Source: Deltaproteobacteria bacterium
GTDB taxonomy: Bacteria; Desulfobacterota; GWC2-55-46; DRQE01
Length of the DNA: 64,000 nt
Direction: 5' to 3'
Assembly: GCA_029858205.1 (NCBI GenBank)
Contig: JAOUFM010000003.1
Coordinates: 210,936 to 274,935 of the forward strand
Shown: positions 1 through 64,000 of the stretch, piece after piece
Numbering within the stretch: the first letter of the stretch is position 1
How the letters are laid out: the number at the start of each line of letters is the position of its first letter
Made by a program: the position numbers and the translations under genes
Notes under the pieces: generated by a model
What the model was told of the DNA's origin: nothing
Seen by the model: the letters and a program-made list of their open reading frames with translations, nothing else
Database searches by the model: none

Positions 1-470
1 CGCCTCATACCTTCAGAAAACTCCAAATCATTGCACCAAACATCACAGCCAAACTCTTCATGCACTATCGCCGGGAACGGCGAGCCGGCATTCGCTATAT
101 CCATAACGCGGCTCGTTTTATATAATTTCATAAAATCCGTGGAAATGTAATGTTCGAGGCTTTTTTCAACAAAACCATCCCCATATATGCCCCTGTACGA
201 GGCATAATTGCTTTCGTGCCGCGTTATAAACCTCGCAAAGGCATCGACATCAACGCTATAGTCCACCGGAGGCAAACCAAACTTGACAAACTGCTCATGC
301 ACAGATTCAATATCGCTGGCAAGATCCCCGTCTATGGCTTGCTTTCCGGATTCCATAAAAATTTTGTAATTTTTCCTGGCGGCGACATAGTTACGGGCCT
401 TTTTCAGAAAAAACACCAGGGCCCTTTTAAACTTTCCCCACAAACCGTTCTTATCAGCACGCGTGGTCAC
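1..470 (-). CDS. Hypothetical protein, 3'-truncated at the window edge (possible methyltransferase-like enzyme). The long minus-strand ORF from a GTG near 470 runs off the window start; it is not in the ORF track.
   Basis: My translation of the reverse strand gives a continuous frame '...VTTRADKNGLWGKFKRALVFFLKKARNYVAARKNYKIFMESGKQAIDGD...MKLYKTSRVMDIANAGSPFPAIVHEEFGCDVWCNDLEFSEGMR' with no stop through coordinate 1. Its codon usage looks like protein. The start codon is uncertain. Confidence 0.35.
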   Translation of the reverse strand, partial: MTTRADKNGLWGKFKRALVFFLKKARNYVAARKNYKIFMESGKQAIDGDLASDIESVHEQFVKFGLPPVDYSVDVDAFARFITRHESNYASYRGIYGDGFVEKSLEHYISTDFMKLYKTSRVMDIANAGSPFPAIVHEEFGCDVWCNDLEFSEGMR

Positions 471-569
471 GATATCATCCGCTCTCCAGAATCAAGAAAC
501 CCTTTTCGAAAACACCCTGTCACCGCAAACCTGACACAAATCATACGCATCACAAGCCCTTTTACAACC

Positions 570-1847
570 TTATTCAAACCCGAGCCTTTCCAGAACCATC
601 ATCGCTTCTTCCCTGGCCCTGCCGATAGCATAATTATCATTCACCAACTTGTAACACTCTGCGCCTATGGCTGCGGCCTTAGCTTTATCAGTCAATAGTT
701 CGATTGTAGCTGCCGCAAACTCCTCGGGCGTATCGGCAATCAGGATATCCTTGCCGTGCGTAACATTTAACCCTTCCGCCCCGAGCGTCGTTGAAACCAC
801 CGGCACCTTACAGGCCCCGGCCTCCAGAATCTTAAACCTTGTTCCGGATTCGAATTTCAGCGGCACAAGCGCGATATCGACGTTACACAAGTACGGCAGC
901 ACCGATTCTACACGTCCGGCAATCGTTATTCTTTCATCTTTAACATCAGCCAACGTCTCGCAAGAACCGTTGCCAAGAATATAAAAACGCACTTGCGGGA
1001 TATCTTTCCAAACCAGCGGCATAACTTTTTCTATAGTCCAACGCGCGGCCTCTTCCATCGGACTGTTTTTCCCAAAACTGCCCGCCAAGTATACAGACGG
1101 CCTTTGTATACCGGGATTTTCATGACGTCCCGTATAATTAGCCATGTCTATGACATTCGAAAAAAGCATTACTTTATCTTTTCGCTCGGTAAGACCCTGA
1201 TAATACTCTTTATCCACATCAGAGACCGCAGTTGTAATATCGGCCAGGTTGGTCCACTCCGCTTCTTCCTTCTCCTTCGCCCTGCCTGCAGTCTCGGTTT
1301 TTTCTCTCACGTCCTTATCCACATGATACGCCAGGCCCCTTAAAAGAAATCTGGACCACACGCTATCCGTATCCACAACGACCCTGTACGCCGAATTTTC
1401 CTTTATATACTTCATCAAAGGATACGATATGTTCCCAAACCCAAGCCAGATAACATCGGCCTGCACGGAATCGGCCGTACGCAGCAAATCGTCAAAATCC
1501 ATCTTGCTTTCGTAATGCTGCAAAATATTTTTTCCCAATGCCTTGCGCCCAACAATATTTATCCCTCCAACAACTGTTCTGTGCAATTTGTGCCTCTTGC
1601 ATGACGGAGCCATAAAAAACTTTTTACATAATTTTTCATAATATTCCACAGCCCTGTCCCCGCCCATGTTTTCAGGCGTGACCCTTGAATAAAGATACAG
1701 CTCCGAAATGGCATTAAGCGCCTTTACGGAGTTCTCTATCCTCAGATACGGCCCTCCGGTTGCTGGATACCTCAACTCCTGGGTCGTAAAAAGTATTGCC
1801 GGGTTTTTTTTATTCATTATACGCCTGCCCTTATCGCGACCATACAC
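570..1847 (-). CDS. Glycosyltransferase family 1 (GT4-like retaining glycosyltransferase)
   Basis: C-terminal GT1 signature 'GTRFKILEAGACKVPVVSTTLGAEGLNV...ADTPEEFA' (E-X7-E region), 425 aa; it sits in a polysaccharide cluster. Confidence 0.75.
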   Translation of the reverse strand: MYGRDKGRRIMNKKNPAILFTTQELRYPATGGPYLRIENSVKALNAISELYLYSRVTPENMGGDRAVEYYEKLCKKFFMAPSCKRHKLHRTVVGGINIVGRKALGKNILQHYESKMDFDDLLRTADSVQADVIWLGFGNISYPLMKYIKENSAYRVVVDTDSVWSRFLLRGLAYHVDKDVREKTETAGRAKEKEEAEWTNLADITTAVSDVDKEYYQGLTERKDKVMLFSNVIDMANYTGRHENPGIQRPSVYLAGSFGKNSPMEEAARWTIEKVMPLVWKDIPQVRFYILGNGSCETLADVKDERITIAGRVESVLPYLCNVDIALVPLKFESGTRFKILEAGACKVPVVSTTLGAEGLNVTHGKDILIADTPEEFAAATIELLTDKAKAAAIGAECYKLVNDNYAIGRAREEAMMVLERLGFE

Positions 1848-1864
1848 CGTATACTTCGGATCAT

Positions 1865-2821
1865 TTAATACGCAAACAGCAAATAGGGGCGCGGCGGCTC
1901 AAAATAAGCGTACATGCCCCTGAACTCAATATGATAATCGCTTCTGAAAGAGCGTATTATGCGCGCGCACTCCCTGGCGTTCATATAATCGTGGTATATC
2001 GCGACGGCAAGTTTCGGCTTTAGCGATTCGATGGTATTTCGCGCTCCACGCAAGGCTTCCATTTCGTATCCTTCGATATCTATCTTTACTATACCCGGGC
2101 CTTCGACACCGTATTCCCTGACAAGATTATCTATCGTTGTAAGTTCCACCTTCTGCCAGGCATCTTTCGGCGAAGCCTCGGCGACATATGAACTGCAGTT
2201 GCTAACGGCATCTTGATTTATATAACAATGGCCCATACGGCTGCCAAGCGCTTTGGCGACCACTTTATACTTGGATTCCCTTGCCGCTTTCCCGAGGGTC
2301 AATCCCAGGGCCTCTTCCATGGCGGGAAACGGTTCAACAGCTATAAGCATCCCCGCAAAGTTCTTTCTTAAGGCAAAAAGAGAGTAGAATCCTTCGAACG
2401 CGCCGGCATCCATGACCCAGCAAGCAGCAGTCAAATCAAACTGCGGATGGTCGTAAGACGAGGGGTTTTCCCTCCAATCATCAAAGACCTCGTGGTATAG
2501 CCAGGGCAGGTCTCCGGTAGGAATGTTTTTCGGCCAATAAAATTCGATATCGCCAACTCCCAGCAAAAAATGGTTGTCGTCAGCGCCTACGACATTGACC
2601 GGCGGCAGCAGTGCCGCACGCTCCGAAACATAGAGGGCGACATCCTCTCCTGTAAAATCATAGCGCTCGGGCCTGAAATCCTTATACCGGCGCAGGGCCA
2701 GTTCGGCTTCCCATCTGCCACGACAACGTCTATACAGCCTCTGGAGGCCGTTTTTAATCTGCATACTTTTCCCAATCAAGGACATAATCAACGCTGCGCT
2801 TGTTTTCGGCCCATCTGGCAA
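1865..2821 (-). CDS. FkbM-family SAM-dependent methyltransferase
   Basis: Hallmark FkbM motif 'VKIDIEGYEMEALRGA'. It is paralogous to 6265..7065 and 15173..15874. Confidence 0.75.
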   Translation of the reverse strand: MPDGPKTSAALIMSLIGKSMQIKNGLQRLYRRCRGRWEAELALRRYKDFRPERYDFTGEDVALYVSERAALLPPVNVVGADDNHFLLGVGDIEFYWPKNIPTGDLPWLYHEVFDDWRENPSSYDHPQFDLTAACWVMDAGAFEGFYSLFALRKNFAGMLIAVEPFPAMEEALGLTLGKAARESKYKVVAKALGSRMGHCYINQDAVSNCSSYVAEASPKDAWQKVELTTIDNLVREYGVEGPGIVKIDIEGYEMEALRGARNTIESLKPKLAVAIYHDYMNARECARIIRSFRSDYHIEFRGMYAYFEPPRPYLLFAY

Positions 2822-4460
2822 AGCTTTCTATTTCTGGAGGGTACTCCTCGGCGCCAAGCCGTATCGGCCCCTCCGGCATGCAACAGAGCGAACCGAAAAG
2901 CCGAACCTCCTTGAAACCGCGCCGTATTACCGGTTTAAGCATGCTCAACCTGATCGGTTTCAAGGCAAAAATGGCGTAATAATAATACAGCGCCAACCTG
3001 ATCTTTTCTTCAGTCATCGGCGGGATGTTATGCAGGTTCCTCAAAAGGTCTCTATACTCCTGTCTGCTTTGCGGATCGATTGTAAACCCCAGGCCCGCGT
3101 ACCGTCCGCTTGCCGCGGTTATGACATTATTGCCAAAACACGGCAGCTCCATGCCAATACTGCCCCTGACGGTAATGCCGAAGTCGGAATGTCTGATCCA
3201 CGAAAGCGGGTTAACGGGCGTGGAGGGATAAATCAGCTTCACGTGATCCGGCAGATCGCCAAACGCCTCCATCACTATCCGTGCCTCCTCATATTCGGCT
3301 TTGTCGCGGTATTCCCCGCGCCAGGCATTCGACGGGTGCAGCTTAAGCAGCCAGTTCACGTGCTTGTTCTCGATAGCCACGCCAACGGTATCTACCAGCC
3401 ACTCCGCATAATTCGTATAAAGCTCCTTCTCGAAGAAATACAGTGTGTCGTAGAGAATGTGGCTAAATATCGTCGCAATGCGTTTTTGCGGCGAAAGACC
3501 GTACTTTTCCACCAGATGTTGCCTGCTTGCAAGTTCCGTATTCCGAAAATTGCGCTTTGACAAGTGCCATTTATCGGAATATCTCTCGGCAAAATTAGTT
3601 TCGACAAACTCCCTGACCGCTTCTATTTTTATGTCTTTATCGTTTACGATTCTCTCGAACGTTTCGCTCGTGACGGTATTGTGATGCATGCCGTCGTTTG
3701 CCTTATTTCTTCTCTGTATAAGAACTCTGTCGTCGATGACCGACAAATTCGTCTTTAGCACGTCCACGCCCTTATTGAGCATATAATAATAAAAAATGCC
3801 ATGCTCGTCATGAAAGGCTTCGGAGGTTATGTACACATCGGGTATTTCCAGAAAATCTTGCGCATGATGGGCAAATTTCAGGTTTTGGCAAAGCAGCCTC
3901 CTTATGCCTTCTTTCTCAGCAGCGGAAGCGTAGTCGATATTTCCGCGCAGTTGATACCGTGAATACCCCGATAACGTTATCTTACCTACCGGAAGCCCTT
4001 TATAAGTGAATTCCAGCAACTCCTTCATGTCGCAAGAACCGAGAAGTTCATCCACCTTCTGCAACAATTCTGGCGGCAAATCCTTCTTGTCAAAAAAATC
4101 GTCGATAAACCAAAAATTCCTGCAGCCAAACAGCCTGTAATATTTATTTTGGATAACCGATGTTTTCCTCGTCAACACTATAGGACGGTAACCGTTCCTC
4201 AAAAGCGGTTGAATCAGAACGGACCACCTTGTTGCCCATATAATCTCGTGATCGTTTCCGTCGATCATTACCGTTTTTTGCGGCTCTTGGCAGGCCCCGG
4301 CATCCGCAGTACTCGTGCCGCGCACCAGTTTCGAAAACTCACGAAACTGTATCTCGTCGAATATCCGCTGCCTGCCTCTCCCAAATAGATGCAAAAGATG
4401 CGCTACGGCCATTGCTCCCTTACCTTTTCCCTTGGTCGTCATAAAAGCCGCACACGGCAT
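2754..4460 (-). CDS. Capsule-polysaccharide-biosynthesis-type transferase (Capsule_synth/KpsS-KpsC-like family); candidate Kdo or nonulosonic-acid transferase
   Basis: 568-aa cytoplasmic protein with a conserved C-terminal block 'KLHPSNAWRGEY...IYPSTPVNPLSWIRHSDFGITVRGSIGMELPCFGNNVI' that recalls capsule biosynthesis (KpsS/LpsZ-type) proteins. It lies immediately downstream of the CMP-sugar synthetase gene. Confidence 0.4.
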   Translation of the reverse strand: MPCAAFMTTKGKGKGAMAVAHLLHLFGRGRQRIFDEIQFREFSKLVRGTSTADAGACQEPQKTVMIDGNDHEIIWATRWSVLIQPLLRNGYRPIVLTRKTSVIQNKYYRLFGCRNFWFIDDFFDKKDLPPELLQKVDELLGSCDMKELLEFTYKGLPVGKITLSGYSRYQLRGNIDYASAAEKEGIRRLLCQNLKFAHHAQDFLEIPDVYITSEAFHDEHGIFYYYMLNKGVDVLKTNLSVIDDRVLIQRRNKANDGMHHNTVTSETFERIVNDKDIKIEAVREFVETNFAERYSDKWHLSKRNFRNTELASRQHLVEKYGLSPQKRIATIFSHILYDTLYFFEKELYTNYAEWLVDTVGVAIENKHVNWLLKLHPSNAWRGEYRDKAEYEEARIVMEAFGDLPDHVKLIYPSTPVNPLSWIRHSDFGITVRGSIGMELPCFGNNVITAASGRYAGLGFTIDPQSRQEYRDLLRNLHNIPPMTEEKIRLALYYYYAIFALKPIRLSMLKPVIRRGFKEVRLFGSLCCMPEGPIRLGAEEYPPEIESFARWAENKRSVDYVLDWEKYAD

Positions 4461-4469
4461 CCGGTGGCG

Positions 4470-5189
4470 TCACGTAGCATATTCCTCTATCCTCACAATT
4501 CCTTTTGTCACAAGCGCTTCGATTAAATACAAATCCATCATGCCATCCAAGTTAACGCTTCTCTCCTTTGGCATGACAAAAGGAAGCGTATGCTCAGGCA
4601 TGAAAGTACGTTCCCTGAGAAGAACGCCTGTATGGGTAATATAAAAGGCCCCGTTCAGGGCGTAAACCTCGGGCAAAGACTGCCTCGCAACCAGGGATTC
4701 CTTTCCGAGATAAGACTTAAGATACCCGCCATCTATCTTCTGTATCTTGTCCGGATGCGGGGAGTCGTGCCTCACGACACTTGCAACGGCATCGGCTTTA
4801 CCGGTATTCTTTTCAAGAAGACCGCAGACCCCCTCCGCGTCGGCAAGGGTTCTAAGCGGGGACGTTGTCTGAAGAAGAAATATATACGCGTCATTTATAC
4901 TCATCTCTTCCATCACATGCAACACAACATCGACGGTTCTTGCCGTATCCGTAGCGAGATGCGCTGGCCTAGGCGCCGGCATATTAACCCCGTATTTCTT
5001 CGCCAACTCATGCATTTCTGCATCATCTGTCGACACAACCACACTGTCCACATACCTGCATGCCTTCGCAAGCTTTATTGTTCTTTCAAGTAACGTATCA
5101 TTTCCAAGGCGGTACAGGTTCTTTCGCGGGATCCCTTTGCTTCCCCCGCGAGCAGGAATAAGAGCATACACTGTTTTACCGTTTAACAT
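4470..5189 (-). CDS. neuA: Acylneuraminate cytidylyltransferase (CMP-nonulosonic acid synthetase, NeuA family)
   Basis: N-terminal 'ALIPARGGSKGIPRKNL' cytidylyltransferase motif, about 239 aa; neuB and neuC are in the same cluster. Confidence 0.75.
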   Translation of the reverse strand: MLNGKTVYALIPARGGSKGIPRKNLYRLGNDTLLERTIKLAKACRYVDSVVVSTDDAEMHELAKKYGVNMPAPRPAHLATDTARTVDVVLHVMEEMSINDAYIFLLQTTSPLRTLADAEGVCGLLEKNTGKADAVASVVRHDSPHPDKIQKIDGGYLKSYLGKESLVARQSLPEVYALNGAFYITHTGVLLRERTFMPEHTLPFVMPKERSVNLDGMMDLYLIEALVTKGIVRIEEYAT

Positions 5190-6249
5190 TTTTAAATATC
5201 CCTATCATCCTGCTGCCGAGATTATGCCTGTATATATACTCCGGCGTTACAAAATCGAACAATCCGTCAGGGTCTCCATGGCCATGGTACGGGTACTCGC
5301 CTGACATATAGCTCTTTATGTTGTCTATTTCGGTAATTACCGTTTCAAACCGTACGCAATCAAATCCGTGGATTGCCATCAGATGTTTCAAGCTCTTCGG
5401 CGAAAAATGAGACAGATGCTTCCACGCAAACACGGGCGACATCTCCCGCATGAGCCTTGTTGCCAGCGATTCGACATTTGGAACAAGTATGAACAACAAC
5501 CCGCCGTCTTTCAAAAGCCCCTTAACCGCCCTGATTATATTGTGAACATCATAAAGATGTTCGAGCACACTCCACATGGCCACGCAATCATACCCCGAAC
5601 CGAGCCTCGAGGCGTCAAGGGCCTCGAATGTGGAATTTATGAACTGGACCCCTTTTGCATCGGCGTAGATATCGGCATACCTCTCGTTTACATCGACCCC
5701 CACGCAGCTCTTCCAGCCCCTTTCAAACGCAACCTCCAGAAACACTCCAGCGCCGCAACCTATGTCCATTATTTTTTCAATTGACGGAGGATCGAGCTGT
5801 TCTATAAGCTCAAGCCCGTAACTATATTTTATCCTGTCTATTTCCTTTTGAAGCGGTTGGGTATAGATGTCGGAGGCCGTTTTATCGTCGGCATATATCT
5901 TCATGGCCTCGTCAAACTTTACGCGCGGGTTCAAATACCTGTGCGTGCAATCGCAGCACCTATAGATATCGAGGGCAAAGCGCGTAAGAAATTTTTCCCT
6001 GTCCTTCGACGAACACGCCGGGCACGTATCCACATCTTCCCACACCCCACTGATACACTGATAGCGTTCGGCCCCGGTATCTACAACCACCTTCGCATGT
6101 TCTCTTATCAAATATCCGCTCGAAGGCCGCCCTTGCCCTGAACGGTTAGTCTCGGCATGGAACTTCTTAGCGCCAAACCGCAGATTACCATCGAACTCAT
6201 TCTTGGCCTTTACACATTCCTCGAAATTCTTAATATCGATTTTCTTCAT
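5176..6249 (-). CDS. Class I SAM-dependent methyltransferase with an N-terminal Cys4 zinc-ribbon
   Basis: Motif I 'DIGCGAGVFLE'; N-terminal 'CPAC...CCDC'; 357 aa. Confidence 0.65.
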   Translation of the reverse strand: MKKIDIKNFEECVKAKNEFDGNLRFGAKKFHAETNRSGQGRPSSGYLIREHAKVVVDTGAERYQCISGVWEDVDTCPACSSKDREKFLTRFALDIYRCCDCTHRYLNPRVKFDEAMKIYADDKTASDIYTQPLQKEIDRIKYSYGLELIEQLDPPSIEKIMDIGCGAGVFLEVAFERGWKSCVGVDVNERYADIYADAKGVQFINSTFEALDASRLGSGYDCVAMWSVLEHLYDVHNIIRAVKGLLKDGGLLFILVPNVESLATRLMREMSPVFAWKHLSHFSPKSLKHLMAIHGFDCVRFETVITEIDNIKSYMSGEYPYHGHGDPDGLFDFVTPEYIYRHNLGSRMIGIFKNVKR

Positions 6250-6264
6250 ACCACCCTTTTGTTT

Positions 6265-7065
6265 TTAAATCGGCACGGCAAAAAGATGCACCCGCCTGTC
6301 TATCTCCGTCTTGCCATCATAGACTACCGGCTCCTCATTATCCGCCCATTGAATCCAAACCTTATATTCGGTTATATCGATAAAATCGAGAAGATCCTTT
6401 ATCTTTGCATTATAATTCTGTAAGGCATCGGTATGCACTTCTATTACAAGTTTTGGTTTCCGCTTTAGGATTTCACCGGCCCCGCGCAGCACCTCAACCT
6501 CATACCCCTCCACGTCCACCTTCAATACGGTAGGCTTACAATCCAGATAATCGTCCAGACGCACAGAATCGACCACCAAACCCGTCCCGAAAGCGCTTTT
6601 CATAACAAAAGAATTGGACGTATTCCCGATCCGAAGCCGTCCCGTGACCACACCAACCGCCTTCTCCTCGACAAGTACATTTTTCAGACGATTAATTTCC
6701 ATATTTTTGCGCAAAATACGCGCGTTATTCGGCAACGCTTCGAAGGTAACCACCTTGCCGCTCTCCCCGACCCAGTTCGACAACAATATAGTTGTGCATC
6801 CATGATGCCCACCACATTCAAGAACAACATCTCCCTTGCCAACGATATTATCCCGCACGAACCTCATTTCAATCCAGTCAGGATCGGTACAACCAACATC
6901 GTACCATTCTCGGCCGGACGTATCTCCTATCAGAAAATCAAAAGTAACGCCCTCGATAGTTTTTCTCTTGATGTATGGCCTGAAAAACAAAGCGCGCAAT
7001 TCGCCGATTTTAGATAACATGCCCCAACACAGGCTTCTGAACCAATACAGAAGACTTTTTTTCAT
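6265..7065 (-). CDS. FkbM-family methyltransferase
   Basis: 'VLKVDVEGYEVEVLRGA' FkbM motif. Confidence 0.75.
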   Translation of the reverse strand: MKKSLLYWFRSLCWGMLSKIGELRALFFRPYIKRKTIEGVTFDFLIGDTSGREWYDVGCTDPDWIEMRFVRDNIVGKGDVVLECGGHHGCTTILLSNWVGESGKVVTFEALPNNARILRKNMEINRLKNVLVEEKAVGVVTGRLRIGNTSNSFVMKSAFGTGLVVDSVRLDDYLDCKPTVLKVDVEGYEVEVLRGAGEILKRKPKLVIEVHTDALQNYNAKIKDLLDFIDITEYKVWIQWADNEEPVVYDGKTEIDRRVHLFAVPI

Positions 7066-7080
7066 CTATACAATTCTCCT

Positions 7081-7802
7081 TTACTTTATAGCAAGGAACC
7101 CCTCGAAACAAACATATTTAAAAACCGTAATTACATCCACAAATCCGGCGCGCTTTAGCAAGTCGGCATTTCCCTGCGACGAAAACGGCTCCAGAACACC
7201 CTTTAAACTGCGCGCCTTGGACACTATTTCTTCGGCCGTATATCCCTGTCTGAGTTTATATTCATTATACAATCCGGTCATGATATCCTGAAACCGAGCA
7301 TCATTGGCTCTGACCTTTTCAAACAGAATAAAGGCCCCTCCCCAATTGAGGTTTTCATATATGCGGTTAAATATGTCCTGCCTTACGCGCGGCTTTACAA
7401 ACTGCAGTGTGTAGTAGGCCGTAAAGACATCGGCCTTCTCATAGTTATACTGGAATATATCGGCGGCCTCGAACTCGACATTTACAGCACTTGATTGTTT
7501 CTTCTTTTCCAGAGCCATCTTTATCATATCCGGCTCGATATCTATGCCTACGAACCTGGCCTCGGGCTTTGTGCTGTTATGCCGAGCGAGCTTCAGCGTC
7601 AACTCACCTGTCGATGTCCCGAGTTCATAGCATAAAGAATTTTTCCCGACAAAAAAATCGCTCAAATTACAGATCAACTCGTGCCCTTCGTTATAAAAGG
7701 GAACCGACCGCGAAACATGCTCATCGAAATTCTTGGCCACATCTCCTTTGAAGTTCCAGTTCGCATTGGCAGCCGTAAGACCGTCTCCGACACCGGACAT
7801 AT
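7081..7802 (-). CDS. CmoA-like class I SAM-dependent methyltransferase / carboxy-SAM-synthase-like enzyme. Start re-assigned to the ATG at 7802 behind a GAGAGGAGAGA Shine-Dalgarno; the 88-codon upstream extension in the ORF track is Arg-rich junk.
   Basis: 'NFDEHVSRSVPFYNEGHELI...CYELGTSTGELTLKL...GIDIEPDMIKMA...TLQFV' is colinear with E. coli CmoA ('[24 protein letters not shown]...'). Confidence 0.6.
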
Positions 7803-7906
7803 TATCTCTCCTCTCTGTCTTCTTTGATATTACACGCTCGCGCAACGGACCACAACAGCGCATTGTCTGCCGCCCTCGCGGTACAAAAACCCTTGCAACA
7901 TGTTTT

Positions 7907-8689
7907 TCACTTAAAGAAATCCGAGCCCAGAATATTATATTTGCCGAGCCTTTCCTCCTGCAATTCAAAGGTTGTAATATCGCCCTTTTTGTCCCAGATA
8001 ATTTCGTACTTTCTGGTAAAATTTCTCTCGAGAAACCGCGCGTTGTTCGTTCTGCCGTCAATTATTATAAAAGTGCCTGGCAGAAAAGTCGGCTCCATCA
8101 ACAGCAAGTCCGCAGACATGACAGTACGCTCATCGCACTGAAAACTCAATCCGTTTACCTGCCCCTGCACGTCCTTGGGCGTCGGTCCGTCTAGATAAAT
8201 AAAATCAGGCACTACATCGGGCAAATTTTTATAATAATGGCAAATTTGCCCGATGTGCGTTCCTATCACAACATCGCTTTGCTGCACATGAACCCTGTCG
8301 CGCAGGTCCTCCGGAATTTTGCCTTTCGTTTGCTCTATCCAATGCATGGACGCGTCGACCGAAAAGATTTTGAACATAAAACGATTTCGTACCTCGGGTT
8401 TGTCCGGCAAGGCATTCCATTCTATTTCGTTCTTCCTTAATGCATCGGCCATAACCATTGTCGAATATCCTATCCCGAACTCCAGCACAGTGAAACACTT
8501 GCGGCTCCTGACAAGTTTATGTAACCGGACCAGGTCCGCAACCTGTAGCGGGAAAGGAAGTATCCTCTTGCCGCTTACGGAATCATAGACATCTCTTTGC
8601 GCGTCGCCGCCCGCCTGGAAATCAATTAATCTATCCAGACCGTTTGCAACGATATATTCATTATCATCCATGTTTTTTCCCAAACTCAT
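7907..8689 (-). CDS. Class I SAM-dependent methyltransferase
   Basis: Motif I 'VLEFGIGYSTMVMA'; 260 aa; good RBS (GAGAGG) before the ATG. Confidence 0.5.
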   Translation of the reverse strand: MSLGKNMDDNEYIVANGLDRLIDFQAGGDAQRDVYDSVSGKRILPFPLQVADLVRLHKLVRSRKCFTVLEFGIGYSTMVMADALRKNEIEWNALPDKPEVRNRFMFKIFSVDASMHWIEQTKGKIPEDLRDRVHVQQSDVVIGTHIGQICHYYKNLPDVVPDFIYLDGPTPKDVQGQVNGLSFQCDERTVMSADLLLMEPTFLPGTFIIIDGRTNNARFLERNFTRKYEIIWDKKGDITTFELQEERLGKYNILGSDFFK

Positions 8690-8744
8690 TATTTGCCTCT
8701 CGATTGCCGTATTTATCTAAGCCAACGGCGCACATCGGCTTGTA

Positions 8745-9893
8745 TCACAAATATGCCAATCTTTTTTGGATATAAAGCACCACCTGTGATAATGCCGCAG
8801 CAATTTTCCCGCTGGCAGTACCGTCACCATACAGACTGCTGGGGGTAAATCCGCCCTTACCAAGCTGCTTTTTCACGGCCTCGAATATCAATGTGCGTTC
8901 AGGAGCAACAGGTAACACATTCTCCGCCACTTCGCGCCCGCCCTGCCTGTCCCCCACCAGCACGACCGGAGTTCCAAGAAAGGACGAATCCCGCACAAAA
9001 CTGCTGCTATTACCGATGGCGCACGAAGCATTTGCAAGCACCTTAAGGTAATTTTCCGGAGTAAAATTTTTTATCAAACGAAGCCACTTTGCCTCGCGTT
9101 GCTCACGAAAAGCGCGAATAACCTTGCTCACATGATCGGAGCCGGCATCAATATTAGGCCACAACCATACCGTCGGCATCTTAATCTCGCCCAATGCCGT
9201 AATAAGTTGCAACGTTTCGTCCTTTTCCATCCCATACTCGGTGGTAACCGGATGGAAAACCACCAGCAGATATTTATCCGTAGCTGCTATTTCCCCGCCA
9301 ACACCGCGCGCAAAGATATCGAACGGCAGCTCTTTATTAAGCTTTAATGCTATATCGCCGCTTGGACATCCGACAAAAAACACGGTTTCTGGCCTTTCAC
9401 CCATACTTTTCAAATGCTCGGCAGCCTTGCGCGTGGACGGGAAATGAAAATGCGCGAGTTTCGTAATGGCATGCCTTGCGCTCTCGTCTATAGATCCGCT
9501 GACCTCTCCCCCCTGTATATGCGCAATGCAAATATTCATATATGACGCGGCCAGAGCGGCGGCTAACGCTTCATACCTGTCGCCGATAATGAGAACAATA
9601 TCCGGACGAAGCCTCTGGAATTCGCTCGCGAATTCTATTACGGCAAAACCGAGCGACTTGGCCATCGTCAACGGCGTAGACCCTTCCAGTTCTATATATA
9701 TTTCACTGCTTACATCAAAACCATCGGTTCTGACAATATTTACGGGAGCTCCAAACCGCTCCAAGACCATCGTTCCGGCACATACAACTTGCAGGGCCAG
9801 ATCATCGTTACGTTTCACGGCCTCCATGACAGGCTTGAGCCTTCCATAATTGGCCCTATCAACCAAGATAACGGCAATTTTACGTTTATTCAT
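8745..9893 (-). CDS. neuC: UDP-N-acetylglucosamine 2-epimerase (hydrolysing), NeuC family
   Basis: 'KIAVILVDRANYGRLKPV...IGDRYEALAAALAASYMNICIAHIQGGEVSGSIDE' is typical of NeuC/SiaA. Confidence 0.8.
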   Translation of the reverse strand: MNKRKIAVILVDRANYGRLKPVMEAVKRNDDLALQVVCAGTMVLERFGAPVNIVRTDGFDVSSEIYIELEGSTPLTMAKSLGFAVIEFASEFQRLRPDIVLIIGDRYEALAAALAASYMNICIAHIQGGEVSGSIDESARHAITKLAHFHFPSTRKAAEHLKSMGERPETVFFVGCPSGDIALKLNKELPFDIFARGVGGEIAATDKYLLVVFHPVTTEYGMEKDETLQLITALGEIKMPTVWLWPNIDAGSDHVSKVIRAFREQREAKWLRLIKNFTPENYLKVLANASCAIGNSSSFVRDSSFLGTPVVLVGDRQGGREVAENVLPVAPERTLIFEAVKKQLGKGGFTPSSLYGDGTASGKIAAALSQVVLYIQKRLAYL

Positions 9894-9920
9894 ATAATAT
9901 CCGGCTCCACCTCGCTACAC

Positions 9921-10970
9921 TCATTTCAAGTCTTTAAGACTTATGAATTCGTCGGCACAAACGCAACGCTTAAGTTTTTTTCCATAAAGCTTTTTCAGCA
10001 TGCTTGCCGGTATGCCTATATTCGGCTTTTTAAGAATAAGATCTCCTTCTTCGAGAATTTTCCCTGCCGGAAGATCTGTTCTCGGCACGACACTTCTGCG
10101 AAATATTTCCCGTATCGTCTCAAGTTCTTTTGCCACAGAGTTTTTTTTAACTGGATTTAGCGCGGCTATTTCCAAAAATCTTACTCCCTTTGCCAATTGC
10201 GCCAACTCTTCCATGGTTACGGACGCTATCACGTCGGGGCCAAACATATGCCGCGACATCGTGACATGCACCTCGACAAACCTGGCGCCAAGCGCACAGG
10301 CGGCAAGCCCTGGGTAAATCGTCCCGGAATGGTCCGACAATCCGACCGGGCAACCAAACTGCCGGCTATACCCGGCAAGAACGTTAAGCCCGATTTTTTC
10401 CGGCGGAGTCGGGTACATCGTCGTCGCCTGGAATAAGGAAAAAACAGTTTTTTCCCTTTTTAAAAACGCGACAACTTTTTTTATTTCCCTGTCGGTGCTC
10501 ATGCCGGTAGAGATCAAAACCGGTTTTCGCGTGGCAACTATCCGTTCCAACATTGCCTCATTACCCAATTCTCCGGACCCTATTTTCCACGCGGCAATAC
10601 CTGCCTTTTGCAACAGATTTACGGCCTCTAACGAAAACGGCGAACTGAGAAAATGCAGTCCCTTGCTGCGCGCATACTTTGCCAAACCGCACCATTGCTC
10701 CGGCGTAAACTCCATCCTCTTCCAATAATCATATCTATTTCTGTCCTGCCTGCTAAACTTAACCCTAAACGGTTCATCCAACGTGCTTTCCGCATCGGCG
10801 ATATGGGTTTGGAACTTAATGGCATCCACGCCGGCCTCTGCCACGACATCTACGAATGCATACGCCTGACCGAGGCTCCCGTCGTGCGTTTGCGCGACCT
10901 CGGCAATCAAAAAACACGCCTTGCAGCCTCTTTCGAAATACTTCCCGATATTTTGCATTTTCCGCACCAC
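9921..10970 (-). CDS. neuB: N-acetylneuraminate (nonulosonic acid) synthase, NeuB family
   Basis: NeuB TIM-barrel motifs ('FLIAEVAQTHDGS', 'AGVDAIKFQTH') plus a C-terminal SAF domain. Confidence 0.85.
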   Translation of the reverse strand: MVRKMQNIGKYFERGCKACFLIAEVAQTHDGSLGQAYAFVDVVAEAGVDAIKFQTHIADAESTLDEPFRVKFSRQDRNRYDYWKRMEFTPEQWCGLAKYARSKGLHFLSSPFSLEAVNLLQKAGIAAWKIGSGELGNEAMLERIVATRKPVLISTGMSTDREIKKVVAFLKREKTVFSLFQATTMYPTPPEKIGLNVLAGYSRQFGCPVGLSDHSGTIYPGLAACALGARFVEVHVTMSRHMFGPDVIASVTMEELAQLAKGVRFLEIAALNPVKKNSVAKELETIREIFRRSVVPRTDLPAGKILEEGDLILKKPNIGIPASMLKKLYGKKLKRCVCADEFISLKDLK

Positions 10971-12257
10971 CTATACCACCTTTTGAGGCTGAGTCCAGAC
11001 ATAGGGCAATTTTACGGCACCAAGGCTATGGTATGACCAATTAACATTGGAATACCCCTTTGACGATGGCTCTATAGCGAAATCTAGCGCCGGCCTTATG
11101 CCGTCCTGCAAAGACGGCGCGTACATACTGAGCCAGGTAAAATATCTGCCGGGGCGCAAATAGTTCGGGGATATATCGAGCCCAAACTTGTACATTCCAG
11201 GCGCCATGACAGCCTCCATCACATCTGACAGAACCGCAAACACCTTTGCGTCCATCGAATCAAGTACCCCGAAATGTATTTCCAAAAGATCCAACTGTTG
11301 CCTCACTTCAACATAGATATCTATATGTATCGATTCTTCCTCTTCATACTGTGACCGCGCTTTGCCAATCTTATCCGAGCAAATGGCTTTTACAAAAACC
11401 GCCTTGGCGGTTTTGGGATTTACTTTATGCAAAGGTCTTTCCAAAAGCCTTAAATCATATACGCCATCCTCCCTCGCAGACAGGCCGCAGCCGGAAGGAT
11501 CTTTAACATAATGTTCTATCACTTCATGCGTTACCCCGGACATAGTCACAACGCCTTTAGTAAGCTCTATGCATCTCGTCGTGAGAGATGCTACCGCGCT
11601 CATGTTATGGCTTACAAAAAGGACGGTCCGCCCCCCCTCTGCCACCTCACCCATCTTACCAAGACATTTCTTCTGAAATCCGGCATCACCGACGGCAAGA
11701 ACTTCATCAACTACCAGTATCTCCGGCTCAAGATGCGCAGCAACTGCAAAGGCCAAACGCACATACATGCCGCTCGAATACCGTTTAACAGGCGTATCGA
11801 GAAACTTCTCTATCTCCGAGAACGCCACTATCTCGTCAAACTTGCTTTTTATCTCAGCCCTCGTCATTCCAAGAAGAGCGCCGTTTAAAAGTATATTTTC
11901 CCTTCCGGTAAGTTCCGGATGAAAACCCGTGCCGACCTCGAGAAGGCTCGCAACGCGCCCCTTCATCGTAATACGGCCGGACGTGGGCTCAGTTATCCTC
12001 GAAAGTATTTTCAAGAGCGTACTTTTACCTGCGCCGTTACGGCCTATAATACCTACAACCTCTCCTTCCTTTACGTTGAAGGAAACGTCCTTCAACGCCC
12101 AAACGATATTATCTTCTTCCTTTTTAGGAGCGCCAAAATTCTTGAACGGCGCAGTCAACGTCTGTACTATTTCATCGCGAAGGCTACCGTAAGCCATCCT
12201 TTCGCCGATCCTGTATTGTTTAGATATATTTCTTACTTCTATTATATTCTTAGACAT
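10971..12257 (-). CDS. wzt: Polysaccharide ABC exporter ATP-binding protein Wzt, with a C-terminal extension
   Basis: Walker A 'GIIGRNGAGKSTLL', ABC signature 'YSSGM', Walker B 'ILVVDE'. An extra C-terminal domain of about 170 aa follows the nucleotide-binding domain. Confidence 0.85.
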   Translation of the reverse strand: MSKNIIEVRNISKQYRIGERMAYGSLRDEIVQTLTAPFKNFGAPKKEEDNIVWALKDVSFNVKEGEVVGIIGRNGAGKSTLLKILSRITEPTSGRITMKGRVASLLEVGTGFHPELTGRENILLNGALLGMTRAEIKSKFDEIVAFSEIEKFLDTPVKRYSSGMYVRLAFAVAAHLEPEILVVDEVLAVGDAGFQKKCLGKMGEVAEGGRTVLFVSHNMSAVASLTTRCIELTKGVVTMSGVTHEVIEHYVKDPSGCGLSAREDGVYDLRLLERPLHKVNPKTAKAVFVKAICSDKIGKARSQYEEEESIHIDIYVEVRQQLDLLEIHFGVLDSMDAKVFAVLSDVMEAVMAPGMYKFGLDISPNYLRPGRYFTWLSMYAPSLQDGIRPALDFAIEPSSKGYSNVNWSYHSLGAVKLPYVWTQPQKVV

Positions 12258-12264
12258 ACTCGTA

Positions 12265-13089
12265 TCAGACCACGTCCGAGAAATAACGCTCTACGCGGCG
12301 GAAATAAAAAACACCGCTTACAAAAACCGCAAAACCGCATACGGCAGACACAGCCAGAGATGCCCAAGGAATATCCACATGACCCAGAACAGCAGCCCGG
12401 ATTGCCTCTATGACACCGGACATCGGGTTTAGCATCAATATCATCTTATACTTTTCCGATAAAAGACCTGCCGGATAAATAACCGGGGTCACGAACATCC
12501 ATATCTGCACGAAAAACGGTATTGCATACTGAATATCCCTGTACCTTACGTTTAGCGCCGAAAACCAAAGCCCGAACCCAACAGCATTCATCATGACGAA
12601 AGACATCAATATCGGCACAAGAAAAATTCCCAAACCAGGCTTTACGCCGTAATAAACCATTATCGCGCCAAACACGAGCGCCGAGATAAAGAAATCCAGA
12701 AACACGGACACGGCGGAACTCGCAGGCATGATGATTCGCGGAAAATATATTTTTGTTATAAGATTTTTTTCAGAAACGACACTGCTGGTAGATTGCGTAA
12801 GCACTGCAGCAAAGTACTGCCACGGTAAAAGACCGGCATACACGAAAACCGGGTACGGTACGCCCTCCGATGGCATCCCCGCGAACCTGCCGAAAATTAC
12901 CGAAAAAACGACCATGGTCAGCACCGGCTGCAGCACGGCCCACACTATGCCGATAACAGCCTGCTTATACTTTACCTTTACATCCCTCCACGCAAGAAAA
13001 TACAAAAGCTCCCTGTACTTCCATATCTCGCGAAGGTCGACCGGTATAAACCCTTTTCTGGGTTCTATGACAGTAACATTATCAGCCAT
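12265..13089 (-). CDS. wzm: ABC-2 type polysaccharide exporter permease Wzm
   Basis: About six predicted transmembrane helices, 274 aa; adjacent to and translationally coupled with wzt. Confidence 0.8.
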   Translation of the reverse strand: MADNVTVIEPRKGFIPVDLREIWKYRELLYFLAWRDVKVKYKQAVIGIVWAVLQPVLTMVVFSVIFGRFAGMPSEGVPYPVFVYAGLLPWQYFAAVLTQSTSSVVSEKNLITKIYFPRIIMPASSAVSVFLDFFISALVFGAIMVYYGVKPGLGIFLVPILMSFVMMNAVGFGLWFSALNVRYRDIQYAIPFFVQIWMFVTPVIYPAGLLSEKYKMILMLNPMSGVIEAIRAAVLGHVDIPWASLAVSAVCGFAVFVSGVFYFRRVERYFSDVV

Positions 13090-13092
13090 AAA

Positions 13093-14034
<942 letters not shown>

Positions 14035-15171
14035 TTAACCTACCGTCAATTTACTATCTGTCCAGGCTATGCCTTTTTTGGCGAGTATCTTTCTGCCTTC
14101 ACCCTTTGAATCGACACCTGCGGCCTCAAGGTCATAATCCACCATTATCTTGACCAGATCCTTGAATGTTATCTCAGGGGTCCACCCGAGTTCCTTTTTG
14201 GCCTTTCTTATGTCAGCCTTAAGCACATCGACCTCTGTAGGCCTTAAATAACGGGGATCGAGCTCTATGATTGCGTATCCCGGCTTTAGACCGTCGGCAA
14301 TGCCTTTTTTAAGAGACTTTATTACTCCCTTTTCCTTAATGCCCTTGCCCTTCCATTCGATCTCTATTCCCGCATATTCGAATGCATGGTTCAAAAAGTC
14401 CCTTACCGACCTTGTATCGCCCGTGCCTATTACAAAATCCCCGGGCTTATCGTGCTGAAGGATGCGCCACTGGCATTCGACGTATTCGGGCGCAAACCCC
14501 CAGTCCCTTTTTGCGTCGAGGTTGCCAAGGTAAAGCTTTTTTTGCTTACCCGCGACTATCGCGGCAAGGGCGCGCGTGATTTTGCGCGTAACAAAAGTCT
14601 CGCCCCTTCTTGGAGATTCGTGGTTAAAAAGTATCCCGTTCGAGGCGAACATGCGGTAGCCTTCGCGGTAGTTTACGGTCATCCAGTACGAGTACACCTT
14701 TGCCGCGGCGTAAGGGCTCTGCGGCCGAAATACCGTTTTCTCGCTTTGCGGAGGAAGCGCGCTCCCAAACATTTCACTCGAAGACGCCTGATAAAAACGC
14801 GCAGGCACTCCGCTTCTCCTGACTGCCTCGAGAAGGCGTGTTGTGCCAAGTCCGGTGATGTCGCCTGTGTATTCGGGTATATCGAAACTCACGCGAACGT
14901 GGCTCTGGGCGCCGAGATGATAAATCTCGTTTGGCGCAATATTGTAAACCAGATTAACGAGCTGTCCCGAGTCCGAAAGGTCTCCGTAGTGAAGTAAAAG
15001 TTTTGTCCCCGGCAGGTGACGGTCCTTATATATATGATCTATCCTGTGGGTATTGAAGGTACTGGCGCGCCGTATTATGCCGTGCACCTCGTAGCCCTTG
15101 CTTAAGAGAAGTTCGGCAAGGTAGCTTCCGTCCTGCCCTGTTATTCCCGTTATAAGCGCGCGCTTTCCCAT
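14035..15171 (-). CDS. gmd: GDP-mannose 4,6-dehydratase
   Basis: '[33 protein letters not shown]' is the canonical Gmd N-terminus. Confidence 0.9.
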
Positions 15172-15172
15172 T

Positions 15173-15874
15173 CTATTCTCCCGGATTGTTTTTTATTATA
15201 GTAGGCCTCTCGGCCCAGCGTTTCTTATCGACAAAAACGGTGTTAACGAACGTATCGCCGCAGACGATATATCCATTACGCTCCATCACCTTGAATATTT
15301 CATCGTTCTTCCTGTTCTCGTTATAATAAACGGTCTCTATGCAAAACACCTCGGGTCTGTACTTCTTGAAATCGAAACTCTCGAGTATCTCGACCTCGAG
15401 GCCTTCGACGTCAATGGTTACAAGGTTCGGGCATTTATCGAAATATTTTTCGATTATCCCGTTTATGGGCACGACATTTATCTTCAACACCTTCGGCTCG
15501 CCGCTGCCAATACTCTTGTAACGCTCCATGGTTTCCCTGCTGCAGGTGCTAAGTGTTGTGCCGCCCGGTATAACGTAAAAATCAATGACCCCTGCCTTTG
15601 CCGCAACGCCGACATTAAGATTAACGTCCCTTCTTCTCTTAAAACCGAACTTGGCGAAAAGCTCCGGGTCTGGCTCCACGTTCACGCCCTTGCATCCGTT
15701 CTTGTAAAAATAGTACGTGTTACTGAACTTAACGGGGTCGTGCGCGCCGACATCAAGATAAGTGGGTTTACGTATCTTTAACGCCCTCAAGATGAAATCC
15801 GCAAGCACGTCCTCGCCTGCCTGGGCGTAAGATCTCTTATAATCTCTTTTGAATATATTCCTTATGAATTTCAT
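15173..15874 (-). CDS. FkbM-family methyltransferase
   Basis: '[16 protein letters not shown]' motif. Confidence 0.7.
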
Positions 15875-15891
15875 CTCATTGAACTCCGGCC

Positions 15892-17217
15892 CTACGCCGG
15901 CACCACCTTTTTGCTTTTAAATTTCCTTGCCGCGCCTCTTGCATCCACCACTATCTTGCTGTTAACAGCTATCATCTTATAGTCGTAACACGTATGGTCC
16001 GTGGATATGACGACGCAATCGTATTTCTTTAACGCCGCGGGGGTAAGTTTCACGGACTTAAGTTCGATTGCATGGTGCCGCATCCTCGGCATCTTCGGCA
16101 CATAGGGGTCGTTATAATCCACCTTTGCGCCAAGCCCCTTTAGCATTTCTATGATATGCACGGAAGGAGACTCCCTCATGTCATCCACATCTTTTTTATA
16201 CGCCGCTCCGAGCACAAGGATACGCGAGCCTTTGACGGACTTGCCTTCCTTGTTTAGCGCTGTACCGACCTTCCCAATGACATAAGAAGGCATGGAGGTG
16301 TTTATCTCCCCGGCAAGCTCTATAAAGCGCGTTGCGAACTCGTACTCCTTCGCCTTCCACGTAAGGTAAAACGGGTCTATGGGAATGCAATGCCCGCCAA
16401 GGCCCGGGCCCGGATAAAAGGCCTGGAACCCGAAGGGCTTGGTCTTCGAGGCATCGATGACCTCCCATATGTCAATGCCCATCTTATCGGTAAGCATCTT
16501 AAGCTCGTTTACAAGCGCTATATTGACGCAGCGATATATATTCTCGAGAAGCTTTGTCATCTCTGCCGCGCGCGTGGTAGAGACCTCTACCACCTTATCT
16601 ATAATCTGCGAGTACAACAGACTGCCCGCTGCCAGACAATCCTTTGTAACACCGCCAACCACCTTGGGAATCGTCTTTGTCGAAAAATCCTTTCTCCCCG
16701 GATCTTCCCTTTCGGGCGAGAATACAAGGAAGTAATCTTTGCCGACACGAAGCCCTGTTTTTTCGAATTCCGTAAGAAGTATTTCGTCGGTTGTTCCGGG
16801 ATAAGTAGTGGACTCAAGAGAAACAAGCTGGCCTATTCTAAGGCGCTCCACTATCTCCTTTGTCGTACCGACAACATAGCTCATATCCGGCTCGCGCATC
16901 TTACCCAGCGGCGTAGGCACGCATATGATGACCGCATCCGGCTCCTTAAGCCTGTTCATGTCAGCGGTCGCGGCAAACTTCTTTCCCTTGACATGTTTTG
17001 CGATATCCCCTGCGGCTATGTGCTTTATGTAAGACCTTCCGGCATTGAGCGCCTTTACTTTGGACGAGTCAACATCGAACCCGAGCACCCTGAAGCCTTC
17101 GTCGCAGAACCTGAGTACCAGCGGCAACCCGACATAACCAAGCCCGATAACGCCTATGAGCGCGCTTCGTTTTTCTATTTTTTCAAGCAGTTTTTCTTTT
17201 ACGATATTTTTCGCCAT
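15892..17217 (-). CDS. Nucleotide-sugar dehydrogenase (UDP-GlcNAc/ManNAc 6-dehydrogenase family, WbpA/TviB-like)
   Basis: '[13 protein letters not shown]' Rossmann motif, catalytic 'GGHCIPID', 441 aa. Confidence 0.75.
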
Positions 17218-17253
17218 AGCACCTCATTTAAAGCCGTTTCTCAGGATTTTTTC

Positions 17254-17919
17254 TCAAACCTGTCCTTTTTTGCTGATGTCTATGATCCGTGCCTGAACAA
17301 CCCCTGCCTCTATCAATGCCTTCGAAAGTTCCGCGCTTCTATAAAACGAAGTTATTACTATGGCCTCGGCTGCGCCGTCCCTGAGCTTTTCAATACCGAC
17401 AACCGGCATATCGAAAAACTTTTCGGTTCTTTCGATATCCGAAATGCAGACAAGCTCCAACCCGGCCTCCTTTAAAGACAGATACGCTATCTCGGCAACC
17501 TCATCTACGCCGCAGAAAGCGACTCTGCTTATGCCAAGCTCCTTCAACCTTGCAAACAGTTCAGCGAAATCCGTCCTCGCAACCCTGTAGAGGTTGGTAA
17601 AATTCCTCAGATGTTCGTAGGTGAGACGGGTCTTTTCAAGAAAACCATTTGGCGTAAGATAATATTTGTAGCGCTTTGCGGGAATACCGGAGACTGTTAT
17701 GTAACCTTTTGAAATGAGATTCTTTATGTAGGAATTTATGAGTCCCAGCGCAATACCGAGGTTTTTGCTTATTTCACGCTGGGTTAGGTCGCCGTTTCGC
17801 GATATCTCGTCAAGCACGAGAAGCGAACGGTACCCATCCATATGGCCGTTTTTATCCTCGCTGTTCATACTATGAACATACCATTTAATCAGGCATTTTG
17901 TCAAGTAAAACGCGTTCAT
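17254..17919 (-). CDS. Winged-helix transcriptional regulator with a C-terminal Rossmann-like domain. It is the last gene before the glycan cluster and divergent from the novel cassette.
   Basis: 'LDEISRNGDLTQREISKNLGIALGLINSYIKNLISKGYITV' wHTH. The real start is possibly the internal Met at 17868. Confidence 0.45.
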   Translation of the reverse strand: MNAFYLTKCLIKWYVHSMNSEDKNGHMDGYRSLLVLDEISRNGDLTQREISKNLGIALGLINSYIKNLISKGYITVSGIPAKRYKYYLTPNGFLEKTRLTYEHLRNFTNLYRVARTDFAELFARLKELGISRVAFCGVDEVAEIAYLSLKEAGLELVCISDIERTEKFFDMPVVGIEKLRDGAAEAIVITSFYRSAELSKALIEAGVVQARIIDISKKGQV

Positions 17920-18050
17920 GCAATGAACTGGCCGCGCGCAAAAAATTAGTAATTTACATTTGCCGGGGTTTTATTGTATGGTATATTACTTAAAATTCCC
18001 CGTGCTGTTTTATTAAAAAATATTCCAACTTCGCTATCTGAAAAGTAAAT

Positions 18051-18080
18051 TTGGCCATGCCAGTCTTTTTATGCTACAAT
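18051..18080 (+). promoter_or_regulatory. Candidate sigma-70 promoter for the 5-gene cassette: -35 TTGGCC (18051-56), 18-nt spacer, extended -10 TGcTACAAT (18072-80).
   Basis: Read directly from the sequence, about 22 nt upstream of the ATG at 18103; the leader is short with a weak SD. Confidence 0.3.
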
Positions 18081-18102
18081 AAAAGATACGGGTATATCCA
18101 AC

Positions 18103-20238
18103 ATGAATGCCAGAGATTTTGAAAAAGAGATAAAAATCCACATCGAAGCGCGCTACCCCATTTTGTGGCTCGTATCGTTCGAAGAGCGCCGGGTCGAGCG
18201 CATCGTCGAAAACCTCTGCAATACCAACGGGTTCAAGTTCTGGACATGGTCCGTGTCAAAAGGGCTCTACGGTAGCGACAAAAAAAAGAAAGAGCCCGTT
18301 GGCAGGGAAAAAATCCTTACCTCCATTGAGGAAAAGATAGTAAAGAACGAGGAAATCAATAACTTCTTCCTTTTAAAGGACATTGCCGGGTATTTCCAAT
18401 CCCACGAGTTCCTAAGAAAGTTTCGCGACATCCCGGGCACCATCGAGGACTATCGCTCGCTTAACACCGTCTGCATCCTCTCGCCAACACTTAGCGAGAT
18501 TCCGCCGGAGCTCGAAGAAGACATCGTGGTAATCGAGCTTAGCCTGCCCGAGTACGACGAAATCGAGGAGATGGTAAACACGAACTTTTCCAAATACATC
18601 CCCGCGTCGTGGCATTCGTCTACGAGGTCGGTTCTCTACAAATCGCTACAGGGCCTTTCTCTAGATAACATCAAAAGGGTCGTAAGAAAGGCAATCAGCC
18701 TGAATAGAGGCGTGCTGAACGAAGAATGCATCAAGTACATACAGGACGAGAAGCAGCAAATCATAAAAAAGCAGCAGATACTCGATTACTACCCCTACAG
18801 GGAAACTATCGACCACATCGGCGGCCTCGATGAAATAAAAAAATGGTTCGTCGAGAGAGAGCATGTCTTCCGTTTAAGCAAGGGCAAAATCGAAACTCTC
18901 GGCCTTGACGTTCCAAAAGGCCTCATGCTAATTGGCGTTCCGGGCTCCGGGAAAAGCCTCTGCTGCAAGGCCCTTGCCGGCATCTGGAACCTTCCGCTTC
19001 TAAGAATGGACGTAGGCCGTCTCTTTGGCTCGACAGTCGGAGAGTCCGAGAAAAATATTCGTAAGGCCATACAGCTTGCAGAGGCGGTAAGCCCCTGCAT
19101 AATGTGGATCGACGAGATAGACAAGGCATTCGGCGGAATATCCGGTTTCCAGGGGGATTCGGGCACGCAGCTAAGGGTGTTTGGCACCTTCATCACATGG
19201 CTGCAGGAAAAGGACAAACCCGTCTTTGTCATAGCAACTGCCAACGACCCGAAAAACCTTCCTCCCGAGCTATGGAGAAAAGGCCGCTACGACGAAGTGT
19301 TCTTCGTCGATCTTCCAAGCGCCGAGGAAAGAGACGAAATATTCAAGATACACCTCGAAAGAAGAGGACAAAAACCGTCGAACTTCCGCTTAAAGGAACT
19401 CTCGCAGAACTCGCAGGGCTACACGGGCGCCGAGATAGAGCAGGCCATAAAGGACGCGGTCGTTGCCACATTCAACACTCTGCACGAGGGAAAAGAAGCA
19501 AAAGAGGCCGACGCAATAATAGACGGCACCTTAACCCTCTCACTCGACACGGCAACGCTTCTCGAAGCGATACGGCACATAACGCCGCTCTCGGTTCTGA
19601 AAAAAGAGGAGATCGAGGCGCTTCGCGAATGGAGCCAGCAAAGGGCGCGGCCCGCATCGAAGTCTCTCTTCATGCAGCGCGCAGAGATGCTCTCTGACGC
19701 GGAAAAGCGCACTATCGCCATACACGAGGCCGGACATATAATAATGATGTGGCATCACTTCAATGGCACGCCGGTCTTCGTGAGCATAGATAACTACAAG
19801 GACACCTCTGCATTCACCGGCAAGAGCGAAAGCCTCGTAAACACACTTACCAAGCGCGACCTGGAAAAGGAAATCGGCGTGATGCTTGGCGGCATGGTGG
19901 CCGAAGACGAGGTCGGCGGAGCGGACTCGAAAACTGTTGGCGCCTCGCACGACCTTAGCGACGCAACGGCCAAGGCAAGAAGAATGGTCGTGGAATACGG
20001 CTTTGGCGACATAATGAAGAACACGAGCCTTGTAGAGCTCCAGGAATACGCCATGATGTCCGGGAAAGACATTCTCGAGGACATACAGAAGATAATCCAC
20101 GGCGCAAAGGAAGAGACCGAGTCCGTCATTTCGAAGAACAAAGCGCTTCTCGAAAAGCTCGCGGACAAGCTCGTGGCGGAGATACTCGTAAACGGCGAGG
20201 GATTAAGGAATTTCCTTACGCAGCACAATCTGGAATAA
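18103..20238 (+). CDS. Soluble FtsH-like AAA+ ATPase-zinc metalloprotease (Ycf46-like N-domain + AAA + peptidase M41), no transmembrane anchor
   Basis: Walker A 'GVPGSGKS', Walker B 'IMWIDEID', sensor-1 'ATANDP', Arg-finger region 'RKGRYDEV', 'HEAGH' zinc motif and downstream 'GASHDLSDATAKARRMVVEYGFG' (FtsH 'GASNDIERATEIARKMV'). The N-terminal ~240 aa ('ARYPILWLVSFEERRVERIV') are non-membrane. Confidence 0.8.
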   Translation: MNARDFEKEIKIHIEARYPILWLVSFEERRVERIVENLCNTNGFKFWTWSVSKGLYGSDKKKKEPVGREKILTSIEEKIVKNEEINNFFLLKDIAGYFQSHEFLRKFRDIPGTIEDYRSLNTVCILSPTLSEIPPELEEDIVVIELSLPEYDEIEEMVNTNFSKYIPASWHSSTRSVLYKSLQGLSLDNIKRVVRKAISLNRGVLNEECIKYIQDEKQQIIKKQQILDYYPYRETIDHIGGLDEIKKWFVEREHVFRLSKGKIETLGLDVPKGLMLIGVPGSGKSLCCKALAGIWNLPLLRMDVGRLFGSTVGESEKNIRKAIQLAEAVSPCIMWIDEIDKAFGGISGFQGDSGTQLRVFGTFITWLQEKDKPVFVIATANDPKNLPPELWRKGRYDEVFFVDLPSAEERDEIFKIHLERRGQKPSNFRLKELSQNSQGYTGAEIEQAIKDAVVATFNTLHEGKEAKEADAIIDGTLTLSLDTATLLEAIRHITPLSVLKKEEIEALREWSQQRARPASKSLFMQRAEMLSDAEKRTIAIHEAGHIIMMWHHFNGTPVFVSIDNYKDTSAFTGKSESLVNTLTKRDLEKEIGVMLGGMVAEDEVGGADSKTVGASHDLSDATAKARRMVVEYGFGDIMKNTSLVELQEYAMMSGKDILEDIQKIIHGAKEETESVISKNKALLEKLADKLVAEILVNGEGLRNFLTQHNLE

Positions 20239-20248
20239 GGGCCCCGCT

Positions 20249-20587
20249 ATGTCGTTTTTCACAAAGCTCAACACCGAACTCAAAAACAAACAGTACGTGC
20301 TCGCTGCCATAGCCGCCCTTAAGCAGACAGGCGAGATAAAGAACTACGCCATAAACGAAAAGAAGGAAAGCGTCGAAATAAACCGCGCCGGCGACATTAT
20401 ACAGGTAGTAAAAACAAAGACCGGCGAGTACGAACTGCAGGGAGACGCAAGAGTGGTAAGCGCCTTCTCGAGCAGGCTAAAGCAGCTCTACGCGTACGAG
20501 GCAATCAAAGACAACATGCCGCTGGACTTCGAGATAGCCGAAGAGATAGAAACCGCCGGAGAGATCCGCATCGTGCTTAAAGGCTAA
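20249..20587 (+). CDS. Small conserved hypothetical protein (112 aa), possibly DUF1257/Ycf35-like
   Basis: Sits 10 nt after the protease gene. It is charged, Lys/Glu-rich and cysteine-free. The family assignment is from memory only. Confidence 0.4.
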   Translation: MSFFTKLNTELKNKQYVLAAIAALKQTGEIKNYAINEKKESVEINRAGDIIQVVKTKTGEYELQGDARVVSAFSSRLKQLYAYEAIKDNMPLDFEIAEEIETAGEIRIVLKG

Positions 20588-20589
20588 AT

Positions 20590-20775
20590 ATGGGTAAAGA
20601 GATAAAAATAAAGATAACACCCGACGGCAAGGTCGAGATAGATTCGACCGTGTTCAAGGACTGTAAAGAGGTGGCCGAACACCTATCGAAGGTCATAGGA
20701 AAGGTCGAGGTCTTCACCATAAAAGAAGAACACGAGCGCGAAGAAAAACTTCGCATAAAAAAAGGCGACAAATAA
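20590..20775 (+). CDS. Small hypothetical protein (61 aa), possibly DUF2997-like
   Basis: Begins 2 nt after the previous stop (translational coupling). 'KIKITPDGKVEIDSTVFKDCKEVAEHL...' with a Lys/Glu-rich tail. Confidence 0.35.
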   Translation: MGKEIKIKITPDGKVEIDSTVFKDCKEVAEHLSKVIGKVEVFTIKEEHEREEKLRIKKGDK

Positions 20776-20779
20776 GCAC

Positions 20780-21364
20780 ATGGCATCGTCGATATTCATA
20801 GACACGCACGCGATAATCGAGAGGTCGCGTGTAAACGGCCCAGGACAGAGGCTGGTGGTCTTTTTCCAGGGCTGTCACAGGAACTGTCCTGGCTGCTTCA
20901 ATCCGGCAACGCACTCAATCGGCACTGGCGTCAAATACGGCATACGGGAGATATTCGCGCGTTTCCTCTCTAAAAACGTAAGCGGCTTAACTGTTAGCGG
21001 AGGTGAGCCGTTTCTGCAAAGCGCGGCGCTCTGTGAACTGCTTAAAACCGCAAAACGCGAACACGGCCTTACGACCGCCGTGTACACGGGATTCACGATA
21101 GAGGAAATACGTTCATCAACGGAGCTTAGCCCTGCGCTCGAGCACATAGACGTGCTCATAGACGGGGCGTTCGACGAAAACAACACAGAAAGGACAACTC
21201 TTGCAAGAGGTTCCACAAACCAGCGCCTTCACTTTCTCTCCGGCGTTTATTCGATAGATGATTTTATTTTGCCAGGCAAAGCGGAGATAATAATCAACAA
21301 GGACGGTTCGGTGGTAGAGACCGGATTTTCGAAGCCGGCGGGAATAAACTCCATCCTCTTGTAA
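20780..21364 (+). CDS. NrdG-family radical-SAM activase (glycyl-radical-enzyme activating protein-like, single 4Fe-4S cluster)
   Basis: 'VNGPGQRLVVFFQGCHRNCPGCFNPATH' (CX3CX2C), 'GLTVSGGEPF', 'AVYTGFTIEEI', 'VLIDGAFDEN...RGSTNQRLHFL' are colinear with E. coli NrdG. Confidence 0.75.
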   Translation: MASSIFIDTHAIIERSRVNGPGQRLVVFFQGCHRNCPGCFNPATHSIGTGVKYGIREIFARFLSKNVSGLTVSGGEPFLQSAALCELLKTAKREHGLTTAVYTGFTIEEIRSSTELSPALEHIDVLIDGAFDENNTERTTLARGSTNQRLHFLSGVYSIDDFILPGKAEIIINKDGSVVETGFSKPAGINSILL

Positions 21365-21377
21365 AACGACCCACACC

Positions 21378-24161
21378 ATGACGATAGAGAACTTCTTCAG
21401 GGACAATTCCGGCATAGCGCGCACAAGCGCAGTTGAGCAGCGCGACGCGGCGCTAAAATACCTGCGCTCGCTGCCAGAGTCTAGCGACAGGGCCGAGGAC
21501 TTCAAATCGGCGTACGCGTACATACGAAACATCAGCGACGCCGAAGAAATGCGAAACGCACTCATCGAGCTTGCCATCACGATGCCAAAGCACGGCCCGT
21601 GCATGGACCTGTTTAAAGAAGTGTTCCCCGGCGCCATCAACTCCACAGACGCCATACCCGAGCCCATACACCGCAAATCAACGCTTACGCGCCTTGTAGA
21701 CTGCGTGCCCGACAAACCGGAGTACGCCGAGGCATACGCGCGCGTCGTGGAAAAATACATCGAGGCCGCAGACAAGATAGACGACCGCTTTGCGCGGCGC
21801 TACGCGCTTGCGGAAATTGCATCGAGACTCAAACACAGGGACGAATACGAAGCCCTCATGCTCCATGCCATGAAGGTGAGCCTCGGGTTTGCCGGCCTTC
21901 CGGGCTTTAGGCAATACTCGCTTCCCGAGATAGCAAGGGAACTTCCGAAAAGCTGCGACGTGGAGGTCTACAGAAACCACACATTCCTCGGGCTTGCGTT
22001 CTCGCTGCCGCACAGGGGCGAGTTCCTCGAACTCTTCAAAAAGGCCCTGACCACGGCCATCGAGTCAACGGAGCACATCGTTGAGCCGTATTACAAGAAA
22101 TACGCCCTTCTCTTCATGGCCAACAGGCTGCCCGAGACAGCAGAGTTTTTACCGCTAAGAAAGAGCGCTTTCAGGGCCGCCCTTGCCTCGGTCGACACGC
22201 TCGCCGACAGCTTCGCCAGGCAGTACGGATATAACGAATTCCTAAAGGACGTGCCAAAGACGCGCGAATTCTCCGACATACTGCTCGATACGGTCGAGAA
22301 GAGCCTTCCGTTCTTTTCTCTAAGAAGCCAGATGTCGGACTACGAGCCCATAGAGATACTCGACCGGATACTGATCGTCGCGGACAAAAAAATATCGGAT
22401 TCGAAGAAAAAACATTACACCCGCTTCCATTACGCCGATTTTTTCCTGAAACAGCTGAACCTGATAGCCGATAACTTAAACGATGTGCGCCTTCTGGAAA
22501 TTCTAAGGCCCTACACGCACGTATGGGTAAGGCCAAAAACTTTCAGGGACTCGATACGCAAGGTGTTCGACAAGGTCTCGTCCTTAAAAGGCAGATACCA
22601 CGGCGCCGAAGTAGAGCGTCCACTTTATGTCAGCGAGGCATGCCTCGGCATAGACAAACGAAGCCGCACGGCATCCGTTATGGCGGATACGCGCGAAGGC
22701 TACGCGCTCTCGATAGACCTTGGCGCCACCAATACCGTTGTAATGCTTAAAAAACCCGGGGCATTCCCGGAATTCGTCAACATAGAAGGATTATCCGAAA
22801 CCATCGGAAGCGTTGCCTTCATAAGCACGGCAGTAGACAAGAACAACGACTTGATAGGCGCTGCGGCGCCGGCCCAGTCGCGCTCGAACAACATAAAAAA
22901 ACTGTTCATGGAAGGCGACGAAGAGGGGCGCGAGCTCATCGAGAAGTTTTTCCGCATCCTGTACTCCAGAATAAAGGAATCTGTCGAGGTGCCCGGGTTT
23001 TTCAAGAAACTTTCCGGCAGGATTTTCGATACCGTTTCCGTGACAGTGCCGGTCGGGTATACGGATTACAGCGGCGAACTTACCAGAATCATCGAAAAAT
23101 ACGCGGGCAGCGCGCGCATAAAGCTCGTGGAAGAGCCGCTTGCTGCGGCGATAGGCTATAACGTGGCGGAGAAAAAGGAAAAATTCGTCCTTGTTCTCGA
23201 CTTTGGCGGCTGCACGCTCGACCCGATGCTTTTAAGGCTCTCTACCGACATGACACACGTCATAGCAAAGCCCGACAGATCCAAGATGCTTGGCGGGCGC
23301 GACATAGACCGCTGGGTGGCCGAGTACGTGAACGAAAAGCATAACCTTAGGACCAACCCTTCGGGGCACGAGGCCCTGACTGCGGCAGAGGCGCTGAAAA
23401 TAGAACTTAGCGCCAAAAACTCGGCGAAGTTCGTGTTTGGCGGCCGCGATATCGCGGAACTTACGCGCATAGAGTTCGAGGAGCTTCTCTCGCGCAGAGG
23501 GTTCTACAGCGACATAGACAGGGAACTTTCGAACGTGCTAAAAAAGGCTTCGAAGCTCGGCGTTTATAAATCCATGATAGAGGCCGTCATCATAACCGGG
23601 GGCTCTTCGCAGATACCGTCGTTCAAGGAAAAGATATCTCACTACTTCCACAACCTGGCCGTGCAAAACGCGATATACGACCACAGCCCGCTGTCGTCGG
23701 TCGCAAGGGGCGCGGCCCTCTACGGCACGGCCTCGGTGCTGGACCGCCACCTGGCCATGGCGTACGCAATAAAGCACATTGCAAGGGAAGAGGAAAAACA
23801 GTTTGCCTACGAAATCGTACTCGAAAAGGGCGAATCGCTTCCGTTCAAAAAGACCTTGCGCTTTACTCCTGCCATGACGCTCGGTGGACAGAAGGAAATA
23901 TTTCTCGAACTCTTCGAGGTGCCCGATTCCCTTATCGTACGGCGCTGGATATCCGAGGGCGGCATGGAGTTCATAAAGCAAATACTTAAGCACACGCCCG
24001 ACGAACTCGATCTGAGGGCTTTCAAGACCGTCACGCTTTCATTCGACGCTCCTATAGAAGGAAGCACAGACATCACATTTATAGTGGAAGAGAACGGACG
24101 ATTGAAGGTGCGCTACGAAAAAGACGGCCGCGAACTTGCAACCGACATACACCTTCAGTAA
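21378..24161 (+). CDS. Large Hsp70/actin-fold ATPase with a ~430-aa N-terminal alpha-helical repeat domain
   Basis: Hsp70 phosphate-1 'IDLGATNTVV', phosphate-2 'VLDFGGCTLDPML', adenosine motif 'VIITGGSSQIPSF', 'LVEEPLAAAIGY'; 927 aa. Confidence 0.75.
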   Translation: MTIENFFRDNSGIARTSAVEQRDAALKYLRSLPESSDRAEDFKSAYAYIRNISDAEEMRNALIELAITMPKHGPCMDLFKEVFPGAINSTDAIPEPIHRKSTLTRLVDCVPDKPEYAEAYARVVEKYIEAADKIDDRFARRYALAEIASRLKHRDEYEALMLHAMKVSLGFAGLPGFRQYSLPEIARELPKSCDVEVYRNHTFLGLAFSLPHRGEFLELFKKALTTAIESTEHIVEPYYKKYALLFMANRLPETAEFLPLRKSAFRAALASVDTLADSFARQYGYNEFLKDVPKTREFSDILLDTVEKSLPFFSLRSQMSDYEPIEILDRILIVADKKISDSKKKHYTRFHYADFFLKQLNLIADNLNDVRLLEILRPYTHVWVRPKTFRDSIRKVFDKVSSLKGRYHGAEVERPLYVSEACLGIDKRSRTASVMADTREGYALSIDLGATNTVVMLKKPGAFPEFVNIEGLSETIGSVAFISTAVDKNNDLIGAAAPAQSRSNNIKKLFMEGDEEGRELIEKFFRILYSRIKESVEVPGFFKKLSGRIFDTVSVTVPVGYTDYSGELTRIIEKYAGSARIKLVEEPLAAAIGYNVAEKKEKFVLVLDFGGCTLDPMLLRLSTDMTHVIAKPDRSKMLGGRDIDRWVAEYVNEKHNLRTNPSGHEALTAAEALKIELSAKNSAKFVFGGRDIAELTRIEFEELLSRRGFYSDIDRELSNVLKKASKLGVYKSMIEAVIITGGSSQIPSFKEKISHYFHNLAVQNAIYDHSPLSSVARGAALYGTASVLDRHLAMAYAIKHIAREEEKQFAYEIVLEKGESLPFKKTLRFTPAMTLGGQKEIFLELFEVPDSLIVRRWISEGGMEFIKQILKHTPDELDLRAFKTVTLSFDAPIEGSTDITFIVEENGRLKVRYEKDGRELATDIHLQ

Positions 24162-24168
24162 AACGCGC

Positions 24169-24654
24169 CTATGCGTGGGATTTAAGGATTTTCTCTACGA
24201 TGTTCGTGGTGGAGAGCCCTTTTACGAGCCGTATCCTGGCAACGCGCCCGCCGTTTGCCATAACAACGTCCTCGCCGACTATCTGCCCTTTTTTCCAATC
24301 AGCGCCCTTTACAAGGATATCCGGCTTTACCGCGGTTATGAGCTTAATGGGTGTTGAATCGCCAAAGAGCACGACATAATCGACAAATCCGAGCGCCGAG
24401 AGCACCTCTGCGCGCTCTTTCTCCGGAACTATGGGGCGTTTGTGGCCTTTGATGCCCCTTACGGAAGAATCGCTGTTTAGACCGATAACGAGCACATCGC
24501 CAAGCGATGCCGCCTTTTTAAGATACCTCACATGCCCGGCATGCAGGATATCGAAACAGCCGTTCGTGAAAACAACCTTTTTCCTCTTCGCCTTTTGCCT
24601 TTTCAGGCATGTAAGCAGTTTTTTAAGCCCTACGATCTCTCCCACGCCTCGCAC
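24169..24654 (-). CDS. rfaE: D-glycero-beta-D-manno-heptose-1-phosphate adenylyltransferase (RfaE/HldE domain II only)
   Basis: 'VVFTNGCFDILHAGHVRYLKKAASLGDVLVIGLNSD' cytidylyltransferase-like HxGH motif, 161 aa. Confidence 0.75.
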   Translation of the reverse strand: MRGVGEIVGLKKLLTCLKRQKAKRKKVVFTNGCFDILHAGHVRYLKKAASLGDVLVIGLNSDSSVRGIKGHKRPIVPEKERAEVLSALGFVDYVVLFGDSTPIKLITAVKPDILVKGADWKKGQIVGEDVVMANGGRVARIRLVKGLSTTNIVEKILKSHA

Positions 24655-24684
24655 CGCGCAATGTTCGACATTCGTATAACGATA

Positions 24685-25431
24685 TCACAGTTTGACTGCC
24701 ATGGCAAACGTGGCAACATAGACCGCTGCCCCGGCCCTGGCAAGCACCTTTGAGCACTCGGCTATGGTCGCTCCGGTGGTACACACGTCGTCGATGAGAA
24801 GAACGCGCCTGTTCTTTACCGCGCCCTTGTCCCTGAGCGCAAAGGCGTCTTTCACGTTCGCACTCCGCTCGTTGTGCTCGAGCTCGACCTGCGGCCTGGT
24901 GTGCCTGATCCTTTCGAGATTGTCGTAAGAAAGGCGTGCGCCAAGCCTTTTCGAAACCTCGCGCGCTATAAGAAGCGACTGGTTAAAACCGCGCTCCCTT
25001 AGCCGTTTTAAATGAAGCGGCACGGGCATGACCGTATCGAAGCCGCCTTCGCCAAGACCTTTCGCAGCCAGAGACACCCACTTGGCCATCGGCCGCGCAA
25101 GCTCGGTCTTTTTATTGTACTTTAAATCGCGCACCGCCTCCGCAACATTGCCATCGTAGAAAAACGCACTGCGCATCGCCTCGAACCAGCGCTTTTCCGT
25201 AAGACATTCGCCGCAGCTACCCGGCGTTTCTATCGCTCCGGCAAAAGGCCTGCCGCATTTTACGCAGTGCGCAGCATCGGATATCTTCCTGATACTATCG
25301 AGACAGGCATTGCAAAGCCAGCTGTCCGAAGCTGTCTTGCCGCAAAAGCGGCAGAGGTTCGGGAAAAACACGTCCAGAAAAGGCAGCGCAAAAGTTTTCG
25401 CCCTTTTTCCAAGCTCCGTTGCCGTTATCAT
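24685..25431 (-). CDS. comF: ComF/GntX-family phosphoribosyltransferase-domain protein
   Basis: N-terminal double zinc-ribbon (CRFC...CNAC, CVKC...CGEC) and PRTase motif 'VLLIDDVCTTGATI'. Confidence 0.7.
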   Translation of the reverse strand: MITATELGKRAKTFALPFLDVFFPNLCRFCGKTASDSWLCNACLDSIRKISDAAHCVKCGRPFAGAIETPGSCGECLTEKRWFEAMRSAFFYDGNVAEAVRDLKYNKKTELARPMAKWVSLAAKGLGEGGFDTVMPVPLHLKRLRERGFNQSLLIAREVSKRLGARLSYDNLERIRHTRPQVELEHNERSANVKDAFALRDKGAVKNRRVLLIDDVCTTGATIAECSKVLARAGAAVYVATFAMAVKL

Positions 25432-27026
25432 GCCAGGCCCCCTTTGGGCGCTGCAGGCAGCTTGACCGTGAACACCGAACCCTTGCCAGGCTTGCTATCT
25501 ACGAAGATATTGCCGCCGTGCTCCCTGACTATGCCCCTGCTAACGCTAAGGCCAAGGCCGGTGCCTACCCCAGGCTCTTTTGTCGTAAAGAACGGCTCGA
25601 AAAGCCTTGCCACCGTTCTCTCATCCATTCCCGTGCCCGTATCGCTGACACTTAATATGACATGACGTGAGTCAGGGCCGTCCTCGCACTCCGTTGCAAG
25701 CACAATCTCTCCGCCGCCAGGCATGGCGTCCCGCGCGTTGGCAACGAGATTTACGATTACCTGCTCGAGCCTGGTAGAATCGCCGATAACAGGCGGCAGC
25801 GTTCCTTTTTCAAACCTGACCTCTACACCGCTTTTCTTTAGTATCTCGCCAACGACTATGAACGCATCGTCGATAACGGCATTTAAGTCCACCTGTTTGT
25901 ACACGGGATTATCCTGACGCATGAACACGCGAAGATGCCCGACTACATTTTCCATCTTTCTTGCCGCAGAGTCTATTACTTTTAATTTTTCGAACACATC
26001 GGCGTCCATGCCTTCCTTTTTAAGAAGGTGCTGGGTAAGCCCGCTTACCACCGTAAGCGGCTGCCTTAGCTCGTGCGCGAGCACGGCAGACATCTCGCCA
26101 AGGGCCCTAAGCTTCGAGACCTGCGTCAGATGGTCCTGTGCCTGCTTGAGTTCGTTGTACGCGGCCTTCAAGTCCTTTTCTCCGTCATCGAGGATCTTTA
26201 CCATGCCAACAAGGCTGTCGACCACTTCCTCGTGCCTGCGCTCTCTTTGCTCAAGCTCCCTTTTTACCGCGCGCACCTCGCTACGTAACTCTTCGACCTT
26301 GCCCGTCTCCGTAAACACAATGACAAAACCGTCCCTTATGGTATCGAGTTTCATGGCAGCGGCCCGGATGCGTTTTTTTACTCCGCCGATTCTGGCTTCA
26401 ACGGTCATCGGGGAAGAACCAAGCACATCCATATCAACATCGCCCAAGACCTGCGCTATGTTTGGCCCCTTGGCCCCGGCATAAACGAGACCAAATGTAT
26501 CCAGAAACGTCTTGCCTGCATACAGAATGTTCCCCTTCGAATCAACGGCACAGACAAAAAAATCGCTCACAGACAAGGCCTTGCTTACTATCTCCACCTC
26601 TGCCTCCACGAGACCAACGGCCCTGCCAAGCATCGATACAAGCCCATCGTCTTTTCCGTGCTTTTTTGCCACTCCCGACATTTCAAGCCTGCTCCACTTC
26701 AATTCCAGCAAACTGCTTCTTTTAACGACCGCCGCTGCCCCGACAAACAACGTATCCAATATAGCCACTATCTTCTTCCAGAAAATAACGGAAAATACGA
26801 TACCGACCGCCAGGCCTACCAGGACAGAAAACCCAAAACTGACATATTGCGCCTGCTCCAGTATCTTTTCAGGCTCGACGGCGCCAAGTATATTCGAACT
26901 ATCCACATCCTCGACATAAAAAAGAAAAACAACCCTGGCGCCAAGGGCAATCAGCACAACGCCAAGCATTGCCGCCAGAATCGAAAGCGAAAGTTTTTTT
27001 CTTACATCCAAGAATTCTTTATGCAT
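25428..27026 (-). CDS. Sensor histidine kinase (membrane-anchored)
   Basis: H-box 'HELRQPLTVV', N/G boxes 'VNLVANARDAM', 'DTGTGMD', 'GTGLGLSVSRGIV'. Confidence 0.8.
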   Translation of the reverse strand: MHKEFLDVRKKLSLSILAAMLGVVLIALGARVVFLFYVEDVDSSNILGAVEPEKILEQAQYVSFGFSVLVGLAVGIVFSVIFWKKIVAILDTLFVGAAAVVKRSSLLELKWSRLEMSGVAKKHGKDDGLVSMLGRAVGLVEAEVEIVSKALSVSDFFVCAVDSKGNILYAGKTFLDTFGLVYAGAKGPNIAQVLGDVDMDVLGSSPMTVEARIGGVKKRIRAAAMKLDTIRDGFVIVFTETGKVEELRSEVRAVKRELEQRERRHEEVVDSLVGMVKILDDGEKDLKAAYNELKQAQDHLTQVSKLRALGEMSAVLAHELRQPLTVVSGLTQHLLKKEGMDADVFEKLKVIDSAARKMENVVGHLRVFMRQDNPVYKQVDLNAVIDDAFIVVGEILKKSGVEVRFEKGTLPPVIGDSTRLEQVIVNLVANARDAMPGGGEIVLATECEDGPDSRHVILSVSDTGTGMDERTVARLFEPFFTTKEPGVGTGLGLSVSRGIVREHGGNIFVDSKPGKGSVFTVKLPAAPKGGLA

Positions 27027-27032
27027 TTATAT

Positions 27033-28298
27033 TTACGTCTCTTCCCGAAAATCGTCCTTAACGCCCCGCTCTCGAAGCGTTTGGCTGCCGAATGTTCCGG
27101 CCTCCTGTTTATGCATTTCCCTTTTTACGGCAAGTATGGCCAGGTCCTCGAGATTCTTTATTGCCGCCTTCAGTTTTTGCTCGCTTTCCTCGGCCCTGAC
27201 CCTTGCCTCTACGGCCTCGTCCATAAGACGCTTTTTTTCGCTCACATCTCTGGCAACAAGCAGCGCAGACTCGATTTTTCCGCCCGATGCAAGCGGCACT
27301 GCGGTTATATCCCATATACCGTCTTTGCTGCCGCCAAACTCCCTTGGTTCCTGCGGCCTTCCGTCGAACACAGCGGCCAGGAACGCTTTATAATCCAAGT
27401 CCGCTGACTTATCCATGAAATCGCCAAAGCGCGCGCCAAGGAGCCCGCTGCCGCTTTTCTTTAAAAGCCTCATCGCCCCGTGGTTCGCGTACTTTATCCT
27501 GCCGGCCCGGTCAAGTTCTACAACGCAGTCGGGCAATGACTCGAGTATCTCAATATAATGCGCTATGGAGTCCTTCAGCATAGCAACTGCCGCGTTATAA
27601 TATGCCGCGATATCGGCCAACTCGACAGTTCCTTTTTCGTCAAGTTGATAATTATAATTACCTTTGGCAAGGCACTCCATGCCAAGAACCGTGTTTTCAA
27701 GCGGCTCGACAACGATTCTACGATTAATAAGATACATTATCAAAAAACACACAACGAAGAATACGGCAAAGGCCGCTGTCATGGTCTTCATTCGCATGAC
27801 ATTTGCCGCATAATGCGCGGACATAAGCCGCACATTATCGTCTATCTGGTTTATCAGGCCCGGAATCAATACATCGAGGATCTCCGTCCGCTTACTTCTG
27901 CTGACTTTCTTATCTTTAAACTCCTTTAATGCGGTCTTTACGTTCCCCCAGCCCGCCTCAGTTGCATTAAGGCTTTTTATTATTTCCTCATTCTCGGCAA
28001 AACCCGATGTTCCATACCTGGCATCTCCGTGCTTGAGGCCATAGAGAACGCTGTCTACCTGCCCGATGTTTTCATCCAGCGCATGGGAAATTCTATCAAA
28101 TTCAGCCTCCGAAGCATTCACAGACCTTAAAACAAGATTCTGTATAGACACTACGAAAAACCTCTGACGCCCCACAAGGTTTATTTCCCCATGGCTGCCG
28201 TGGAGCGTATTAACCGTATTGACCATTAACGCAAAAAATATAATGGCAATAAGCAACAACACTCCTATGAATGATTTTGCCAGATTGGCGGATTTCAT
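27033..28298 (-). CDS. Membrane sensor protein: periplasmic PilJ/NarX-like 4-helix sensing domain, TM, cytoplasmic PAS and coiled coil, with no output domain
   Basis: 'GEINLVGRQRFFVVSIQN' (PilJ/NIT-like), PAS 'LESLPDCVVELDRAGRIKYANHGAMRLL'. It is only 6 nt upstream of the kinase. Confidence 0.6.
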   Translation of the reverse strand: MKSANLAKSFIGVLLLIAIIFFALMVNTVNTLHGSHGEINLVGRQRFFVVSIQNLVLRSVNASEAEFDRISHALDENIGQVDSVLYGLKHGDARYGTSGFAENEEIIKSLNATEAGWGNVKTALKEFKDKKVSRSKRTEILDVLIPGLINQIDDNVRLMSAHYAANVMRMKTMTAAFAVFFVVCFLIMYLINRRIVVEPLENTVLGMECLAKGNYNYQLDEKGTVELADIAAYYNAAVAMLKDSIAHYIEILESLPDCVVELDRAGRIKYANHGAMRLLKKSGSGLLGARFGDFMDKSADLDYKAFLAAVFDGRPQEPREFGGSKDGIWDITAVPLASGGKIESALLVARDVSEKKRLMDEAVEARVRAEESEQKLKAAIKNLEDLAILAVKREMHKQEAGTFGSQTLRERGVKDDFREET

Positions 28299-28538
28299 AG
28301 GCCCTATAAAATCAATTTTTATGTATAAATCGGTTTGGTTTTTAAGGAAACGTTTAGCTGCGCTACTTACTGTATAATTATACCAAATATTATTATTATA
28401 TCAAGCCGTAATTCCGGCTCAGGTATATCAATTAACGTTCCTGCGTAAGCTCATAAAAAACTTTCATTTAAATTGCCGCTATGTTATCCTTTTATTCTTA
28501 AAGTATAGCGTAAAACTTACGCGCCAAATCGGACAACC

Positions 28539-29426
28539 ATGGTTTTCGACAGCATAAAAGCAGGACTCTTAAAAACCCGTAACGCGATAGTCGGCGGAAT
28601 ATCCTCGGCCCTTGGCATGGCGCCGACAGCAGAGACACTTGAGAAGCTCGAGGAATCGCTTCTTACCGCAGACATAGGGGTCGAAACTTCCACGGAAATA
28701 ATCGAAGCAATCAAGACGGGCAGCGGCAAAGAGCCGGACGCCCTTGCCGGAGTAATCCGCTCGAAGATTTTCGACATAATGAGGACGGTTGAGGCGCCGC
28801 TCTCCGTGGCCCCCCAGACTCCTTTTGTAATAATGGTGCTCGGCGTAAACGGGGTTGGCAAGACAACCACCATCGGAAAGCTTGCAACGTATTTTTCCGC
28901 CAAAGGTAAAAACGTGCTCATTGGCGCTGGCGACACCTTTCGCGCAGCGGCCATAGAACAACTAGACGTCTGGTGCAAACGTGCGAACTGCCAGGTCGTA
29001 AAGCACTCGCACGGCGCAGACCCTGCGGCGGTTGCCTACGACACCATACGCTCGGCAATATCCAAAAAGGCCGATGTCGTAATCCTCGACACAGCCGGAA
29101 GGCTGCATACGAAAACCAACCTCATGGAAGAACTAAAAAAAATAAAGCGCGTCATGGAAAAGGAACTCCCCGGCGCGCCACACGAAAGGCTTCTCGTGCT
29201 CGACGCCTCGACCGGCCAGAACGCCCTTAACCAGGCGCGCCTCTTTAACGAGGCCGTCGGGGTGACCGGCATAATAGTGACAAAACTCGACGGCACGGCA
29301 AAGGGCGGCATAATCGTGCCAATGGCCAGGGAGCTGAAAATTCCCATCCGTTTCATCGGGGTTGGAGAGAGCGCCGAAGACTTAAAGGAATTCAACGCAA
29401 AGGATTTCGCTGACGCCATAGTGTAG
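28539..29426 (+). CDS. ftsY: Signal recognition particle receptor FtsY (short NG form)
   Basis: 'MVLGVNGVGKTTTIGKLA', 'DTAGR', 'TKLDGTAKGG'. Confidence 0.9.
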   Translation: MVFDSIKAGLLKTRNAIVGGISSALGMAPTAETLEKLEESLLTADIGVETSTEIIEAIKTGSGKEPDALAGVIRSKIFDIMRTVEAPLSVAPQTPFVIMVLGVNGVGKTTTIGKLATYFSAKGKNVLIGAGDTFRAAAIEQLDVWCKRANCQVVKHSHGADPAAVAYDTIRSAISKKADVVILDTAGRLHTKTNLMEELKKIKRVMEKELPGAPHERLLVLDASTGQNALNQARLFNEAVGVTGIIVTKLDGTAKGGIIVPMARELKIPIRFIGVGESAEDLKEFNAKDFADAIV

Positions 29427-29466
29427 CGGGCACATTACAGCAAACCGCCTAACCAAGAGAGAGCTC

Positions 29467-30003
29467 ATGGATAAGAACACCGAAATATTCTACGCAATCT
29501 CCAAAAAACGCAAAAGCATCCGCGCGTTCAAACCCGACAGCATAAGCGACGAAATAACCTCGCGCCTTCTTGAAGAACTTAGAAACTCGGAAAGCGCGGC
29601 AAACCGGCAGCCCTGGCACTTTATCGTGCTAAAAGGCGAGGACAAGAAACGCTTTGACCACGTGTTTACAAAAGACGGCTTTAAGACAGCGCCGCTTTGC
29701 ATCGTTGGCTGCGCAGAGCCAAAGCAGGCCTGGGTAAGGAAATCCGACAACGCCAACTACGCGGAAATCGACGTGACCATAGCACTTACGAGAATGATAA
29801 GCGCCGCAACTGCAGAAGGCATCGGAAGCTGCTGGATAGCGGCATTCGACCCGATTGAAGTAAGAAAAACCCTTTCTTTACCCGACGCCGTAGTACCCGT
29901 CGGCATCATAGCCCTTGGATACCCCGAGACCGAACTCAAAGTGGAAGAAAAACCGCGCAAACCTCTAAAGGAGATACTCCACCATGGGAAATGGCAAGGA
30001 TAA
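29467..30003 (+). CDS. Nitroreductase-family protein
   Basis: 'SIRAFKPD...RQPWHFIV' nitroreductase fold, 178 aa. Confidence 0.7.
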   Translation: MDKNTEIFYAISKKRKSIRAFKPDSISDEITSRLLEELRNSESAANRQPWHFIVLKGEDKKRFDHVFTKDGFKTAPLCIVGCAEPKQAWVRKSDNANYAEIDVTIALTRMISAATAEGIGSCWIAAFDPIEVRKTLSLPDAVVPVGIIALGYPETELKVEEKPRKPLKEILHHGKWQG

Positions 30004-30367
30004 CAAGAACGGCGACTACGTACTGCTAAGGCCCGACCGAAGGCGCGACACGCGTAAGCCGATACTCGTGCTTCGCGTAACAGAGGCACGCTCTAACGTC
30101 TTCTTTGGTTACGCAAAAAACATCAGCAGAGGCGGGCTCTTTATTTCGACCGTAAACCCAAGAAAGGTCGGTGAAGAATTCAAGATAGCCTTCGATTCCC
30201 CTGTGGACGGCAAGCAAATAATCTGCAACAGTGCGGTCGCATGGATAAGGAACTATTCACCGGAGACAAAGCTCGAGGCAGGCATGGGCATGAGGTTCCT
30301 TGATCTAAACGAAGAGGAAAGAAAAACAATCGATGAATGGGTAAAGCTCAAGCCGAAAAAAAGATAA
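29984..30367 (+). CDS. PilZ-domain protein (c-di-GMP receptor-like)
   Basis: 'RRDTRKPILVLRV...GYAKNISRGGLFI' PilZ RxxxR / DxSxxG-like motifs. Confidence 0.6.
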   Translation: MGNGKDNKNGDYVLLRPDRRRDTRKPILVLRVTEARSNVFFGYAKNISRGGLFISTVNPRKVGEEFKIAFDSPVDGKQIICNSAVAWIRNYSPETKLEAGMGMRFLDLNEEERKTIDEWVKLKPKKR

Positions 30368-30370
30368 GCC

Positions 30371-31774
30371 CTAGTTTTTGACTGTCCATACAGTGCCCGA
30401 GGCTGTATCCTCGAGCATAATGCCCTTTTCCTTCAACTCGGCGCGTATCGCGTCTGCCCGCTTAAAGTCCTTGTTCTTTTTCGCCTCAAGCCTTTCGTTT
30501 ATAAGACGCTCTATCTCTTCCTTTGGAAGAGCTGCCATGGCCTTTAACTCGCCAAAGTAAGCAGCCGGGGTTTTGTCGAAGGTGCCAAGTATCTTCCCTG
30601 CCTCCTTTATTATGCCGAGCGAAGCGGCAATTGCCATTACGTCTTTTTTACCGGAATCAAGCGCTCTATTTATATCAGCGATTTCCTTAAACACCTCGCC
30701 CACAACTGCAGCGGTGTTAAAATCGTCGTCCATGGCCCCGGTTATCGCGCTTATATTCTTTTTGTCCGGGATATTCTTCACTGCCTCCGGGCACTCTGTC
30801 TCGACGCGCTCGAGCGTTTTATAGAACCTCGAGGCCTTTGCCTCGGCCTCAACAAGCGAATCTGCCGAGTACTCTATCGGAGAGCGGTAGTGGCTGGAGA
30901 GAAGAAAGAGCCTGACACTTTCAGCGGTATTTCTCTTTAGCACTTCCTTTATGGTAAGAATATTACCAAGCGACTTGCTCATCTTCTCTGACTCGATATT
31001 CACAAACCCATTATGCATCCAGTATCTGGCAAATGTCTTGCCGATTGCGGCCTCGCTCTGCGCGACCTCGTTTTCGTGGTGCGGGAACACAAGGTCCTTA
31101 CCGCCGCCGTGGATGTCTATTGTTTCGCCAAGGTGCTCAAGGCACATGGCAGAGCACTCTATGTGCCACCCCGGACGGCCTTCGCCCCACGGGCTCTTCC
31201 ACTTCGGTTCATTTGGCTTCGATGCCTTCCAGAGCGCAAAATCGAGCGGGTCGTTCTTGCGCTCGTTAACGTCTACTCTCGCGCCTGCCTCGAGGTCCTC
31301 GATGTTCTTACCCGAAAGTTTTCCGTACTCCTTGAACTTTCTTACCGAATAATAAACATCGCCGTCCATCACGTAGGCAAAGCCCTTTTCAACAAGCCGC
31401 TCTATGACCTCGATGATTTTCTCTATTGTCTCGGTTGCCTTGGGCCTGATGCTTGGAAGCTCCACGCCAAGAGATGCCATGTCCTCGTCGTAGGCCTTTA
31501 TGAACTCGGCGGCGACATCCTCGGATGTCCTGCCCTCTTTATTGGCACGGTTTATTATCTTGTCGTCGATGTCAGTATAATTCTTTGCGAACTTTACTTC
31601 ATAGCCGGCATACTTTAGATACCTGTACACGGCATCGAAGCTCACAGCGCTTCTTGCGTGTCCAATGTGGCTTAGGTCGTATACGGTAGGGCCGCAGACA
31701 TACATGAGCACGCGGTTGCCCGAGACCTTGAACTCTTCTTTTGCGCCTGTCTTTGTGTTGAAAATTTTAAGCAT
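30371..31774 (-). CDS. cysS: Cysteine--tRNA ligase
   Basis: 'HIGHARS' and 'KMSKSLGN' class-I motifs, 467 aa. Confidence 0.9.
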   Translation of the reverse strand: MLKIFNTKTGAKEEFKVSGNRVLMYVCGPTVYDLSHIGHARSAVSFDAVYRYLKYAGYEVKFAKNYTDIDDKIINRANKEGRTSEDVAAEFIKAYDEDMASLGVELPSIRPKATETIEKIIEVIERLVEKGFAYVMDGDVYYSVRKFKEYGKLSGKNIEDLEAGARVDVNERKNDPLDFALWKASKPNEPKWKSPWGEGRPGWHIECSAMCLEHLGETIDIHGGGKDLVFPHHENEVAQSEAAIGKTFARYWMHNGFVNIESEKMSKSLGNILTIKEVLKRNTAESVRLFLLSSHYRSPIEYSADSLVEAEAKASRFYKTLERVETECPEAVKNIPDKKNISAITGAMDDDFNTAAVVGEVFKEIADINRALDSGKKDVMAIAASLGIIKEAGKILGTFDKTPAAYFGELKAMAALPKEEIERLINERLEAKKNKDFKRADAIRAELKEKGIMLEDTASGTVWTVKN

Positions 31775-31794
31775 CTATCTGCCGCTATCCCTTC

Positions 31795-32271
31795 TTAAGC
31801 ATTATCAACGAGCAAAACAACTGCATAGGCCTTTATGCCAAGCTTCGAGCCCGTAAACCCGAGGCCTTCCTCTGTCTTGCCCTTTACGTTCACCATCTCC
31901 GCGCTGCAGCCAACCGCCTTTGCAATTGTCTCGCGTATCCTGTCAATGTAAGGCAAAAGCTTCGGCTCCTCGCATACGACGGTGGAATCGATATTATGTA
32001 CCTTAAGCTTCTTTTTCTTTATCTCGGCTATGGTCTTTTCAAGAAGCACGAGGCTGGATATGTCTTTATACGTGTTGTCGGTTGGAGGAAAATGGCGGCC
32101 TATGTCGCCAAGCCCGGCAGCCCCGAGTATCGCGTCGATTACCGCATGAAGAAGAACATCGGCATCGGAATGCCCGTCAGGGCCATAGGCGCACTCTATC
32201 CTCACGCCTCCGAGCACAAACGGCCTGCCTTCCTTATATCTATGTACGTCGTAACCGAATCCTATGCGCAT
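31795..32271 (-). CDS. ispF: 2-C-methyl-D-erythritol 2,4-cyclodiphosphate synthase
   Basis: 'MRIGFGYDVHRY...GHSDADVLLHA'. Confidence 0.9.
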   Translation of the reverse strand: MRIGFGYDVHRYKEGRPFVLGGVRIECAYGPDGHSDADVLLHAVIDAILGAAGLGDIGRHFPPTDNTYKDISSLVLLEKTIAEIKKKKLKVHNIDSTVVCEEPKLLPYIDRIRETIAKAVGCSAEMVNVKGKTEEGLGFTGSKLGIKAYAVVLLVDNA

Positions 32272-32314
32272 AGATTCTCCAAGGTCTTAAAGATACAGTA
32301 TCAGGGCGCGCTCT

Positions 32315-33145
32315 TCAAGGGTTTTCTCTTAGCTTTTCCCTGCCCTTCAAAAGCTCTTTGGCAACGAATTTTTTGGCCTCCATGAGCTCTTCGACAACGG
32401 TTATGTCAACGGGTGTTGTGCCATTCAAAAGCCCTTCGGCAACGGCTATGTCGACTGGCGTTGTGACCTTGATGTTCTCCGGCAGCCCCTCGACAACCGT
32501 TACGGCAATGCTTAGCCGCTCGACAAGCGAGCTTTCGTCCGTGCCGATGTAATTGTCTTTTAGGGCCGCGTCAAATGCCTTTTTTAAAACATCTACGGCA
32601 AAGCCCTGCGGCGTTTGCACGGAAATGAGCTTATCTCTATCTATGGTAGCCTTCACCCGGCCATCTGATACTTCCTTTATCGTGTCCTTCGGTTTTATGC
32701 CCGGAATGGCTGCCTTGTGTTTTATCACCGCTGCTATCACCTCGTCTATAAGCTTTACAGTAACAAGCGGCCTTGCAGCGTCGTGCACAAGGACAATATC
32801 AAAGGAATCCTTTATAACCTCGAAGCCATTTCTTACCGAATCTTGCCGCTCCTTGCCGCCCTCGACCACCTTCAAAACTTTTTTAAAGCCAAACTTCGTA
32901 ATGACTTCTTCCACGCACATCTCAACGTCTCCGGGAGGAACAACGACCACGACTGCGTCGACAAACGACGAGTCCTCGAATGGTCTAAGCGTGTGCGCGA
33001 GCATTGGACGCCCGTTAAGCTCAAGAAACGCCTTTTTCCTGGAACCGAGCCGTTTACCAAACCCTGCAGACGGAATTACGGCAGCGGCCCTTGGCCTTTG
33101 TGAGTTCATTTTCCCAATCATATCCATATAAGATTTATACGGCAA
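32315..33145 (-). CDS. ispD: 2-C-methyl-D-erythritol 4-phosphate cytidylyltransferase, with a duplicated C-terminal segment
   Basis: 'AAVIPSAGFGKRLG' motif. The C-terminus carries 'TTPVDIAVAEGLLNG' and 'TTPVDITVVEELMEA' in tandem. Confidence 0.85.
   Translation of the reverse strand: MPYKSYMDMIGKMNSQRPRAAAVIPSAGFGKRLGSRKKAFLELNGRPMLAHTLRPFEDSSFVDAVVVVVPPGDVEMCVEEVITKFGFKKVLKVVEGGKERQDSVRNGFEVIKDSFDIVLVHDAARPLVTVKLIDEVIAAVIKHKAAIPGIKPKDTIKEVSDGRVKATIDRDKLISVQTPQGFAVDVLKKAFDAALKDNYIGTDESSLVERLSIAVTVVEGLPENIKVTTPVDIAVAEGLLNGTTPVDITVVEELMEAKKFVAKELLKGREKLRENP
32385..32468 (-). repeat. Imperfect in-frame tandem duplication (two ~39-nt units, 45-nt period) inside the 3' end of ispD
   Basis: Units 32385-32423 and 32430-32468 are ~80% identical at the DNA level. 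They encode the duplicated 15-aa C-terminal motif. Confidence 0.6.
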
Positions 33146-33224
33146 AACCTGACAAAAAACAAGCTGCCCGGCATCTTACGCCGCCGGGCAGCTTTCCATT
33201 CCCAGAAACTTTTATAAAACCCTC

Positions 33225-33740
33225 TCAGGCCCTTTTGACCTTGAATATGATATCGAGCTCCTTCTCAACGTTCTCTTCCTTCTTCTTCTTTGCAACCGAT
33301 ATTTCCTTTACAAGAAGGTTTCTCGCGGTATCGAGCATCTTTCTCTCGCCAAAGGAAAGCTCCTTGCCGTTCTTAAGATTGCTTAAATCCCTTAGAACGC
33401 TCGCCACTTCCATAGCGCATCCGGTCTTTAGCTTCTCGGTATAATCTCTATACCTTCTGTTCCACGTCTGGCCGTCTTGAGAAGCCGACTTCTTCTGCTT
33501 AAGCACAGAGTAGACCTTCGGGACCATACTCTTCTTCATTACTTTTCTAAGTCCCACGTTATCGGCATTGGTGGTCGGCACCATGATGGTCGCATCAGAG
33601 CCGAGAACCTTAAGCACATAGAACGACGAGTCCTTACCGAGTATCTTTCGTTTCTCTATCCCCTCAACAACAGCCACCCCGTGCGCCGGATATACCATTA
33701 ATTCTCCGGCCTTAAACGTATCGATACTCACTTTCGCCAT
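33225..33740 (-). CDS. carD: CarD/CdnL-family RNA-polymerase-binding transcription regulator
   Basis: 'ELMVYPAHGVAVVEGIE' CarD_TRCF N-domain, 171 aa. Confidence 0.8.
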   Translation of the reverse strand: MAKVSIDTFKAGELMVYPAHGVAVVEGIEKRKILGKDSSFYVLKVLGSDATIMVPTTNADNVGLRKVMKKSMVPKVYSVLKQKKSASQDGQTWNRRYRDYTEKLKTGCAMEVASVLRDLSNLKNGKELSFGERKMLDTARNLLVKEISVAKKKKEENVEKELDIIFKVKRA

Positions 33741-33867
33741 AATTTTAGGACCTCTCTTGGTATTTAGGTATTTATAGGCAAACGACGAGCTAATAGACTA
33801 TATCATGAATATTGCTGTTGGTCAAGGATTTTTAATGTACACTTAATCTAAGTGATACTTTTAAAGC

Positions 33868-33900
33868 ACAAAACCCCGGCAGAAATTCTGCCGGGGTTTT
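33868..33900 (-). terminator. Rho-independent terminator downstream of glnA (perfect 9-bp GC-rich stem CCCCGGCAG/CTGCCGGGG, 5-nt loop, U-tract on both strands, so bidirectional)
   Basis: 'aaaaccccggcagaaattctgccggggtttt' read directly from the sequence, 28 nt after the glnA stop. Confidence 0.6.
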
Positions 33901-33927
33901 GCAAAATATACCTTTATTATCGGTATG

Positions 33928-35340
33928 TTAGCAGTCGAAATACAGGAGGAACTCGTGCGGTGTAGGCCTTAATCTGACCTCTTTAAGCTCCTTTTCGGTC
34001 TTGTACTCTATCCAGGTATCTATGACGTCCTGGGTAAAGACATCACCCTTCAAAAGGAACTCATGGTCATCCTTCAGGGCATTTAGCGCCTCGTCAAGGG
34101 AGCCTGCTGCCGACGGTATCTTCTTAAGCTCCTCAGGGGAGAGCCCGTAGATGTTCTTATCGAGCGCCTCACCCGGATCTATCTTGTTCTTAATGCCGTC
34201 AAGACCAGCCATGAGCATGGCGCTCATCGCAAGGTATCCGTTGCAGGCCGGGTCAGGGAACCTTACTTCGATCCTCTTTGCCTTTGGAGAAGGCGAATAC
34301 ATCGGTATCCTTATGGAGGCCGAACGGTTGCGGCTCGAGTACGCGAGGTTTATCGGCGCCTCGTAGCCTGGAACGAGCCTCTTATAGGAATTGGTCGTCG
34401 GGTTGCAGATGGCATTAAGGGCCTTAGCGTGCTTAAGGATACCGCCGATATAATACATGGCGAGCTCGCTCATGCCGCCGTACTTATTGCCGGCGAAAAG
34501 GGGCTTACCGCCCTTCCATATGGACTGGTGAACGTGCATGCCGCTGCCATTGTCACCGTAAAGGGGCTTTGGCATGAAGGTAACGGTCTTGTTCCACCTT
34601 CTTGCGACGTTCTTTATTATGTACTTGAACCACTGAAGCTTATCGCCCATGTTAAGGAGCGAATCGAAACGCATATCAATCTCCGCCTGCCCTGCTGTTG
34701 CGACCTCGTGATGCTGCCTCTCGACCTTTATCCCGACCTGCTCCATGATAAGGCACATCTCGTTACGAAGATCGTTTTGCGTGTCAGTCGGCGCAACCGG
34801 GAAGTACCCTTCCTTATGACGGGTCTTATAGCCGAGGTTCGGGCACTCTTCTCTTCCGGTGTTCCACACAGCCTCTTCCGAATCTATATAGAAGAAACCC
34901 TGGTGCGGGGTGCTGCTATAGCGGATATCGTCGAATATGAAGAACTCGGGCTCAGGGCCGAAGTACGCGACATCGCCTATGCCCGTGCTCTTGAGATATG
35001 CCTCTGCCTTGATCGCGATGTTCCTCGGGTCCCTTGAATACGCCTCCTTGGTTATCGGGTCAACGACATTGCATATGAGACTAAGTGTCGGCACCTCGGA
35101 GAAAGGCTCCATGACCGCTGTCCTTGCGTCCGGGATTACGAGCATGTCGCTTGCATGAATAGGCTGCCAGCCTCTTATGCTGGAGCCGTCAAAACCGAGC
35201 CCCTCTTCAAACACGTCTTCGGTCAACTCGTCTATCGGGCATACGAAGTGCTGCCATATGCCGATAAAGTCGAGGAATTTAAAATCCACCATCCGTGCCT
35301 TGTTGTCCTGCGCAAATTTTAGTGCGTCTTTCGGTTTCAT
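33928..35340 (-). CDS. glnA: Glutamine synthetase type I
   Basis: 470-aa GSI with the adenylylation-region and catalytic motifs. Confidence 0.9.
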
Positions 35341-35394
35341 CTTCTTATTGCTCCTTCTCTTGTTTTTTGAAAATCCCTGCTGTTTTATAAAAAC

Positions 35395-35769
<375 letters not shown>

Positions 35770-35774
35770 TTATA

Positions 35775-35791
35775 TTGCAAGCACCGTGCCT
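35775..35791 (-). promoter_or_regulatory. Sigma-54 (-24/-12) promoter for glnB-glnA: aGGCACGgtgcTTGCA on the minus strand
   Basis: GG and GC elements at the canonical 12-nt spacing, about 40 nt upstream of the glnB ATG. Confidence 0.5.
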
Positions 35792-35843
35792 AAATCTAAC
35801 AGCTTGATTTTATTGGATTTTATCCCGACAAGCCCGCAGCGCC

Positions 35844-35860
35844 TGCCTAAAAAATAGGCA
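35844..35860. promoter_or_regulatory. 17-bp dyad TGCCTAAAAAATAGGCA about 65 bp upstream of the sigma-54 -24 element. Candidate enhancer-binding (NtrC-like) site.
   Basis: Perfect inverted repeat read in the sequence. Its position fits an activator site for the divergent glnB promoter. Confidence 0.3.
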
Positions 35861-35933
35861 TTATTCGGGATATCTGTGTCAAATTTAATCAGGGTTGTTG
35901 ATTAATGGTGCATACTTCTGCTAATCTTTTTAT

Positions 35934-36440
35934 ATGTCCATGCGCATTATGATAGACGGATACAACCTTATAGCGACGATGTTCCCGGACGCTCTCTCCG
36001 GCGACCTCGAGGCAAAGAGAGAACAGCTCTCAGCCTCGCTCTCTGCCTACAAAAAGCTTCGCGGCGTAAAGATAACCATCGTGTTCGACGCCCAGGGAAG
36101 CGGCAGGCTTACGGAAGGAAGCTTTAACATAAAAGGCGTGTCGACCGTATTTACCGCCAAAGAAACGGCAGACGACTATCTTAAAAAAGCCAGCGTGGAA
36201 TTCGGAGGCGGCCTGACGATAATAACATCGGACAACGACGTTGCCGGCTTTGCGGAAAAAAATGGAGCTGTGGCAATATCTTCGGAAGAGTTCGCACGGA
36301 TACTGGAAAACGCCCTTTACTACGAAATAAAGGGCGTAACCGAAGAGGATGAGGAAGATAGTTGCGGAAATAAAAAAGGCCCGTCAAAGAGGCCTTCCAA
36401 AAAAGACCGGGCGCATAGCGCCCGCCTGAAAAAACTCTGA
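35934..36440 (+). CDS. YacP-like NYN-domain (PIN-like) ribonuclease
   Basis: 'IMIDGYNLIATMF...' NYN fold; basic C-terminal tail. Confidence 0.7.
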   Translation: MSMRIMIDGYNLIATMFPDALSGDLEAKREQLSASLSAYKKLRGVKITIVFDAQGSGRLTEGSFNIKGVSTVFTAKETADDYLKKASVEFGGGLTIITSDNDVAGFAEKNGAVAISSEEFARILENALYYEIKGVTEEDEEDSCGNKKGPSKRPSKKDRAHSARLKKL

Positions 36441-36452
36441 CAAAAGACTATC

Positions 36453-38174
36453 TTACTTATCGGGCCCTATAGTCTGAAGTTTCAACGGTGCTGCTGCTTT
36501 TTCTATCTCGGCTGCCGGCAAACGCTCGCCCTTTTGTACTCTATCTCCGAGCGTACTATAATACTTCACCTTTTCCGGCAACTCTTTTATCACATACAAC
36601 AATGCAAGACATCTATACGCCCAGGGGTCTTTCGTATCATTTAACAATACCGCTGTTTTAAAATCGATTTCCGCCTTTTCCATATCCCCTTTTTTATTTC
36701 TTCTTTGAAAAGCATTGCCTCGCATAACATAGTGATTCCATGCTTTAGGGTTCGCCTTTATGCCTTCATTGTAGTCTATGATTGCTTCATCAAGCCTGTT
36801 TATACGGAAAAAATAATACCCCCGCTTAATACGGCTAAGGACTATCGCATCGGCATTTCCTTTGCCGACGTAGGAAAGCTCATGTGTCCAAAATGAGTAA
36901 TCGTCTCTCCAAATATTTATCTGGGACGAAGTCTTCATGGTAAGCAAAATCACGATAGCAGCCGCAATGGCTATCGCCCCGGCCTTTACAACGCGCATTT
37001 CTCTGTAACCGTAAAACGCCGCGAGCGCCGCGCCCACAAGCAGAAATAACGACAAGGATGGCAGATACATATACCTATCGGCCGCCACCTGCCCGCCGAC
37101 CTGAACAATACCGATAACAGGCAACAGCGTTATAACGTAAAAAGCCCACGCGGCGAGAAAATATGGCCGCTTTTTACAATACATAACACCAATCGCAGTT
37201 ATAAACCCAAAAAAGGATATTGCCAACAAGGTTTTTCCTGACCACAGAGATATATCTACGCTGTGCGGATAAAACGGCATAAGAACGTTCGGAAAAACGG
37301 TTTTTTCAAGGTAAAACACATAGGTCTGAAACATATGCGCCGCCCTGACAGACATCGGTTTGACCTCTAACGGCGCTATTGCACTCTTTTGGGCCATTAT
37401 GGTCGTAAGCGACACGGCAAGACTTAGCATTATAAACGGCACTTTGTTTACCGCTTCACTTATAAGATTCTTGAAACTATTTAGCCTCCCTAACGGATAG
37501 AAATCCAGTATAAGCAAAGTCACCGGTATGGAAACCGCCATCGGCTTGCTCATCATAGACAACACACAAAAAAACAGAGAATACGCATAAGCCCCGCCCC
37601 TGCTTGCCGATTCACCCGTTTTATAGCGAATATAAAACAACAGACAAAGAACATAAAACACCGCACAAAGCACATCCTTGCGCTCCGATACCCAGGCAAC
37701 ACTTTCCACATGCAACGGGTGTATGCCAAACAACATCGCGCAAACAAATGCGGCAAAAAATAGCCTGAACCTATCTGTCTCTTTGTTCAACACAACGGAT
37801 AACAGCTTATACCCGAACCAGAACACAAGCCCTGTGGCAATGGCATGCAAAGCTATATTCGTAAGATGATAGCCCATGGGATCCAAACCCCAGATCATAT
37901 AATCGAACTTATATGACAAATTAGTAAGCGGGTGCCAATTACCGGGATGCATAGAGGTAAATGCGGCGAAAATAAAATCCCACCCGTTTTGGGAAAGTAG
38001 TGGATTGTTTAAGACATAATCATTGTCGTCCCAGTCTACAAAACCAAAGGTGATGGCTTTCAAATATACAACAAAGGTAAACAATCCGATTGCCAGCGAT
38101 ATTGCCGGAACAAACCATTTTTTAGCAGCACTGTCGGAATTACCTGATTTTTCAAATATACTATTATTTTTCAT
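36453..38174 (-). CDS. TMTC-like GT-C glycosyltransferase (DUF1736-type membrane domain + C-terminal TPR repeats), paralog 1
   Basis: Multi-TM N-half with 'NWHPLTNLSYKFDY...GYHLTNIALHA' and 'HPLHVESVAWVSERKDVL', followed by a C-terminal TPR region. Confidence 0.6.
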   Translation of the reverse strand: MKNNSIFEKSGNSDSAAKKWFVPAISLAIGLFTFVVYLKAITFGFVDWDDNDYVLNNPLLSQNGWDFIFAAFTSMHPGNWHPLTNLSYKFDYMIWGLDPMGYHLTNIALHAIATGLVFWFGYKLLSVVLNKETDRFRLFFAAFVCAMLFGIHPLHVESVAWVSERKDVLCAVFYVLCLLFYIRYKTGESASRGGAYAYSLFFCVLSMMSKPMAVSIPVTLLILDFYPLGRLNSFKNLISEAVNKVPFIMLSLAVSLTTIMAQKSAIAPLEVKPMSVRAAHMFQTYVFYLEKTVFPNVLMPFYPHSVDISLWSGKTLLAISFFGFITAIGVMYCKKRPYFLAAWAFYVITLLPVIGIVQVGGQVAADRYMYLPSLSLFLLVGAALAAFYGYREMRVVKAGAIAIAAAIVILLTMKTSSQINIWRDDYSFWTHELSYVGKGNADAIVLSRIKRGYYFFRINRLDEAIIDYNEGIKANPKAWNHYVMRGNAFQRRNKKGDMEKAEIDFKTAVLLNDTKDPWAYRCLALLYVIKELPEKVKYYSTLGDRVQKGERLPAAEIEKAAAPLKLQTIGPDK

Positions 38175-38217
38175 TTTTCAAACTGCTCCAACACAACGAT
38201 TTTTTTAACTTGCCGGT

Positions 38218-39909
38218 TTACTTACTACTTCTTGCGACCTTAACCGGATATGCCGCTTTTTCGATATCTTCAAAAGCAAGTTTCTCACCCTTCCTGATTT
38301 TTTCCCCAAGAGATCTATAATAATCCGCTTTTTTCAGCATCCCCGAAGCCGTATATAACTTCCCGAGCTTAAAAAAAGCATCAAAATGCACGCCCCTGTC
38401 AAGCGCCAGCATCGTCTTGTAATCTACAGCAGCCTTTTCGAAATCACCTTTGGCCACATAAGCATCGCCTCTCAACATATAATCTCCCGGAATTAATGCC
38501 GTCGGGCTCAAACCTGCATCGTAGGCCGCAATTGCCGCTTCATATTGCCCTCGCAAATAAAAATAACCTCCGATTTTTATAAGCGCAAGCTGCTTCATGT
38601 CCGCCGCTACAGCGAATTTATACTGGTGCATCCACATTGCACCGTCATCGCGCCATACCTCTATCTGCGCCGACGCCTGCACGCTCAAAAGAACCGTAAT
38701 AAAAACAGCACCGACTACGGCAGATATTTTGACTATCATTTTGCGCCCGCCGCCAAGCAATACTCCAAGCACGCCTCCGGCAAGCAAAAACAAACCAATC
38801 GACGGAATATACATGTACCTGTCCGCTGCTATCTGCCCCCCGACCTGCACCAATCCTATCACCGGCAAAAGCGTCAAAACATAGTACGCCCACGCGGCAC
38901 CGATATACGGTCTTTTTTTCATCCACAAAACACACGCTGCGGTTACGGCCAGGAGCACAAGAAAAGACACTACCGTTTCCGACGAAAAGTACTTGAACTC
39001 CGCAGTTTGCTGATAAAACGGAAGGAGCGGCTCGGGATAAAACAACTTCTTGAGATAAAAAACCCAGCTTTGTATCGCATTGGCAATGCGCGTCTCGCCG
39101 GTCTTGTATTCAAGCGGCACAATGGCGGTACTTTGCGCCAAAACGGTTATAACCGACATAATCGCGCTAAGCGCGAGAAATGGGGCCTTTCTCACGGTTT
39201 CTCTGACCAGGCTCTTAAACGTATCGATTGTTCTGAGCGGATAAAAATCCAAAATCAACAAAACCACCGGCAGCGTCACGGCCATGGCCTTGCTCATAAG
39301 AGCCAGCGTAAATGCGCTCAATGACAAGGCATAAAACCACGCGGCGCGGTTCCCCTGCGCTCCTTTGTGCTCAAGATAGAATATAACGCTTAAAACAAAG
39401 AATATCGCCGAAAGTTGATCCTTTCGTTCGGATATCCAAGCAACGCTCTCTACATGCTGAGGATGAACGCCAAACAGCACTGCGCAAAAAACCGCTCCAA
39501 CAAGCCTTCTACCGTCGTTCTCGGCACCTGAAAATACTATGCCCAAAACCTTATACCCGCAAATCAACACCAGCATGGTTGCCAGTGAGTGCAGCATAAT
39601 ATTCGTTAGGTGATACCCCATGGGGTCCAGGCCCCATATTGCATAATCGAACTTATAAGACAGCATCGTAAGCGGATGCCAGTTATCCATATAAAACCGC
39701 GTAAACACGGTTTGCGTGAATTCCCACCAATCTTTTTTCAGCAAAGAATTACGGACAACATAGAAATTGTCGTCCCAATTCACAAAATCGAAGGTAATTG
39801 CCTTTAGATACAGCATGAACGTAAAAAGCCCTACGGCAAATGCCGCACCCGACACAACGTACTTTCTCGTGTCGTACCCGTTTTTATTGTTTTCATAAAT
39901 TCCAAACAT
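38218..39909 (-). CDS. TMTC-like GT-C glycosyltransferase with TPR repeats, paralog 2
   Basis: Same motifs ('NWHPLTMLSYKFDY', 'HPQHVESVAWISERKD'). Confidence 0.6.
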   Translation of the reverse strand: MFGIYENNKNGYDTRKYVVSGAAFAVGLFTFMLYLKAITFDFVNWDDNFYVVRNSLLKKDWWEFTQTVFTRFYMDNWHPLTMLSYKFDYAIWGLDPMGYHLTNIMLHSLATMLVLICGYKVLGIVFSGAENDGRRLVGAVFCAVLFGVHPQHVESVAWISERKDQLSAIFFVLSVIFYLEHKGAQGNRAAWFYALSLSAFTLALMSKAMAVTLPVVLLILDFYPLRTIDTFKSLVRETVRKAPFLALSAIMSVITVLAQSTAIVPLEYKTGETRIANAIQSWVFYLKKLFYPEPLLPFYQQTAEFKYFSSETVVSFLVLLAVTAACVLWMKKRPYIGAAWAYYVLTLLPVIGLVQVGGQIAADRYMYIPSIGLFLLAGGVLGVLLGGGRKMIVKISAVVGAVFITVLLSVQASAQIEVWRDDGAMWMHQYKFAVAADMKQLALIKIGGYFYLRGQYEAAIAAYDAGLSPTALIPGDYMLRGDAYVAKGDFEKAAVDYKTMLALDRGVHFDAFFKLGKLYTASGMLKKADYYRSLGEKIRKGEKLAFEDIEKAAYPVKVARSSK

Positions 39910-40276
39910 TGGCTTATCTATCTTTTTAATTTTTTAGCCACACACTTCCATAAACATCAGCGCCGCCACTGCAACTGCGCCAGGTTTGTACCTCTTCGTA
40001 CTCCAATCTCCACGCGTGCTACACGCTTAATCAAACCGCCATACGACCGGCCGTTACTTCGTTCGTTTAGCCTATCATGGGAAAATCATACGCTCGGGGG
40101 AACAGCCGCCGGATCACCAGACGCTTTTTTGTAAATAACAGCGGCCTTTTTATCGTTAAGCTTCGAACCAACAACGCTTAAATTGCAATACGGTTCCTTG
40201 TACTTCGTGACGAGCTATGGTGCCTTCTTAAAACCACCGCGCACATCGACATGACATACGATTTATACCCAAAAAC

Positions 40277-42043
40277 TCACAGCCCCTCGCCTTTGGACGC
40301 TGCCTTCACTTCTATCTGCACCGGACTTACCGACACCCAGAACTCCTTATCAGAAAGAACCTCGCCTCGTGAAAGACGCATATTAAGACTCTCGTAATAT
40401 CGCGCCTTTTTGTCATTACCTGCGCCTCGAAATAACAATGCAAGATATTCATACCCGAATGCAGCCCAGGCCTTGTTAAGCGCTACGGCTACCTTATAAT
40501 CCAAAATAGCCTTGTCAATTTCACCCTTTTTTTCGTATACAGGGGCTCTGACAGCATATAATATCCAGTTCTCCGGATTGGCATTTATCGCCATCGTCAG
40601 ATCGGCAATCGCTTCATCGACCCTTCCTATGGAAAACAAATGCATGGCACGTTTCGCAAGCGGCAAAGGGAACACTTTGCCATCGAAATGCTCTATCTGG
40701 TGTGTCCAAAGCGTATAAGAATCCTTCCATATCGATATCTGAAAAGATGTTTTAATCGTCATAAGAACCAATAGAGCCGCTACTGTGACCGCGATACCGG
40801 CTTTCACCGGTTTTGCATGAGGCAATAAGAACAATAGCGCTGCCATACCGGCGCCTGCAATCAAAAACAGACCTATGGATGGTATGTACATATACCTGTC
40901 GGCAGCGGCCTGCCCTCCGACCTGCAATATGCCTATTACAGGAAGAAGCGTCAAAACATAACTTGCCCAGACGGCAGCTACGTACGGTCGGCGGCGCAAC
41001 CAGACGATACTGATGGCCGTTATGCCCAGAGCGACTACAGCCGAAACAATAACAGATACGGAAAAAAACGAAATATTTGGCGTGGGAGCATAATACGGCA
41101 ACAAGACATCCGGAATAAGAGCTTTCCTGAGATAAAAAACATAGGCAGACAACGCATGCGCCAAACGCATGGACAACGGCTTGGATTCCAGGGTCAGCAT
41201 CCCGTGTTTTTGTATCAATATGGTAACAACAGAAACTGCCGCACTAAAAACAAAGAACGGGATCTTATTTATGATTTCGGCGACCAATGTTTTTAACGAC
41301 GAAATTCTCATCAATGGATAAAAATCAAGGATAAGAAGAACAACGGGTAGCGTTACGGCCATTGGCTTACTTAACAACGCAAGAACAAAAGCGAAAAGGG
41401 AAAGCACATAAAAAGTCTTTTTTCTCACCTCATCGACATGACGATACCTAAGATATAAAACCATGCTCGCCACAAAAAATAATGCCGAGAGAATATCCTT
41501 ACGCTCGGATACCCACGCCACACTTTCAACATGTAGCGGATGTACTCCAAAAAGAATGGCCGCTATCGATGCGGCCGCTATCACGGCCCTCCGTCTATTA
41601 TCTCCTTTGAAAACAACAAGAAAAATCCTGTAACCGAAGACAAACACCAAGCCCGTGGCAACCGTATGCAGTATCACATTGGTCAAATGATACCCCATGG
41701 GATCGTCACCCCAAAAAATGTAATCGATCTTATACGACATCATCGTCAACGGATGCCAGTTACTGGCAAAGGTATAAATAAAAACATCGTTTAGGAAATT
41801 CCATCCGGTTTTCTCAAACAGGACATTCCCGAGAATATACTGATTATCGTCCCAGTTGACAAAACCAAAGGTAATGGCCTTGAGGTAAACAATGAAGGTA
41901 ACAAACGCGCAAAGCAGGCAAGCTACATACGCCGCCGACCTCGCATCGAGCATTCTTCCTACGATTCCTGTGCGCGCCGTGTCGACGCTTTTTCCCATTA
42001 AATTATCATTTTGCATTTTCATCCAAGCAGCAAGAAGTTCCAT
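40277..42043 (-). CDS. TMTC-like GT-C glycosyltransferase with TPR repeats, paralog 3
   Basis: Same motifs ('NWHPLTMMSYKIDY', 'HPLHVESVAWVSERKD'). Confidence 0.6.
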   Translation of the reverse strand: MELLAAWMKMQNDNLMGKSVDTARTGIVGRMLDARSAAYVACLLCAFVTFIVYLKAITFGFVNWDDNQYILGNVLFEKTGWNFLNDVFIYTFASNWHPLTMMSYKIDYIFWGDDPMGYHLTNVILHTVATGLVFVFGYRIFLVVFKGDNRRRAVIAAASIAAILFGVHPLHVESVAWVSERKDILSALFFVASMVLYLRYRHVDEVRKKTFYVLSLFAFVLALLSKPMAVTLPVVLLILDFYPLMRISSLKTLVAEIINKIPFFVFSAAVSVVTILIQKHGMLTLESKPLSMRLAHALSAYVFYLRKALIPDVLLPYYAPTPNISFFSVSVIVSAVVALGITAISIVWLRRRPYVAAVWASYVLTLLPVIGILQVGGQAAADRYMYIPSIGLFLIAGAGMAALLFLLPHAKPVKAGIAVTVAALLVLMTIKTSFQISIWKDSYTLWTHQIEHFDGKVFPLPLAKRAMHLFSIGRVDEAIADLTMAINANPENWILYAVRAPVYEKKGEIDKAILDYKVAVALNKAWAAFGYEYLALLFRGAGNDKKARYYESLNMRLSRGEVLSDKEFWVSVSPVQIEVKAASKGEGL

Positions 42044-42104
42044 CGTTTGACTAAACCATGTTATTATGACATAATTCGAAGACTAAATACATGCTAAAAC
42101 TCCA

Positions 42105-42869
42105 ATGCTCCGTGAACAAAAAATAGCCGTTGTGCTTCCGGCATACAAGGCCGAAAAAACCCTCGAGGCAACGTACAGGGAAATCCCTCTCGACATCGTC
42201 GACGAGGTAATCCTCGTCGATGACGGCAGCGCGGACAAAACCGTGGCTGTCGCAAAAACTCTCGGCATAAGGCACGTCATTGTCCATGAAAAAAACATGG
42301 GCTACGGCGCAAACCAGAAAACCTGCTACAAGGCCGCCCTTTCCCTCGGCGCCGACATAGTGGTCATGGTGCACCCGGACTACCAGTACACGCCAAAACT
42401 CATCACCGCAATGGCCGCCATGATAGTGTCCGGACACTACGACGTGGTGCTGGGATCTAGGATTCTCGGCAAAAGCGCCATCAAAGGCGGCATGCCGGTC
42501 TACAAGTACATCGCCAACCGGTTTCTTACGTTTACAGAGAACCTGCTGCTTGGACTGAAACTGTCGGAATACCACACCGGGTACAGGGCTTTTTCAAAGG
42601 ACGTACTCCTTAAACTCCCGCTCACCGAGAATTCGAACGATTTCGTCTTCGACAACGAAATGCTGGCGCAGGCGGCCTTTTTCAACTTTCGCATCGGCGA
42701 GATAAGCTGCCCCACAAAATACTTCGACGAGGCATCGTCCATAAGTTTTTCAAGAAGCGTTATCTACGGCCTCGGCGTACTTTCGACATCCTTCAAGTTC
42801 TTTTTAAACCGCATCGGCGTAAAGCAATTCCCTATCTTTTCCGAAAACGGCCGCAGACTTTTATCTTAG
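42105..42869 (+). CDS. GT2 polyprenyl-phosphate glycosyl (mannosyl/glucosyl) transferase, Dpm1/GtrB-like
   Basis: 'IAVVLPAYKAEKTL...ILVDDGSADKT' DXD-type GT2, 254 aa, soluble. Confidence 0.75.
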   Translation: MLREQKIAVVLPAYKAEKTLEATYREIPLDIVDEVILVDDGSADKTVAVAKTLGIRHVIVHEKNMGYGANQKTCYKAALSLGADIVVMVHPDYQYTPKLITAMAAMIVSGHYDVVLGSRILGKSAIKGGMPVYKYIANRFLTFTENLLLGLKLSEYHTGYRAFSKDVLLKLPLTENSNDFVFDNEMLAQAAFFNFRIGEISCPTKYFDEASSISFSRSVIYGLGVLSTSFKFFLNRIGVKQFPIFSENGRRLLS

Positions 42870-42920
42870 CCGCCGGTGTTTTAGTTTGCCGCCTTGCCCG
42901 GCCTCTGCTACAATCGTTAA

Positions 42921-44354
42921 ATGACGCCGCTCCTTCTCTCTAAAATAATCGAAGAACTATGGCCACAACTCGACGGCTCACTTGTAAGTTCCGTGCACCA
43001 GCCCGACGACAAGACCGTGCTGCTAAGGCTCATGACGCGGCGCGGCCAGAGGACGCTACTTGTATCCACGCATCCTCTTTTTTCGCGCCTTAATCTATTT
43101 ACGGAAAAGCGCGAGAACCCGGCAACCCCGCCGCGCTTTTGCGCGCTTCTTAGGAGCAGGATAGAAGGACTAAGAATCACGGAAATACGCCAAAAACCAG
43201 ACGAACGCATAGCCAAAATCGCTCTCGGCGACAATGCCTTCACGCTCGTAATGGAGCTTACCGGGAAATCCTCGAACATCATTTTACTCGACAATAAAGG
43301 GGTTATTGTCGATGCGCTAAGAATCTTCGCGCCGGAGACGTCGGTGCGAGCTGTAATGCCAGGAATAACTCTTGCCGCTCTTCCCAAACAAGAGATATTA
43401 AAAGAGTCCGCACCGAAAATCGAACCAGCGGACAACGAAACATGGAACGAAGCAGTTGAAAAATATTTTTCCGCAGCCGAGGAAAAGGAGAGATTTTTAA
43501 CGCTCAAAAAAAAGCTTCTTGGCGCGATATCGGGCGCGGCAAAGCACGCAAAGCGAAAGCTCGAAAACAGGCTTAACGACAAAACTGCCGCCAACAAAGA
43601 CCTGCTATCCTCCAAAACAGGCGACATAATATCGGCCAACCTTCATAAACTCAAAAAAGGCATGCACGAGGCTTTGCTTGCCGATATATATTCGGATACT
43701 AATAACGAAGTCTTGGTAAAGCTCGACCCGACGCTCTCTGCCTCGGAAAACGCGGCCAAATACTATAAACGCGCCAAAAAAGCCGCAACCGCGCTAAAAC
43801 TTCTTGAAAGGAGCATCCCGGAGGTCGAGGCTGAGATTCTAAAACTTGAAAATCTTACCAAAGAATGCGCGGCAATAAACACCGAAAAAGACGCTCTGAC
43901 GCTGGAGAAAAAGCTCATCGCCGCCGGATACATGAAAAAGGAAGAAACTCCTGGCGTAAGGAAGAAAGAGGCCTCGCTGCCCATACGCCAGGAAAAGACC
44001 TCGGACGGTTTTACACTTCTTATAGGAAAGAGCTCGAAAGGAAACGACCTGCTTATAAAGGAATACGCATCTGACGAAGACCTATGGTTTCACGCAAAAG
44101 GGATTGCCGGAGCGCACGTTGTTCTGAAATCAAAGGGGCGCGCAAAGCCTCCGAGTGAAAAAGCCATCCACGAAGCAGCCGTAACCGCGGCCTCCTCCTC
44201 TAAGGCATCTGCGTCGACAAAGCTCGAGGTAATATGCGCAAGCGTAAGGCACGTAAAGAAGCCCAAGGGCGCAAAGCCCGGAATGGTTACTGTAACCGAA
44301 TACAAAACCCTTATAGTAAAACCGGACAGGGCTCAGATAAAATCGAAGAAATAA
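42921..44354 (+). CDS. rqcH: NFACT-family protein (RqcH/FbpA-like ribosome-quality-control factor, short form)
   Basis: N-terminal NFACT-N ('...VSSVHQPDDKTVLLRL'), coiled-coil middle, C-terminal NFACT-R/DUF814 'WFHAKGIAGAHVVLK'. Confidence 0.65.
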   Translation: MTPLLLSKIIEELWPQLDGSLVSSVHQPDDKTVLLRLMTRRGQRTLLVSTHPLFSRLNLFTEKRENPATPPRFCALLRSRIEGLRITEIRQKPDERIAKIALGDNAFTLVMELTGKSSNIILLDNKGVIVDALRIFAPETSVRAVMPGITLAALPKQEILKESAPKIEPADNETWNEAVEKYFSAAEEKERFLTLKKKLLGAISGAAKHAKRKLENRLNDKTAANKDLLSSKTGDIISANLHKLKKGMHEALLADIYSDTNNEVLVKLDPTLSASENAAKYYKRAKKAATALKLLERSIPEVEAEILKLENLTKECAAINTEKDALTLEKKLIAAGYMKKEETPGVRKKEASLPIRQEKTSDGFTLLIGKSSKGNDLLIKEYASDEDLWFHAKGIAGAHVVLKSKGRAKPPSEKAIHEAAVTAASSSKASASTKLEVICASVRHVKKPKGAKPGMVTVTEYKTLIVKPDRAQIKSKK

Positions 44355-46264
44355 CGCCAGGTAAGCGCGGCATCGGTTGAGTAGATGCCGAAGGTGCGCT
44401 CCCTTTTTACTTCCAGCATAAGAGAATTGTTTTGCGAAAGCTTGACGCTTTGCAAGAGCGCGGCCTCGTAGGTCTTATGCGTATCGCCAAAGGCAAAGCT
44501 CGTTGCCCGCACATATAGATGCGCCGAGTACCTGCCCGCCGGGCTTAAAAGAAACCCGAGGGTCGCTCCGCCGCCAAGGGCATAACTATCTTCGAGCCTG
44601 CCGCTGATATCGAACATGCCGTCAACTGTAACATACGGCCTAAGGGCGCCGAAACCGGCCACATACCCTGCCCCGGCAGAGGTCCTGTACACCAGGTGGT
44701 CGTCCTTGTCCGGGAATATCCGTTGAACAAACCCGGTCCTAACCTTCCAGGAAAGCGGCTTAAAGAATATGTCGCGCGGGGTTAACGAAAGAATATTTAA
44801 AAAGTCGAAGTACTCGAGCTCCCCGTTATTTCTCTCCGGATAATGCCTGGCGCCGAGGCTGAAAAACTCTATCTGTGAGCCGTCTATGAAGCCTTCCTTT
44901 GGGTCAAGGAGGTTATGGTACGCTGGACGAAGCCTTATCTCCTCGTAAAAACGGCCGGAATCAGTGCCAATGCCAAGCGAGAAACTTTTTGAACGGTGCC
45001 CTGCCTCGGGCCCGGCAGGCGTTGGCACCGAATACACGTTCTCGCTTTTTTCGGCAATCGTTCCGCGCGCCTTGAGGATAGCGAGAAAACGCCTCTGAAA
45101 CTCGCCCTTTTCCATCTTTTCCTTTGTATAACGGTACTGCGAATATTCCGCCGCAAGGTCGAGTATTTCTATCTTCTCGGTTGCCGGGATGCCAGACGAC
45201 AGCACGCTTTCCGGCTCTATCTCTTTTTTCGCCACGGCAATGGCCGTTTTGGAACCGCTGCGGCCAACAAGCGAAGCGACATGACGTATTTTGGAGGATC
45301 TCGACGGACGGTACTCGACCTCCTTTATTATGCCGGAATCGCGTATTTTTCTTAGCGTATCAACCGGAATAACGGAGAATCCGAAACCGTCTGTAAGCCT
45401 AAGCTCCGGCCTCGCGGCCTCCATAGCGAACATAATGGTGTATGAACAGTTCTCGTCGAAGAAATAATAATATGTATACAGGTCCTTCATCTCCCAGAGA
45501 TGATACACCATCATCCTCACCTCGGCCTCCGTGAGATCGAGTTTATATTCCCACATGTCGCGCTGGTCCATGTCGTTATACTCCTGCACCTTCGTATAAT
45601 ACGGCAGGATGGAATAAAAGCCCTGATAATAACCGAAGACGCCTTTAAAGGCGTAGATAAGGCCGTTTGTGTCGGTCGGGAGCGCGGCATAATTGGCCGC
45701 AAAGGACACGAGCTTACTTTCCTTATCCGAATCTATTCTCAAAAATGTATGGCCAAACATCGAAGCCGGCGCGTTTATATGAGCGGCCGAAAACACCAGG
45801 GCCGCGCTCTTGGGATTTATATTGCGCATGGCCTCGTTGAACATGGCGCAGTTTATCGCAGGCAGTTTCGATACATCGATGGAAAGTTCTTTTATAAGCC
45901 ACTCGTGTCTGGCAACGAATCGACACCTCGGGTTTGTTTTCTCATCGGTCGAGGCGTCGAAAAGCGCGTCTATGGTTGCGTTAAGCTCTACCTCCGGGTT
46001 TCTCTTGCCTCCGAGGGCAAGAAAAAAGAACGGGTCGTCAACAAGGCTCTCCACGCCGCCGCGCACGGGCTTATAGTGCAAAAGGACTTCCCATGTCCTG
46101 CTCTGGGCAAGCTTTTTCTCCGAAGCCGCCTTTTTAAGCTCTGCTGCGTATGGATTTTCGTCTGAAAAACAAACGGAAGGAAATATCAAAACAGCCAGAA
46201 TAAGGCAAAAAAAGAGGGATACGCGCCGTGAAAATATCGCGTATCCCCTGAGAAGATGCTTCAA
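44333..46264 (-). CDS. Secreted hypothetical protein (DUF4105-like)
   Basis: Signal peptide, then 'SRTWEVLLHYKP' which recalls the DUF4105/Lnb N-terminal family; 643 aa. Confidence 0.35.
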   Translation of the reverse strand: MKHLLRGYAIFSRRVSLFFCLILAVLIFPSVCFSDENPYAAELKKAASEKKLAQSRTWEVLLHYKPVRGGVESLVDDPFFFLALGGKRNPEVELNATIDALFDASTDEKTNPRCRFVARHEWLIKELSIDVSKLPAINCAMFNEAMRNINPKSAALVFSAAHINAPASMFGHTFLRIDSDKESKLVSFAANYAALPTDTNGLIYAFKGVFGYYQGFYSILPYYTKVQEYNDMDQRDMWEYKLDLTEAEVRMMVYHLWEMKDLYTYYYFFDENCSYTIMFAMEAARPELRLTDGFGFSVIPVDTLRKIRDSGIIKEVEYRPSRSSKIRHVASLVGRSGSKTAIAVAKKEIEPESVLSSGIPATEKIEILDLAAEYSQYRYTKEKMEKGEFQRRFLAILKARGTIAEKSENVYSVPTPAGPEAGHRSKSFSLGIGTDSGRFYEEIRLRPAYHNLLDPKEGFIDGSQIEFFSLGARHYPERNNGELEYFDFLNILSLTPRDIFFKPLSWKVRTGFVQRIFPDKDDHLVYRTSAGAGYVAGFGALRPYVTVDGMFDISGRLEDSYALGGGATLGFLLSPAGRYSAHLYVRATSFAFGDTHKTYEAALLQSVKLSQNNSLMLEVKRERTFGIYSTDAALTWRYFFDFI

Positions 46265-46286
46265 TGGTATCTGTTCCGTGCCTTAA

Positions 46287-46799
46287 TTAGCCCTTGGTAA
46301 CCGCAACGATGTTGTCGATTACGTCGGCAGCTTCAACGTTCTCGGAGGTGTAGATGTTCGAGAAGTTGGACTGAAGTGTTGCGAAGAACTCGCCTCTCTC
46401 TGCGGTCGGTACGTTCATAAGCTCCGCGAGTGTGGAAAGGCTCTCGCCCGAACCCATTGCGATGTCGGAAGCGAGGTTGTCCATGTTCGAGGCAACGAAG
46501 GTGTTGACCTCATTGGAGGCTATCTTGTCAGCCTTTTTGCAGTTCGAGGTGCCGGAGGTGATGCCAAAGGTGCCGTTGCCGCAGGTGCCGTTAAGAAGCG
46601 TCATCGCGAGCTGGGCAAGGAGTGAATCGTTATTCTGGATAAGGACCGCTCCGAGACCGCAACCCGTGTTGGACTGCGCTGCTGCATTTGCTGCCTTTGC
46701 GTCACTTGCCGACATACCGAATACAACTGCTGCTGCCGCTGCTGCTACCAAATACTTTTTCATGTGCCAAACCTCCTTAGATAGATTGTTTTGTGACAT
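46287..46799 (-). CDS. Secreted Ala/Gly-rich hypothetical protein (DUF3015-like?)
   Basis: Signal peptide 'MKKYLVAAAAAAVVFGMSASDAKA', 170 aa; cotranscribed with the DUF4105-like gene. Confidence 0.3.
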   Translation of the reverse strand: MSQNNLSKEVWHMKKYLVAAAAAAVVFGMSASDAKAANAAAQSNTGCGLGAVLIQNNDSLLAQLAMTLLNGTCGNGTFGITSGTSNCKKADKIASNEVNTFVASNMDNLASDIAMGSGESLSTLAELMNVPTAERGEFFATLQSNFSNIYTSENVEAADVIDNIVAVTKG

Positions 46800-46958
46800 G
46801 AAACCAACTGGTTAATTATAACTCTATGGGTTTTATTGTCAAGACGATAAATGAAAATTCTCGATTTCTTTTATATTACGGAACGTTAGGAACGGGTACA
46901 CGGCCTTTGGCCGTGGAAAATACCGCCCCTTGATGCTATACTATAATGACCGACCATA

Positions 46959-47822
46959 ATGACAACCATCAAAAAATACCCGGATTCCTCGGAACTGACC
47001 GTTCAAATGAAGGATACGTTGAAAAGCCGCCTGGCAAGCCTAAGGGACGGCGTGTCCGAGCACTCGTTTGCGAACCTATACCTTTTCAGAAAGATCCATA
47101 ACTATAAAATAAGCGCCCTTGAAGGCGACAACCTCATAATAACAGGCTCTGACCTCGGCAAAAAGTTCTTCATGCTGCCCTTCGAGCTGCCGGATAAAGG
47201 CACACTCGATAAGCTCTTCGAGAAGCACTTATCCATGAAATGCGTTTCAGAGGAAAAGGCAACGCGCCTAAGCCTGCTCGGCTACGCTATAAAAGAAGAC
47301 CGCGACAATTTCGACTACCTTTATAAGAGGGACGAGATGGCCTCGCTTGCCGGCAAGAAATACTATAAGAAGAAAAACCGGGTAAAAAAGTTCCTTTCCG
47401 AGCACTCGCCCGAGTGCCTGCCGCTAACCAATGACCGCATAAAGGACGCCCTCTCGGTGCTTGAGCTCTGGAAGGGCGAAAAGGACACTCTCGGGGACTA
47501 CGAGGCGGCAAAAGAAGGTCTCCTTCTTATGGAGGAACTATCCCTTTGCGGCGCGGTCTATTATATAAACAACAAGGCAGCAGCCTATACGCTTGGCGAA
47601 GAACTTCACGCTGGCGACACATTCGTCGTACACTTTGAAAAAGCAGCGCACAAGTACACGGGGATTTTTCAGTACGTTGCCCGGAGCTTTGCTTCACTTC
47701 TTCCGGAAAAATACGTCTACATAAACAGGGAGCAGGACCTGGGGCTTGAGGGGCTAAGACAGGCAAAGGAGAGCCTGAAGCCGGCTGCGTTCATAAAAAA
47801 ATACCGGGTATTTGCCAAATGA
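46959..47822 (+). CDS. DUF2156 / lysyl-PG-synthase C-domain-like protein (acyltransferase fold)
   Basis: 'EHSFANLYLFRKIHNYKI...KKYYKKKNRVKKF' pattern. Confidence 0.4.
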   Translation: MTTIKKYPDSSELTVQMKDTLKSRLASLRDGVSEHSFANLYLFRKIHNYKISALEGDNLIITGSDLGKKFFMLPFELPDKGTLDKLFEKHLSMKCVSEEKATRLSLLGYAIKEDRDNFDYLYKRDEMASLAGKKYYKKKNRVKKFLSEHSPECLPLTNDRIKDALSVLELWKGEKDTLGDYEAAKEGLLLMEELSLCGAVYYINNKAAAYTLGEELHAGDTFVVHFEKAAHKYTGIFQYVARSFASLLPEKYVYINREQDLGLEGLRQAKESLKPAAFIKKYRVFAK

Positions 47823-48730
47823 AAAGTACCGAGCGGTATTACTCGCTGTCGTCGTATCTGAAAGAGACCTACGGCGCGGCACTAAGAAAGGTCTCCATAG
47901 ACGCGGGTTTTACCTGCCCAACGCGCGACGGAACGATTACTACGGGCGGCTGCGCGTACTGCAATGCCGACACGCTAAGGTTCGAGGATAACTCGCAAAA
48001 ACTCGCCATAACCGAACAAATCAATAACGGAATAGCAAGGCTTGGGGAAAAAACAGCGCCCGGGGTCATTGCCTACTTTCAGGTAAACACCAATACATAC
48101 AAAGACGCCGACACACTTAAAAAACTTTACCTCGAAGCTGCAACACATCCAAAGGTGCGCATCGTGGCTGTATCCACCAGGCCCGATTGTCTTGAAGACA
48201 GCGCTCTCGATATATTGGAAGACATCCGCAAAACAAAGCCCGTATGGCTGGAGATGGGGCTCCAGAGCTCAAACGACGCAACCCTCAAGGCCATAAACCG
48301 CGGCCATACGCAAAAAGATTTCGATGACGCGCTAAAAAAGGCCGTAAAAAGGAACCTCGATGTCTGCGGCCATGTAATATTGGGCCTTCCTGGCGAGGAC
48401 AAAGAGACCATGCTCAAATCAGTAAGGTTTCTTGCTCGTCGCGGCATCTGGGGCATAAAGTTGCATCAATTGGACATTGTAAAAGATACGCTGTTTGCAG
48501 CGAAGTACGAGTGCGGCAGAATCAAAACTCTTTCCCTTGATGAATACGCCGAAATAGTGGTAGAATCCCTTGAACTGCTCCCTGCGTCAACGGTAATACA
48601 CAGGCTTTCCGGGGACACTAAAAAAGAGCTCCTCGTTTCGCCGCTATGGGGGCTTGAAAAACTAAAGGTCAAAAATAAAATCGAAAAGCTGCTTACGGAA
48701 AAAAACACGCGGCAAGGGGCGAAATACTAG
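47819..48730 (+). CDS. TIGR01212-family radical SAM protein (YhcC-like)
   Basis: 'CPTRDGTITTGGCAYC' cluster motif, 303 aa. Confidence 0.75.
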   Translation: MKSTERYYSLSSYLKETYGAALRKVSIDAGFTCPTRDGTITTGGCAYCNADTLRFEDNSQKLAITEQINNGIARLGEKTAPGVIAYFQVNTNTYKDADTLKKLYLEAATHPKVRIVAVSTRPDCLEDSALDILEDIRKTKPVWLEMGLQSSNDATLKAINRGHTQKDFDDALKKAVKRNLDVCGHVILGLPGEDKETMLKSVRFLARRGIWGIKLHQLDIVKDTLFAAKYECGRIKTLSLDEYAEIVVESLELLPASTVIHRLSGDTKKELLVSPLWGLEKLKVKNKIEKLLTEKNTRQGAKY

Positions 48731-48767
48731 CCCTGATATAAAACGAATACAGAGGAGACCACACAAA

Positions 48768-49838
48768 ATGACCGACCCAAAGATAAAAAAGCTCGCATCC
48801 ATACTCGTTAACCACTCGGTTACAGCGAAAAAAGGCGATGTCGTGCAGATAAACGCCGGAACAGAGCTTGCAAAGCCGCTTGCGCTCGAGGTATATAAAG
48901 AAGCGCTCAAAGCCGGCGCGCATCCTTTTATAAATGTCGGGTTCGAAGAAGCAAACAAAATATTCTACGACATGGCCACAAAAGACCAGCTCCAAAACTT
49001 CCCAAAAATAAAGATGTTCGAGGCAGAGAACATAGATTGCGTCATAAGCATCGCTGCGCCGTACAACAAAAAGTCCATGTCAACGGTCAACCCGGCAAAG
49101 GTGGGAGAGAGAAGTAAGATTATCAGAAAAATCCGCGACACCATTATAAATAAAAAGCGCTGGGTCATAACGAACTTCCCCACACACGCCCTTGCGCAGG
49201 AAGCGGACATGACGCTGCCTGATTACGAGGAATTCCTTTATAAGGCCACCAACATCGACTGGAACAAAGCAAAGGTCATGGGCAATAAAATCAAGCGCGT
49301 GCTCGACAAAGGCAACACCGTGCGAATAGTCGGCAAGGATACGGACCTTACGCTAAACATCAAGGGCAGGCGGAGCATCCCCTGCTTTGGCGAGAGGAAC
49401 ATGCCGGACGGCGAGACCTTCATGTCGCCAATCGAGGACTCGGCAGAGGGTAAAATCTACTACGAGATGCCTGCCATATACCAGGGCAGAGAGGTCACCG
49501 GCATACGCCTTACCTTCAGGAAAGGCAAGGTCGTGGAGGCCAGAGCCGATAAGAACGAGGCATTCCTAAACGCCATGCTCGACACAGACAAGGGCGGCAG
49601 ATATCTTGGCGAGCTCGGCATAGGCTTTAACTACGGCATACAGAAGTTCACGAAAGACATCCTTTTCGACGAAAAGATCGGCGGCACCGTGCACCTTGCG
49701 GTCGGCAAATCCTACGAAGAGGTCGGCGGCAAGAACGTCTCTGCCATACACTGGGACATGATAAAGGATTTACGCCAGGGCGGGGCCATATACATAGACG
49801 GCAAGGCCATACAGAAAAACGGCAAGTTCCTCATATAA
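48768..49838 (+). CDS. M29-family aminopeptidase (AmpS/PepS-like)
   Basis: N-terminal 'DPKIKKLASILVNHSVTAKKGDVVQI' is typical of aminopeptidase T/S. Confidence 0.75.
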   Translation: MTDPKIKKLASILVNHSVTAKKGDVVQINAGTELAKPLALEVYKEALKAGAHPFINVGFEEANKIFYDMATKDQLQNFPKIKMFEAENIDCVISIAAPYNKKSMSTVNPAKVGERSKIIRKIRDTIINKKRWVITNFPTHALAQEADMTLPDYEEFLYKATNIDWNKAKVMGNKIKRVLDKGNTVRIVGKDTDLTLNIKGRRSIPCFGERNMPDGETFMSPIEDSAEGKIYYEMPAIYQGREVTGIRLTFRKGKVVEARADKNEAFLNAMLDTDKGGRYLGELGIGFNYGIQKFTKDILFDEKIGGTVHLAVGKSYEEVGGKNVSAIHWDMIKDLRQGGAIYIDGKAIQKNGKFLI

Positions 49839-49850
49839 GCCACACCCTTC

Positions 49851-50930
49851 ATGTCCGTTCGCGCCGCAATATCACGCAAAATAAACATTATATATGACGC
49901 GCTCCCTGCCCCTGTAAAAATGGGTTGGGCGCGCGCGCGTGTACATATAACGCTTAAGCGCGTTATTATAATCACCGCGATACTCGTGGTTGCAGGCGGC
50001 ATTTCATTTGCCCTCTGGACGCGAAAGGCGCCGGACGTTAGTAAACTCAAAAAACAAAGCCCCGGCATAACGCTAAAGCTCAAGACAGCAGATGGCAAGG
50101 AGCGGCTCTTCGACGTCGGGACAAAGAACCCGTCGTGGACACCAATAGACAACGTGCCGCAAAACCTCATAACCGCCATAATTCAGAGCGAGGACATTTC
50201 GTTTTACTCGCACCACGGCTTCGATTTTTCCGAGATATGGGACGCGATAAAGACCGATATAGAGGAAATGAGTTATGTAAGGGGCGCATCGACCATTTCC
50301 ATGCAACTCGTGAAAAACCTCTATCTTACGAGAGAAAAATCAATGGGAAGAAAGATAAAAGAGGCCTACCTCGTCGTAAAGATGGAAAAGGCTATTTCCA
50401 AAAAGCGCATCATGGAGCTTTACTTGAACATCGTCGAATGGGGCCCCGGGGTTTACGGCGTAAAGGAGGCTTCGGCCTACTACTTCGGCAAAACACCCTC
50501 GGAACTGACGCTCGACGAAGCAGCGGTGCTCGCCGTGATACTGCCAAACCCGGTCTACTATAACCCGTACAAGCGGCCCAAGTATGCAGAGAAAAAGAAA
50601 GTACAAATACTGGAGCGCATGCTAAAACGCGGTCACATAACCGAAGAGGCATTCAAAACAGCGCTCGAGGCCCCGCTTGCCTTAAAGAACGTCGCAAAGG
50701 GCGCGGCAGAGGCCGAGGCATGGGAAAAGGGATTTCCGGATGAAGAAGACACCGAAGAAACACCCGGCACGCCGGCAAAGACTGGTGACGCTACCGCGCC
50801 TTCGAAAGAGGAATCTTTAGAAAACCCGGCAGACGCAGGAACAGCCGAAGACCAGAAACCGCAAACAGACAACGACACAGGCAAGGCAACCGAAGGTACA
50901 GCTCCGGCACAGGCTCCGGCCGCAAATTAA
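49851..50930 (+). CDS. mtgA: Monofunctional peptidoglycan glycosyltransferase (GT51) with a ~100-aa acidic low-complexity C-terminal tail
   Basis: TM anchor, then 'EDISFYSHHGFDFSEIWDA...GASTISMQLVKNLYL'. The tail is rich in E/D/T/P/A. Confidence 0.75.
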   Translation: MSVRAAISRKINIIYDALPAPVKMGWARARVHITLKRVIIITAILVVAGGISFALWTRKAPDVSKLKKQSPGITLKLKTADGKERLFDVGTKNPSWTPIDNVPQNLITAIIQSEDISFYSHHGFDFSEIWDAIKTDIEEMSYVRGASTISMQLVKNLYLTREKSMGRKIKEAYLVVKMEKAISKKRIMELYLNIVEWGPGVYGVKEASAYYFGKTPSELTLDEAAVLAVILPNPVYYNPYKRPKYAEKKKVQILERMLKRGHITEEAFKTALEAPLALKNVAKGAAEAEAWEKGFPDEEDTEETPGTPAKTGDATAPSKEESLENPADAGTAEDQKPQTDNDTGKATEGTAPAQAPAAN

Positions 50931-50978
50931 GACACCTTGCCGCCTGGAATTCCCTGTCTTTTTTAAACAGTTATCCCC

Positions 50979-51008
50979 TTGACATAAAACGCGCTAAAAG
51001 GCTATCAT
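50979..51008 (+). promoter_or_regulatory. Candidate sigma-70 promoter: TTGACA, 18 nt, TATCAT, 15 nt upstream of gmhA
   Basis: Read directly from the sequence. Confidence 0.35.
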
Positions 51009-51023
51009 CTCATATACTATATT

Positions 51024-51604
51024 ATGGAAGAACTGACACTTAAAATATTCAGGGAAAGCATTAAGGCAAAAGAAAAATTCCTTATCAAGGCGAACGTTGC
51101 GCGACTGGTAAAGTGCGCCGAGCTCATTGCCGCGGCATTCACCTCCGGAGGTAAGCTCATCGTCGCGGGAAACGGCGGAAGCGCAGCGGATGCACAGCAC
51201 ATAGCAGCCGAGTTCGTGAACCGCTTCCTGATAGAAAGGCCGCCTCTGCCTGCGCTGGCATTAACGACAGACTCGTCGATACTTACGTCAATTGGCAATG
51301 ACTACGACTTCTCGCTTGTATTTGCCAAACAGGTCAAGGCCCTTGGCAAAGAAGGCGACGTCTGCTTGCCATATCAACAAGCGGCAATTCCCAAAACGTC
51401 ATAAAGGCCATGGACGAGGCAAAAAAGATAGGCATAACGACCATCGCGCTGACAGGCAAGGACGGCGGCAAGATGGCCAAGAAAGCGGACATAGTATTAA
51501 ACGTGCCGACTGACTCGACACCAAGGGTGCAGGAAACACACCTTGTTATACTGCACACGCTCTGCGAGCTCGTGGACACTATACTGTTCAACAAGAAAAA
51601 CTGA
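51024..51604 (+). pseudogene. gmhA: Phosphoheptose isomerase / DiaA-type SIS-domain gene, interrupted by a 1-nt deletion (-1 frameshift) near 51360-51362
   Basis: ORFs 51024-51404 and 51410-51604 together are colinear with GmhA. The frame changes exactly inside the conserved '[13 protein letters not shown]' motif (read 'GDVCLPYQQ' in frame 0, '[20 protein letters not shown]' in frame 2). Confidence 0.6.
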
Positions 51605-51607
51605 GCC

Positions 51608-52558
51608 ATGAAATTCAAGCCGCTGGACCTTAAAAAAATACGCACCTATTCGGTGAAAAAGAGACGCAGCAAAGTCTCTTTATCGAAAAAGGCGGCGATA
51701 TATAAAGGAGGCTGTTCTTTTAAAGAGTTTCTCTGCACGCTGCCAGGAATACTCGCTGCAAGCGATTTAAAGGCAGTTGTCGCTGCAATGGCCAGGGCGC
51801 ACAGGGATAAACGCACCATCGCCCTTGGCATGGGCGCGCACGTGATAAAGACCGGGCTTAGCCCGCTTATAATCGAGCTCATGGAGCGCGGCATAGTAAA
51901 TGCCGTTGCAACAAATGGCGCGTGCATAATACACGACTTCGAGCTTGCGTACCTCGGCCAAACTTCGGAAGATGTGGACAAAGAACTACGAAGCGGCATG
52001 TTCGGCATGGCCAGGGAAACAGGCGAGCTTTTAAACAACGCCATAGGCAGGGGCGTAAAAAAAGGCTACGGCCTCGGTAAAGCGGTTGGCGAGTTCATTT
52101 TGAACTCGAAGTTCCCGAATAAGGATGTTAGCATATTCGCCGCTGCCGAACGGCTGAATGTGCCTATAACCGTGCACGTTGCGCTCGGCACAGACATCAT
52201 ACACGCGCACCCGAGCATGAACGGCAGCCTTACCGGAGAAGGCTCGATGCGCGACTTTAAGATATTTTCATCGGTCGTGCAGGCATTGTCAAAAGGAGTA
52301 TTTCTAAATATCGGCTCTGCCGTGCTTATACCGGAGGTTTTTTTAAAGGCACTCACGCTTTCGAGAAACATCGGGGGCGGAGAAAAGGCAGTGAAGGATT
52401 TTACGACCGTTGACATGGACTTTGTCAGGCACTACAGGCCCATGATGAACGTTGTGAAACGCCCTACCGCCGGAAGCGGCAAGGGGTACGCTCTCATCGG
52501 GCATCATGAAATAATGTTGCCGCTTTTATTCGCGGCTCTCATCGAAGAACTGGCATAG
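51608..52558 (+). CDS. Deoxyhypusine-synthase-like protein
   Basis: 'VATNGACIIHDFEL' and C-terminal 'IGHHEIMLPLLFAALIEE' parallel DHS 'VTTAGGVEEDLIK' / 'YADASLVFPLLVAETF'; 316 aa. Confidence 0.45.
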   Translation: MKFKPLDLKKIRTYSVKKRRSKVSLSKKAAIYKGGCSFKEFLCTLPGILAASDLKAVVAAMARAHRDKRTIALGMGAHVIKTGLSPLIIELMERGIVNAVATNGACIIHDFELAYLGQTSEDVDKELRSGMFGMARETGELLNNAIGRGVKKGYGLGKAVGEFILNSKFPNKDVSIFAAAERLNVPITVHVALGTDIIHAHPSMNGSLTGEGSMRDFKIFSSVVQALSKGVFLNIGSAVLIPEVFLKALTLSRNIGGGEKAVKDFTTVDMDFVRHYRPMMNVVKRPTAGSGKGYALIGHHEIMLPLLFAALIEELA

Positions 52559-52577
52559 ACAAAAAGGTTTTCTAAAG

Positions 52578-53969
52578 ATGGCTACGAAAAATAAAAAACT
52601 CTGGGCAGGACGCTTCAAGGCCGCGACCGATAAGATTGCGGAAGAGCTGAACGCGTCCATCGCCTTCGACAAGCGCCTCTTTCGTCAAGACATACGCGGC
52701 TCGATTGCGCACGCCATGACGCTAAAAAAGGCCCGCGTGCTTACGGCAAAGGAGGCCTCGCGCATAATCACGGGGCTAAAGGCCGTTGAGGCTGAAATCG
52801 CATCGGGTAAATTCAAACCTGGCGCGGAATACGAAGACATACACATGGCAGTTGAGGCGCGGCTTACGCAGAAAATAGGCCCGCTTGGCGGAAAGCTCCA
52901 TACCGGGCGTTCGAGAAACGACCAGGTAGCACTCGATATACGCATGTATCTCAAGGACGAGATAGCAGAGATACAGAAACTTCTTACTTCGCTAAAGCAG
53001 GCGACATACGAGGTTGCGCTAAAGAACGCGGACACGGTCATGCCCGGGTACACGCACCTTCAAAGAGCGCAGCCCGTGCTTCTTGCTCACCACATGCTCG
53101 CGTACTATGAAATGTTTACCCGCGACTCGGAGCGTCTCCTGGACGTATTCAAACGCGCCGACTCGATGCCGCTTGGCTCCGGAGCGCTTGCCGGAAGCCC
53201 GTACAAGCTCGACCGCTTCTACACAGCGCGGCTTCTTAAGTTCTCGCGCGTAACGGAAAACAGCATGGACGCTGTCGGGGACCGCGACTTCATAATAGAG
53301 TTCCTTGCAGCCGCTTCTATTATAATGATGCACCTTTCGCGCCTCTCCGAGGAGCTTATCATCTGGGCCTCGAATGAGTTCAGCTTTATCGAGCTATCGG
53401 ATGAGTACTCTACCGGCTCATCCATCATGCCGCAAAAGAAGAACCCGGACATGGCAGAGCTCGCGCGCGGAAAGACAGGGCGCGTATACGGCTCGCTTAT
53501 CTCGGTGCTTACGACGATGAAGGCGCTTCCGCTTGCATATAATAAAGACATGCAGGAGGATAAAGAACCTCTATTCGACGCAATCGACACGCTAAAGGCC
53601 GTGCTCGCGGTCTTTACTCCTATGATAAAGAAGATGCGCGTAAACAAAGCGGCCATGCGTAAGGCTACTGCTGCGGGGTTTTTGACCGCAACTGACGCGG
53701 CAGACTATCTTGTCAAACGGGGGCTGCCCTTTAGAAACGCGCATGAGGTAGCAGGAAAGATAGTCGCGTACTGCATAGAAAAAGACAAAACTCTCGAAGA
53801 CCTTACAATGGATGAGTGGAAAAAGTTTTCTCCCCTCTTCTCTGCGTCTATAAAAGACGCGGTAAAGGCCGAGAGCTCGCTTACTTCGCGCGTTATTTAT
53901 GGCGGGACAGGCTACAATGCGGTTAAAAAACGCCTTACGGAAGTAAAAAAGAAGCTGAAGAAGGGCTGA
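52578..53969 (+). CDS. argH: Argininosuccinate lyase
   Basis: Fumarase/ASL family 'GSSIMPQKKNPD' signature, 463 aa. Confidence 0.9.
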   Translation: MATKNKKLWAGRFKAATDKIAEELNASIAFDKRLFRQDIRGSIAHAMTLKKARVLTAKEASRIITGLKAVEAEIASGKFKPGAEYEDIHMAVEARLTQKIGPLGGKLHTGRSRNDQVALDIRMYLKDEIAEIQKLLTSLKQATYEVALKNADTVMPGYTHLQRAQPVLLAHHMLAYYEMFTRDSERLLDVFKRADSMPLGSGALAGSPYKLDRFYTARLLKFSRVTENSMDAVGDRDFIIEFLAAASIIMMHLSRLSEELIIWASNEFSFIELSDEYSTGSSIMPQKKNPDMAELARGKTGRVYGSLISVLTTMKALPLAYNKDMQEDKEPLFDAIDTLKAVLAVFTPMIKKMRVNKAAMRKATAAGFLTATDAADYLVKRGLPFRNAHEVAGKIVAYCIEKDKTLEDLTMDEWKKFSPLFSASIKDAVKAESSLTSRVIYGGTGYNAVKKRLTEVKKKLKKG

Positions 53970-53980
53970 GACCGCGGTTT

Positions 53981-54151
53981 ATGAAAAAGGCCGTAAAGGG
54001 ATTTTTATTTTCTTTTGTCTGCGCCGTGGCGACAGCGGCTTTTTTCCTAACCGCATCCGGGTGCGGCAAGAAGACCGCGCCAAAACCGCCAATTGAAAAT
54101 AACGCTGCAGAAACACCGGCAACTACCACCAACGATAACGGAGGAAAATAA
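53981..54151 (+). CDS. lptM: Small lipoprotein (56 aa), LptM/YifL-like; not in the ORF track because it is under 60 aa
   Basis: Signal peptide + lipobox 'LTASGC', then 'GKKTAPKPP' (compare E. coli LptM 'LTGCGLKGPLYFPP'). It sits immediately upstream of lysA-dapF, as yifL does upstream of dapF in E. coli. Confidence 0.45.
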   Translation: MKKAVKGFLFSFVCAVATAAFFLTASGCGKKTAPKPPIENNAAETPATTTNDNGGK

Positions 54152-54154
54152 CAG

Positions 54155-55444
54155 ATGCACCACTTCGAATACAAAGGACAAAAACTTCATGCCGAAGGCG
54201 TTGCGCTAGATAAAATTGCAACAAAGACAGGCACGCCCGTGTTCGTCTACAGCCTTAAAACGCTAAGGCGCCACATAAACGCATTTTCCGAGGCCTTCAG
54301 CTCCGCGCCCCACATTATATGCTACTCGGTCAAGGCAAACTCCAATATCGCTATCCTCAAGACCTTTGCAAGAGAAGGAAGCGGCTTTGACATCGTATCC
54401 GCGGGAGAGCTCTACAGGGTCGTAAAGGCCGGAGGAGATTCGAAGAAGGTCGTGTTTTCGGGTGTAGGCAAAAAGGTTGATGAGATAGAATTCGCAATCA
54501 AGAAAAATATTCTCATGTTCAACGCCGAGAGCCCCGAAGAGCTCGCTGCCATAAACGCCGTTGCAAAGCGCCTTAAAAAAAAGGTTGCCGTGGCGATAAG
54601 GATAAATCCGGACGTGAACCCGAAAACGCACCCCTACATTTCAACCGGTCTAAAGAAAAACAAGTTCGGCATAGAGACCGAGGAGGCGATAAAGCAGTAC
54701 GCCTACGCAAAGAGCAATTACAAGAACCTCGACATGGCGGGTGTTGACTGCCATATAGGCTCGCAGATAACGGAGCTTACGCCCTTTGGCGACGCGCTCG
54801 AAAAAGTAAAGGACGTCATCAACCGCCTTAGAAAGACGGGCACGAACATACGCTACCTGGACATGGGCGGCGGGCTCGGCATAACCTATAAGGATGAGGC
54901 AGCCCCTCACCCGTCGAACTACGGCACGGAAATACTTAAACGTACCGCAGGCCTTGGCGTTACTCTTATATTCGAGCCCGGAAGAAATATCGTCGGCAAC
55001 GCCGGAGTGCTTGTAACGCGCGTCGTGTACACAAAACAGGGCTCCCTTAAGAAATTCGTCATCTCCGACGCCGCGATGAACGACCTGCCGCGCCCGAGCC
55101 TCTACGGCTCGTACCACGCGATAAAGCCCGTTGACTTAAGAAAGAGCGCTCCTGACGAGGTCGTAGACGTCGTAGGCCCAATCTGCGAGAGCGGCGACTT
55201 CTTTGCCCACGACAGAGAAATATCAAAGGTAACAAGTGGCGAGCTCCTTGCCCTTATGAGCGCCGGGGCGTACTGTTTCTCGATGTCTAGTAACTATAAC
55301 TCGCGCCCGAGGGCAGCGGAAGTAATCGTGGATGGCAAAGACTTTCACGTGATAAGAAAACGCGAAACCCTCGAAGACATTGTGCGAAACGAAGTAATAC
55401 CTGCAAAGCTATTCAAGGGCGCAAAGGCAAGGAAAGGAAAATAA
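54155..55444 (+). CDS. lysA: Diaminopimelate decarboxylase
   Basis: PLP fold-III decarboxylase motifs, 429 aa; dapF is next. Confidence 0.9.
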   Translation: MHHFEYKGQKLHAEGVALDKIATKTGTPVFVYSLKTLRRHINAFSEAFSSAPHIICYSVKANSNIAILKTFAREGSGFDIVSAGELYRVVKAGGDSKKVVFSGVGKKVDEIEFAIKKNILMFNAESPEELAAINAVAKRLKKKVAVAIRINPDVNPKTHPYISTGLKKNKFGIETEEAIKQYAYAKSNYKNLDMAGVDCHIGSQITELTPFGDALEKVKDVINRLRKTGTNIRYLDMGGGLGITYKDEAAPHPSNYGTEILKRTAGLGVTLIFEPGRNIVGNAGVLVTRVVYTKQGSLKKFVISDAAMNDLPRPSLYGSYHAIKPVDLRKSAPDEVVDVVGPICESGDFFAHDREISKVTSGELLALMSAGAYCFSMSSNYNSRPRAAEVIVDGKDFHVIRKRETLEDIVRNEVIPAKLFKGAKARKGK

Positions 55445-55450
55445 CGCATC

Positions 55451-56272
55451 ATGACGCTAAGATTCACAAAGATGCACGGCCTGGGTAACGACTTCATCGT
55501 GCTGGACTTGAGAAAAAAAGATTTAAAGAGCCTGCCCGCTCTCATGAAAAAGCTCGGGCACAGGAACTTCGGCATTGGCTTTGACCAGGCGCTCGTGCTT
55601 AAAAACTCGAAAAAAGCCGACTTTAGGATGGACATCTATAACAGCGACGGCAGCCGTGTTGAGATGTGCGGAAATGGCATCAGGTGCCTCGCAAACTACA
55701 TATGGGAAACAGGGCTTAGCAAAAAGCCGGTTCTCGAAATAGAAACCCTTGCCGGCATTATCAGGCCAAGGAAGGCAGGAAAGCTCGTTACCGTTGACAT
55801 GGGAGAGCCAATACTCGAAGGCAAACTCATACCGACAACCGCCTCCGGCCATATAAAGAAAAGGCCGCTTAAGGCGCTGGACAGGACATTTTCAATTACA
55901 TGCGTATCAATGGGCAACCCGCACTGCGTAATACCGGTAAAGGACGTCGACTCATATCCGGTTACAAAGTACGGCCCGTTCCTCGAAACAAACAAGTTCT
56001 TCCCAAAACGTACGAATGTAGAATTTATAGAAATAACAAACCCCGCTCGCATAAAGATGCGCGTATGGGAAAGGGGCGCTGGCGAGACCATGGCCTGCGG
56101 CACAGGGGCGTGCGGCGCGGCAGTTGCGGCGAACCTCCTGGGGCTCGCAAAGCGGCGTGTCACAATGGAGCTAAAGGGCGGAAATCTGAACATACACTGG
56201 AACGAAAAAGACAACCGCGTGTACATGACAGGGCCTGCCGTAAAGGTGTTCGACGGCACGCTGGAACTTTAA
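55451..56272 (+). CDS. dapF: Diaminopimelate epimerase
   Basis: 'FTKMHGLGNDFIV', catalytic Cys motifs 'MCGNGIRC' and 'ACGTGACG'. Confidence 0.9.
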   Translation: MTLRFTKMHGLGNDFIVLDLRKKDLKSLPALMKKLGHRNFGIGFDQALVLKNSKKADFRMDIYNSDGSRVEMCGNGIRCLANYIWETGLSKKPVLEIETLAGIIRPRKAGKLVTVDMGEPILEGKLIPTTASGHIKKRPLKALDRTFSITCVSMGNPHCVIPVKDVDSYPVTKYGPFLETNKFFPKRTNVEFIEITNPARIKMRVWERGAGETMACGTGACGAAVAANLLGLAKRRVTMELKGGNLNIHWNEKDNRVYMTGPAVKVFDGTLEL

Positions 56273-56317
56273 CGGATTTAAAGGTATAATTACCGGATAC
56301 AAAAGGAGTGGCCTGAA

Positions 56318-57205
56318 ATGTTCAAAGGATGCTTCACGGCAATAGTAACGCCGTTTAAAAACAACCGCGTTGACACCGACGCGCTCACTAACTTCATTCG
56401 CTTTCAGATAAAAAGCGGCATAGCAGGCATCGTTCCATGCGGCTCAACGGGCGAGGCTGCGACACTAACCTATGAAGAACACTACCGCGTCATCAACATC
56501 TCGCTCGAGGCTGCGAACGCAAAGATCCCGGTAATCGCCGGCACAGGCTCGAACTCGACAGCCGAGACCATAACACTTACAAAATACGCAGAAAGGGCCG
56601 GAGCGGACGCAGCGCTTCTCTCTACCCCCTACTATAACAAGCCAACGCAGCGCGGTCTCTATGAACACTACAAGGCGGTAGCAGAAGCGGTCACCATACC
56701 GCTTATCCTTTATAACGTGCCCGGAAGGACCGGGGTAAACATGCTTCCGGAGACGGTTGCGAGGCTTTCGGAACTTAAAAACATCGTCGGCATAAAAGAG
56801 GCCACCGGAAACCTCGAGCAGATAAGCAACGTAATCGAGTTCTCGAAAAAGGACTTTATCGTGCTCTCCGGCGACGACGCAACGACTCTGCCGCTTCTCT
56901 CAATTGGCGGGCACGGCACGATATCGGTCACATCGAATGTCGCGCCAGGGGACATGGTCGCGCTTTGTAGCCTGTTTTGCAGGGGCAAGATGGCGGAGGC
57001 AAGAAAGCTGCACTATAAGCTTCAGCAGCTAAACCGCGTGATGTTCATCGAAACAAACCCCGTGCCCGTAAAAACAGCGCTTGCGCTTATGGGCTTGATG
57101 GGCCCGGAACTAAGGCTTCCGCTCGTGGGGCTCGAAGACGGGAATCTTAAGAAACTAAAGGCCGCTCTAAAGGCCTACGGGCTTTTGAAAGGCCGCGCGA
57201 GGTAA
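56318..57205 (+). CDS. dapA: 4-hydroxy-tetrahydrodipicolinate synthase
   Basis: 'AIVTPF', 'GIVPCGSTGE', 'YNVPGRTG'. Confidence 0.9.
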   Translation: MFKGCFTAIVTPFKNNRVDTDALTNFIRFQIKSGIAGIVPCGSTGEAATLTYEEHYRVINISLEAANAKIPVIAGTGSNSTAETITLTKYAERAGADAALLSTPYYNKPTQRGLYEHYKAVAEAVTIPLILYNVPGRTGVNMLPETVARLSELKNIVGIKEATGNLEQISNVIEFSKKDFIVLSGDDATTLPLLSIGGHGTISVTSNVAPGDMVALCSLFCRGKMAEARKLHYKLQQLNRVMFIETNPVPVKTALALMGLMGPELRLPLVGLEDGNLKKLKAALKAYGLLKGRAR

Positions 57206-57212
57206 TATAGAA

Positions 57213-58016
57213 ATGGTAAAAATAGCGATAACCGGCGCTGCCGGAAGAATGGGCAAGGCCCTTGTAGCCGCAGTAACGCAAAACAACAGCGCAAAACTCG
57301 CGGGCGCGCTCGAAAAAGAAGGGCACGCTGCCGTTGGTAAAGACAGCGGCGAAGCAGCCGGAATAGAGGCAACGGGCGTAAAGATAACCGATTCGCCGGA
57401 AAAGGCGTTCAAGGACGCTGACATTATAATAGACTTTAGCGCTCCTGAGCCGACGCTACGCCACCTGGAAATTGTATCGAGCCTCAAAAAAGGCATCGTA
57501 ATCGGCACTACCGGGTTTTCACGCCATCACAAGGAGAAAATAGGCGAGGCTGCTGCTGCTACGCGCATCGTGCTCTCCCCGAACATGAGTATCGGCGTAA
57601 ACGTGCTCTTTAAGCTCGTTGCCGATTCCGCGCGCGTGCTCGGGCTTGACTACGACATCGAGATAGTCGAGAGCCACCACCGCCACAAGGTGGACGCGCC
57701 CTCGGGCACGGCGATGCGTCTTGCCGAGGTCGCTGCCGAAGCGCTAAAGAGAAACCTGGAAGAAGTTGCGGTCTACGGAAGAAAAGGCATCATAGGAGAA
57801 AGGAAACCCGAAGAGATAGGGATTCAAACGGTTCGCGGCGGCGACATAGTCGGAGACCATACGGTCATGTTCGCCGGAACCGGAGAGAGAATAGAACTAA
57901 TCCACAGGGCGCACACAAGGTCAACGTTCGCCTCCGGAGCCGTACGCGCTGCCATCTGGCTAAACAACAAGGCAAACGGACTCTACGACATGCAGGATGT
58001 GCTGGGACTCAAGTAA
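57213..58016 (+). CDS. dapB: 4-hydroxy-tetrahydrodipicolinate reductase
   Basis: 'KIAITGAAGRMG', 'ESHHRHKVDAPSGTA'. Confidence 0.9.
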   Translation: MVKIAITGAAGRMGKALVAAVTQNNSAKLAGALEKEGHAAVGKDSGEAAGIEATGVKITDSPEKAFKDADIIIDFSAPEPTLRHLEIVSSLKKGIVIGTTGFSRHHKEKIGEAAAATRIVLSPNMSIGVNVLFKLVADSARVLGLDYDIEIVESHHRHKVDAPSGTAMRLAEVAAEALKRNLEEVAVYGRKGIIGERKPEEIGIQTVRGGDIVGDHTVMFAGTGERIELIHRAHTRSTFASGAVRAAIWLNNKANGLYDMQDVLGLK

Positions 58017-58062
58017 AGAAACCTGTCTTAAAAATCGCTAACACCATAAGGAGGTTATTACC

Positions 58063-58878
58063 GTGCTTAAAAGAATTCTTTTTGCGTTTACCCTGACCCT
58101 GATGCTCACAGCTTATTCTTCCCTGGCCCACGCCCTGACAACCGGCGCTCCGGATGTCGCCGAATGCGGCGCGTGCCACAAACTCAACATCGACGAGGCG
58201 GCAAGCCTCCTGGCCGTAGAAAAATTCAACGCCAAGGTCGTATCGGTAAAACCGGCGCAGATACTCGGGCTCTGGGAAGTAACCCTTGAACAGACCAATC
58301 CCCAGGACGCCTCGGTGCGCACAGTCACCGCGTATATGGACTTCGGCAAGAAGATGTTAGTGGAAGCGAGAATGACGCCGCTTTCCTCGCTCGGCGGCAA
58401 CGTCAAGATAGATATATCGAAGATTCCCTCAAAGGACGCCCTTATACTCGGCAACCCAAAGGCCAAGCACAAGGTCTTTATATTTACGGACCCGGACTGC
58501 CCGTATTGCAGAAAATTCCACGCCGAGGCCGTAAAAATAGCAAAGGATTTCAAGGACATAGCCTTTTACATAGTTCTCTTCCCGCTTGACATACACCCGG
58601 GGGCGTACGACAAGGCCCTGGCCATAAACTGCGAGAAATCGGTAAAGCTCCTCGAAGACGCTTTTGAGGGCAAGACGCTCGAGGCGGCAAAATGCGATTC
58701 GAAAAAGACGATAGACGCGAATTTGGCGGCCGGCAAGAACCTCGGCATCAGCGGCACTCCTGCCATCGTGTTCCCGGACGGCACGCTTAATTCCGGAACG
58801 CTGCCTTACGACGCGTTCATAAAGATGTTCGACCGGTTGATGAAGACGAAGTATTCGGAAAAACTCGAAAAGAAGTAG
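58063..58878 (+). CDS. dsbC: Periplasmic DsbC/DsbG-like thiol:disulfide isomerase with an extra N-terminal CXXCH motif
   Basis: Signal peptide; thioredoxin-fold 'DPDCPYCRKFH'; also 'AECGACHKLN' right after the signal peptide. Confidence 0.65.
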   Translation: MLKRILFAFTLTLMLTAYSSLAHALTTGAPDVAECGACHKLNIDEAASLLAVEKFNAKVVSVKPAQILGLWEVTLEQTNPQDASVRTVTAYMDFGKKMLVEARMTPLSSLGGNVKIDISKIPSKDALILGNPKAKHKVFIFTDPDCPYCRKFHAEAVKIAKDFKDIAFYIVLFPLDIHPGAYDKALAINCEKSVKLLEDAFEGKTLEAAKCDSKKTIDANLAAGKNLGISGTPAIVFPDGTLNSGTLPYDAFIKMFDRLMKTKYSEKLEKK

Positions 58879-58902
58879 GCCCGATAGACGGTTTCCCGTA
58901 AA

Positions 58903-58977
58903 TGGAGCCGGCGGGGAGAATCGAACTCCCGACCTACTGATTACGAATCAGTTGCTCTGCCCCTGAGCTACGCCGGC
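58903..58977 (-). tRNA. tRNA-Thr (anticodon CGT)
   Basis: The reverse complement folds as a cloverleaf: acceptor GCCGGCG, D-arm GCTC/GAGC, anticodon stem ACTGA/TCAGT with loop TTCGTAA, T-arm GGGAG-TTCGATT-CTCCC, 3' CCA encoded. Confidence 0.85.
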
Positions 58978-59046
58978 GATGCACGACAATGTAATATAGT
59001 AAAGTAAGGCCGTCCTTTTGTCAAGACCGGGGACGCCTTTTATACC

Positions 59047-60477
59047 ATGGAAACCTCGAGAGAACGAAAAGTCCTCATTGTCGACGACGACCCTCTGATA
59101 GTGGAAATGTCGGCGGCCCTGCTTGCTTCGGAGGGGCACTCGACGCGTCAGGCAAGGACCGGCCTCGAGGCATGCGAAACTGTGCGCTCCTGGCACCCGG
59201 ACGTCATTCTCCTCGACATCTCTCTTCCGATAATGAACGGCATAGAGGCATGCATGCGCATACGCGAGATGCAGCTCCCGCACAGACCTTCCATCATAAT
59301 GATATCGTCCATTTCCGACAAAGCCATCATCGCGGACACGCTTTTAAAAGGCGCCGACGACTTTATAACCAAGCCGTTCATAAAGATCGAGCTCTCTGCC
59401 AGGGTGGCTGCGCAGATCCGCCTCGTTGACATGTACAAGAGTCTCGATGCCGACAGAAGAAACCTCAAGGCCGTACTCGAGGTAACGAACTCGATTGGCA
59501 GTTCGCTAAACACCGCGTCGGTTTTAAGCACGATAGTCGGCAGGGTTGCGGAAATAACAAGCGCGATACGCTGCTCCATCGTGCTTATCTCGACTAACAA
59601 CGACGGTTACGTGCTTGCCTCTCACGAAAACCCGGAATTGAGGGACTTAAAGATAGACCTTTCGAAGTATCCCGAGATACAGCAGGTCATGAAGACTAAA
59701 AAGCCTCTTGCGCTAAACGACATCGCGCTGGATCCGATAATGTCGGGGGTCCAACCGCTTGTTTCCGACCTAAAGGGAATGAGCGTTCTCGTGCTTCCCA
59801 TAATAACCAACGAGGAAGTGCTCGGCACGCTGTTTTTGAGGGCCAGGCGTCTTACCGAAGGATTCTCGTCCGAAGAGATAAGCATCTGCCAGATAATCGC
59901 AAACGCCTCGTACAACGCCATAAGGAACGCCAGGCTCTTCGAGACCGTCGTAACGGAGCGGGAAATACTCAGGGAAATCTCAATTACAGACCAGCTGACA
60001 GGTCTATACAACCACAATTTTTTCTTCGGCAGGCTCGAAGAAGAATTCGACCGCGCCGTGCGCTACGAGAATAACCTTTCGCTTTTAATGATAGACATCG
60101 ACAACTTTAAGGGCATAAACGACCGCTACGGCCACCTTGTCGGCGATAAAGTGCTCTCCGGAATGTCGGAATTGATAAAAAAATGCGTGAGAAAAAGCGA
60201 CCTCGTTGCCAGGTACGGTGGCGAAGAGTTCTCGGTAATACTGCCGCAAACTCCGCTCGACGGCGCATTGACAGAGGCCGATAAGATACGCGCCTCCATT
60301 GCAGAACACAGCTACGGCGGCGTGATAAACGAAAAAGTAACGGTAAGCATCGGTGTGGCAGCCTTGCCGCACAAGACAATCGTTGAACCCGTTGACCTCG
60401 TTAACATCGCGGACAGGGCCCTATACAGGGCAAAAGGTTCGGGAAAGAACCGCGTACTGACCGAACAGACGAACTAA
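59047..60477 (+). CDS. Response regulator with REC-GAF-GGDEF architecture (diguanylate cyclase)
   Basis: REC 'VLIVDDD...DVILLDISLP', GAF middle, GGDEF 'RYGGEEFSVIL'. Confidence 0.8.
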   Translation: METSRERKVLIVDDDPLIVEMSAALLASEGHSTRQARTGLEACETVRSWHPDVILLDISLPIMNGIEACMRIREMQLPHRPSIIMISSISDKAIIADTLLKGADDFITKPFIKIELSARVAAQIRLVDMYKSLDADRRNLKAVLEVTNSIGSSLNTASVLSTIVGRVAEITSAIRCSIVLISTNNDGYVLASHENPELRDLKIDLSKYPEIQQVMKTKKPLALNDIALDPIMSGVQPLVSDLKGMSVLVLPIITNEEVLGTLFLRARRLTEGFSSEEISICQIIANASYNAIRNARLFETVVTEREILREISITDQLTGLYNHNFFFGRLEEEFDRAVRYENNLSLLMIDIDNFKGINDRYGHLVGDKVLSGMSELIKKCVRKSDLVARYGGEEFSVILPQTPLDGALTEADKIRASIAEHSYGGVINEKVTVSIGVAALPHKTIVEPVDLVNIADRALYRAKGSGKNRVLTEQTN

Positions 60478-61757
60478 CGCTTTACCGGACCGTTTATCTT
60501 TATGGCGCAGAGGCTGCCGCACATAGAACAGACCTCCGTATCCGCAGGTGCGGCATTCGACCGCACGTAACGCGCTCTTTCGGGGTCCACGGAAAGCCTT
60601 ATCTGTGTTTCCCAATCGAGCGCCTTTCTTGCCTTGCTAAGCGCAATATCCTTTTCTATCGCTCCCCTGACGCCCTTTGCAACGTCCCCGGCATGCGCTG
60701 CTATTCTCGAAGCTATCACGCCCTGTCTTACGTCCTCGACACCCGGGAGCCCGAGGTGTTCGCTCGGAGTAACATAGCAGAGGAAATCGACTCCTTTACT
60801 CGCCGCTATGGCGCCGCCTATGGCGCTCGTTATATGGTCGTAACCGGGCGCGATGTCAGTAACAAGCGGCCCAAGCACGTAAAACGGCGCTCCGTTACAA
60901 AGCTTCTTTTGCAAGAGCACGTTGGCCTCTATCTGATCTATGGGCATGTGCCCCGGACCTTCTATCATCACCTGCACGCCGGAATCAAAGGCCTCTTTTG
61001 CGAGTTCGCCAAGGGTCATCAGTTCCTCGATTTGCGCCCTATCGGTTGCGTCAACAAGGGCCCCTGGCCTAAGACCGTCGCCAAGGCTTAAAACCATTTC
61101 GTACTTACGCGCGATTTTTACAAGACGCGGAAAATCTTCGTAAAGCGGGTTCTCTTTCTTATTGTAACGCATCCACTCTGCCGTGAGCGCGCCGCCCCTT
61201 GACACTATGCCCATCACGCGCCCCTGCTTATTAAGTCTCTCCACAGAGCGCATCGTAAGCCCCGAGTGCACGGTTATAAAATCAACACCATCCTCGGCAT
61301 GCTTTTCTATTCCATCGAAGAATTCCTCTTTCTCTATCTCTACAAACGATTTTCCTTTTTTAGCCGAATCCATGGCAGCCTGGTATACAGGAACGGTGCC
61401 AACCGGTATCGTGGAGGCAGCCATCACGGCCTTTCTTATGGCGTCGATATCTCCGCCTGTAGATAAATCCATCACAGCGTCGGCACCGGCGTCTATCGCT
61501 GCCTTTAGCTTTTCAAGCTCCATGGCAACGTCCATCCTGTCCTGCGAAGTGCCGATGTTGGCGTTTATCTTTGTCCTCAATCCTTTTCCAATGGCAAGCG
61601 GCTCGATTGCCTTACGCCTTTTCGAGTTGAGCGTGATTACCGCGGTGCCGTCTGCTATGCGGGCCCGCAATGTTTCCGCATCAACTCCTTCTTTTTTAGC
61701 GGTTATCTTTATTTCTTCGGTAATATTACCGCTTTTTGCAGCCTCGATGAGCGTCAT
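60474..61757 (-). CDS. thiC: Phosphomethylpyrimidine synthase
   Basis: Radical-SAM ThiC with C-terminal 'CSMCGSLCAIK'. Confidence 0.9.
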   Translation of the reverse strand: MTLIEAAKSGNITEEIKITAKKEGVDAETLRARIADGTAVITLNSKRRKAIEPLAIGKGLRTKINANIGTSQDRMDVAMELEKLKAAIDAGADAVMDLSTGGDIDAIRKAVMAASTIPVGTVPVYQAAMDSAKKGKSFVEIEKEEFFDGIEKHAEDGVDFITVHSGLTMRSVERLNKQGRVMGIVSRGGALTAEWMRYNKKENPLYEDFPRLVKIARKYEMVLSLGDGLRPGALVDATDRAQIEELMTLGELAKEAFDSGVQVMIEGPGHMPIDQIEANVLLQKKLCNGAPFYVLGPLVTDIAPGYDHITSAIGGAIAASKGVDFLCYVTPSEHLGLPGVEDVRQGVIASRIAAHAGDVAKGVRGAIEKDIALSKARKALDWETQIRLSVDPERARYVRSNAAPADTEVCSMCGSLCAIKINGPVKR

Positions 61758-61771
61758 CTCTTCTTCTCCTG

Positions 61772-62395
61772 TTAAGCGTTTAAGGCACCAAGCAATTGCT
61801 TAGCGCTTTTTTCCGGGTCTTTGCTCGATGCTATGGCGGATATCACCGCAACTCCGCTTGCCCCGGCGTTTATTACTTCACCTATGTTATTTTCCTTTAT
61901 CCCGCCTATAGCAATAAGCGGTATCCTGATAACAGCCGCAGTTTTTTTCACTGGCTCAAGCCCTATGGGGCTTCCGTACGCGGCCTTACTCTCCGTAAAA
62001 TACACCGGCCCAAGCGTTACGAAATCCGCTCCGTCCGCCTCCGCCTTTAAAGCACCTTCGACACTGTGCGCGGACGCGCCTATCAAAAAACCCTTCGGAC
62101 AAATCCTTCTTGCGTCCGTAACAGGCATGCCTGCCTCGCCAAGGTGCGCTCCCTTCGCGCCAGAAGCAAGTGCAACGTCGATTCTATCGTTTACAAAAAC
62201 CTTTGCCCCATACTTGGCGGCAATCGCTTTTACTTTAACGGCAAGCTCGAATAACCTTGCCCCGTCAAGCCCCTTTTCCCTTATCTGCACGGCCCGGACG
62301 CCGGCTAACACTGCTTTTTCAACAACTCCGAGCGTATCAAAGCCTTTATCAGCCATTCCGTTGGTTATGAAATAAAGCTTTCGCTCAGGCCGCAT
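61772..62395 (-). CDS. thiE: Thiamine-phosphate synthase
   Basis: 'LYFITN...VQIREK...IAIGGI', 207 aa. Confidence 0.85.
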   Translation of the reverse strand: MRPERKLYFITNGMADKGFDTLGVVEKAVLAGVRAVQIREKGLDGARLFELAVKVKAIAAKYGAKVFVNDRIDVALASGAKGAHLGEAGMPVTDARRICPKGFLIGASAHSVEGALKAEADGADFVTLGPVYFTESKAAYGSPIGLEPVKKTAAVIRIPLIAIGGIKENNIGEVINAGASGVAVISAIASSKDPEKSAKQLLGALNA

Positions 62396-63167
62396 CCCGT
62401 TTCCAGAGCCGCTTCCAGAATATTACCGCCACTACCGCCAGTATCAGCGCAATGCTAACTATCTGCGCTGCCTTCAAAGGCCCGAGCATCAGGCTGTCGG
62501 CCCTGAATGTTTCGACAAAAAGACGTCCTGCCGAATAAAGCGCGATGTAGAGCGCGAATACGAAGCCGTCTTTTCTTAAATTGTTCTGCTTTCTTATCTT
62601 CAGCCACAAAAACAGAAATATCGAAAAATTTATAAGAAGCTCATAAAGCATCACCGGATGAAGCGGTATGCCCGGATACTCGTCTCCCGCGATACTGCCG
62701 GCGGGGAACACCACGCCCCATGGAAGCGTTGTCGGCATGCCGTGCGCATCCCCGTTCATGAAGTTCCCGAACCGTCCGAACGCCTGCCCGAGTATTCCTG
62801 CCGGAGCAACGCAGTCGGCCATGGACCAGAACTTAACCTGTTTCCTCTTTAAAAAAAGATACCCGCCAAGAAGCCCGCCAATTATGCCGCCGTGTATCGC
62901 AAGCCCGCCGTGCCACACGGCAGGGATTTCCTTCAGATACTTCGAATAGAACTCCCAGTTGAACGCGACATAATATATGCGCGCAACAATTACACCTCCG
63001 GCCACCATCCAGACAACGAAGTTCATCACGTCATCGGGCGTTAGCTTTATCTCCTTACGCTTGACCTCGGACAATATGAGCCTGCTTCCGACCAGTATGG
63101 CTATGACATACATCAGGCCGTAGAAGCGTATCTCTATGGAGCCAAGACTTACAAGTACCGGATGCAC
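62385..63167 (-). CDS. lgt: Prolipoprotein diacylglyceryl transferase
   Basis: 'YGLMYVIAILVG', 'WHGGLAIHGG', 'GRFGNFMNGD' Lgt signature, 260 aa. Confidence 0.85.
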   Translation of the reverse strand: MHPVLVSLGSIEIRFYGLMYVIAILVGSRLILSEVKRKEIKLTPDDVMNFVVWMVAGGVIVARIYYVAFNWEFYSKYLKEIPAVWHGGLAIHGGIIGGLLGGYLFLKRKQVKFWSMADCVAPAGILGQAFGRFGNFMNGDAHGMPTTLPWGVVFPAGSIAGDEYPGIPLHPVMLYELLINFSIFLFLWLKIRKQNNLRKDGFVFALYIALYSAGRLFVETFRADSLMLGPLKAAQIVSIALILAVVAVIFWKRLWKRDAA

Positions 63168-63177
63168 TGCGTTTCTC

Positions 63178-63951
63178 CTATTCTATAAGCCCGCCAAGCG
63201 GGCTCGATGCCGTTGCGTAAAGCTTTCTCGGTATCCTGCCCGCTTTATATGCCAGCCTTCCTGCCTCAACGGCAAAACGCATGGCTTTAGCCATGGCTAC
63301 CGGGTCCTTTGCTCCGGCTATGCCCGTGTTCATCAAAACGCCGTCACACCCGAGCTCCAACGCTATGGCAGCGTCGGAAGCAGTGCCAACACCTGCATCC
63401 ACGATAACCGGCACCTTAATGGTCTCGAGTATTATTCTTATATTATACGGGTTCCGTATGCCAAGACCGCTGCCAATGGGCGCGGCAAGCGGCATCACTG
63501 CGGCGCAGCCGATATCTTCCAACTTCTTCGCCATGATAGGATCGTCGTTGGTATAGGGCAGCACGGTAAAACCTTCCTTAACGAGCTTTCTTGCGGCAAC
63601 GAGCAGTTCCTCATTATCAGGGAAAAGCGTTTTCTCGCTTCCTATGACCTCTAACTTCACGAGCTCTGTTTCAAGCGCCTCTCTGGCGAGCATGGAGGTG
63701 CGAATGGCGTCGTCTGCGGTGTAGCAGGCGGCGGTATTCGGGAGTATCGTATATTTCTTTCTGTCTATGTGCGTAAGAAAGGATTCCTCCTTACCGGTGA
63801 TATCAACGCGGCGCACGGCAACGGTCACGACCTCTGCGCCGGATTCTTCGAGCGCCTTTTTCATTATCTCGTTTGTCGGGTACTTGCCGCTGCCGACCAT
63901 CAGGCGCGACGTAAATTCGTATTTTCCTACTTTAAAAGTATCTTTCATCAT
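63178..63951 (-). CDS. thiG: Thiazole synthase
   Basis: (beta/alpha)8 ThiG '[14 protein letters not shown]', '[14 protein letters not shown]'; RBS GGAGGAT. Confidence 0.9.
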
Positions 63952-63968
63952 ATCCTCCGCTCTGCTTT

Positions 63969-64000
63969 TTATCCTCCGCCTACCATCTTCACTATCTCGA
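63969..64000 (-). CDS. thiS: Sulfur-carrier protein ThiS, 3' end only (5' part lies beyond the window)
   Basis: The reverse strand reads '...EIVKMVGGG*', the diagnostic Gly-Gly C-terminus, with its stop 17 nt before thiG. Confidence 0.5.

What the first reader, a model, noticed from the sequence alone, without database searches (positions are those of the whole stretch)
20249..20775. Pair of translationally coupled mini-proteins (112 aa and 61 aa) embedded between protease and radical SAM genes
Both are highly charged (Lys/Glu-rich) and lack signal peptides. The second starts 2 nt after the first stops.

- Possible families: they feel like the DUF1257/Ycf35 and DUF2997 pair. I recall those being neighbours of AAA ATPases in cyanobacteria, but I cannot verify this here.
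- Possible roles: adaptors or substrates for the AAA protease, regulators (anti-sigma or antitoxin-like), or targets of the adjacent radical-SAM enzyme.
- Handle for modification: the 61-aa protein has a single Cys in 'VFKDCKEV'.
- No glycyl-radical motif: none (RVSGY-type) is present in either protein.
Basis: partly seen in the sequence, partly recalled or inferred. Interest (0 to 1): 0.6.

Follow-up and report, generated by a model that had tools for sequence, protein, structure and literature searches.

The report
Conserved mini-protein pair in five-gene machine
The two small ORFs are real, conserved genes: divergent members of the function-unknown families DUF1257 (Ycf35) and DUF2997, which always travel together and belong to a widespread, apparently undescribed five-gene set with an AAA+ ATPase (here fused to a zinc protease), a radical-SAM activase and an Hsp70-like ATPase.

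Summary
Both ORFs exist exactly as described (20249-20587, 112 aa; 20590-20775, 61 aa; TAA-AT-ATG). They are real genes: about 50 homologues each, 76 loci in species-representative genomes, and 2-2.7x more change at third codon positions.

The 112-aa protein is a divergent DUF1257 (hhalign 99.2%, E 8e-20, though below Pfam's cut-off). The 61-aa protein is DUF2997 (22/22 orthologues hit).

In this lineage the order AAA-M41 / DUF1257 / DUF2997 / NrdG-like radical SAM / Hsp70-like holds in 61/61, 71/71, 66/66 and 53/53 testable loci.

The same five families, without M41, recur in shuffled order around canonical DUF1257 in metagenomes, on plasmids and partly in cyanophages. A Nostoc plasmid encodes a DUF1257-DUF2997 fusion.

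The Cys is the only invariant DUF2997 residue, with or without a radical SAM neighbour. Tight translational coupling is not conserved (median gap 32 nt).

Best reading: an obligate heteromeric accessory pair of the AAA+ machine. The mechanism is inferred, not shown. I found no paper describing this system.

The parts
17953..18080 (+). Cluster of sigma-70-like promoter matches just upstream of the first gene of the operon (consensus matches only)
   Evidence: no + strand terminator-like site between 18103 and 24161; intergenic gaps of 10, 2, 4 and 13 nt
18103..20238 (+). Soluble AAA+ / M41 zinc-metalloprotease fusion, 711 aa. It has an N-terminal ~230-aa family-specific domain, an AAA core (Walker A GVPGSGKS at 18934-18957; Walker B at 19102-19122; non-aromatic pore loop FGSTVGESE at 19024-19050) and an M41 domain (HEAGH at 19723-19737).
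   Evidence: Pfam AAA 104.7 bits, Peptidase_M41 70.8 bits; no TM segment; residues 6-521 are 38-40% identical to the M41-less AAA next to canonical DUF1257/DUF2997; motifs conserved in 60/61 loci; present in 61/61 testable loci
20249..20587 (+). 112-aa divergent DUF1257 (Ycf35-like) protein. Motifs: MSF start (Ser2 invariant; Phe/Tyr replaces the canonical His3), QxYAY at 20483-20497, subfamily motif PLDFE at 20519-20533, C-terminal LKG.
   Evidence: AlphaFold2 pLDDT 85.4, topology beta-alpha-beta4-alpha plus a C-terminal hairpin
20590..20775 (+). 61-aa DUF2997 protein: beta-hairpin (ITPDGKVEID), invariant Cys25 (FKDCKEV, 20653-20673), helix ending in LG (20695-20706), then a charged, predicted-disordered tail (residues 38-61)
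   Evidence: Cys present in 73/73 subfamily loci and in all canonical contexts
20780..21364 (+). 194-aa NrdG/PflA-type radical SAM activase-like protein (NGPGQR at 20834-20851; CX3CX2C at 20873-20896; GGEP at 20999-21010)
   Evidence: Fer4_12 117.6 bits; TIGR02491 NrdG 117.3 bits, below the 126.1 cut-off; 36-44% identical to radical SAM genes next to canonical DUF1257/DUF2997; present in 66/66 testable loci, CX3CX2C in 70/70
21378..24161 (+). 927-aa Hsp70-like ATPase. It has a ~440-aa N-terminal extension with no family match, then an Hsp70 nucleotide-binding domain (IDLGATN at 22713-22733; DFGGCTLD at 23199-23222; TGGSSQIP at 23595-23618) and a post-NBD beta domain.
   Evidence: Pfam HSP70 94.9 bits; 28% identical over residues 553-911 to the 530-aa Hsp70-family genes next to canonical DUF1257; present in 53/53 testable loci, with one exception, L028

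Best explanation
The two ORFs encode a divergent DUF1257 (Ycf35-like) protein and a DUF2997 protein. Together they act as an obligate heteromeric pair of small subunits of a cytosolic, ATP-driven five-component machine.

The other three parts are as follows. First, a COG0464-type AAA+ unfoldase with its own N-terminal domain, which in this lineage alone is fused to an active-looking M41 zinc protease, giving a soluble FtsH-like protease. Second, a small NrdG/PflA-type radical SAM activase. Third, a non-canonical Hsp70-like ATPase.

The most likely role of the pair is accessory: an adaptor, co-chaperone or regulatory cap. It would dock on the AAA+ engine, and in canonical operons probably on the Hsp70-like protein too, and couple these engines to the iron-sulfur/radical enzyme. 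The universally invariant Cys of DUF2997 would be the key functional residue (redox, metal or radical chemistry).

Shown here: family identity, purifying selection, invariant co-occurrence and gene order, a natural fusion of the two domains, conservation of catalytic motifs in all three enzymes, and recurrence of the same five families in distant taxa.

Inferred, not shown: physical complex formation, adaptor rather than substrate status, and any chemistry at the Cys.
For: (1) Family identity.

(2) Real genes.

(3) In 76 species-level loci the five genes keep one order and strand: AAA-M41 61/61, DUF2997 71/71, rSAM 66/66, Hsp70-like 53/53. Flanking genes differ between loci.

(4) Nostoc plasmid pC052_F encodes one 188-aa protein with DUF1257 (30.4 bits) followed by DUF2997 (39.2 bits), both above cut-off. 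An AAA gene lies two genes downstream. A fusion of this kind argues for physical interaction.

(5) In 80 canonical DUF1257 loci, DUF2997 lies within 1.5 kb in 27/32 testable cases. Recurrent patterns are Hsp70-D1-D2-rSAM (11), AAA-D1-D2 (11) and D1-D2-rSAM (7). About 10 loci carry all five genes in different orders, for example L092.

(6) The most constant partner of the pair is the AAA, not the rSAM. AAA + pair without rSAM or Hsp70 is seen in Bacillus, Planktothrix and Nostoc plasmids and in L134, L145 and L151.

(7) Catalytic motifs are conserved: HExxH and Walker A/B in 60/61 loci, CX3CX2C in 70/70, plus the Hsp70 phosphate and adenosine motifs.

(8) AlphaFold2 folds the 61-aa protein poorly on its own (pLDDT 57, disordered tail). 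That fits a protein which folds on a partner.

(9) In cyanobacteria the pair sits next to the [4Fe-4S] ferredoxin Fed7. Fed7 binds a DnaJ-like protein and is fused to DnaJ in algae. ycf35 and ycf46 are each lost mainly in freshwater red-algal plastids, so their presence tends to coincide (PMC4284462, PMC5940233).
Against: Gene neighbourhood cannot separate an adaptor from a substrate or a regulator.

The AAA pore loop lacks the usual aromatic residue (FGSTVGESE), so classical threading is not assured.

The canonical His3 of DUF1257 is Phe or Tyr here, so this subfamily may work differently from canonical members.

The Fe-S/rSAM partner is frequent but not universal.

The canonical survey uses the 80 best metagenome hits, many on short contigs, so its fractions are rough and phylogenetically biased.

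Specific orthology of the AAA to plastid or cyanobacterial Ycf46 was not testable. Only the broad IMG label 'SpoVK/Ycf46/Vps4 family' was found.
Confidence: 0.5

Rival explanations
1. The small proteins, above all DUF2997 with its invariant Cys and near-invariant Gly13/Gly37, are the protein substrates of the adjacent NrdG-type radical SAM enzyme. They would carry a protein radical or a radical-installed modification. The Hsp70-like and AAA(-M41) ATPases would present, reset or destroy the modified protein.
For: The rSAM has the full glycyl-radical-activase signature, and such enzymes act on proteins. No glycyl-radical enzyme is in the cassette or window, so its target is unassigned. The rSAM gene is glued to the pair: 66/66 here, and in canonical loci it sits directly after DUF2997 or even between the two small genes (H70-D1-rSAM-D2). 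Cys25 is invariant in 73/73 loci.
Against: The pair and its invariant Cys persist in many loci with no rSAM within reach: Bacillus, Planktothrix, Nostoc and Pseudanabaena plasmids, phage P-SSM2, and L134/L145/L151. DUF2997 from rSAM-linked loci (n=30) and unlinked loci (n=12) shares one consensus, with no extra conserved residue in the linked set. No RVxG[FYW]-type motif is present. The conserved folded domain is unlike a RiPP precursor.
Confidence: 0.2
2. The cassette is a conflict or stress-response system (anti-phage or toxin-antitoxin-like). The small proteins would be labile regulators or sensors, antitoxin- or anti-sigma-like, whose destruction by the AAA-M41 protease releases an effector activity.
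For: The AAA core resembles the defence ATPase IetA (PADLOC 4.5e-32; NCBIfam IteA 3.6e-29). The same families occur on plasmids and in cyanophages. Restriction-modification modules are inserted inside the operon in two genomes, and PIN/antitoxin-like genes abut it in another. The 61-aa protein has a disordered charged tail that could serve as a degron. An IS200-like transposase flanks L092.
Against: Neither small protein hits any PADLOC model, and no IetS-like partner is present. The IetA match is weaker than the matches to Cdc48/FtsH AAA cores. In this lineage the cassette is single, syntenic, well conserved (AAA median 72% identity) and flanked by housekeeping genes. Its GC content equals that of the flanks. 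No obvious toxin or effector domain is present.
Confidence: 0.15
3. The pair is an iron-sulfur or redox carrier or scaffold, by analogy with IscU-HscA/HscB. DUF2997's Cys would ligate or relay a cluster or electrons to the [4Fe-4S] partner (radical SAM here, Fed7 in cyanobacteria). The Hsp70-like ATPase would drive transfer and the AAA would recycle the scaffold.
For: 4Fe-4S proteins recur as neighbours: rSAM in 66/66 loci here, in L007, L092 and others, a Fer4_12 protein in Paenibacillus, and Fed7 in cyanobacteria. The best NCBIfam matches of the Hsp70-like domain are to the Fe-S chaperone HscA (1e-28, versus 1e-23 for DnaK). [quoted passage not shown] The Cys is invariant.
Against: A single Cys per 61-aa chain is present and there is none in the 112-aa protein. 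The canonical His3 that might be a second ligand is lost in this subfamily. HscA scores are far below its cut-off (97-100 vs 620-709 bits). No J-domain or IscU-like gene is in the cassette.
Confidence: 0.1
4. The two ORFs are spurious small ORFs in an intergenic gap between the protease and radical SAM genes.
For: Both fall below Pfam's curated cut-offs when scanned alone, and neither hits NCBIfam.
Against: Both are conserved in length, motifs and position in 71-76 independent genomes. Third-codon-position substitutions are in excess, and profile-level homology links them to two established families.
Confidence: 0.01

Closest known systems
DUF1257 / Ycf35 (Pfam PF06868; PHROG 20456)
   Same: Full-length homology (hhalign 99.2%, E 7.7e-20). 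Shared N-terminal Met-Ser start, QxYAY motif and C-terminal G-x-I-x-I/V-L strand. Similar size, and obligate adjacency to a DUF2997 gene.
   Different: Below Pfam's gathering score (15.8 vs 22.2 bits). His3 is replaced by Phe or Tyr. The central 'IGF...ADWW' region is shortened. It has a subfamily-specific invariant PLDFE motif and an LKG C-terminus. The subfamily spans only about three 50%-identity clusters in 1.84 billion representatives. The family itself has no known function.
DUF2997 (Pfam PF11211; PHROG 23133)
   Same: N-terminal beta-hairpin (I-x-I-x-x-DG-x-V), the single invariant Cys, and a helix ending in LG. The gene sits directly beside DUF1257.
   Different: FKDC replaces the canonical G-x-G-x-x-C. 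The tail is charged (KEE/KDE-rich) instead of the canonical PEYY motif. The window protein scores 20.1 vs 24.1 bits. No function is known.
Cyanobacterial cluster DUF2997 - ycf35 (DUF1257) - fed7 ([4Fe-4S] ferredoxin), from the Cassier-Chauvat & Chauvat 2014 review (PMC4284462)
   Same: The same two small families sit side by side next to a 4Fe-4S protein. Fed7 is tied to the Hsp70 system through a DnaJ-like interactor.
   Different: The gene order is reversed (D2-D1). The partner is a ferredoxin instead of a radical SAM enzyme. No AAA or Hsp70 gene is in the cluster. Its function is likewise unknown.
FtsH (AAA+ / M41 membrane protease)
   Same: AAA module followed by an M41 domain with HEAGH and a GASHD third-ligand region. 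Motifs are conserved in 60/61 loci.
   Different: No transmembrane or periplasmic domain. TIGR01241 scores 173 vs a 600 cut-off. There is a 230-aa N-domain shared with M41-less AAA proteins. The AAA core is closer to Cdc48/VAT D2 (1e-51) than to FtsH (1e-37). The pore loop has no aromatic residue. A canonical FtsH exists separately in a related genome (L004).
NrdG / PflA glycyl-radical-enzyme activases
   Same: Small size, NGPGxR...GCxxxCxxCxN and GGEP motifs. The best family match is NrdG (117.3 bits).
   Different: Just below the NrdG cut-off (126.1). No NrdD/PFL-type glycyl-radical enzyme or motif is in the cassette or window. It forms its own group that travels with DUF1257/DUF2997 (36-44% identity across phyla).
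Bi-chaperone and adaptor systems (DnaK-ClpB; Cdc48 with small adaptor proteins; HscA/HscB-IscU). This is a functional analogy only, drawn from general knowledge.
   Same: An Hsp70-type ATPase and an AAA+ unfoldase are encoded together with small accessory proteins and an Fe-S client.
   Different: No J-domain protein, and no GrpE except on the Pseudanabaena plasmid. No homology links the small proteins to known adaptors. No experimental link exists.
MoxR-vWA 'FtsH ternary systems' (Kaur et al. 2020, PMC7159879)
   Same: An FtsH-type AAA with a degenerate N-terminal module, sometimes with a radical SAM effector and a small peptide gene.
   Different: The defining MoxR and vWA genes are absent here. 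DUF1257, DUF2997 and Hsp70 are not part of those systems.

Membership tests
DUF1257 / Ycf35 (PF06868) | Score at or above Pfam's gathering threshold (22.2 bits) | tested here: not met
   15.8 bits, E 0.016; 9 of 23 orthologues give sub-threshold hits, best E 0.0011
DUF1257 / Ycf35 (PF06868) | Full-length profile-level homology to bona fide members | tested here: met
   hhalign 99.2%, E 7.7e-20, 111 columns. A profile search of 1.84 billion representatives returns 125-aa proteins as full-length hits; the 10 scanned all score 39-106 bits on PF06868. PHROG 20456 at 8.3e-9.
DUF1257 / Ycf35 (PF06868) | N-terminal Met-Ser-His start (Ser2 and His3 invariant in canonical members) | tested here: not met
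   Ser2 is kept, but His3 is Phe (Tyr in three loci) throughout the subfamily
DUF1257 / Ycf35 (PF06868) | Adjacent DUF2997 gene | tested here: met
   71/71 testable subfamily loci; 27/32 canonical loci
DUF2997 (PF11211) | Score at or above Pfam's gathering threshold (24.1 bits) | tested here: inconclusive
   The window protein scores 20.1 bits. All 22 orthologues hit, best E 6.5e-7, and several carry a precomputed PF11211 assignment.
DUF2997 (PF11211) | Single invariant Cys after the N-terminal hairpin; LG at the end of the helix | tested here: met
   Cys25 is the only invariant column across 12 sequences from all contexts and is present in 73/73 subfamily loci
FtsH | N-terminal transmembrane helices and an extracytoplasmic domain; equivalog score | tested here: not met
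   Maximum 19-residue hydropathy 1.17, no FtsH_ext domain; TIGR01241 173 vs 600 bits
FtsH | AAA module plus M41 domain with HExxH | tested here: met
NrdG-type glycyl-radical activase | CX3CX2C cluster motif, GGEP SAM motif, N-terminal GPGxR | tested here: met
   CX3CX2C in 70/70 loci
NrdG-type glycyl-radical activase | Equivalog score and a cognate glycyl-radical enzyme | tested here: not met
   TIGR02491 117.3 vs 126.1 bits; no R[IVT][CSAV]G[FYW] motif in any real gene of the 64-kb window. The rest of the genome was not available.
Ycf46-type AAA ATPase | Orthology to plastid or cyanobacterial Ycf46 (slr0374 / Synpcc7942_0417) | not testable with these tools
   No reference Ycf46 sequence was available. 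Only the broad IMG/COG label 'SpoVK/Ycf46/Vps4 family' on the cyanobacterial partner was found. The link comes from memory plus the shared pattern of ycf35 and ycf46 loss, mainly in freshwater red-algal plastids.
AAA family that accompanies DUF1257/DUF2997 | Shared N-terminal ~230-aa domain plus AAA core | tested here: met
   40% identity, E 1e-120 to the L084 AAA; 38%, E 4e-118 to the Pseudanabaena AAA, in both cases from residue 6; PHROG 8638 at 1.6e-18 for the N-domain
Autonomous glycyl-radical proteins (GrcA/YfiD-like) | RVxG[FYW] glycyl-radical loop | tested here: not met
   Absent from both small proteins. 'GDARVVSAF' lacks the Gly and is not conserved as such.
Known anti-phage systems (PADLOC; IetAS) | Model hits for the components; IetS protease partner | tested here: not met
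   No hit for either small protein. The AAA matches IetA only over the generic AAA core. No IetS is present.
RiPP precursor peptide | Short leader plus a variable core, restricted to rSAM-containing clusters | tested here: not met
   Both are conserved folded domains found across phyla and often without any rSAM gene
MoxR-vWA FtsH ternary system (Kaur 2020) | MoxR AAA and vWA genes in the operon | tested here: not met
   None among the five genes or their immediate neighbours

The most novel reading that the evidence does not exclude
The five-gene set (Hsp70-like ATPase, DUF1257, DUF2997, NrdG-type radical SAM activase, COG0464-type AAA+) is a previously undescribed, widely distributed protein-radical or redox system, found in Thermodesulfobacteriota, Nitrospirota, Acidobacteriota, cyanobacteria, Bacillota megaplasmids and partly in cyanophages. 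In it the tiny DUF2997 protein, held by DUF1257, carries or relays a radical or redox state on its invariant Cys. The activase installs that state. The two ATPases load, reset or, in the M41-fused version, destroy it. This would give the long-orphan plastid/cyanobacterial genes ycf35, and possibly ycf46, a biochemical function.
Probability: 0.12. Interest if true: 0.85.

Novelty: new variant of a known kind. Interest (0 to 1): 0.6.

Why it matters
DUF1257 (Ycf35) and DUF2997 are old orphan families present in cyanobacteria, algal plastids, phages and many bacteria, and neither has an assigned function. In the library searched, only five papers mention either family.

This window shows a cleanly operonic, strictly conserved version in which the pair is wired to three recognisable enzymes. 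Follow-up shows the same five families co-occur across phyla, and that the two small proteins are naturally fused in one case.

That turns 'what does Ycf35 do?' into concrete experiments: complex formation with the AAA+ and Hsp70-like ATPases, radical SAM assays with the pair, and proteolysis by the M41 fusion.

The combination of a glycyl-radical-type activase with Hsp70-like and AAA+ ATPases, and with no glycyl-radical enzyme present, is unusual and has no published precedent that I could find.

Tried and rejected
- **PDB sequence searches.** Profiles of both families found nothing meaningful.
- **The 61-aa model.** It is too poor (pLDDT 57) for a fold search.
- **Homologue search with the AAA N-domain.** It returned mostly fragments and uninformative names.
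- **First genome scan.** The broad canonical alignment A3 had no conserved stretch to search with.
- **Other libraries.** NCBIfam and PADLOC gave no hit for either small protein. Rfam gave none in the operon.
- **Glycyl-radical motif.** It was found only in short spurious ORFs.
- **Further Fe-S partners.** None was found among unannotated neighbours on the Bacillus, Nostoc and Planktothrix plasmids or in P-SSM2.
- **rSAM-linked versus unlinked DUF2997.** The comparison showed no distinguishing conserved residue.
- **Apparent Cys loss.** Five homologues seemed to lack the Cys, but this was a parsing artefact of GTG/TTG starts.
- **An error of my own.** My first distance tally for canonical loci was distorted by stop-to-stop ORF coordinates. 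I replaced it with explicit coordinates.
- **Literature.** Searches for a described system combining these parts found none. The Kaur 2020 FtsH ternary systems were rejected because MoxR and vWA are absent.
Full report
**Observation.** The window holds two same-strand ORFs exactly where stated: 20249-20587 (112 aa) and 20590-20775 (61 aa). They are separated by TAA-AT-ATG. They lie inside a tight run of five + strand genes with gaps of 10, 2, 4 and 13 nt:
- an AAA+/Peptidase_M41 fusion (18103-20238, 711 aa);
- the two small ORFs;
- a Fer4_12/radical SAM protein (20780-21364, 194 aa);
- an Hsp70-like protein (21378-24161, 927 aa).

Promoter-like matches cluster at 17953-18080, and no + strand terminator-like site interrupts the run. 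No Rfam family matches. GC content equals that of the flanks. None of the five proteins has a transmembrane segment. The 61-aa protein is 48% charged with one Cys (C25). The 112-aa protein is only 29% charged and has no Cys.

**Are they real genes?** Yes.
- Each has about 50 homologues at 52-80% identity in other metagenome-assembled genomes.
- A scan of one genome per GTDB species found 76 loci, mostly Thermodesulfobacteriota ('Deltaproteobacteria') MAGs with some Nitrospirota MAGs.
- ORF length, start (MSF[YF]) and motifs are conserved.
- Differences per codon position are 0.30/0.23/0.60 for the 112-aa gene and 0.24/0.22/0.56 for the 61-aa gene.

**Family identity.** Scanned alone, both fall below Pfam's curated cut-offs: DUF1257 15.8 vs 22.2 bits, DUF2997 20.1 vs 24.1 bits.

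For the 112-aa protein:
- An exhaustive profile search of 1.84 billion representatives found only three close clusters. Beyond those, the full-length hits were ~125-aa proteins (E 3.5e-5 to 1e-3). Ten of them were scanned against Pfam and all are bona fide DUF1257 (39-106 bits).
- A profile-profile comparison gives 99.2% probability, E 7.7e-20, over 111 columns.
- The protein hits the phage family of canonical DUF1257 (PHROG 20456, 8e-9).
- Differences from canonical members: His3 becomes Phe or Tyr, the central region is shorter, and there is an invariant PLDFE motif.

For the 61-aa protein, all 22 orthologues hit PF11211 (best E 6.5e-7).

**Structure.**
- AlphaFold2 gives a confident model of the 112-aa protein (pLDDT 85, pTM 0.76) with topology beta-alpha-beta4-alpha plus a C-terminal hairpin.
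- No significant structural neighbour exists in the PDB or BFVD, and no solved homologue exists by sequence.
- The 61-aa protein alone models poorly (pLDDT 57): a hairpin, a helix and a disordered charged tail. This is compatible with folding on a partner.

**Neighbourhood in this lineage.** tblastn of the five window proteins against the 76 loci gave the following:

| Partner | Found / testable |
|---|---|
| AAA-M41 (with M41 domain) | 61/61 |
| 61-aa gene | 71/71 |
| Radical SAM | 66/66 |
| Hsp70-like | 53/53 |

All are on one strand and in one order, while the flanking genes differ between genomes. The apparent exceptions:
- L028 has other genes where the Hsp70-like gene should be.
- L043 and L070 have restriction-modification modules inserted between the 61-aa and radical SAM genes.
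- L010 and L023 have small inserted genes upstream and then the contig ends.

The 112-to-61 gap is 1-294 nt (median 32), so tight coupling is not conserved.

Catalytic motifs are conserved: HExxH and Walker A/B in 60/61 loci, CX3CX2C in 70/70, and the Hsp70 phosphate and adenosine motifs. The single failing locus was a parsing artefact. The AAA pore loop is FGSTVGESE, without the usual aromatic residue.

**The same system elsewhere.** Canonical DUF1257 genes show the same partners.
- **Single contigs:** AAA(519 aa)-DUF1257-DUF2997 in L084, and DUF1257-DUF2997-rSAM in L007.
- **AAA:** the window AAA-M41 aligns from residue 6 to 521 with these M41-less AAAs (38-40% identity, E 1e-118 to 1e-120). 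M41 is therefore a lineage-specific C-terminal addition.
- **Radical SAM:** the rSAM proteins are 36-44% identical over their full length.
- **Hsp70-like:** these proteins align beyond the nucleotide-binding domain (E 1e-31 and 5e-32).
- **Survey:** in a metagenome survey of 80 canonical loci, analysed with HMMs built from the collected proteins, DUF2997 lies within 1.5 kb in 27/32 testable loci. Patterns were Hsp70-D1-D2-rSAM (11), AAA-D1-D2 (11), D1-D2-rSAM (7), Hsp70-D1-D2 (5) and Hsp70-D1-rSAM-D2 (3). About ten loci carry all five genes in various orders. M41 appears in 0/80.
- **L092:** this contig, likely from a Blastocatellia MAG, carries Hsp70(530)-DUF1257-DUF2997-rSAM(191)-AAA(515), confirmed by Pfam.

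Annotated records add further contexts:
- Pseudanabaena plasmid: grpE-Hsp70-DUF1257-ABC-like ATPase-hypothetical-DUF2997-AAA.
- Bacillus and Paenibacillus ~205-215-kb plasmids: AAA-hypothetical-DUF1257-(hypothetical)-DUF2997. In Paenibacillus a Fer4_12 protein lies two genes upstream of the AAA.
- Planktothrix plasmids: AAA...DUF2997-DUF1257.
- Prochlorococcus phage P-SSM2: DUF2997-DUF1257.
- Treponema plasmid: DUF1257 alone in a phage-tail-like cluster.

Nostoc plasmid pC052_F encodes a single 188-aa protein with DUF1257 followed by DUF2997, both above Pfam cut-offs, and an AAA gene lies two genes downstream. Such a natural fusion is classical evidence that the two proteins work as one unit.

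**The Cys.** Cys25 is the only invariant column in an alignment of DUF2997 proteins from all contexts, including those with no radical SAM gene nearby. It is present in 73/73 subfamily loci. DUF2997 proteins from rSAM-linked (n=30) and unlinked (n=12) canonical loci share one consensus. The Cys is therefore a family-wide functional residue, not a handle specific to this radical SAM enzyme.

**Literature.**
- Only five papers in the library mention either DUF.
- A review records a conserved cyanobacterial cluster DUF2997-ycf35(DUF1257)-fed7. It also shows that the [4Fe-4S] ferredoxin Fed7 binds a DnaJ-like protein and is fused to DnaJ in algae (PMC4284462).
- ycf35 and ycf46 (an AAA ATPase) are each lost mainly in freshwater red-algal plastids, so their presence tends to coincide (PMC5940233).
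- Ycf46 sits in a strongly stress-induced three-gene operon of unknown function.
- I could not test whether the AAA here is a specific Ycf46 orthologue. Only the broad COG label was found.
- No paper combining these five components was found. The MoxR-vWA 'FtsH ternary systems' are a different thing.

**Interpretation.** The identity and reality of the genes, the invariant five-gene set, the fusion, and the recurrence across phyla are shown. Everything about mechanism is inferred.

The pair's most constant partner is the AAA+. The radical SAM and Hsp70-like genes are frequent but dispensable neighbours. I therefore favour (about 0.5) an obligate heteromeric accessory module of the AAA+ engine, acting as adaptor, co-chaperone or regulatory cap. 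It would couple an iron-sulfur/radical enzyme to two ATP-driven remodelling machines. In this lineage the engine gained an M41 protease, which would turn remodelling into degradation.

Rivals:
- the pair is the radical SAM's protein substrate or radical carrier (0.2);
- the pair consists of labile regulators of a conflict or stress system (0.15);
- the pair is an Fe-S or redox scaffold served by an HscA-like Hsp70 (0.1);
- the ORFs are spurious (about 0.01, refuted).

**Limits.**
- No multimer prediction was possible, and two fold libraries were unavailable.
- The canonical survey is the top 80 of at least 495 hits, many on short contigs.
- Only 64 kb of this genome was visible, so a glycyl-radical enzyme elsewhere cannot be excluded.

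Noticed in passing
L043 8720-10401; L070 7601-10173; L010 161-1211: Restriction-modification modules are inserted inside the operon, between the DUF2997 and radical SAM genes, in two different MAGs. One is a Dam-like methyltransferase plus an endonuclease. The other is a Dcm methyltransferase, an endonuclease and Vsr. PIN/antitoxin-like small genes sit directly upstream of the DUF1257 gene in a third. This may be an insertion hot spot or a hint of a defence-island character.
   Followed up: partly
L089 5001-5567 (Nostoc sp. C052 plasmid pC052_F, WP_179070797.1): A natural single-chain fusion of DUF1257 and DUF2997 (188 aa), annotated only as 'DUF2997 domain-containing'. An AAA ATPase gene lies two genes downstream, with nrdJ nearby.
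   Followed up: yes
L087 2864-8808 (Pseudanabaena galeata plasmid pPg_01): The operon-like run is grpE - Hsp70 family - DUF1257 - ABC/SMC-like ATPase (AAA_21/AAA_15) - hypothetical - DUF2997 - AAA. It is the only context seen with a GrpE nucleotide-exchange factor and an extra ABC-like ATPase.
   Followed up: partly
window 21378-22700 (residues 1-440 of the Hsp70-like protein): A ~440-aa N-terminal extension has no Pfam or PHROG match. It contains three copies of a [DE]-x-[FY]-[AY]-[RK]-[RKQ]-Y-[AG]-[LY] motif (residues 136, 236, 277), which suggests helical repeats. The 530-aa canonical Hsp70-like partners lack it.
   Followed up: no
window 19024-19050: The AAA pore-loop-1 region reads FGSTVGESE in all 63 copies examined. 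It lacks the aromatic residue that usually grips substrate in classical AAA unfoldases.
   Followed up: no
L085 5001-5408 (Treponema succinifaciens plasmid pTRESU01): A DUF1257 gene sits alone, with no DUF2997 or AAA within 5 kb, inside a phage-tail-like cluster of sheath, tube and baseplate genes.
   Followed up: no
L086 and L090 (Bacillus licheniformis and Paenibacillus urinalis ~205-215-kb 'plasmids'): The AAA-DUF1257-DUF2997 module lies next to ThyX and helicase genes in what look like phage-like replication and nucleotide-metabolism regions. In cyanophage P-SSM2 the pair lies beside the DNA polymerase gene.
   Followed up: no
window 17254-17919 (- strand): A divergently oriented winged-helix (HTH_24/MarR-like) regulator gene lies 183 bp upstream of the operon. 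This neighbour is not conserved in the other contexts inspected (L001, L004), so a dedicated regulatory role is doubtful.
   Followed up: partly
L004 1593-3470: A related genome carries a canonical membrane FtsH (with FtsH_ext domain) about 2.4 kb from the cassette. The soluble AAA-M41 is therefore an additional protease, not the housekeeping FtsH.
   Followed up: partly
L151 1165-4224 and 4956-6587; L170 2-3283: Some canonical loci have unusually long (about 1,000-aa) AAA ORFs, or two AAA genes flanking the DUF1257-DUF2997 pair. These may be further fusions or tandem AAA variants.
   Followed up: no

Follow-up and report, generated by a model that had tools for sequence, protein, structure and literature searches.

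An NrdG-like radical-SAM protein encoded within a conserved operon for an AAA+/M41 protease, DUF1257- and DUF2997-like proteins and an Hsp70-like ATPase

To our knowledge, every characterised activase of the NrdG/PflA type serves glycyl-radical metabolic enzymes, and an open reading frame of this type set among chaperone- and protease-like genes raises the question of which molecule its radical chemistry is directed at. Such a reading frame lies in the 64,000-nucleotide stretch of a Deltaproteobacteria bacterium contig analysed here (hereafter the window). The identity of its product, the search for a conventional partner, the composition and conservation of the surrounding operon, and the explanations that compete for this arrangement are considered below.

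The reading frame is real, since more than 700 homologues exist, the nearest of them about 50-65% identical at the protein level, and on its sequence the product is a genuine radical-SAM protein (rSAM) of the NrdG type. A CX3CX2C motif, a GGEP motif and Pfam matches to Fer4_12 (E=6.6e-34; 117.6 bits, cut-off 22) and Radical_SAM (E=3.6e-7; 30.9 bits, cut-off 29.5) place it in the radical-SAM superfamily. In line with the colinearity with E. coli NrdG claimed in the first-pass annotation, BLASTP aligns rSAM with the entire 154 aa of the K-12 protein at 28% identity (E=5e-23), and the three motifs named there (CX3CX2C, GGEP and RGSTNQ) were recovered together with a further one, NGPGQR, all at script-checked positions (Table 1). 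The NrdGs of T4-like phages are about 37% identical to rSAM; the best-matching solved structure is PflA (3c8f/3cb8; E=1e-8), and YydG, a peptide epimerase, is a further but weak PDB match (E=0.007). All 27 family members compared retain the NGPGQR loop unchanged; its counterparts in the alignments are VNGPGTR in E. coli NrdG and VDGPGIR in PflA, and it lies directly N-terminal of the cluster motif, as in glycyl-radical enzyme (GRE) activases; in PflA, we take this loop to be the one that contacts the glycyl loop in the PFL-AE structure. Within GGEP, G74, G75 and P77 are invariant in the family and E76 is conserved in at least 90% of members. The family comprises 691 cluster representatives at E<=1e-30, nearly all of them stand-alone proteins of about 180-260 aa, and no Rosetta-stone fusion with a partner domain occurs among the longer representatives. 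Several sources label relatives 'anaerobic ribonucleoside-triphosphate reductase activating protein', while PGAP names the plasmid copies '4Fe-4S single cluster domain-containing protein' and not NrdG.

Table 1. Features of the operon and of the radical-SAM protein, with positions in the window
Feature	Position	Strand	Remarks
Operon of five genes (AAA+/M41 protease, DUF1257-like, DUF2997-like, rSAM, Hsp70-like ATPase)	18103-24161	+	
Candidate promoter region	17953..18080	+	four sigma-70-like matches, by consensus only
Gene 1, soluble AAA+/M41 metalloprotease, 711 aa	18103..20238	+	Pfam AAA 6.3e-30, Peptidase_M41 1.8e-19
Gene 2, divergent DUF1257 (PF06868, Ycf35)-like protein, 112 aa	20249..20587	+	tentatively assigned by family-profile hhalign
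Gene 3, DUF2997 (PF11211)-like protein, 61 aa	20590..20775	+	Pfam E=5.7e-4, 20.1 bits, under the cut-off of 24.1
Gene 4, NrdG-like radical-SAM protein (rSAM), 194 aa	20780..21364	+	ATG start
NGPGQR loop, aa 19-24	20834..20851	+	[DN]GxGxR signature common to NrdG and PflA
CX3CX2C, putative [4Fe-4S] cluster site, C32/C36/C39	20873..20896	+	invariant in the family
GGEP, putative SAM-binding 'GGE' motif, aa 74-77	20999..21010	+	
RGSTNQ box, aa 143-148	21206..21223	+	counterpart of RGSSNQ in E. coli NrdG
Family-specific C-terminal extension, aa ~155-194	21242..21361	+	consensus RY..D....aE..I..DG.v..[TS]G[FVI]
Gene 5, Hsp70-like ATPase, 927 aa	21378..24161	+	Pfam HSP70 4.7e-27

Despite these likenesses, rSAM stands apart from canonical NrdG in score and in architecture. 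NrdG (TIGR02491) is its best NCBIfam model, but the score of 117.3 bits falls about 9 below the equivalog cut-off of 126.1, and the E. coli-type model NF008335 gives 71.6 against a cut-off of 199. Whereas NrdG measures about 150-170 aa and stops soon after RGSxNQ, rSAM continues for some 40 aa; this extension was seen in each of 28 aligned relatives taken from across the classes and is missing from the E. coli, RB43 and L089 NrdGs. Nearly all of the best 150 profile matches run through it to profile position ~183-188, and in the close family Y157, E169, G176 and T181-G182-F183 are invariant. The extension has no Pfam match, and its similarity to the N-terminal hairpin of DUF2997 is weak (hhalign E=0.0028, at a probability of only 11%); it may merely contribute strands to the minimal NrdG barrel. 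The best reading of these sequence features is that rSAM represents a distinct NrdG-like subfamily, marked by a C-terminal beta-hairpin extension.

A conventional partner was sought in the window and around the relatives. No NrdD- or PFL-like protein occurs among the large open reading frames of the 64-kb window, and a phmmer search with E. coli NrdD against its six-frame translation gave no match, in agreement with the earlier claim that such a partner is missing nearby. As a positive control, the same query found NrdD (7.9e-60) beside a canonical NrdG on a phage contig. Among 87 related loci, none carries NrdD within about 10 kb.

The genes that do accompany rSAM form a compact operon, with intergenic gaps of 10, 2, 4 and 13 nt and no terminator-like site on the + strand within 18103-24161. 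The candidate promoter sits in the 183-bp gap between a divergent MarR-like gene and the first operon gene; no riboswitch or other RNA was found upstream of the operon, the sole Rfam match in the window being a tRNA, and the surroundings consist of exopolysaccharide and housekeeping genes. The description of the neighbours in the first-pass annotation, namely a protease, two mini-proteins and an Hsp70-like ATPase, held for all four. The protease combines a Ycf46-type N-domain (aa 1-230, no Pfam match), a classical AAA domain whose Walker A motif, GVPGSGKS, begins at aa 278, and Peptidase_M41 with an intact HEAGH at aa 541; 316 of its 711 positions are at least 97% conserved among 43 orthologues. 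It scores 173 bits against the NCBIfam FtsH model (TIGR01241; cut-off 600), which places it outside FtsH, and contains no transmembrane-like segment (highest 19-residue Kyte-Doolittle mean 1.17). Its residues 6-519 are 38% identical, over the full length, to 508-aa AAA ATPases encoded beside DUF1257/DUF2997 on cyanobacterial plasmids, and AAA proteins flanking these two families in Pseudanabaena, Geminocystis, Longilinea and Paenibacillus show the same relationship, which identifies the module as Ycf46-type; the label 'Ycf46' is applied to these AAA proteins by architecture and by the literature description of the operon.

The two small proteins probably belong to families known from the same cyanobacterial context. 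The product of gene 2, which alone has no Pfam match, adopts an alpha+beta fold of TBP-like/KA1-like type and starts with MSF, which is invariant; it has 53 homologues, every one of 111-123 aa. Its family profile aligns over the full length with a Longilinea DUF1257 protein (hhalign probability 93%, E=2.9e-7), and a transitive link leads from gene 2 to the Longilinea protein (phmmer 9e-5) and from there to DUF1257 (Pfam 1e-25); an invariant N-terminal MS[HF] is common to the gene 2 family and DUF1257 and is comparable to a described 'MSH' motif (PMC13060386). For gene 3, whose own Pfam score is below the cut-off, PF11211 is precomputed in several homologues that are 60-70% identical, and bona fide DUF2997 proteins from Paenibacillus, Anaerolineae and cyanobacteria can be aligned with it and have the hairpin, an invariant Cys and an LG motif in common with it. 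In its AF2 model (pLDDT 60), a beta-hairpin spans aa 5-19 and a helix aa 25-36, followed by a tail of low confidence; C25, G37 and K45 are invariant in the family alignment. In homologous loci, the DUF2997-like gene lies directly upstream of the rSAM gene and often overlaps it.

The product of gene 5 comprises about 440 aa of N-terminal helical repeats, an Hsp70/actin-fold nucleotide-binding domain (NBD) and a C-terminal domain of about 140 aa. The phosphate-1, phosphate-2 and adenosine motifs of the NBD were verified (IDLGATNT at aa 446, DFGGCTLD at aa 608 and ITGGSSQ at aa 739), and neither the N-terminal 440 aa nor the C-terminal region has a Pfam match. HscA is the best NCBIfam model (1e-28; 100 bits, cut-off 620), followed by DnaK (83, cut-off 648), and the match is confined to NBD residues ~550-785, so that the protein belongs to neither family. 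Conservation reaches 60% in the NBD and 19-27% in the N-terminal region, no Cys is conserved, and the corresponding Hsp70 proteins in Longilinea and Pseudanabaena, 529 aa long, share 28-29% identity with it.

The linkage of rSAM to the protease, the mini-proteins and the Hsp70-like ATPase is conserved and not due to chance. In Thermodesulfobacteriota and Nitrospirota MAGs, 53 of 63 close loci contain the complete five-gene set; contig ends interrupt nine of the rest, and the last (L021) lacks the downstream Hsp70-like gene. No sixth gene is conserved in the operon, flanking families being common to at most 20 of 60 loci. Beyond this close group, the core linkage of rSAM, AAA, DUF1257 and DUF2997 extends to at least five phyla: Paenibacillus chromosomes and the P. 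polymyxa plasmid pPPM1a carry it in the order AAA-DUF1257-DUF2997-rSAM, a B. cereus plasmid carries rSAM, AAA and DUF2997, Anaerolineae show the order AAA, HEAT/WD40, Hsp70, DUF1257, DUF2997, rSAM, and on a Treponema plasmid rSAM adjoins a Ycf46-like AAA. Cyanobacterial plasmids have the system without rSAM, as in Pseudanabaena (GrpE-Hsp70-DUF1257-...-DUF2997-AAA-HEAT/WD40), where the identities to the rSAM-containing Longilinea system are 75% for AAA, 60% for Hsp70, 55% for DUF1257 and 57% for DUF2997. Because an AAA/Hsp70 system that is 60-75% identical exists without it, rSAM is an optional add-on and not the centre of the system. Additionally, subfamily members without DUF1257/DUF2997 are accompanied by paired TldD/PmbA-like peptidases (in myxobacteria), FGE-sulfatase-domain proteins or alpha-2-macroglobulin, and one relative on a cyanobacterial megaplasmid has none of the partner genes; since some members sit in such other contexts, the partner may lie outside the module altogether.

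The first-pass annotation had also raised the possibility that a neighbour is a non-canonical radical acceptor. None of the five operon proteins contains the glycyl-radical fingerprint PS00850 or the relaxed form R[IVT]xG[YFW]; across the six frames of the window, matches to the relaxed form are limited to non-coding frames and an unrelated epimerase. GrcA/YfiD is, we assume, a precedent for a stand-alone protein of about 100-130 aa as the substrate of a GRE activase. Unlike that small autonomous glycyl-radical protein, the 112-aa product of gene 2 is TBP-like/KA1-like and not a GRE C-terminal domain, and it contains no RVSGY motif. Several other candidates were considered and rejected: a ubiquitin-like or radical site at the C-terminal Gly of the gene 2 product, the position varying between G, D and S; 'ISGF' in the pore-loop-2 region of the AAA domain as an acceptor, this being a lineage-specific insertion; and an 'archerase'-type role of the Hsp70-like protein, as an Fe-S ATPase reducing rSAM, there being no conserved Cys. 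Cys25 and Gly37 of DUF2997 were likewise rejected as an rSAM-specific acceptor, since the invariant Cys and the LG(G) are present in rSAM-less cyanobacterial copies and are thus not adaptations to rSAM.

Because rSAM is a fixed member of the conserved five-gene operon, it most likely acts by radical chemistry on a protein of the machine encoded there and not on a ribonucleotide reductase. In its full form, the preferred reading, to which we assign an even chance, is that rSAM is an active, NrdD-independent enzyme and a dedicated but optional subunit of a Ycf46-type protein-remodelling module, in which it would modify a partner polypeptide. The module would consist of the AAA+ unfoldase fused to the M41 protease, the adaptor-like DUF1257 protein, DUF2997 and the Hsp70-like ATPase. 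By analogy with NrdG and PflA, SAM would be reduced at the [4Fe-4S] cluster of rSAM, and the resulting 5'-deoxyadenosyl radical would take a C-alpha hydrogen from an exposed loop of the partner, itself either a component or a client of the module; hydrogen-atom abstraction from a partner polypeptide is the probable reaction. Two acceptor candidates can be named, DUF2997 with its low-confidence tail and the invariant C-terminal [TS]-G-[FVI] of rSAM itself. The radical or Fe-S state might then act as an input on the chaperone/protease machine that depends on anoxia and reducing power, in parallel to Fed7, which is encoded at the equivalent place of the cyanobacterial DUF2997-DUF1257-fed7 operon and has a DnaJ-like co-chaperone as binding partner, and the role of the module could lie in stress proteostasis or in a conflict or mobile-element function. 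A more specific and rather unlikely version holds that a GRE-type activase puts an O2-labile, glycyl-type backbone radical on the Ycf46-type AAA+/Hsp70 machine or on its own [TS]-G-[FVI] tail, a 'fuse' coupling anoxia and redox state to unfolding and proteolysis.

Among the explanations that compete with a protein-remodelling role, the plainest is that of a relocated housekeeping NrdG, with nrdD elsewhere in the genome, rSAM as its only activase and no relation to the operon. The rank of NrdG as top curated family at a small distance from its cut-off, the colinearity with the E. coli protein and the names given to the relatives all speak for it. It is weakened by the sub-equivalog score, by the family-specific C-terminal extension and by the absence of NrdD within about 10 kb of all 87 relatives, where the canonical phage NrdG has NrdD beside it; the five-gene arrangement kept in two phyla, and the AAA/DUF1257/DUF2997 linkage that reaches at least five phyla and plasmids, also argue against it, and we consider it very improbable. 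Nearly as doubtful is a RiPP-like maturation in which the 61-aa peptide would be epimerised, cross-linked or otherwise modified by rSAM and then processed into a product by the AAA-M41 protease or, in other lineages, by TldD/PmbA. The position of a small protein with a low-confidence tail directly upstream of rSAM, the linkage of relatives to TldD/PmbA-type peptidases and the weak similarity to YydG would suit such a pathway. However, DUF2997 occurs without rSAM and is 57% identical between Chloroflexi and cyanobacteria, unlike a RiPP precursor, there is no transporter, immunity or leader/core organisation, and the loci linked to TldD/PmbA lack DUF2997. A sensor of redox state or oxygen that carries an Fe-S cluster but performs no productive radical chemistry, equivalent to Fed7 and reporting to the AAA+/Hsp70 machine, would agree with a core system that works without rSAM and with the lack of an acceptor motif in the five operon proteins. 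A pure sensor is nevertheless unexpected, because the family keeps, beyond the three cluster cysteines, all catalytic signatures (GGEP, NGPGxR and RGSxNQ) with little or no variation, and this explanation is judged improbable.

Less remote, if still unlikely, is a role as accessory or effector of a mobile conflict system (defence or counter-defence), in which rSAM would make a toxic or signalling small molecule in the manner of viperin or inactivate a target protein; HEAT/WD40 proteins and the variable N-terminal repeats of the Hsp70-like protein would act as sensors and, with the AAA+/Hsp70 chaperones, would control the effector. Consistent with this, distant versions lie on plasmids amid toxin-antitoxin and RloB-type genes, the Paenibacillus module sits in an element with primase-like Zn-ribbon, SSB, DNA methyltransferase and helicase genes, and the Treponema plasmid copy lies within a contractile-injection-system cluster. 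Furthermore, WD40/HEAT, FGE-sulfatase-domain and alpha-2-macroglobulin proteins are associated, the 75% AAA identity across phyla suggests horizontal transfer, and the N-terminal repeats of the Hsp70-like protein are poorly conserved. In PADLOC-DB v2, the AAA domain weakly matches IetA, the rSAM core pVip (1.3e-7) and the Hsp70 NBD PDC-M61B (5.5e-5); however, these matches reflect generic AAA and radical-SAM similarity, the two small proteins have no match there, and the gene set fits no described system. No relative was found in IMG/VR, on which ground a phage origin was rejected. Further points against a conflict role are the exopolysaccharide and housekeeping genes around the operon, the wide conservation and stress induction of Ycf46 and Ycf35 in cyanobacteria and plastids, and the [DN]GxGxR motif, which with the closeness to NrdG and PflA indicates a polypeptide and not a nucleotide as substrate.

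The preferred reading, that of a protein-directed rSAM serving a Ycf46-type module, would have consequences for both annotation and experiment. Several hundred sequence clusters wired to unfolding and proteolytic machinery imply an uncharacterised protein-directed radical reaction, and annotation in the style of NrdG would mislead metabolic reconstructions of MAGs into including a class III RNR. Moreover, Ycf46, Ycf35 and DUF2997, conserved 'hypothetical chloroplast frames', have stress phenotypes but lack a mechanism, and the anaerobic version of the module with a catalytic Fe-S partner, found in culturable Paenibacillus and Bacillus, opens the question to experiment; were the radical 'fuse' true, it would offer a first biochemical handle on these long-unexplained genes of cyanobacteria and plastids.

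Compared with known enzymes, rSAM shares with NrdG (TIGR02491) the minimal Fer4_12 fold family, NGPGxR, CX3CX2C-x-N, GG[ED]P, RGSxNQ and whole-length colinearity, and differs from it in its sub-cut-off score, its C-terminal extension and its operon, where AAA+, DUF1257, DUF2997 and Hsp70 stand in place of an adjoining NrdD. With PflA and related GRE activases (TIGR02493/TIGR02494) it has in common the N-terminal arrangement of [DN]GxGxR and CX3CX2C and, presumably, the chemistry of C-alpha hydrogen abstraction from a polypeptide, but it is much shorter than PflA (194 against 245 aa), its NCBIfam scores for these families lie far under the cut-offs, and neither operon nor window contains a glycyl-radical enzyme or an RVxG[FYW] fingerprint. 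Gene 1, in turn, has the AAA and Peptidase_M41 domains of FtsH with HEXXH, whereas it lacks the transmembrane anchor and carries the Ycf46-type N-domain. In FtsH ternary systems, an FtsH-type AAA+ protein occurs with a radical-SAM enzyme whose predicted substrate is a small peptide encoded alongside; MoxR and vWA components, both missing from the present operon, define these systems, and the passages describing them do not name DUF1257 or DUF2997 (Kaur et al., 2020, PMC7159879).

The closest counterparts are the cyanobacterial and plastid operons Ycf46-Ycf35-DUF2997 and DUF2997-DUF1257-fed7, which probably have their three core families in common with the module in the window; a system joining a radical-SAM protein to AAA, DUF1257, DUF2997 and Hsp70 was not found described in the literature. 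Ycf46 and Ycf35 are widely conserved, stress-induced genes of cyanobacteria and plastids, and fed7, which encodes a [4Fe-4S] ferredoxin, is tricistronic with the DUF2997 and DUF1257 genes (PMC4284462). The module in the window differs from the cyanobacterial operon in the fusion of the AAA protein to M41, in the radical-SAM protein that takes the place of the ferredoxin, in an Hsp70-like protein with a 440-aa repeat domain, and in its host lineages, which are anaerobic or from groundwater. Its likeness to the Fed7 operon lies in a [4Fe-4S] protein tied to both small proteins and in a link to the Hsp70 system, provided there by a DnaJ-like protein that Fed7 binds and with which it is fused in photosynthetic eukaryotes (PMC4284462).

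To judge by its sequence, the 194-aa radical-SAM protein encoded by the operon's fourth gene (rSAM) is not simply an NrdG, the activase of anaerobic ribonucleotide reductase (NrdD). Its assignment in the first-pass annotation as an NrdG-type activase colinear with the E. coli protein holds across all 154 NrdG residues (28% identity, E=5e-23), with ~37% identity to T4-like phage NrdGs, NrdG TIGR02491 as the top NCBIfam model (5.5e-34) and PflA as the nearest solved structure (E=1e-8). The cluster site, GGEP and RGSTNQ motifs named there are present, and, like NGPGQR, are invariant or near-invariant among 27 family members (alignment A1). Of four tests of NrdG membership run, rSAM fails three; its equivalog score (117.3) lies below the cut-off of 126.1, and a ~40-aa C-terminal extension (consensus RY..D....aE..I..DG.v..[TS]G[FVI]) occurs in 28/28 relatives aligned across classes, the NrdGs of E. 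coli, RB43 and a phage contig (L089) ending directly after RGSxNQ with no extension. Among 1.84 billion representatives, profile searching gave 691 clusters at E<=1e-30, and nearly all of the best 150 matches span the extension as stand-alone proteins; among the longer representatives, no fusion to a partner domain was found. As the earlier reading held, no NrdD- or PFL-like protein is encoded by any large ORF of the window, and phmmer with E. coli NrdD detected none there, over 64 kb of the source contig, or in 87 compared loci (~20 kb each), the same query recovering the NrdD that lies immediately 5' of L089's canonical NrdG.

The annotated neighbours, namely a protease, two small proteins and an Hsp70-like ATPase, were likewise borne out, and the five genes form one operon, with intergenic gaps of 10, 2, 4 and 13 nt, a promoter-like 183-bp gap at its 5' side bordered by a divergent MarR-type gene, no + strand terminator-like site before 24161 and a convergent gene beyond; no Rfam element was found upstream. 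The AAA+/Peptidase_M41 protein carries HEAGH, is without a membrane segment, and is conserved far more than its operon partners (316/711 positions at >=97% in 43 orthologues; invariant C209, C287, C288 and C332); conservation in the N-terminal repeats of its Hsp70-like partner is only 19-27%. The 112-aa protein has no direct Pfam match, and its family profile aligns over the full length (hhalign probability 93%, E=2.9e-7) with a Longilinea protein that is a strong DUF1257 member (1e-25). Its invariant N-terminal MSF recalls the 'MSH' described as invariant in Ycf35 (PMC13060386), a start found in every DUF1257 copy gathered here. The 61-aa protein matches Pfam DUF2997 marginally, and its alignment with established members of that family is convincing; the AF2 model (pLDDT 60) shows a hairpin, a helix and a tail of low confidence.

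Features of the window and of the compared loci
Feature	Location	Strand	Detail
rSAM ORF	window 20780-21364	+	194 aa; Pfam Fer4_12 E=6.6e-34, also Radical_SAM
rSAM motifs	aa 19-24; 32-39; 74-77; 143-148		NGPGQR; C32x3C36x2C39; GGEP; RGSTNQ
AAA+/M41 protease	window 18103-20238	+
DUF1257-like	window 20249-20587	+	112 aa
DUF2997-like	window 20590-20775	+	61 aa; N-terminal hairpin 20590-20640
Hsp70-like	window 21378-24161	+	927 aa
Exopolysaccharide-type run	window 1-17919	-	long series of sugar-nucleotide genes
Epimerase	window 13093-14031	-	in run
GDP-mannose dehydratase-like	window 14035-15171	-	in run
UDP-glucose/GDP-mannose dehydrogenase	window 15892-17217	-	in run
MarR_EPS-type regulator	window 17254-17919	-	closes run; divergent from operon
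Tandem paralogues	window 36453-38174, 38218-39909, 40277-42043	-	46-48% identical; ~560-590 aa; 8-10 predicted membrane segments; Pfam (E<=1e-5): C-terminal TPR in middle one only
Second radical-SAM protein	L005 1581-3266; L007 3488-5062		Zn_ribbon_HMPTM + Radical_SAM, 524-561 aa
AAA-DUF1257-DUF2997-rSAM and flanking genes	L066 4956-16070		Paenibacillus vandeheii
rSAM + Ycf46-like AAA	L095 6920-9075		Treponema succinifaciens pTRESU01; amid VgrG/Pvc8, baseplate V genes
DUF1257 gene	L092 6001-6408		pTRESU01; second phage-tail-like cluster, 54 kb from rSAM cluster
Module without rSAM	L091 2864-10378		Pseudanabaena galeata pPg_01
Module without rSAM	L093 5001-8360		Geminocystis plasmid
FGE-sulfatase domain genes	L084 8994-9875; L085 67-855		formylglycine-generating-enzyme-like; directly 5' of rSAM

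The loci compared came from look-ups of four homologues and from a survey in which each GTDB species was represented by one genome (80 loci), their gene content being assigned by phmmer against ORFs that we called. In 63 close relatives (rSAM 47-65% identical; MAGs of Thermodesulfobacteriota/'Deltaproteobacteria' and Nitrospirota) the order AAA-M41, 112-aa, 61-aa, rSAM, Hsp70-like is maintained; the full set is present in 53, nine of the other ten are cut off by contig ends, and L021, the sole non-truncated exception, is without the downstream Hsp70-like gene. Flanking genes are conserved only among close relatives. The MarR_EPS-type regulator and dehydrogenase pair recurs 5' of the cassette in L001-L003, and two Nitrospirota loci (L005, L007) carry a second, large radical-SAM protein directly 5' of it and recurring hemerythrin, NosD-like, DUF2299, DUF2769 and MFS genes downstream.

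Among distant relatives (L064-L087; 38-48% identity), DUF1257 and DUF2997 lie beside rSAM in about half. Paenibacillus has AAA(540 aa)-DUF1257-DUF2997-rSAM, without M41 or Hsp70, and Anaerolineae AAA-HEAT/WD40-Hsp70-DUF1257-DUF2997-rSAM-WD40. Plasmid records, independently annotated by PGAP, show AAA, DUF1257, DUF2997 and a '4Fe-4S single cluster domain-containing protein' in P. polymyxa pPPM1a, rSAM ... AAA-DUF2997 in B. cereus, and rSAM adjoining a Ycf46-like AAA within a contractile-injection-system cluster in Treponema. The P. vandeheii region, flanked by primase-type CHC2 zinc finger, SSB, DUF6744, LysM, DUF6094/N6 DNA methyltransferase and 1131-aa helicase genes, looks like an integrated mobile element. 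Because residues 6-519 of the window AAA protein match the AAA proteins of all these distant systems over their full length (36-39% identity), the M41 domain is an addition. Two cyanobacterial plasmids carry the module without any rSAM (GrpE-Hsp70-DUF1257-...-DUF2997-AAA-HEAT/WD40), amid RelE/ParE, PIN, zeta-toxin and RloB-type genes. Compared with the module of rSAM-bearing Longilinea, the Pseudanabaena copy shows identities of 75% (AAA), 60% (Hsp70), 55% (DUF1257) and 57% (DUF2997); closely similar systems thus exist without rSAM, and therefore AAA/DUF1257/DUF2997, with or without Hsp70, GrpE and HEAT/WD40, form the core and rSAM is accessory. The 75% AAA identity between a cyanobacterium and a member of the Chloroflexi suggests horizontal transfer or extreme constraint.

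The search for a radical acceptor among the neighbours, which the annotation had proposed, found no glycyl-radical-enzyme fingerprint in the operon and no conserved Cys in the Hsp70-like protein. Of three candidate sites, the Gly at the C terminus of the DUF1257-like protein varies, the invariant Cys and LG(G) of DUF2997 are family-wide, rSAM-less copies included, and the AAA 'ISGF' segment is an insertion specific to one lineage. Elsewhere, a different four-gene set is conserved in seven myxobacterial MAG loci (L067, L068, L069, L072, L073, L076, L079): from ~4 kb upstream of the match it encodes a ~411-aa protein (no Pfam match), a pair of TldD/PmbA-like peptidases of ~610 and ~660 aa and, last, an rSAM of the same subfamily with the extension, without DUF1257 or DUF2997. 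FGE-sulfatase-domain proteins lie near rSAM in L084, where three Ycf46-like AAA paralogues are also encoded, and in L085; in L081 a bacterial alpha-2-macroglobulin (1571 aa) follows it, and a Kovacikia megaplasmid has none of the partners. Across all these contexts only the enzyme with its extension recurs, and the extension may complete a minimal barrel, serve as a docking hairpin or be a built-in substrate. Docking is raised because the extension (LPGKAEIIINKDGSVV) weakly resembles the DUF2997-like N-terminal hairpin (MGKEIKIKITPDGKVE; hhalign E=0.0028, probability 11%), a likeness that may reflect mimicry, pairing or chance.

We infer the chemistry, polypeptide substrate and regulatory logic as follows: rSAM would be a catalytically competent NrdG/PflA-type enzyme and a dedicated subunit of the AAA+/DUF1257/DUF2997/Hsp70 module, removing hydrogen from a C-alpha position of a partner polypeptide, so that the radical step would give the unfoldase/protease machine an input tied to anoxia and reducing power. 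Taken as a whole, this proposal stands at an even balance. The plasmid, ICE-like and contractile-injection contexts, the repeat-domain partners and the cross-phylum identity speak instead for a conflict-system effector carried on mobile elements, which we consider unlikely. An Fe-S protein that senses without turnover appears improbable, a RiPP-like maturation role highly improbable, and a housekeeping NrdG merely relocated here, against which the failed membership tests count, the least probable of all.

In its mode of working, rSAM may be likened to the activases of glycyl-radical enzymes. For the module, cyanobacteria provide the known relatives: a stress-induced ycf46 operon of three genes (bioRxiv 10.1101/2025.07.21.665879) and a tricistronic DUF2997-DUF1257-fed7 operon encoding a [4Fe-4S] ferredoxin with a DnaJ-like binding partner (PMC4284462). 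In the searchable literature no account of an association between rSAM, DUF1257 and DUF2997 was found, and the present operon is not the MoxR-vWA 'FtsH ternary system' of Kaur et al. (PMC7159879). That the two small proteins again occur together with a [4Fe-4S] protein and a component of the Hsp70 system is the closest functional parallel found; the operon resembles the cyanobacterial Ycf46/Ycf35/DUF2997(/Fed7) genes, but carries a protease fusion, rSAM and a repeat-bearing Hsp70.

What the first reader, a model, noticed from the sequence alone, without database searches (positions are those of the whole stretch)
21378..24161. 927-aa protein fusing an N-terminal helical-repeat domain to an Hsp70/actin-fold ATPase
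Residues ~440-790 contain the three diagnostic Hsp70 nucleotide-binding motifs: phosphate-1 'IDLGATNTVV', phosphate-2 'VLDFGGCTLDP' and adenosine 'ITGGSSQIPSF'. Bona fide DnaK lacks the ~430-aa N-terminal region. That region is made of predicted alpha-helical repeats (HEAT/TPR-like by composition). The C-terminal ~140 aa could be a truncated substrate-binding-like beta domain.

Such a fused, dedicated Hsp70 paralog suggests a specialised client (perhaps the small proteins) or a scaffolding role in the cassette. It could also be an actin-like sugar- or acyl-kinase fold rather than a chaperone.
Basis: seen in the sequence. Interest (0 to 1): 0.7.

Follow-up and report, generated by a model that had tools for sequence, protein, structure and literature searches.

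The report
Lidless Hsp70 with solenoid, conserved operon
The 927-residue protein is a real but unusual Hsp70 chaperone (helical-repeat arm in front, no lid behind) that always travels in a five-gene operon with a soluble FtsH-type protease, two tiny Ycf35/DUF2997-like proteins and a radical-SAM activating enzyme, an uncharacterised machine found only in uncultured sulfate-reducer-type bacteria.

Summary
ORF 21378-24161 (+) encodes 927 aa, and the three Hsp70 ATP-site motifs sit at residues 446-455, 606-616 and 739-749.

**What the protein is**
- Sequence, profile and structure comparisons all place residues ~441-925 in Hsp70 proper: nucleotide-binding domain plus substrate-binding beta domain.
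- The alpha-helical lid is missing. The sugar-kinase alternative is excluded.
- Residues 1-312 are seven ~41-residue TPR-like helical hairpins. Their nearest sequence relatives are the sensor arms of STAND NTPases.
- Residues 313-425 form a family-specific, highly conserved connector.
- Catalytic residues are invariant. Positions used for J-domain contact and interdomain coupling are systematically different.

**Its context**
- About 75 species-level MAGs carry the family (Thermodesulfobacteriota/"Deltaproteobacteria", a few Nitrospirota).
- It is almost always the last gene of one fixed operon: soluble FtsH-type AAA+/M41 protease, a DUF1257(Ycf35)-like 112-aa protein, a DUF2997 61-aa protein, an NrdG/PflA-type radical SAM activase, then this Hsp70.
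- No paper found describes this operon.

**Reading**
- Best reading: a dedicated, ATP-driven client-holding subunit of a lineage-specific protein modification and quality-control machine. This mechanism is inferred.
- Rival: a conflict (defence) system.
- Classification: a new variant of a known kind ("DnaK derivate"); moderately high interest.

The parts
17953..18080 (+). Divergent intergenic region with sigma-70-like promoter candidates upstream of the operon
   Evidence: The consensus scan finds TTGCCG-16-TATATT and TTGGCC-18-TACAAT (sequence). No CIRCE element is present. These are pattern matches only.
18103..20238 (+). Gene 1: soluble FtsH-type AAA+/M41 zinc protease, 711 aa. It has a unique N-domain at residues 1-232, an AAA module at ~233-520 and an M41 peptidase at ~529-700.
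   Evidence: Pfam AAA 6e-30 and Peptidase_M41 2e-19. NCBIfam FtsH_fam 1e-50, below cutoff. Walker A (GVPGSGKS), Walker B (WIDEID), HEAGH and GASHD are conserved in 53 orthologues. The AAA module is closest to Cdc48/VAT D2. It is 68-76% identical across loci.
20249..20587 (+). Gene 2: p112, a DUF1257/Ycf35-like small protein (112 aa)
   Evidence: Pfam DUF1257 is sub-threshold: E 0.016 for the window protein, and 8 of 23 orthologues match with best E 1e-3. The N-terminus is an invariant MSF, compared with MSH in Ycf35 (PMC13060386). The length is fixed at 112-113 aa and it is always adjacent to the DUF2997 gene.
20590..20775 (+). Gene 3: p61, a DUF2997 small protein (61 aa) with an invariant Cys25
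   Evidence: Pfam DUF2997 matches 37 of 37 orthologues over the whole 47-position profile, best E 4e-6. Conserved core: I.IRIT.DGKVEIDS.VF.DCKEVA.HL.
20780..21364 (+). Gene 4: NrdG/PflA-type radical SAM activating-enzyme homologue (194 aa)
   Evidence: Pfam Fer4_12 7e-34. NCBIfam NrdG TIGR02491 scores 117 bits against a cutoff of 126. The closest solved structure is PFL-AE at 1e-8. Conserved features are NGPGxR, C32x3C36x2C39 and GGEPF.
21378..24161 (+). Gene 5 (the finding): 927-aa lidless Hsp70 with an N-terminal solenoid
21378..22313 (+). Residues 1-312: seven ~41-residue TPR-like helical hairpins, with a recurring (E)LPK(T).EF motif at the turns
   Evidence: Self-hhalign. AF2 helices. The exhaustive HMM search hits repeat arrays of STAND NTPases. 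Foldseek finds only generic TPR/HEAT solenoids. This is the fastest-evolving part of the protein, at 40% mean pairwise identity.
22314..22652 (+). Residues 313-425: family-specific conserved connector (DSKK.R, RPYTHVWV.P, YHG.E.ERP)
   Evidence: It holds 15 invariant columns and 55% mean pairwise identity. Profile positions ~300-425 are found only in this family among 1.8 billion representatives. Residues 411-422 are confidently placed only in the full-length model.
22653..22697 (+). Residues 426-440: variable, low-confidence flexible linker
   Evidence: pLDDT below 50 and 14% pairwise identity.
22698..23741 (+). Residues 441-788: Hsp70 nucleotide-binding domain. Motifs are phosphate-1 at 22713-22742, phosphate-2 at 23193-23225 and adenosine at 23592-23624.
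23742..24158 (+). Residues 789-927: remodelled interdomain linker (D-R-H-L-A-M) plus an Hsp70 substrate-binding beta domain. There is no alpha-helical lid.
   Evidence: hhalign aligns to DnaK up to residue 489. Foldseek alignments of ~540 columns cover NBD plus SBD-beta, and the best hit is DnaK lacking SBD-alpha. The AF2 model is all-beta over 795-925.

Best explanation
**What it is (shown).** The protein is a DnaK-derived Hsp70. It keeps a catalytically competent nucleotide-binding domain and the peptide-clamping beta domain. It has lost the helical lid. In front it has gained a TPR-like solenoid of seven 41-residue hairpins and a family-specific connector.

**Where it sits (shown).** It is the last gene of a tightly packed operon with 2-13 nt gaps. 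The operon is vertically inherited and holds five genes:
- a soluble FtsH-type AAA+/M41 protease;
- a Ycf35(DUF1257)-like protein;
- a DUF2997 protein;
- an NrdG/PflA-type radical SAM activase;
- this Hsp70.

**How it most likely works (inferred).** The five products act as one dedicated protein-handling machine.
- The solenoid is the docking arm. It may bind the small-protein pair, the protease N-domain or the client.
- The NBD and SBD-beta use ATP to capture and hold an extended segment of a single specialised client.
- That segment is presented to the radical SAM enzyme for a protein-radical (glycyl-type) modification, or to the FtsH-type protease for processing or removal of damaged product.

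**Co-chaperones (inferred).** The lid is gone, the DnaK R167-equivalent is mostly acidic, T11 is Ala and the VLLL linker is replaced. The protein therefore probably does not use the canonical DnaJ/GrpE cycle. It is likely regulated in cis or by its operon partners.
For: **Hsp70 identity**
-.
- Catalytic residues are invariant, while T11 is Ala in 36/36, the R167-equivalent is E/D in 34/36, and the linker is R-H-L.
- Lid absence.

**Solenoid and repeats**
-.

**Operon**
- Same order and strand in essentially every locus with enough upstream DNA. The four partners cluster in 56-61 of about 78 loci.
- Tiny intergenic gaps and no internal + strand terminator.

**Partners are intact enzymes**
- The protease keeps Walker A/B, HEAGH and GASHD.
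- The rSAM keeps CX3CX2C, GGE and the activase-type NGPGxR.

**Vertical, chromosomal context**
- Clade-level flank synteny and housekeeping neighbours.
- None on viral contigs.

**Independent parallel**
- In cyanobacteria, DUF2997-DUF1257(ycf35) genes are clustered with the [4Fe-4S] ferredoxin Fed7.
- Fed7 binds a DnaJ-like Hsp70 co-chaperone, and the two are fused as DnaJ-Fer in algae (PMC4284462).
- The trio 'Ycf35/DUF2997 + Fe-S protein + Hsp70 system' therefore recurs.
Against: - No client, interaction or activity is shown. All mechanistic steps are inferred from gene linkage.
- No glycyl-radical-enzyme-like substrate is encoded in or near the cassette, and no RVxG[FWY]-type glycine loop was recognised in any of the five proteins.
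- p112's assignment to DUF1257 is sub-threshold.
- One MAG (L032) has the Hsp70 gene without its partners within 2.4 kb.
- Restriction-modification genes have inserted inside the cassette three times. That pattern is more typical of accessory or defence regions.
- The solenoid's closest sequence relatives are STAND conflict-system sensors.
Confidence: 0.45

Rival explanations
1. The cassette is an NTP-dependent conflict (anti-phage or abortive-infection) system. The STAND-like solenoid of the Hsp70 would sense an invader protein. The Hsp70 ATPase would act as the switch. The FtsH-type protease and/or the radical SAM enzyme, acting on the small proteins or on nucleotides in a viperin-like way, would be the effectors. 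It would be analogous to the 'FtsH ternary systems' of Kaur et al. 2020.
For: - Solenoid repeats match the sensor arms of NACHT/AAA_16/nSTAND1/KAP NTPases that carry TIR or trypsin effectors.
- R-M modules are inserted inside the cassette in L058, L060 and L077, and a HEPN/MNT pair lies beside the orphan copy in L032.
- PADLOC gives weak hits: IetA 4.5e-32, pVip 1.3e-7 and PDC-M61B 5.5e-5.
- Kaur et al. describe FtsH-type AAA+ together with a protein bearing a large all-alpha N-domain, a radical SAM and a peptide gene.
Against: - The PADLOC hits are generic domain similarity. The same proteins score much better to FtsH/Cdc48 (1e-50) and NrdG (5e-34).
- No MoxR or vWA component is present, and those define the Kaur systems.
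- The architecture is constant, with no effector swapping. The protease is 68-76% identical across about 60 species, which is unusually conserved for a defence gene.
- Flank synteny is at clade level, next to housekeeping genes.
- The family is absent from 2.9 million viral contigs.
Confidence: 0.2
2. The module is a Fe-S / redox stress unit. The Hsp70 would behave like HscA, delivering or protecting the [4Fe-4S] cluster of the radical SAM protein (or of other Fe-S proteins). The Ycf35/DUF2997 pair would act as adaptor and the protease would remove damaged apo-proteins.
For: - The best NCBIfam hits of the NBD are HscA models (1e-28, against DnaK at 1e-23).
- The operon encodes a [4Fe-4S] radical SAM enzyme.
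- In cyanobacteria, DUF2997-Ycf35 genes cluster with Fed7, which binds a DnaJ-like protein and is needed under iron limitation and oxidative stress.
Against: - The HscA scores are about 7-fold below the family cutoffs (97-100 bits against cutoffs of 620-708), and the margin over DnaK is small.
- No IscU/HscB-like scaffold or J-protein lies in the cassette or the window.
- The SBD loops differ from DnaK and HscA.
- This reading overlaps with the best explanation rather than excluding it.
Confidence: 0.15
3. The protein is an actin/MreB-like cytoskeletal or scaffold ATPase rather than a chaperone, or a sugar/acyl kinase.
For: - Pfam MreB_Mbl matches at 3e-15.
- One homologue is named 'actin-like ATPase involved in cell morphogenesis' by JGI.
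Against: - Pfam HSP70 scores 95 bits against 56 for MreB.
- The Hsp70-specific K70 and E171 equivalents are invariant.
- An Hsp70 SBD-beta follows the NBD. Actins, MreB and kinases do not have one.
Confidence: 0.03

Closest known systems
DnaK / HscA (canonical bacterial Hsp70s)
   Same: The two-lobed actin-fold NBD has phosphate-1, phosphate-2 and adenosine motifs. The catalytic Asp/Lys/Glu/Asp/Thr set is invariant. An interdomain linker is followed by the beta-sandwich substrate-binding domain.
   Different: - There is no alpha-helical lid.
- A 425-residue N-terminal solenoid and connector have been added.
- T11 is Ala, the R167-equivalent is acidic, and the VLLL linker is replaced by R-H-L-A/G-M.
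- Scores are 7-10-fold below the DnaK and HscA equivalog cutoffs.
- It is not linked to dnaJ/grpE or hscB/iscU in the window.
'DnaK derivates' of Myxococcales and other bacteria (FEBS J 2026 review, PMC13580251)
   Same: It fits the general class of NBD-containing Hsp70 relatives with a shortened or deleted lid and extra N- or C-terminal domains. The review describes this class as unexplored 'dark matter'.
   Different: This family has a defined solenoid and connector and an obligatory five-gene operon context. The review does not describe this (no mention of radical SAM or TPR fusions).
FtsH ternary conflict systems (Kaur, Burroughs, Iyer, Aravind 2020, PMC7159879)
   Same: Both combine an FtsH-type AAA+ protein, a protein with a large all-alpha N-terminal domain, a radical SAM enzyme and small standalone peptide genes. 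Both occur in deltaproteobacteria.
   Different: - The published systems are defined by a MoxR AAA+ and vWA pair and by a double-AAA FtsH component. Neither MoxR nor vWA is present here.
- The all-alpha domain here is fused to Hsp70 instead.
- The FtsH-like protein here has an M41 peptidase. Its N-domain shows no detectable similarity to an AAA domain (hhalign probability 1%).
Cyanobacterial/plastid ycf35 (DUF1257) - DUF2997 - fed7 cluster, with the DnaJ-like partner of Fed7 (PMC4284462)
   Same: An adjacent DUF1257-like and DUF2997 gene pair is linked to a [4Fe-4S] protein and, through DnaJ, to the Hsp70 system.
   Different: - The Fe-S protein here is a radical SAM activase rather than a ferredoxin.
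- The Hsp70 link is a fused, operon-encoded Hsp70 rather than a J-protein.
- A protease is added.
- p112 is only a sub-threshold DUF1257 match.
Glycyl-radical-enzyme activases NrdG / PflA
   Same: The operon's radical SAM protein shares the small size, the N-terminal NGPGxR loop, the CX3CX2C cluster motif and the GGE SAM motif.
   Different: No NrdD- or PFL-type glycyl radical enzyme is adjacent. The protein has a conserved ~45-residue C-terminal extension. Its score is just below the NrdG equivalog cutoff (117 against 126 bits).
FtsH (membrane AAA+ zinc protease)
   Same: It has a classical-clade AAA module followed by an M41 peptidase, with HExxH and the Asp third ligand.
   Different: There are no transmembrane or periplasmic segments. 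A unique 232-residue soluble N-domain is present instead, shared at 28% identity with M41-less AAA proteins of Verrucomicrobiota. The AAA module is nearer to Cdc48/VAT D2.

Membership tests
Hsp70 superfamily (Pfam PF00012) | Actin-fold nucleotide-binding domain that scores above the family threshold | tested here: met
Hsp70 superfamily (Pfam PF00012) | Catalytic and nucleotide-binding residues (DnaK D8, K70, E171, D194, T199; GG of the adenosine motif) | tested here: met
   All are invariant in 36 family members. The D201 equivalent is D in 19 and N in 16.
Hsp70 superfamily (Pfam PF00012) | Beta-sandwich substrate-binding domain after the NBD | tested here: met
   hhalign aligns to DnaK 390-489. 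Foldseek alignments of ~540 columns include SBD-beta. The AF2 model is all-beta over 795-925.
Canonical DnaK (NCBIfam TIGR02350 / NF001413 equivalogs) | Full-length score above the equivalog cutoff | tested here: not met
   82.7 bits against a cutoff of 822, and 83.2 against 648.
Canonical DnaK (NCBIfam TIGR02350 / NF001413 equivalogs) | Alpha-helical lid (SBD-alpha) | tested here: not met
   The protein ends at the equivalent of DnaK ~residue 495. There are no helices after residue 790.
Canonical DnaK (NCBIfam TIGR02350 / NF001413 equivalogs) | Hydrophobic VLLL linker, T11, and R167 for J-domain coupling | tested here: not met
   The linker is R-H-L-(A/G)-M. T11 is Ala in 36/36. The R167-equivalent is E/D in 34/36. 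The alignment around R167 contains a one-residue gap, so that mapping is approximate.
Canonical DnaK (NCBIfam TIGR02350 / NF001413 equivalogs) | Functional partnership with DnaJ and GrpE | tested here: inconclusive
   Neither is in the window or in the cassette. hrcA-grpE-dnaJ lies 5-8 kb away in 12-21 related loci, which is only clade-level synteny.
HscA (TIGR01991) | Equivalog score and linkage to hscB/iscU | tested here: not met
   96.9 bits against a cutoff of 708. There are no isc genes in the cassette.
TPR / HEAT repeat families (Pfam clans) | Sequence match to a curated repeat model | tested here: not met
   Residues 1-441 have no Pfam hit even at E <= 10. The fold is a generic alpha-solenoid. 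The repeats do match TPR_12-type arrays of a STAND protein, P0130, so the domain is TPR-like by fold and distant sequence only.
FtsH ternary system (Kaur et al. 2020) | MoxR AAA+ and vWA core pair | tested here: not met
   No MoxR or vWA domain is found in any of the five proteins or the flanking ORFs.
FtsH ternary system (Kaur et al. 2020) | FtsH-type component with an inactive N-terminal AAA copy followed by an active one | tested here: inconclusive
   The active AAA copy is present. The N-domain shows no detectable AAA similarity by hhalign (probability 1%).
DUF2997 (PF11211) | Profile match for p61 | tested here: met
   37 of 37 orthologues match the full profile, best E 4e-6. The window copy scores 20.1 bits against a gathering cutoff of 24.1, so it is a divergent member.
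DUF1257 / Ycf35 (PF06868) | Profile match for p112 | tested here: inconclusive
   8 of 23 orthologues match, best E 1e-3, all below the cutoff. Adjacency to DUF2997 and the MS[FH] N-terminus give supporting context.
Glycyl-radical-enzyme activase (NrdG TIGR02491) | Equivalog score; CX3CX2C; (D/N)GxGxR loop | tested here: inconclusive
   117.3 bits against a cutoff of 126.1. The motifs are present and conserved. The cognate glycyl radical protein has not been identified.

The most novel reading that the evidence does not exclude
The operon is a previously unrecognised protein-radical system. The NrdG-like activase would install a glycyl-type (backbone) radical, or another radical modification, on a cassette-encoded protein rather than on a PFL-fold enzyme. 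Candidate targets are the Ycf35-like/DUF2997 pair and the invariant YHGxExERP loop of the Hsp70 connector. The lidless Hsp70 would pry open and present the target loop. The soluble FtsH-type protease would clear oxygen-cleaved product. If true, it would also give the first functional handle on Ycf35/DUF2997, which are conserved across cyanobacteria and plastids and linked there to Fed7 and a DnaJ-like protein.
Probability: 0.1. Interest if true: 0.85.

Novelty: new variant of a known kind. Interest (0 to 1): 0.6.

Why it matters
Bacterial "DnaK derivates" are numerous but functionally blank (PMC13580251). This family is unusually tractable. Its architecture is fixed, and its obligatory partners are recognisable enzymes: a soluble FtsH-type protease and a glycyl-radical-activase-type radical SAM.

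That context makes several ideas testable:
- that an Hsp70 module works without a lid or J-protein and is regulated by a fused solenoid;
- that chaperone, protease and radical enzyme are coupled in one pathway;
- that the enigmatic Ycf35/DUF2997 proteins of cyanobacteria and plastids work with Fe-S proteins and Hsp70 systems.

If the cassette is instead a defence system, it would be a new one, built on an Hsp70 switch.

Tried and rejected
- **DnaK or HscA orthology.** Rejected by equivalog scores.
- **N-domain of the protease as a degenerate AAA copy (Kaur-type FtsH).** No signal by hhalign. The fold could not be tested.
- **Heat-shock (HrcA/CIRCE) control.** No CIRCE element in the window at up to 3 mismatches.
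- **Viral or mobile origin.** No relatives on viral contigs.
- **Sixth operon gene in the window.** The DNA downstream of the Hsp70 encodes a convergent cytidylyltransferase-like ORF. The TPR gene that follows in 37 other loci is absent here.
- **Glycyl-radical motif.** I looked for an RVxG[FWY]-type loop in the conserved columns of all five proteins and recognised none. The invariant YHGxExERP loop is noted only as a speculative candidate.
- **Wider relatives of p112.** The word-indexed search found only cassette orthologues.
- **AFDB50 fold search of the N-domain.** The library was unavailable.
- **Remote relatives of the protease N-domain in Verrucomicrobiota.** They lack M41, the small proteins and the Hsp70, so they do not extend the system.
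Full report
**1. Observation**

The ORF at 21378-24161 (+) is real: 927 aa with an ATG start. The three quoted motifs lie at residues 446-455, 606-616 and 739-749. Pfam HSP70 matches residues 551-783 at E 4.7e-27, 94.9 bits against a cutoff of 20.6. MreB_Mbl is a weaker second at 56 bits. The best PDB sequence hits are BiP/DnaK/Ssb NBDs at about 1e-18. Some of these alignments span residues 440-831, which covers the NBD, the linker and the start of the SBD. About 54 full-length homologues at 37-48% identity (880-996 aa) exist, annotated only as "Hsp70 family protein".

**2. Anatomy of the protein**

An AlphaFold2 model built on 36 homologues has mean pLDDT 81.5. It shows:
- an all-helical region at 18-406;
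- a disordered stretch at 425-439;
- an alpha/beta NBD at 443-785;
- an all-beta domain at 795-925.

*Fold comparison.*
- Foldseek against the PDB returns only Hsp70s in the top 50, aligned over ~540 columns (NBD plus SBD-beta). The best hit is M. genitalium DnaK lacking SBD-alpha.
It runs from DnaK residue 2 to 489, through beta-strand 8 of the SBD, where the protein ends.
- The protein therefore has NBD, linker and SBD-beta, and no lid.

*Functional residues.*

| DnaK position | Role | State in 36 family members |
|---|---|---|
| D8, K70, E171, D194, T199 | catalysis, nucleotide binding | invariant |
| GG of the adenosine motif | nucleotide binding | invariant |
| T11 | couples ATP binding to substrate release in Hsc70 (established knowledge) | always Ala |
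| R167-equivalent | J-domain contact | E/D in 34 of 36 (mapping approximate; one-residue gap in the alignment) |
| D201-equivalent | metal coordination | D in 19, N in 16 |
| VLLL linker | interdomain coupling | replaced by a near-invariant R-H-L-(A/G)-M |

*N-terminal region.*
- Residues 1-312 contain a strong internal repeat of ~41 residues. Self-hhalign at offsets of 41, 82 and 182 reaches E 2.6e-29. That gives about seven helical hairpins with (E)LPK(T).EF turns.
- Pfam sees nothing here even at E <= 10.
- Foldseek finds only generic TPR/HEAT solenoids such as LGN, CTPR, OGT and VPS35, none at E <= 1e-3.
- An exhaustive profile search of 1.8 billion representatives found 797 hits. After 13 family members, the hits are 1,000-3,500-aa proteins whose repeat arrays match profile positions ~5-300 in 4-10 stretches.
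- Six of these were scanned. They are STAND-type NTPases (AAA_16, NACHT, NPHP3_N, nSTAND1, KAP), some with TIR or trypsin domains and one with TPR_12 arrays over the matching region.
- Profile positions ~300-425 occur only in this family. This is the connector with DSKK.R, RPYTHVWV.P and YHG.E.ERP.

*Conservation by domain.*

| Domain | Mean pairwise identity |
|---|---|
| Solenoid (1-312) | 40% |
| Connector (313-425) | 55% |
| Linker (426-440) | 14% |
| NBD (441-788) | 56% |
| SBD-beta (789-927) | 51% |

*An unexplained detail.* Residues 411-422 form a strand with pLDDT ~90 in the full-length model. In the isolated N-domain model the same residues score below about 65. This segment therefore probably docks on the Hsp70 part.

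**3. Context**

Upstream on the same strand, with gaps of 10, 2, 4 and 13 nt, lie four genes.

| Gene | Coordinates | Size | Identity | Key evidence |
|---|---|---|---|---|
| FtsH-like protease | 18103-20238 | 711 aa | AAA + Peptidase_M41, no membrane segment | Walker A/B, HEAGH and GASHD conserved; AAA nearest Cdc48/VAT D2; unique 232-aa N-domain |
| p112 | 20249-20587 | 112 aa | weak DUF1257 | 8 of 23 orthologues match, best E 1e-3; invariant N-terminal MSF (Ycf35 proteins start MSH, PMC13060386) |
| p61 | 20590-20775 | 61 aa | DUF2997 | 37 of 37 orthologues match |
| radical SAM | 20780-21364 | 194 aa | Fer4_12, NrdG/PflA type | NrdG 117 bits against cutoff 126; PFL-AE closest structure; NGPGxR, CX3CX2C and GGE conserved |

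- No + strand terminator is predicted inside the operon.
- Sigma-70-like promoters are predicted upstream, and no CIRCE element is present.
- The next ORF downstream is convergent and cytidylyltransferase-like.
- The rest of the window is core chromosome: FtsY, CysS, GlnA, EPS genes and RqcH-like NFACT. It contains no DnaJ, GrpE or HrcA.

**4. Conservation of the cassette**

- A scan of one genome per species (185,579 species) found 75 loci. Almost all are uncultured Thermodesulfobacteriota/"Deltaproteobacteria" MAGs, with a few Nitrospirota.
- In every locus with enough upstream DNA except one, the order FtsH-like, p112, p61, rSAM, Hsp70 is kept on one strand. Three further contigs show the same.

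| Component | Identity to the window copy across loci |
|---|---|
| FtsH-like protease | 68-76% |
| p112 | 46-64% |
| p61 | 49-81% |
| radical SAM | 47-64% |
| Hsp70 fusion | 37-52% |

- Clustering of flanking ORFs shows no other universal neighbour. There is only clade-level synteny: a 147-aa TPR gene just downstream in 37 loci, then LPG synthase, hemN-like, hrcA, grpE and dnaJ in 12-25 loci. The window shares a MarR/UDP-glucose-dehydrogenase flank with 6 loci. This pattern indicates vertical chromosomal inheritance.
- No relative occurs on viral contigs.
- Exceptions: L032 has the Hsp70 gene alone beside a HEPN/MNT pair. Restriction-modification genes are inserted within the cassette in L058, L060 and L077.
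- The protease N-domain has 28%-identical relatives in Verrucomicrobiota. These are N-domain plus AAA only, next to an ECF sigma factor, without M41, the small proteins or the Hsp70.

**5. Interpretation**

*Shown.* This is a lidless, catalytically intact Hsp70 derivative. It is fused to a TPR-like solenoid and a private connector. It is genetically locked to a soluble FtsH-type protease, a Ycf35-like/DUF2997 pair and a glycyl-radical-activase-type radical SAM enzyme.

*Inferred.* The five products form one machine.
- The solenoid is the docking arm.
- The NBD and SBD-beta hold an extended segment of a dedicated client.
- The radical SAM enzyme modifies that client.
- The protease processes or removes it.
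- The remodelled T11, R167 and linker positions, the missing lid and the absence of a J-protein argue for regulation in cis or by operon partners.

*An independent parallel.* In cyanobacteria, DUF2997 and ycf35 (DUF1257) are clustered with fed7. Fed7 is a [4Fe-4S] ferredoxin that binds a DnaJ-like protein, and the two are fused as DnaJ-Fer in algae (PMC4284462). The association "Ycf35/DUF2997 + Fe-S protein + Hsp70 system" therefore recurs.

*Rivals.*
- Conflict system (0.2). Supported by the STAND-like repeats, the R-M insertions, weak PADLOC hits and the analogy to the Kaur FtsH ternary systems. Opposed by the extreme conservation, the fixed architecture, the core-genome context and the absence of MoxR/vWA.
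- HscA-like Fe-S maturation module (0.15). This overlaps with the main reading.
- Cytoskeletal protein or kinase (0.03). Rejected.

**6. Comparison with what is known, and novelty**

- The 2026 review of Hsp70 diversification recognises "DnaK derivates" with deleted lids and added terminal domains. It describes them as unexplored "dark matter" (PMC13580251). This protein belongs to that broad class.
- It is not DnaK or HscA.
- It is not a Kaur FtsH ternary system, because MoxR and vWA are absent.
- No paper in the searchable library describes the operon.
- I classify it as a new variant of a known kind.
- The protein-level finding is solid and moderately interesting. The system-level finding, a conserved chaperone-protease-radical SAM-Ycf35/DUF2997 operon, is the more interesting part.

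Noticed in passing
L058 6628-8264; L060 5595-8149; L077 408-1880: Restriction-modification modules are inserted inside the five-gene cassette in three independent MAGs. L058 carries a Dam-like methyltransferase plus an HNH-type nuclease. L060 carries a Dcm-like methyltransferase, an REase-like ORF and a Vsr-like ORF. L077 carries an N4/N6 methyltransferase plus a 122-aa ORF. The insertions lie between p61 and the rSAM gene, or between the rSAM gene and the Hsp70 gene.
   Followed up: partly
L032 1-5078: This is the only locus where the Hsp70 fusion has 2.4 kb of upstream DNA but none of its four partners. Upstream are a HEPN (130 aa) and MNT nucleotidyltransferase (100 aa) pair on the opposite strand, and a FadL-like outer-membrane protein.
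   Followed up: partly
L001 16530-18658; L003 16198-18649 (and 12-21 further loci): In a large sub-clade the cassette lies 5-8 kb from an hrcA-grpE-dnaJ cluster in which dnaJ directly follows grpE, with no dnaK between them. I did not determine whether the canonical dnaK is elsewhere in those genomes.
   Followed up: no
L001 10864-11295 and 36 other loci (absent from the window): A ~145-aa TPR protein gene follows the Hsp70 gene immediately in about half of the loci, sometimes on the opposite strand. It may be an accessory sixth component. The Hsp70 itself ends in an invariant Leu followed by a nearly invariant Gln.
   Followed up: partly
window 21378-24161, residues 411-422 (about 22608-22643): The segment after the invariant YHGxExERP motif is a confident strand (pLDDT ~90) only in the full-length model. 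In the isolated N-domain model the same residues score below about 65. This suggests it docks on the NBD or SBD, possibly as an intramolecular pseudo-substrate.
   Followed up: no
L084 8012-11404; L085 5562-10547: Verrucomicrobiota encode an AAA protein with a homologous N-domain (28% identity) but no M41 peptidase. It lies directly after an ECF sigma factor and a small ORF. L085 also has a Fer4_12-type radical SAM gene 0.9 kb upstream. The gene calls there look frameshifted.
   Followed up: partly
L069 8959-11554; L071 4391-7230: The Hsp70-fusion reading frame is split in two in these MAGs. This could be a frameshift, an assembly error or a pseudogene.
   Followed up: no
window 36453-38174 (-) and 40277-42043 (-): Two large ORFs (573 and 588 aa) have no Pfam match at E <= 1e-5. 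They flank a 563-aa TPR-containing ORF at 38218-39909.
   Followed up: no
window 42921-44354 (+) and 44333-46264 (-): The first ORF is an NFACT/RqcH-like ribosome-quality-control protein. The second is a 643-aa Lnb_N/DUF7840/DUF7843 protein. I first suspected the 643-aa ORF was DnaK because of its length, but it is not.
   Followed up: yes
window 17254-17919 (-): A MarR-family EPS-associated regulator (TIGR04176-like, below cutoff) is transcribed divergently from the cassette and shares its 183-bp promoter region. The same flank is shared with about 6 related loci.
   Followed up: partly
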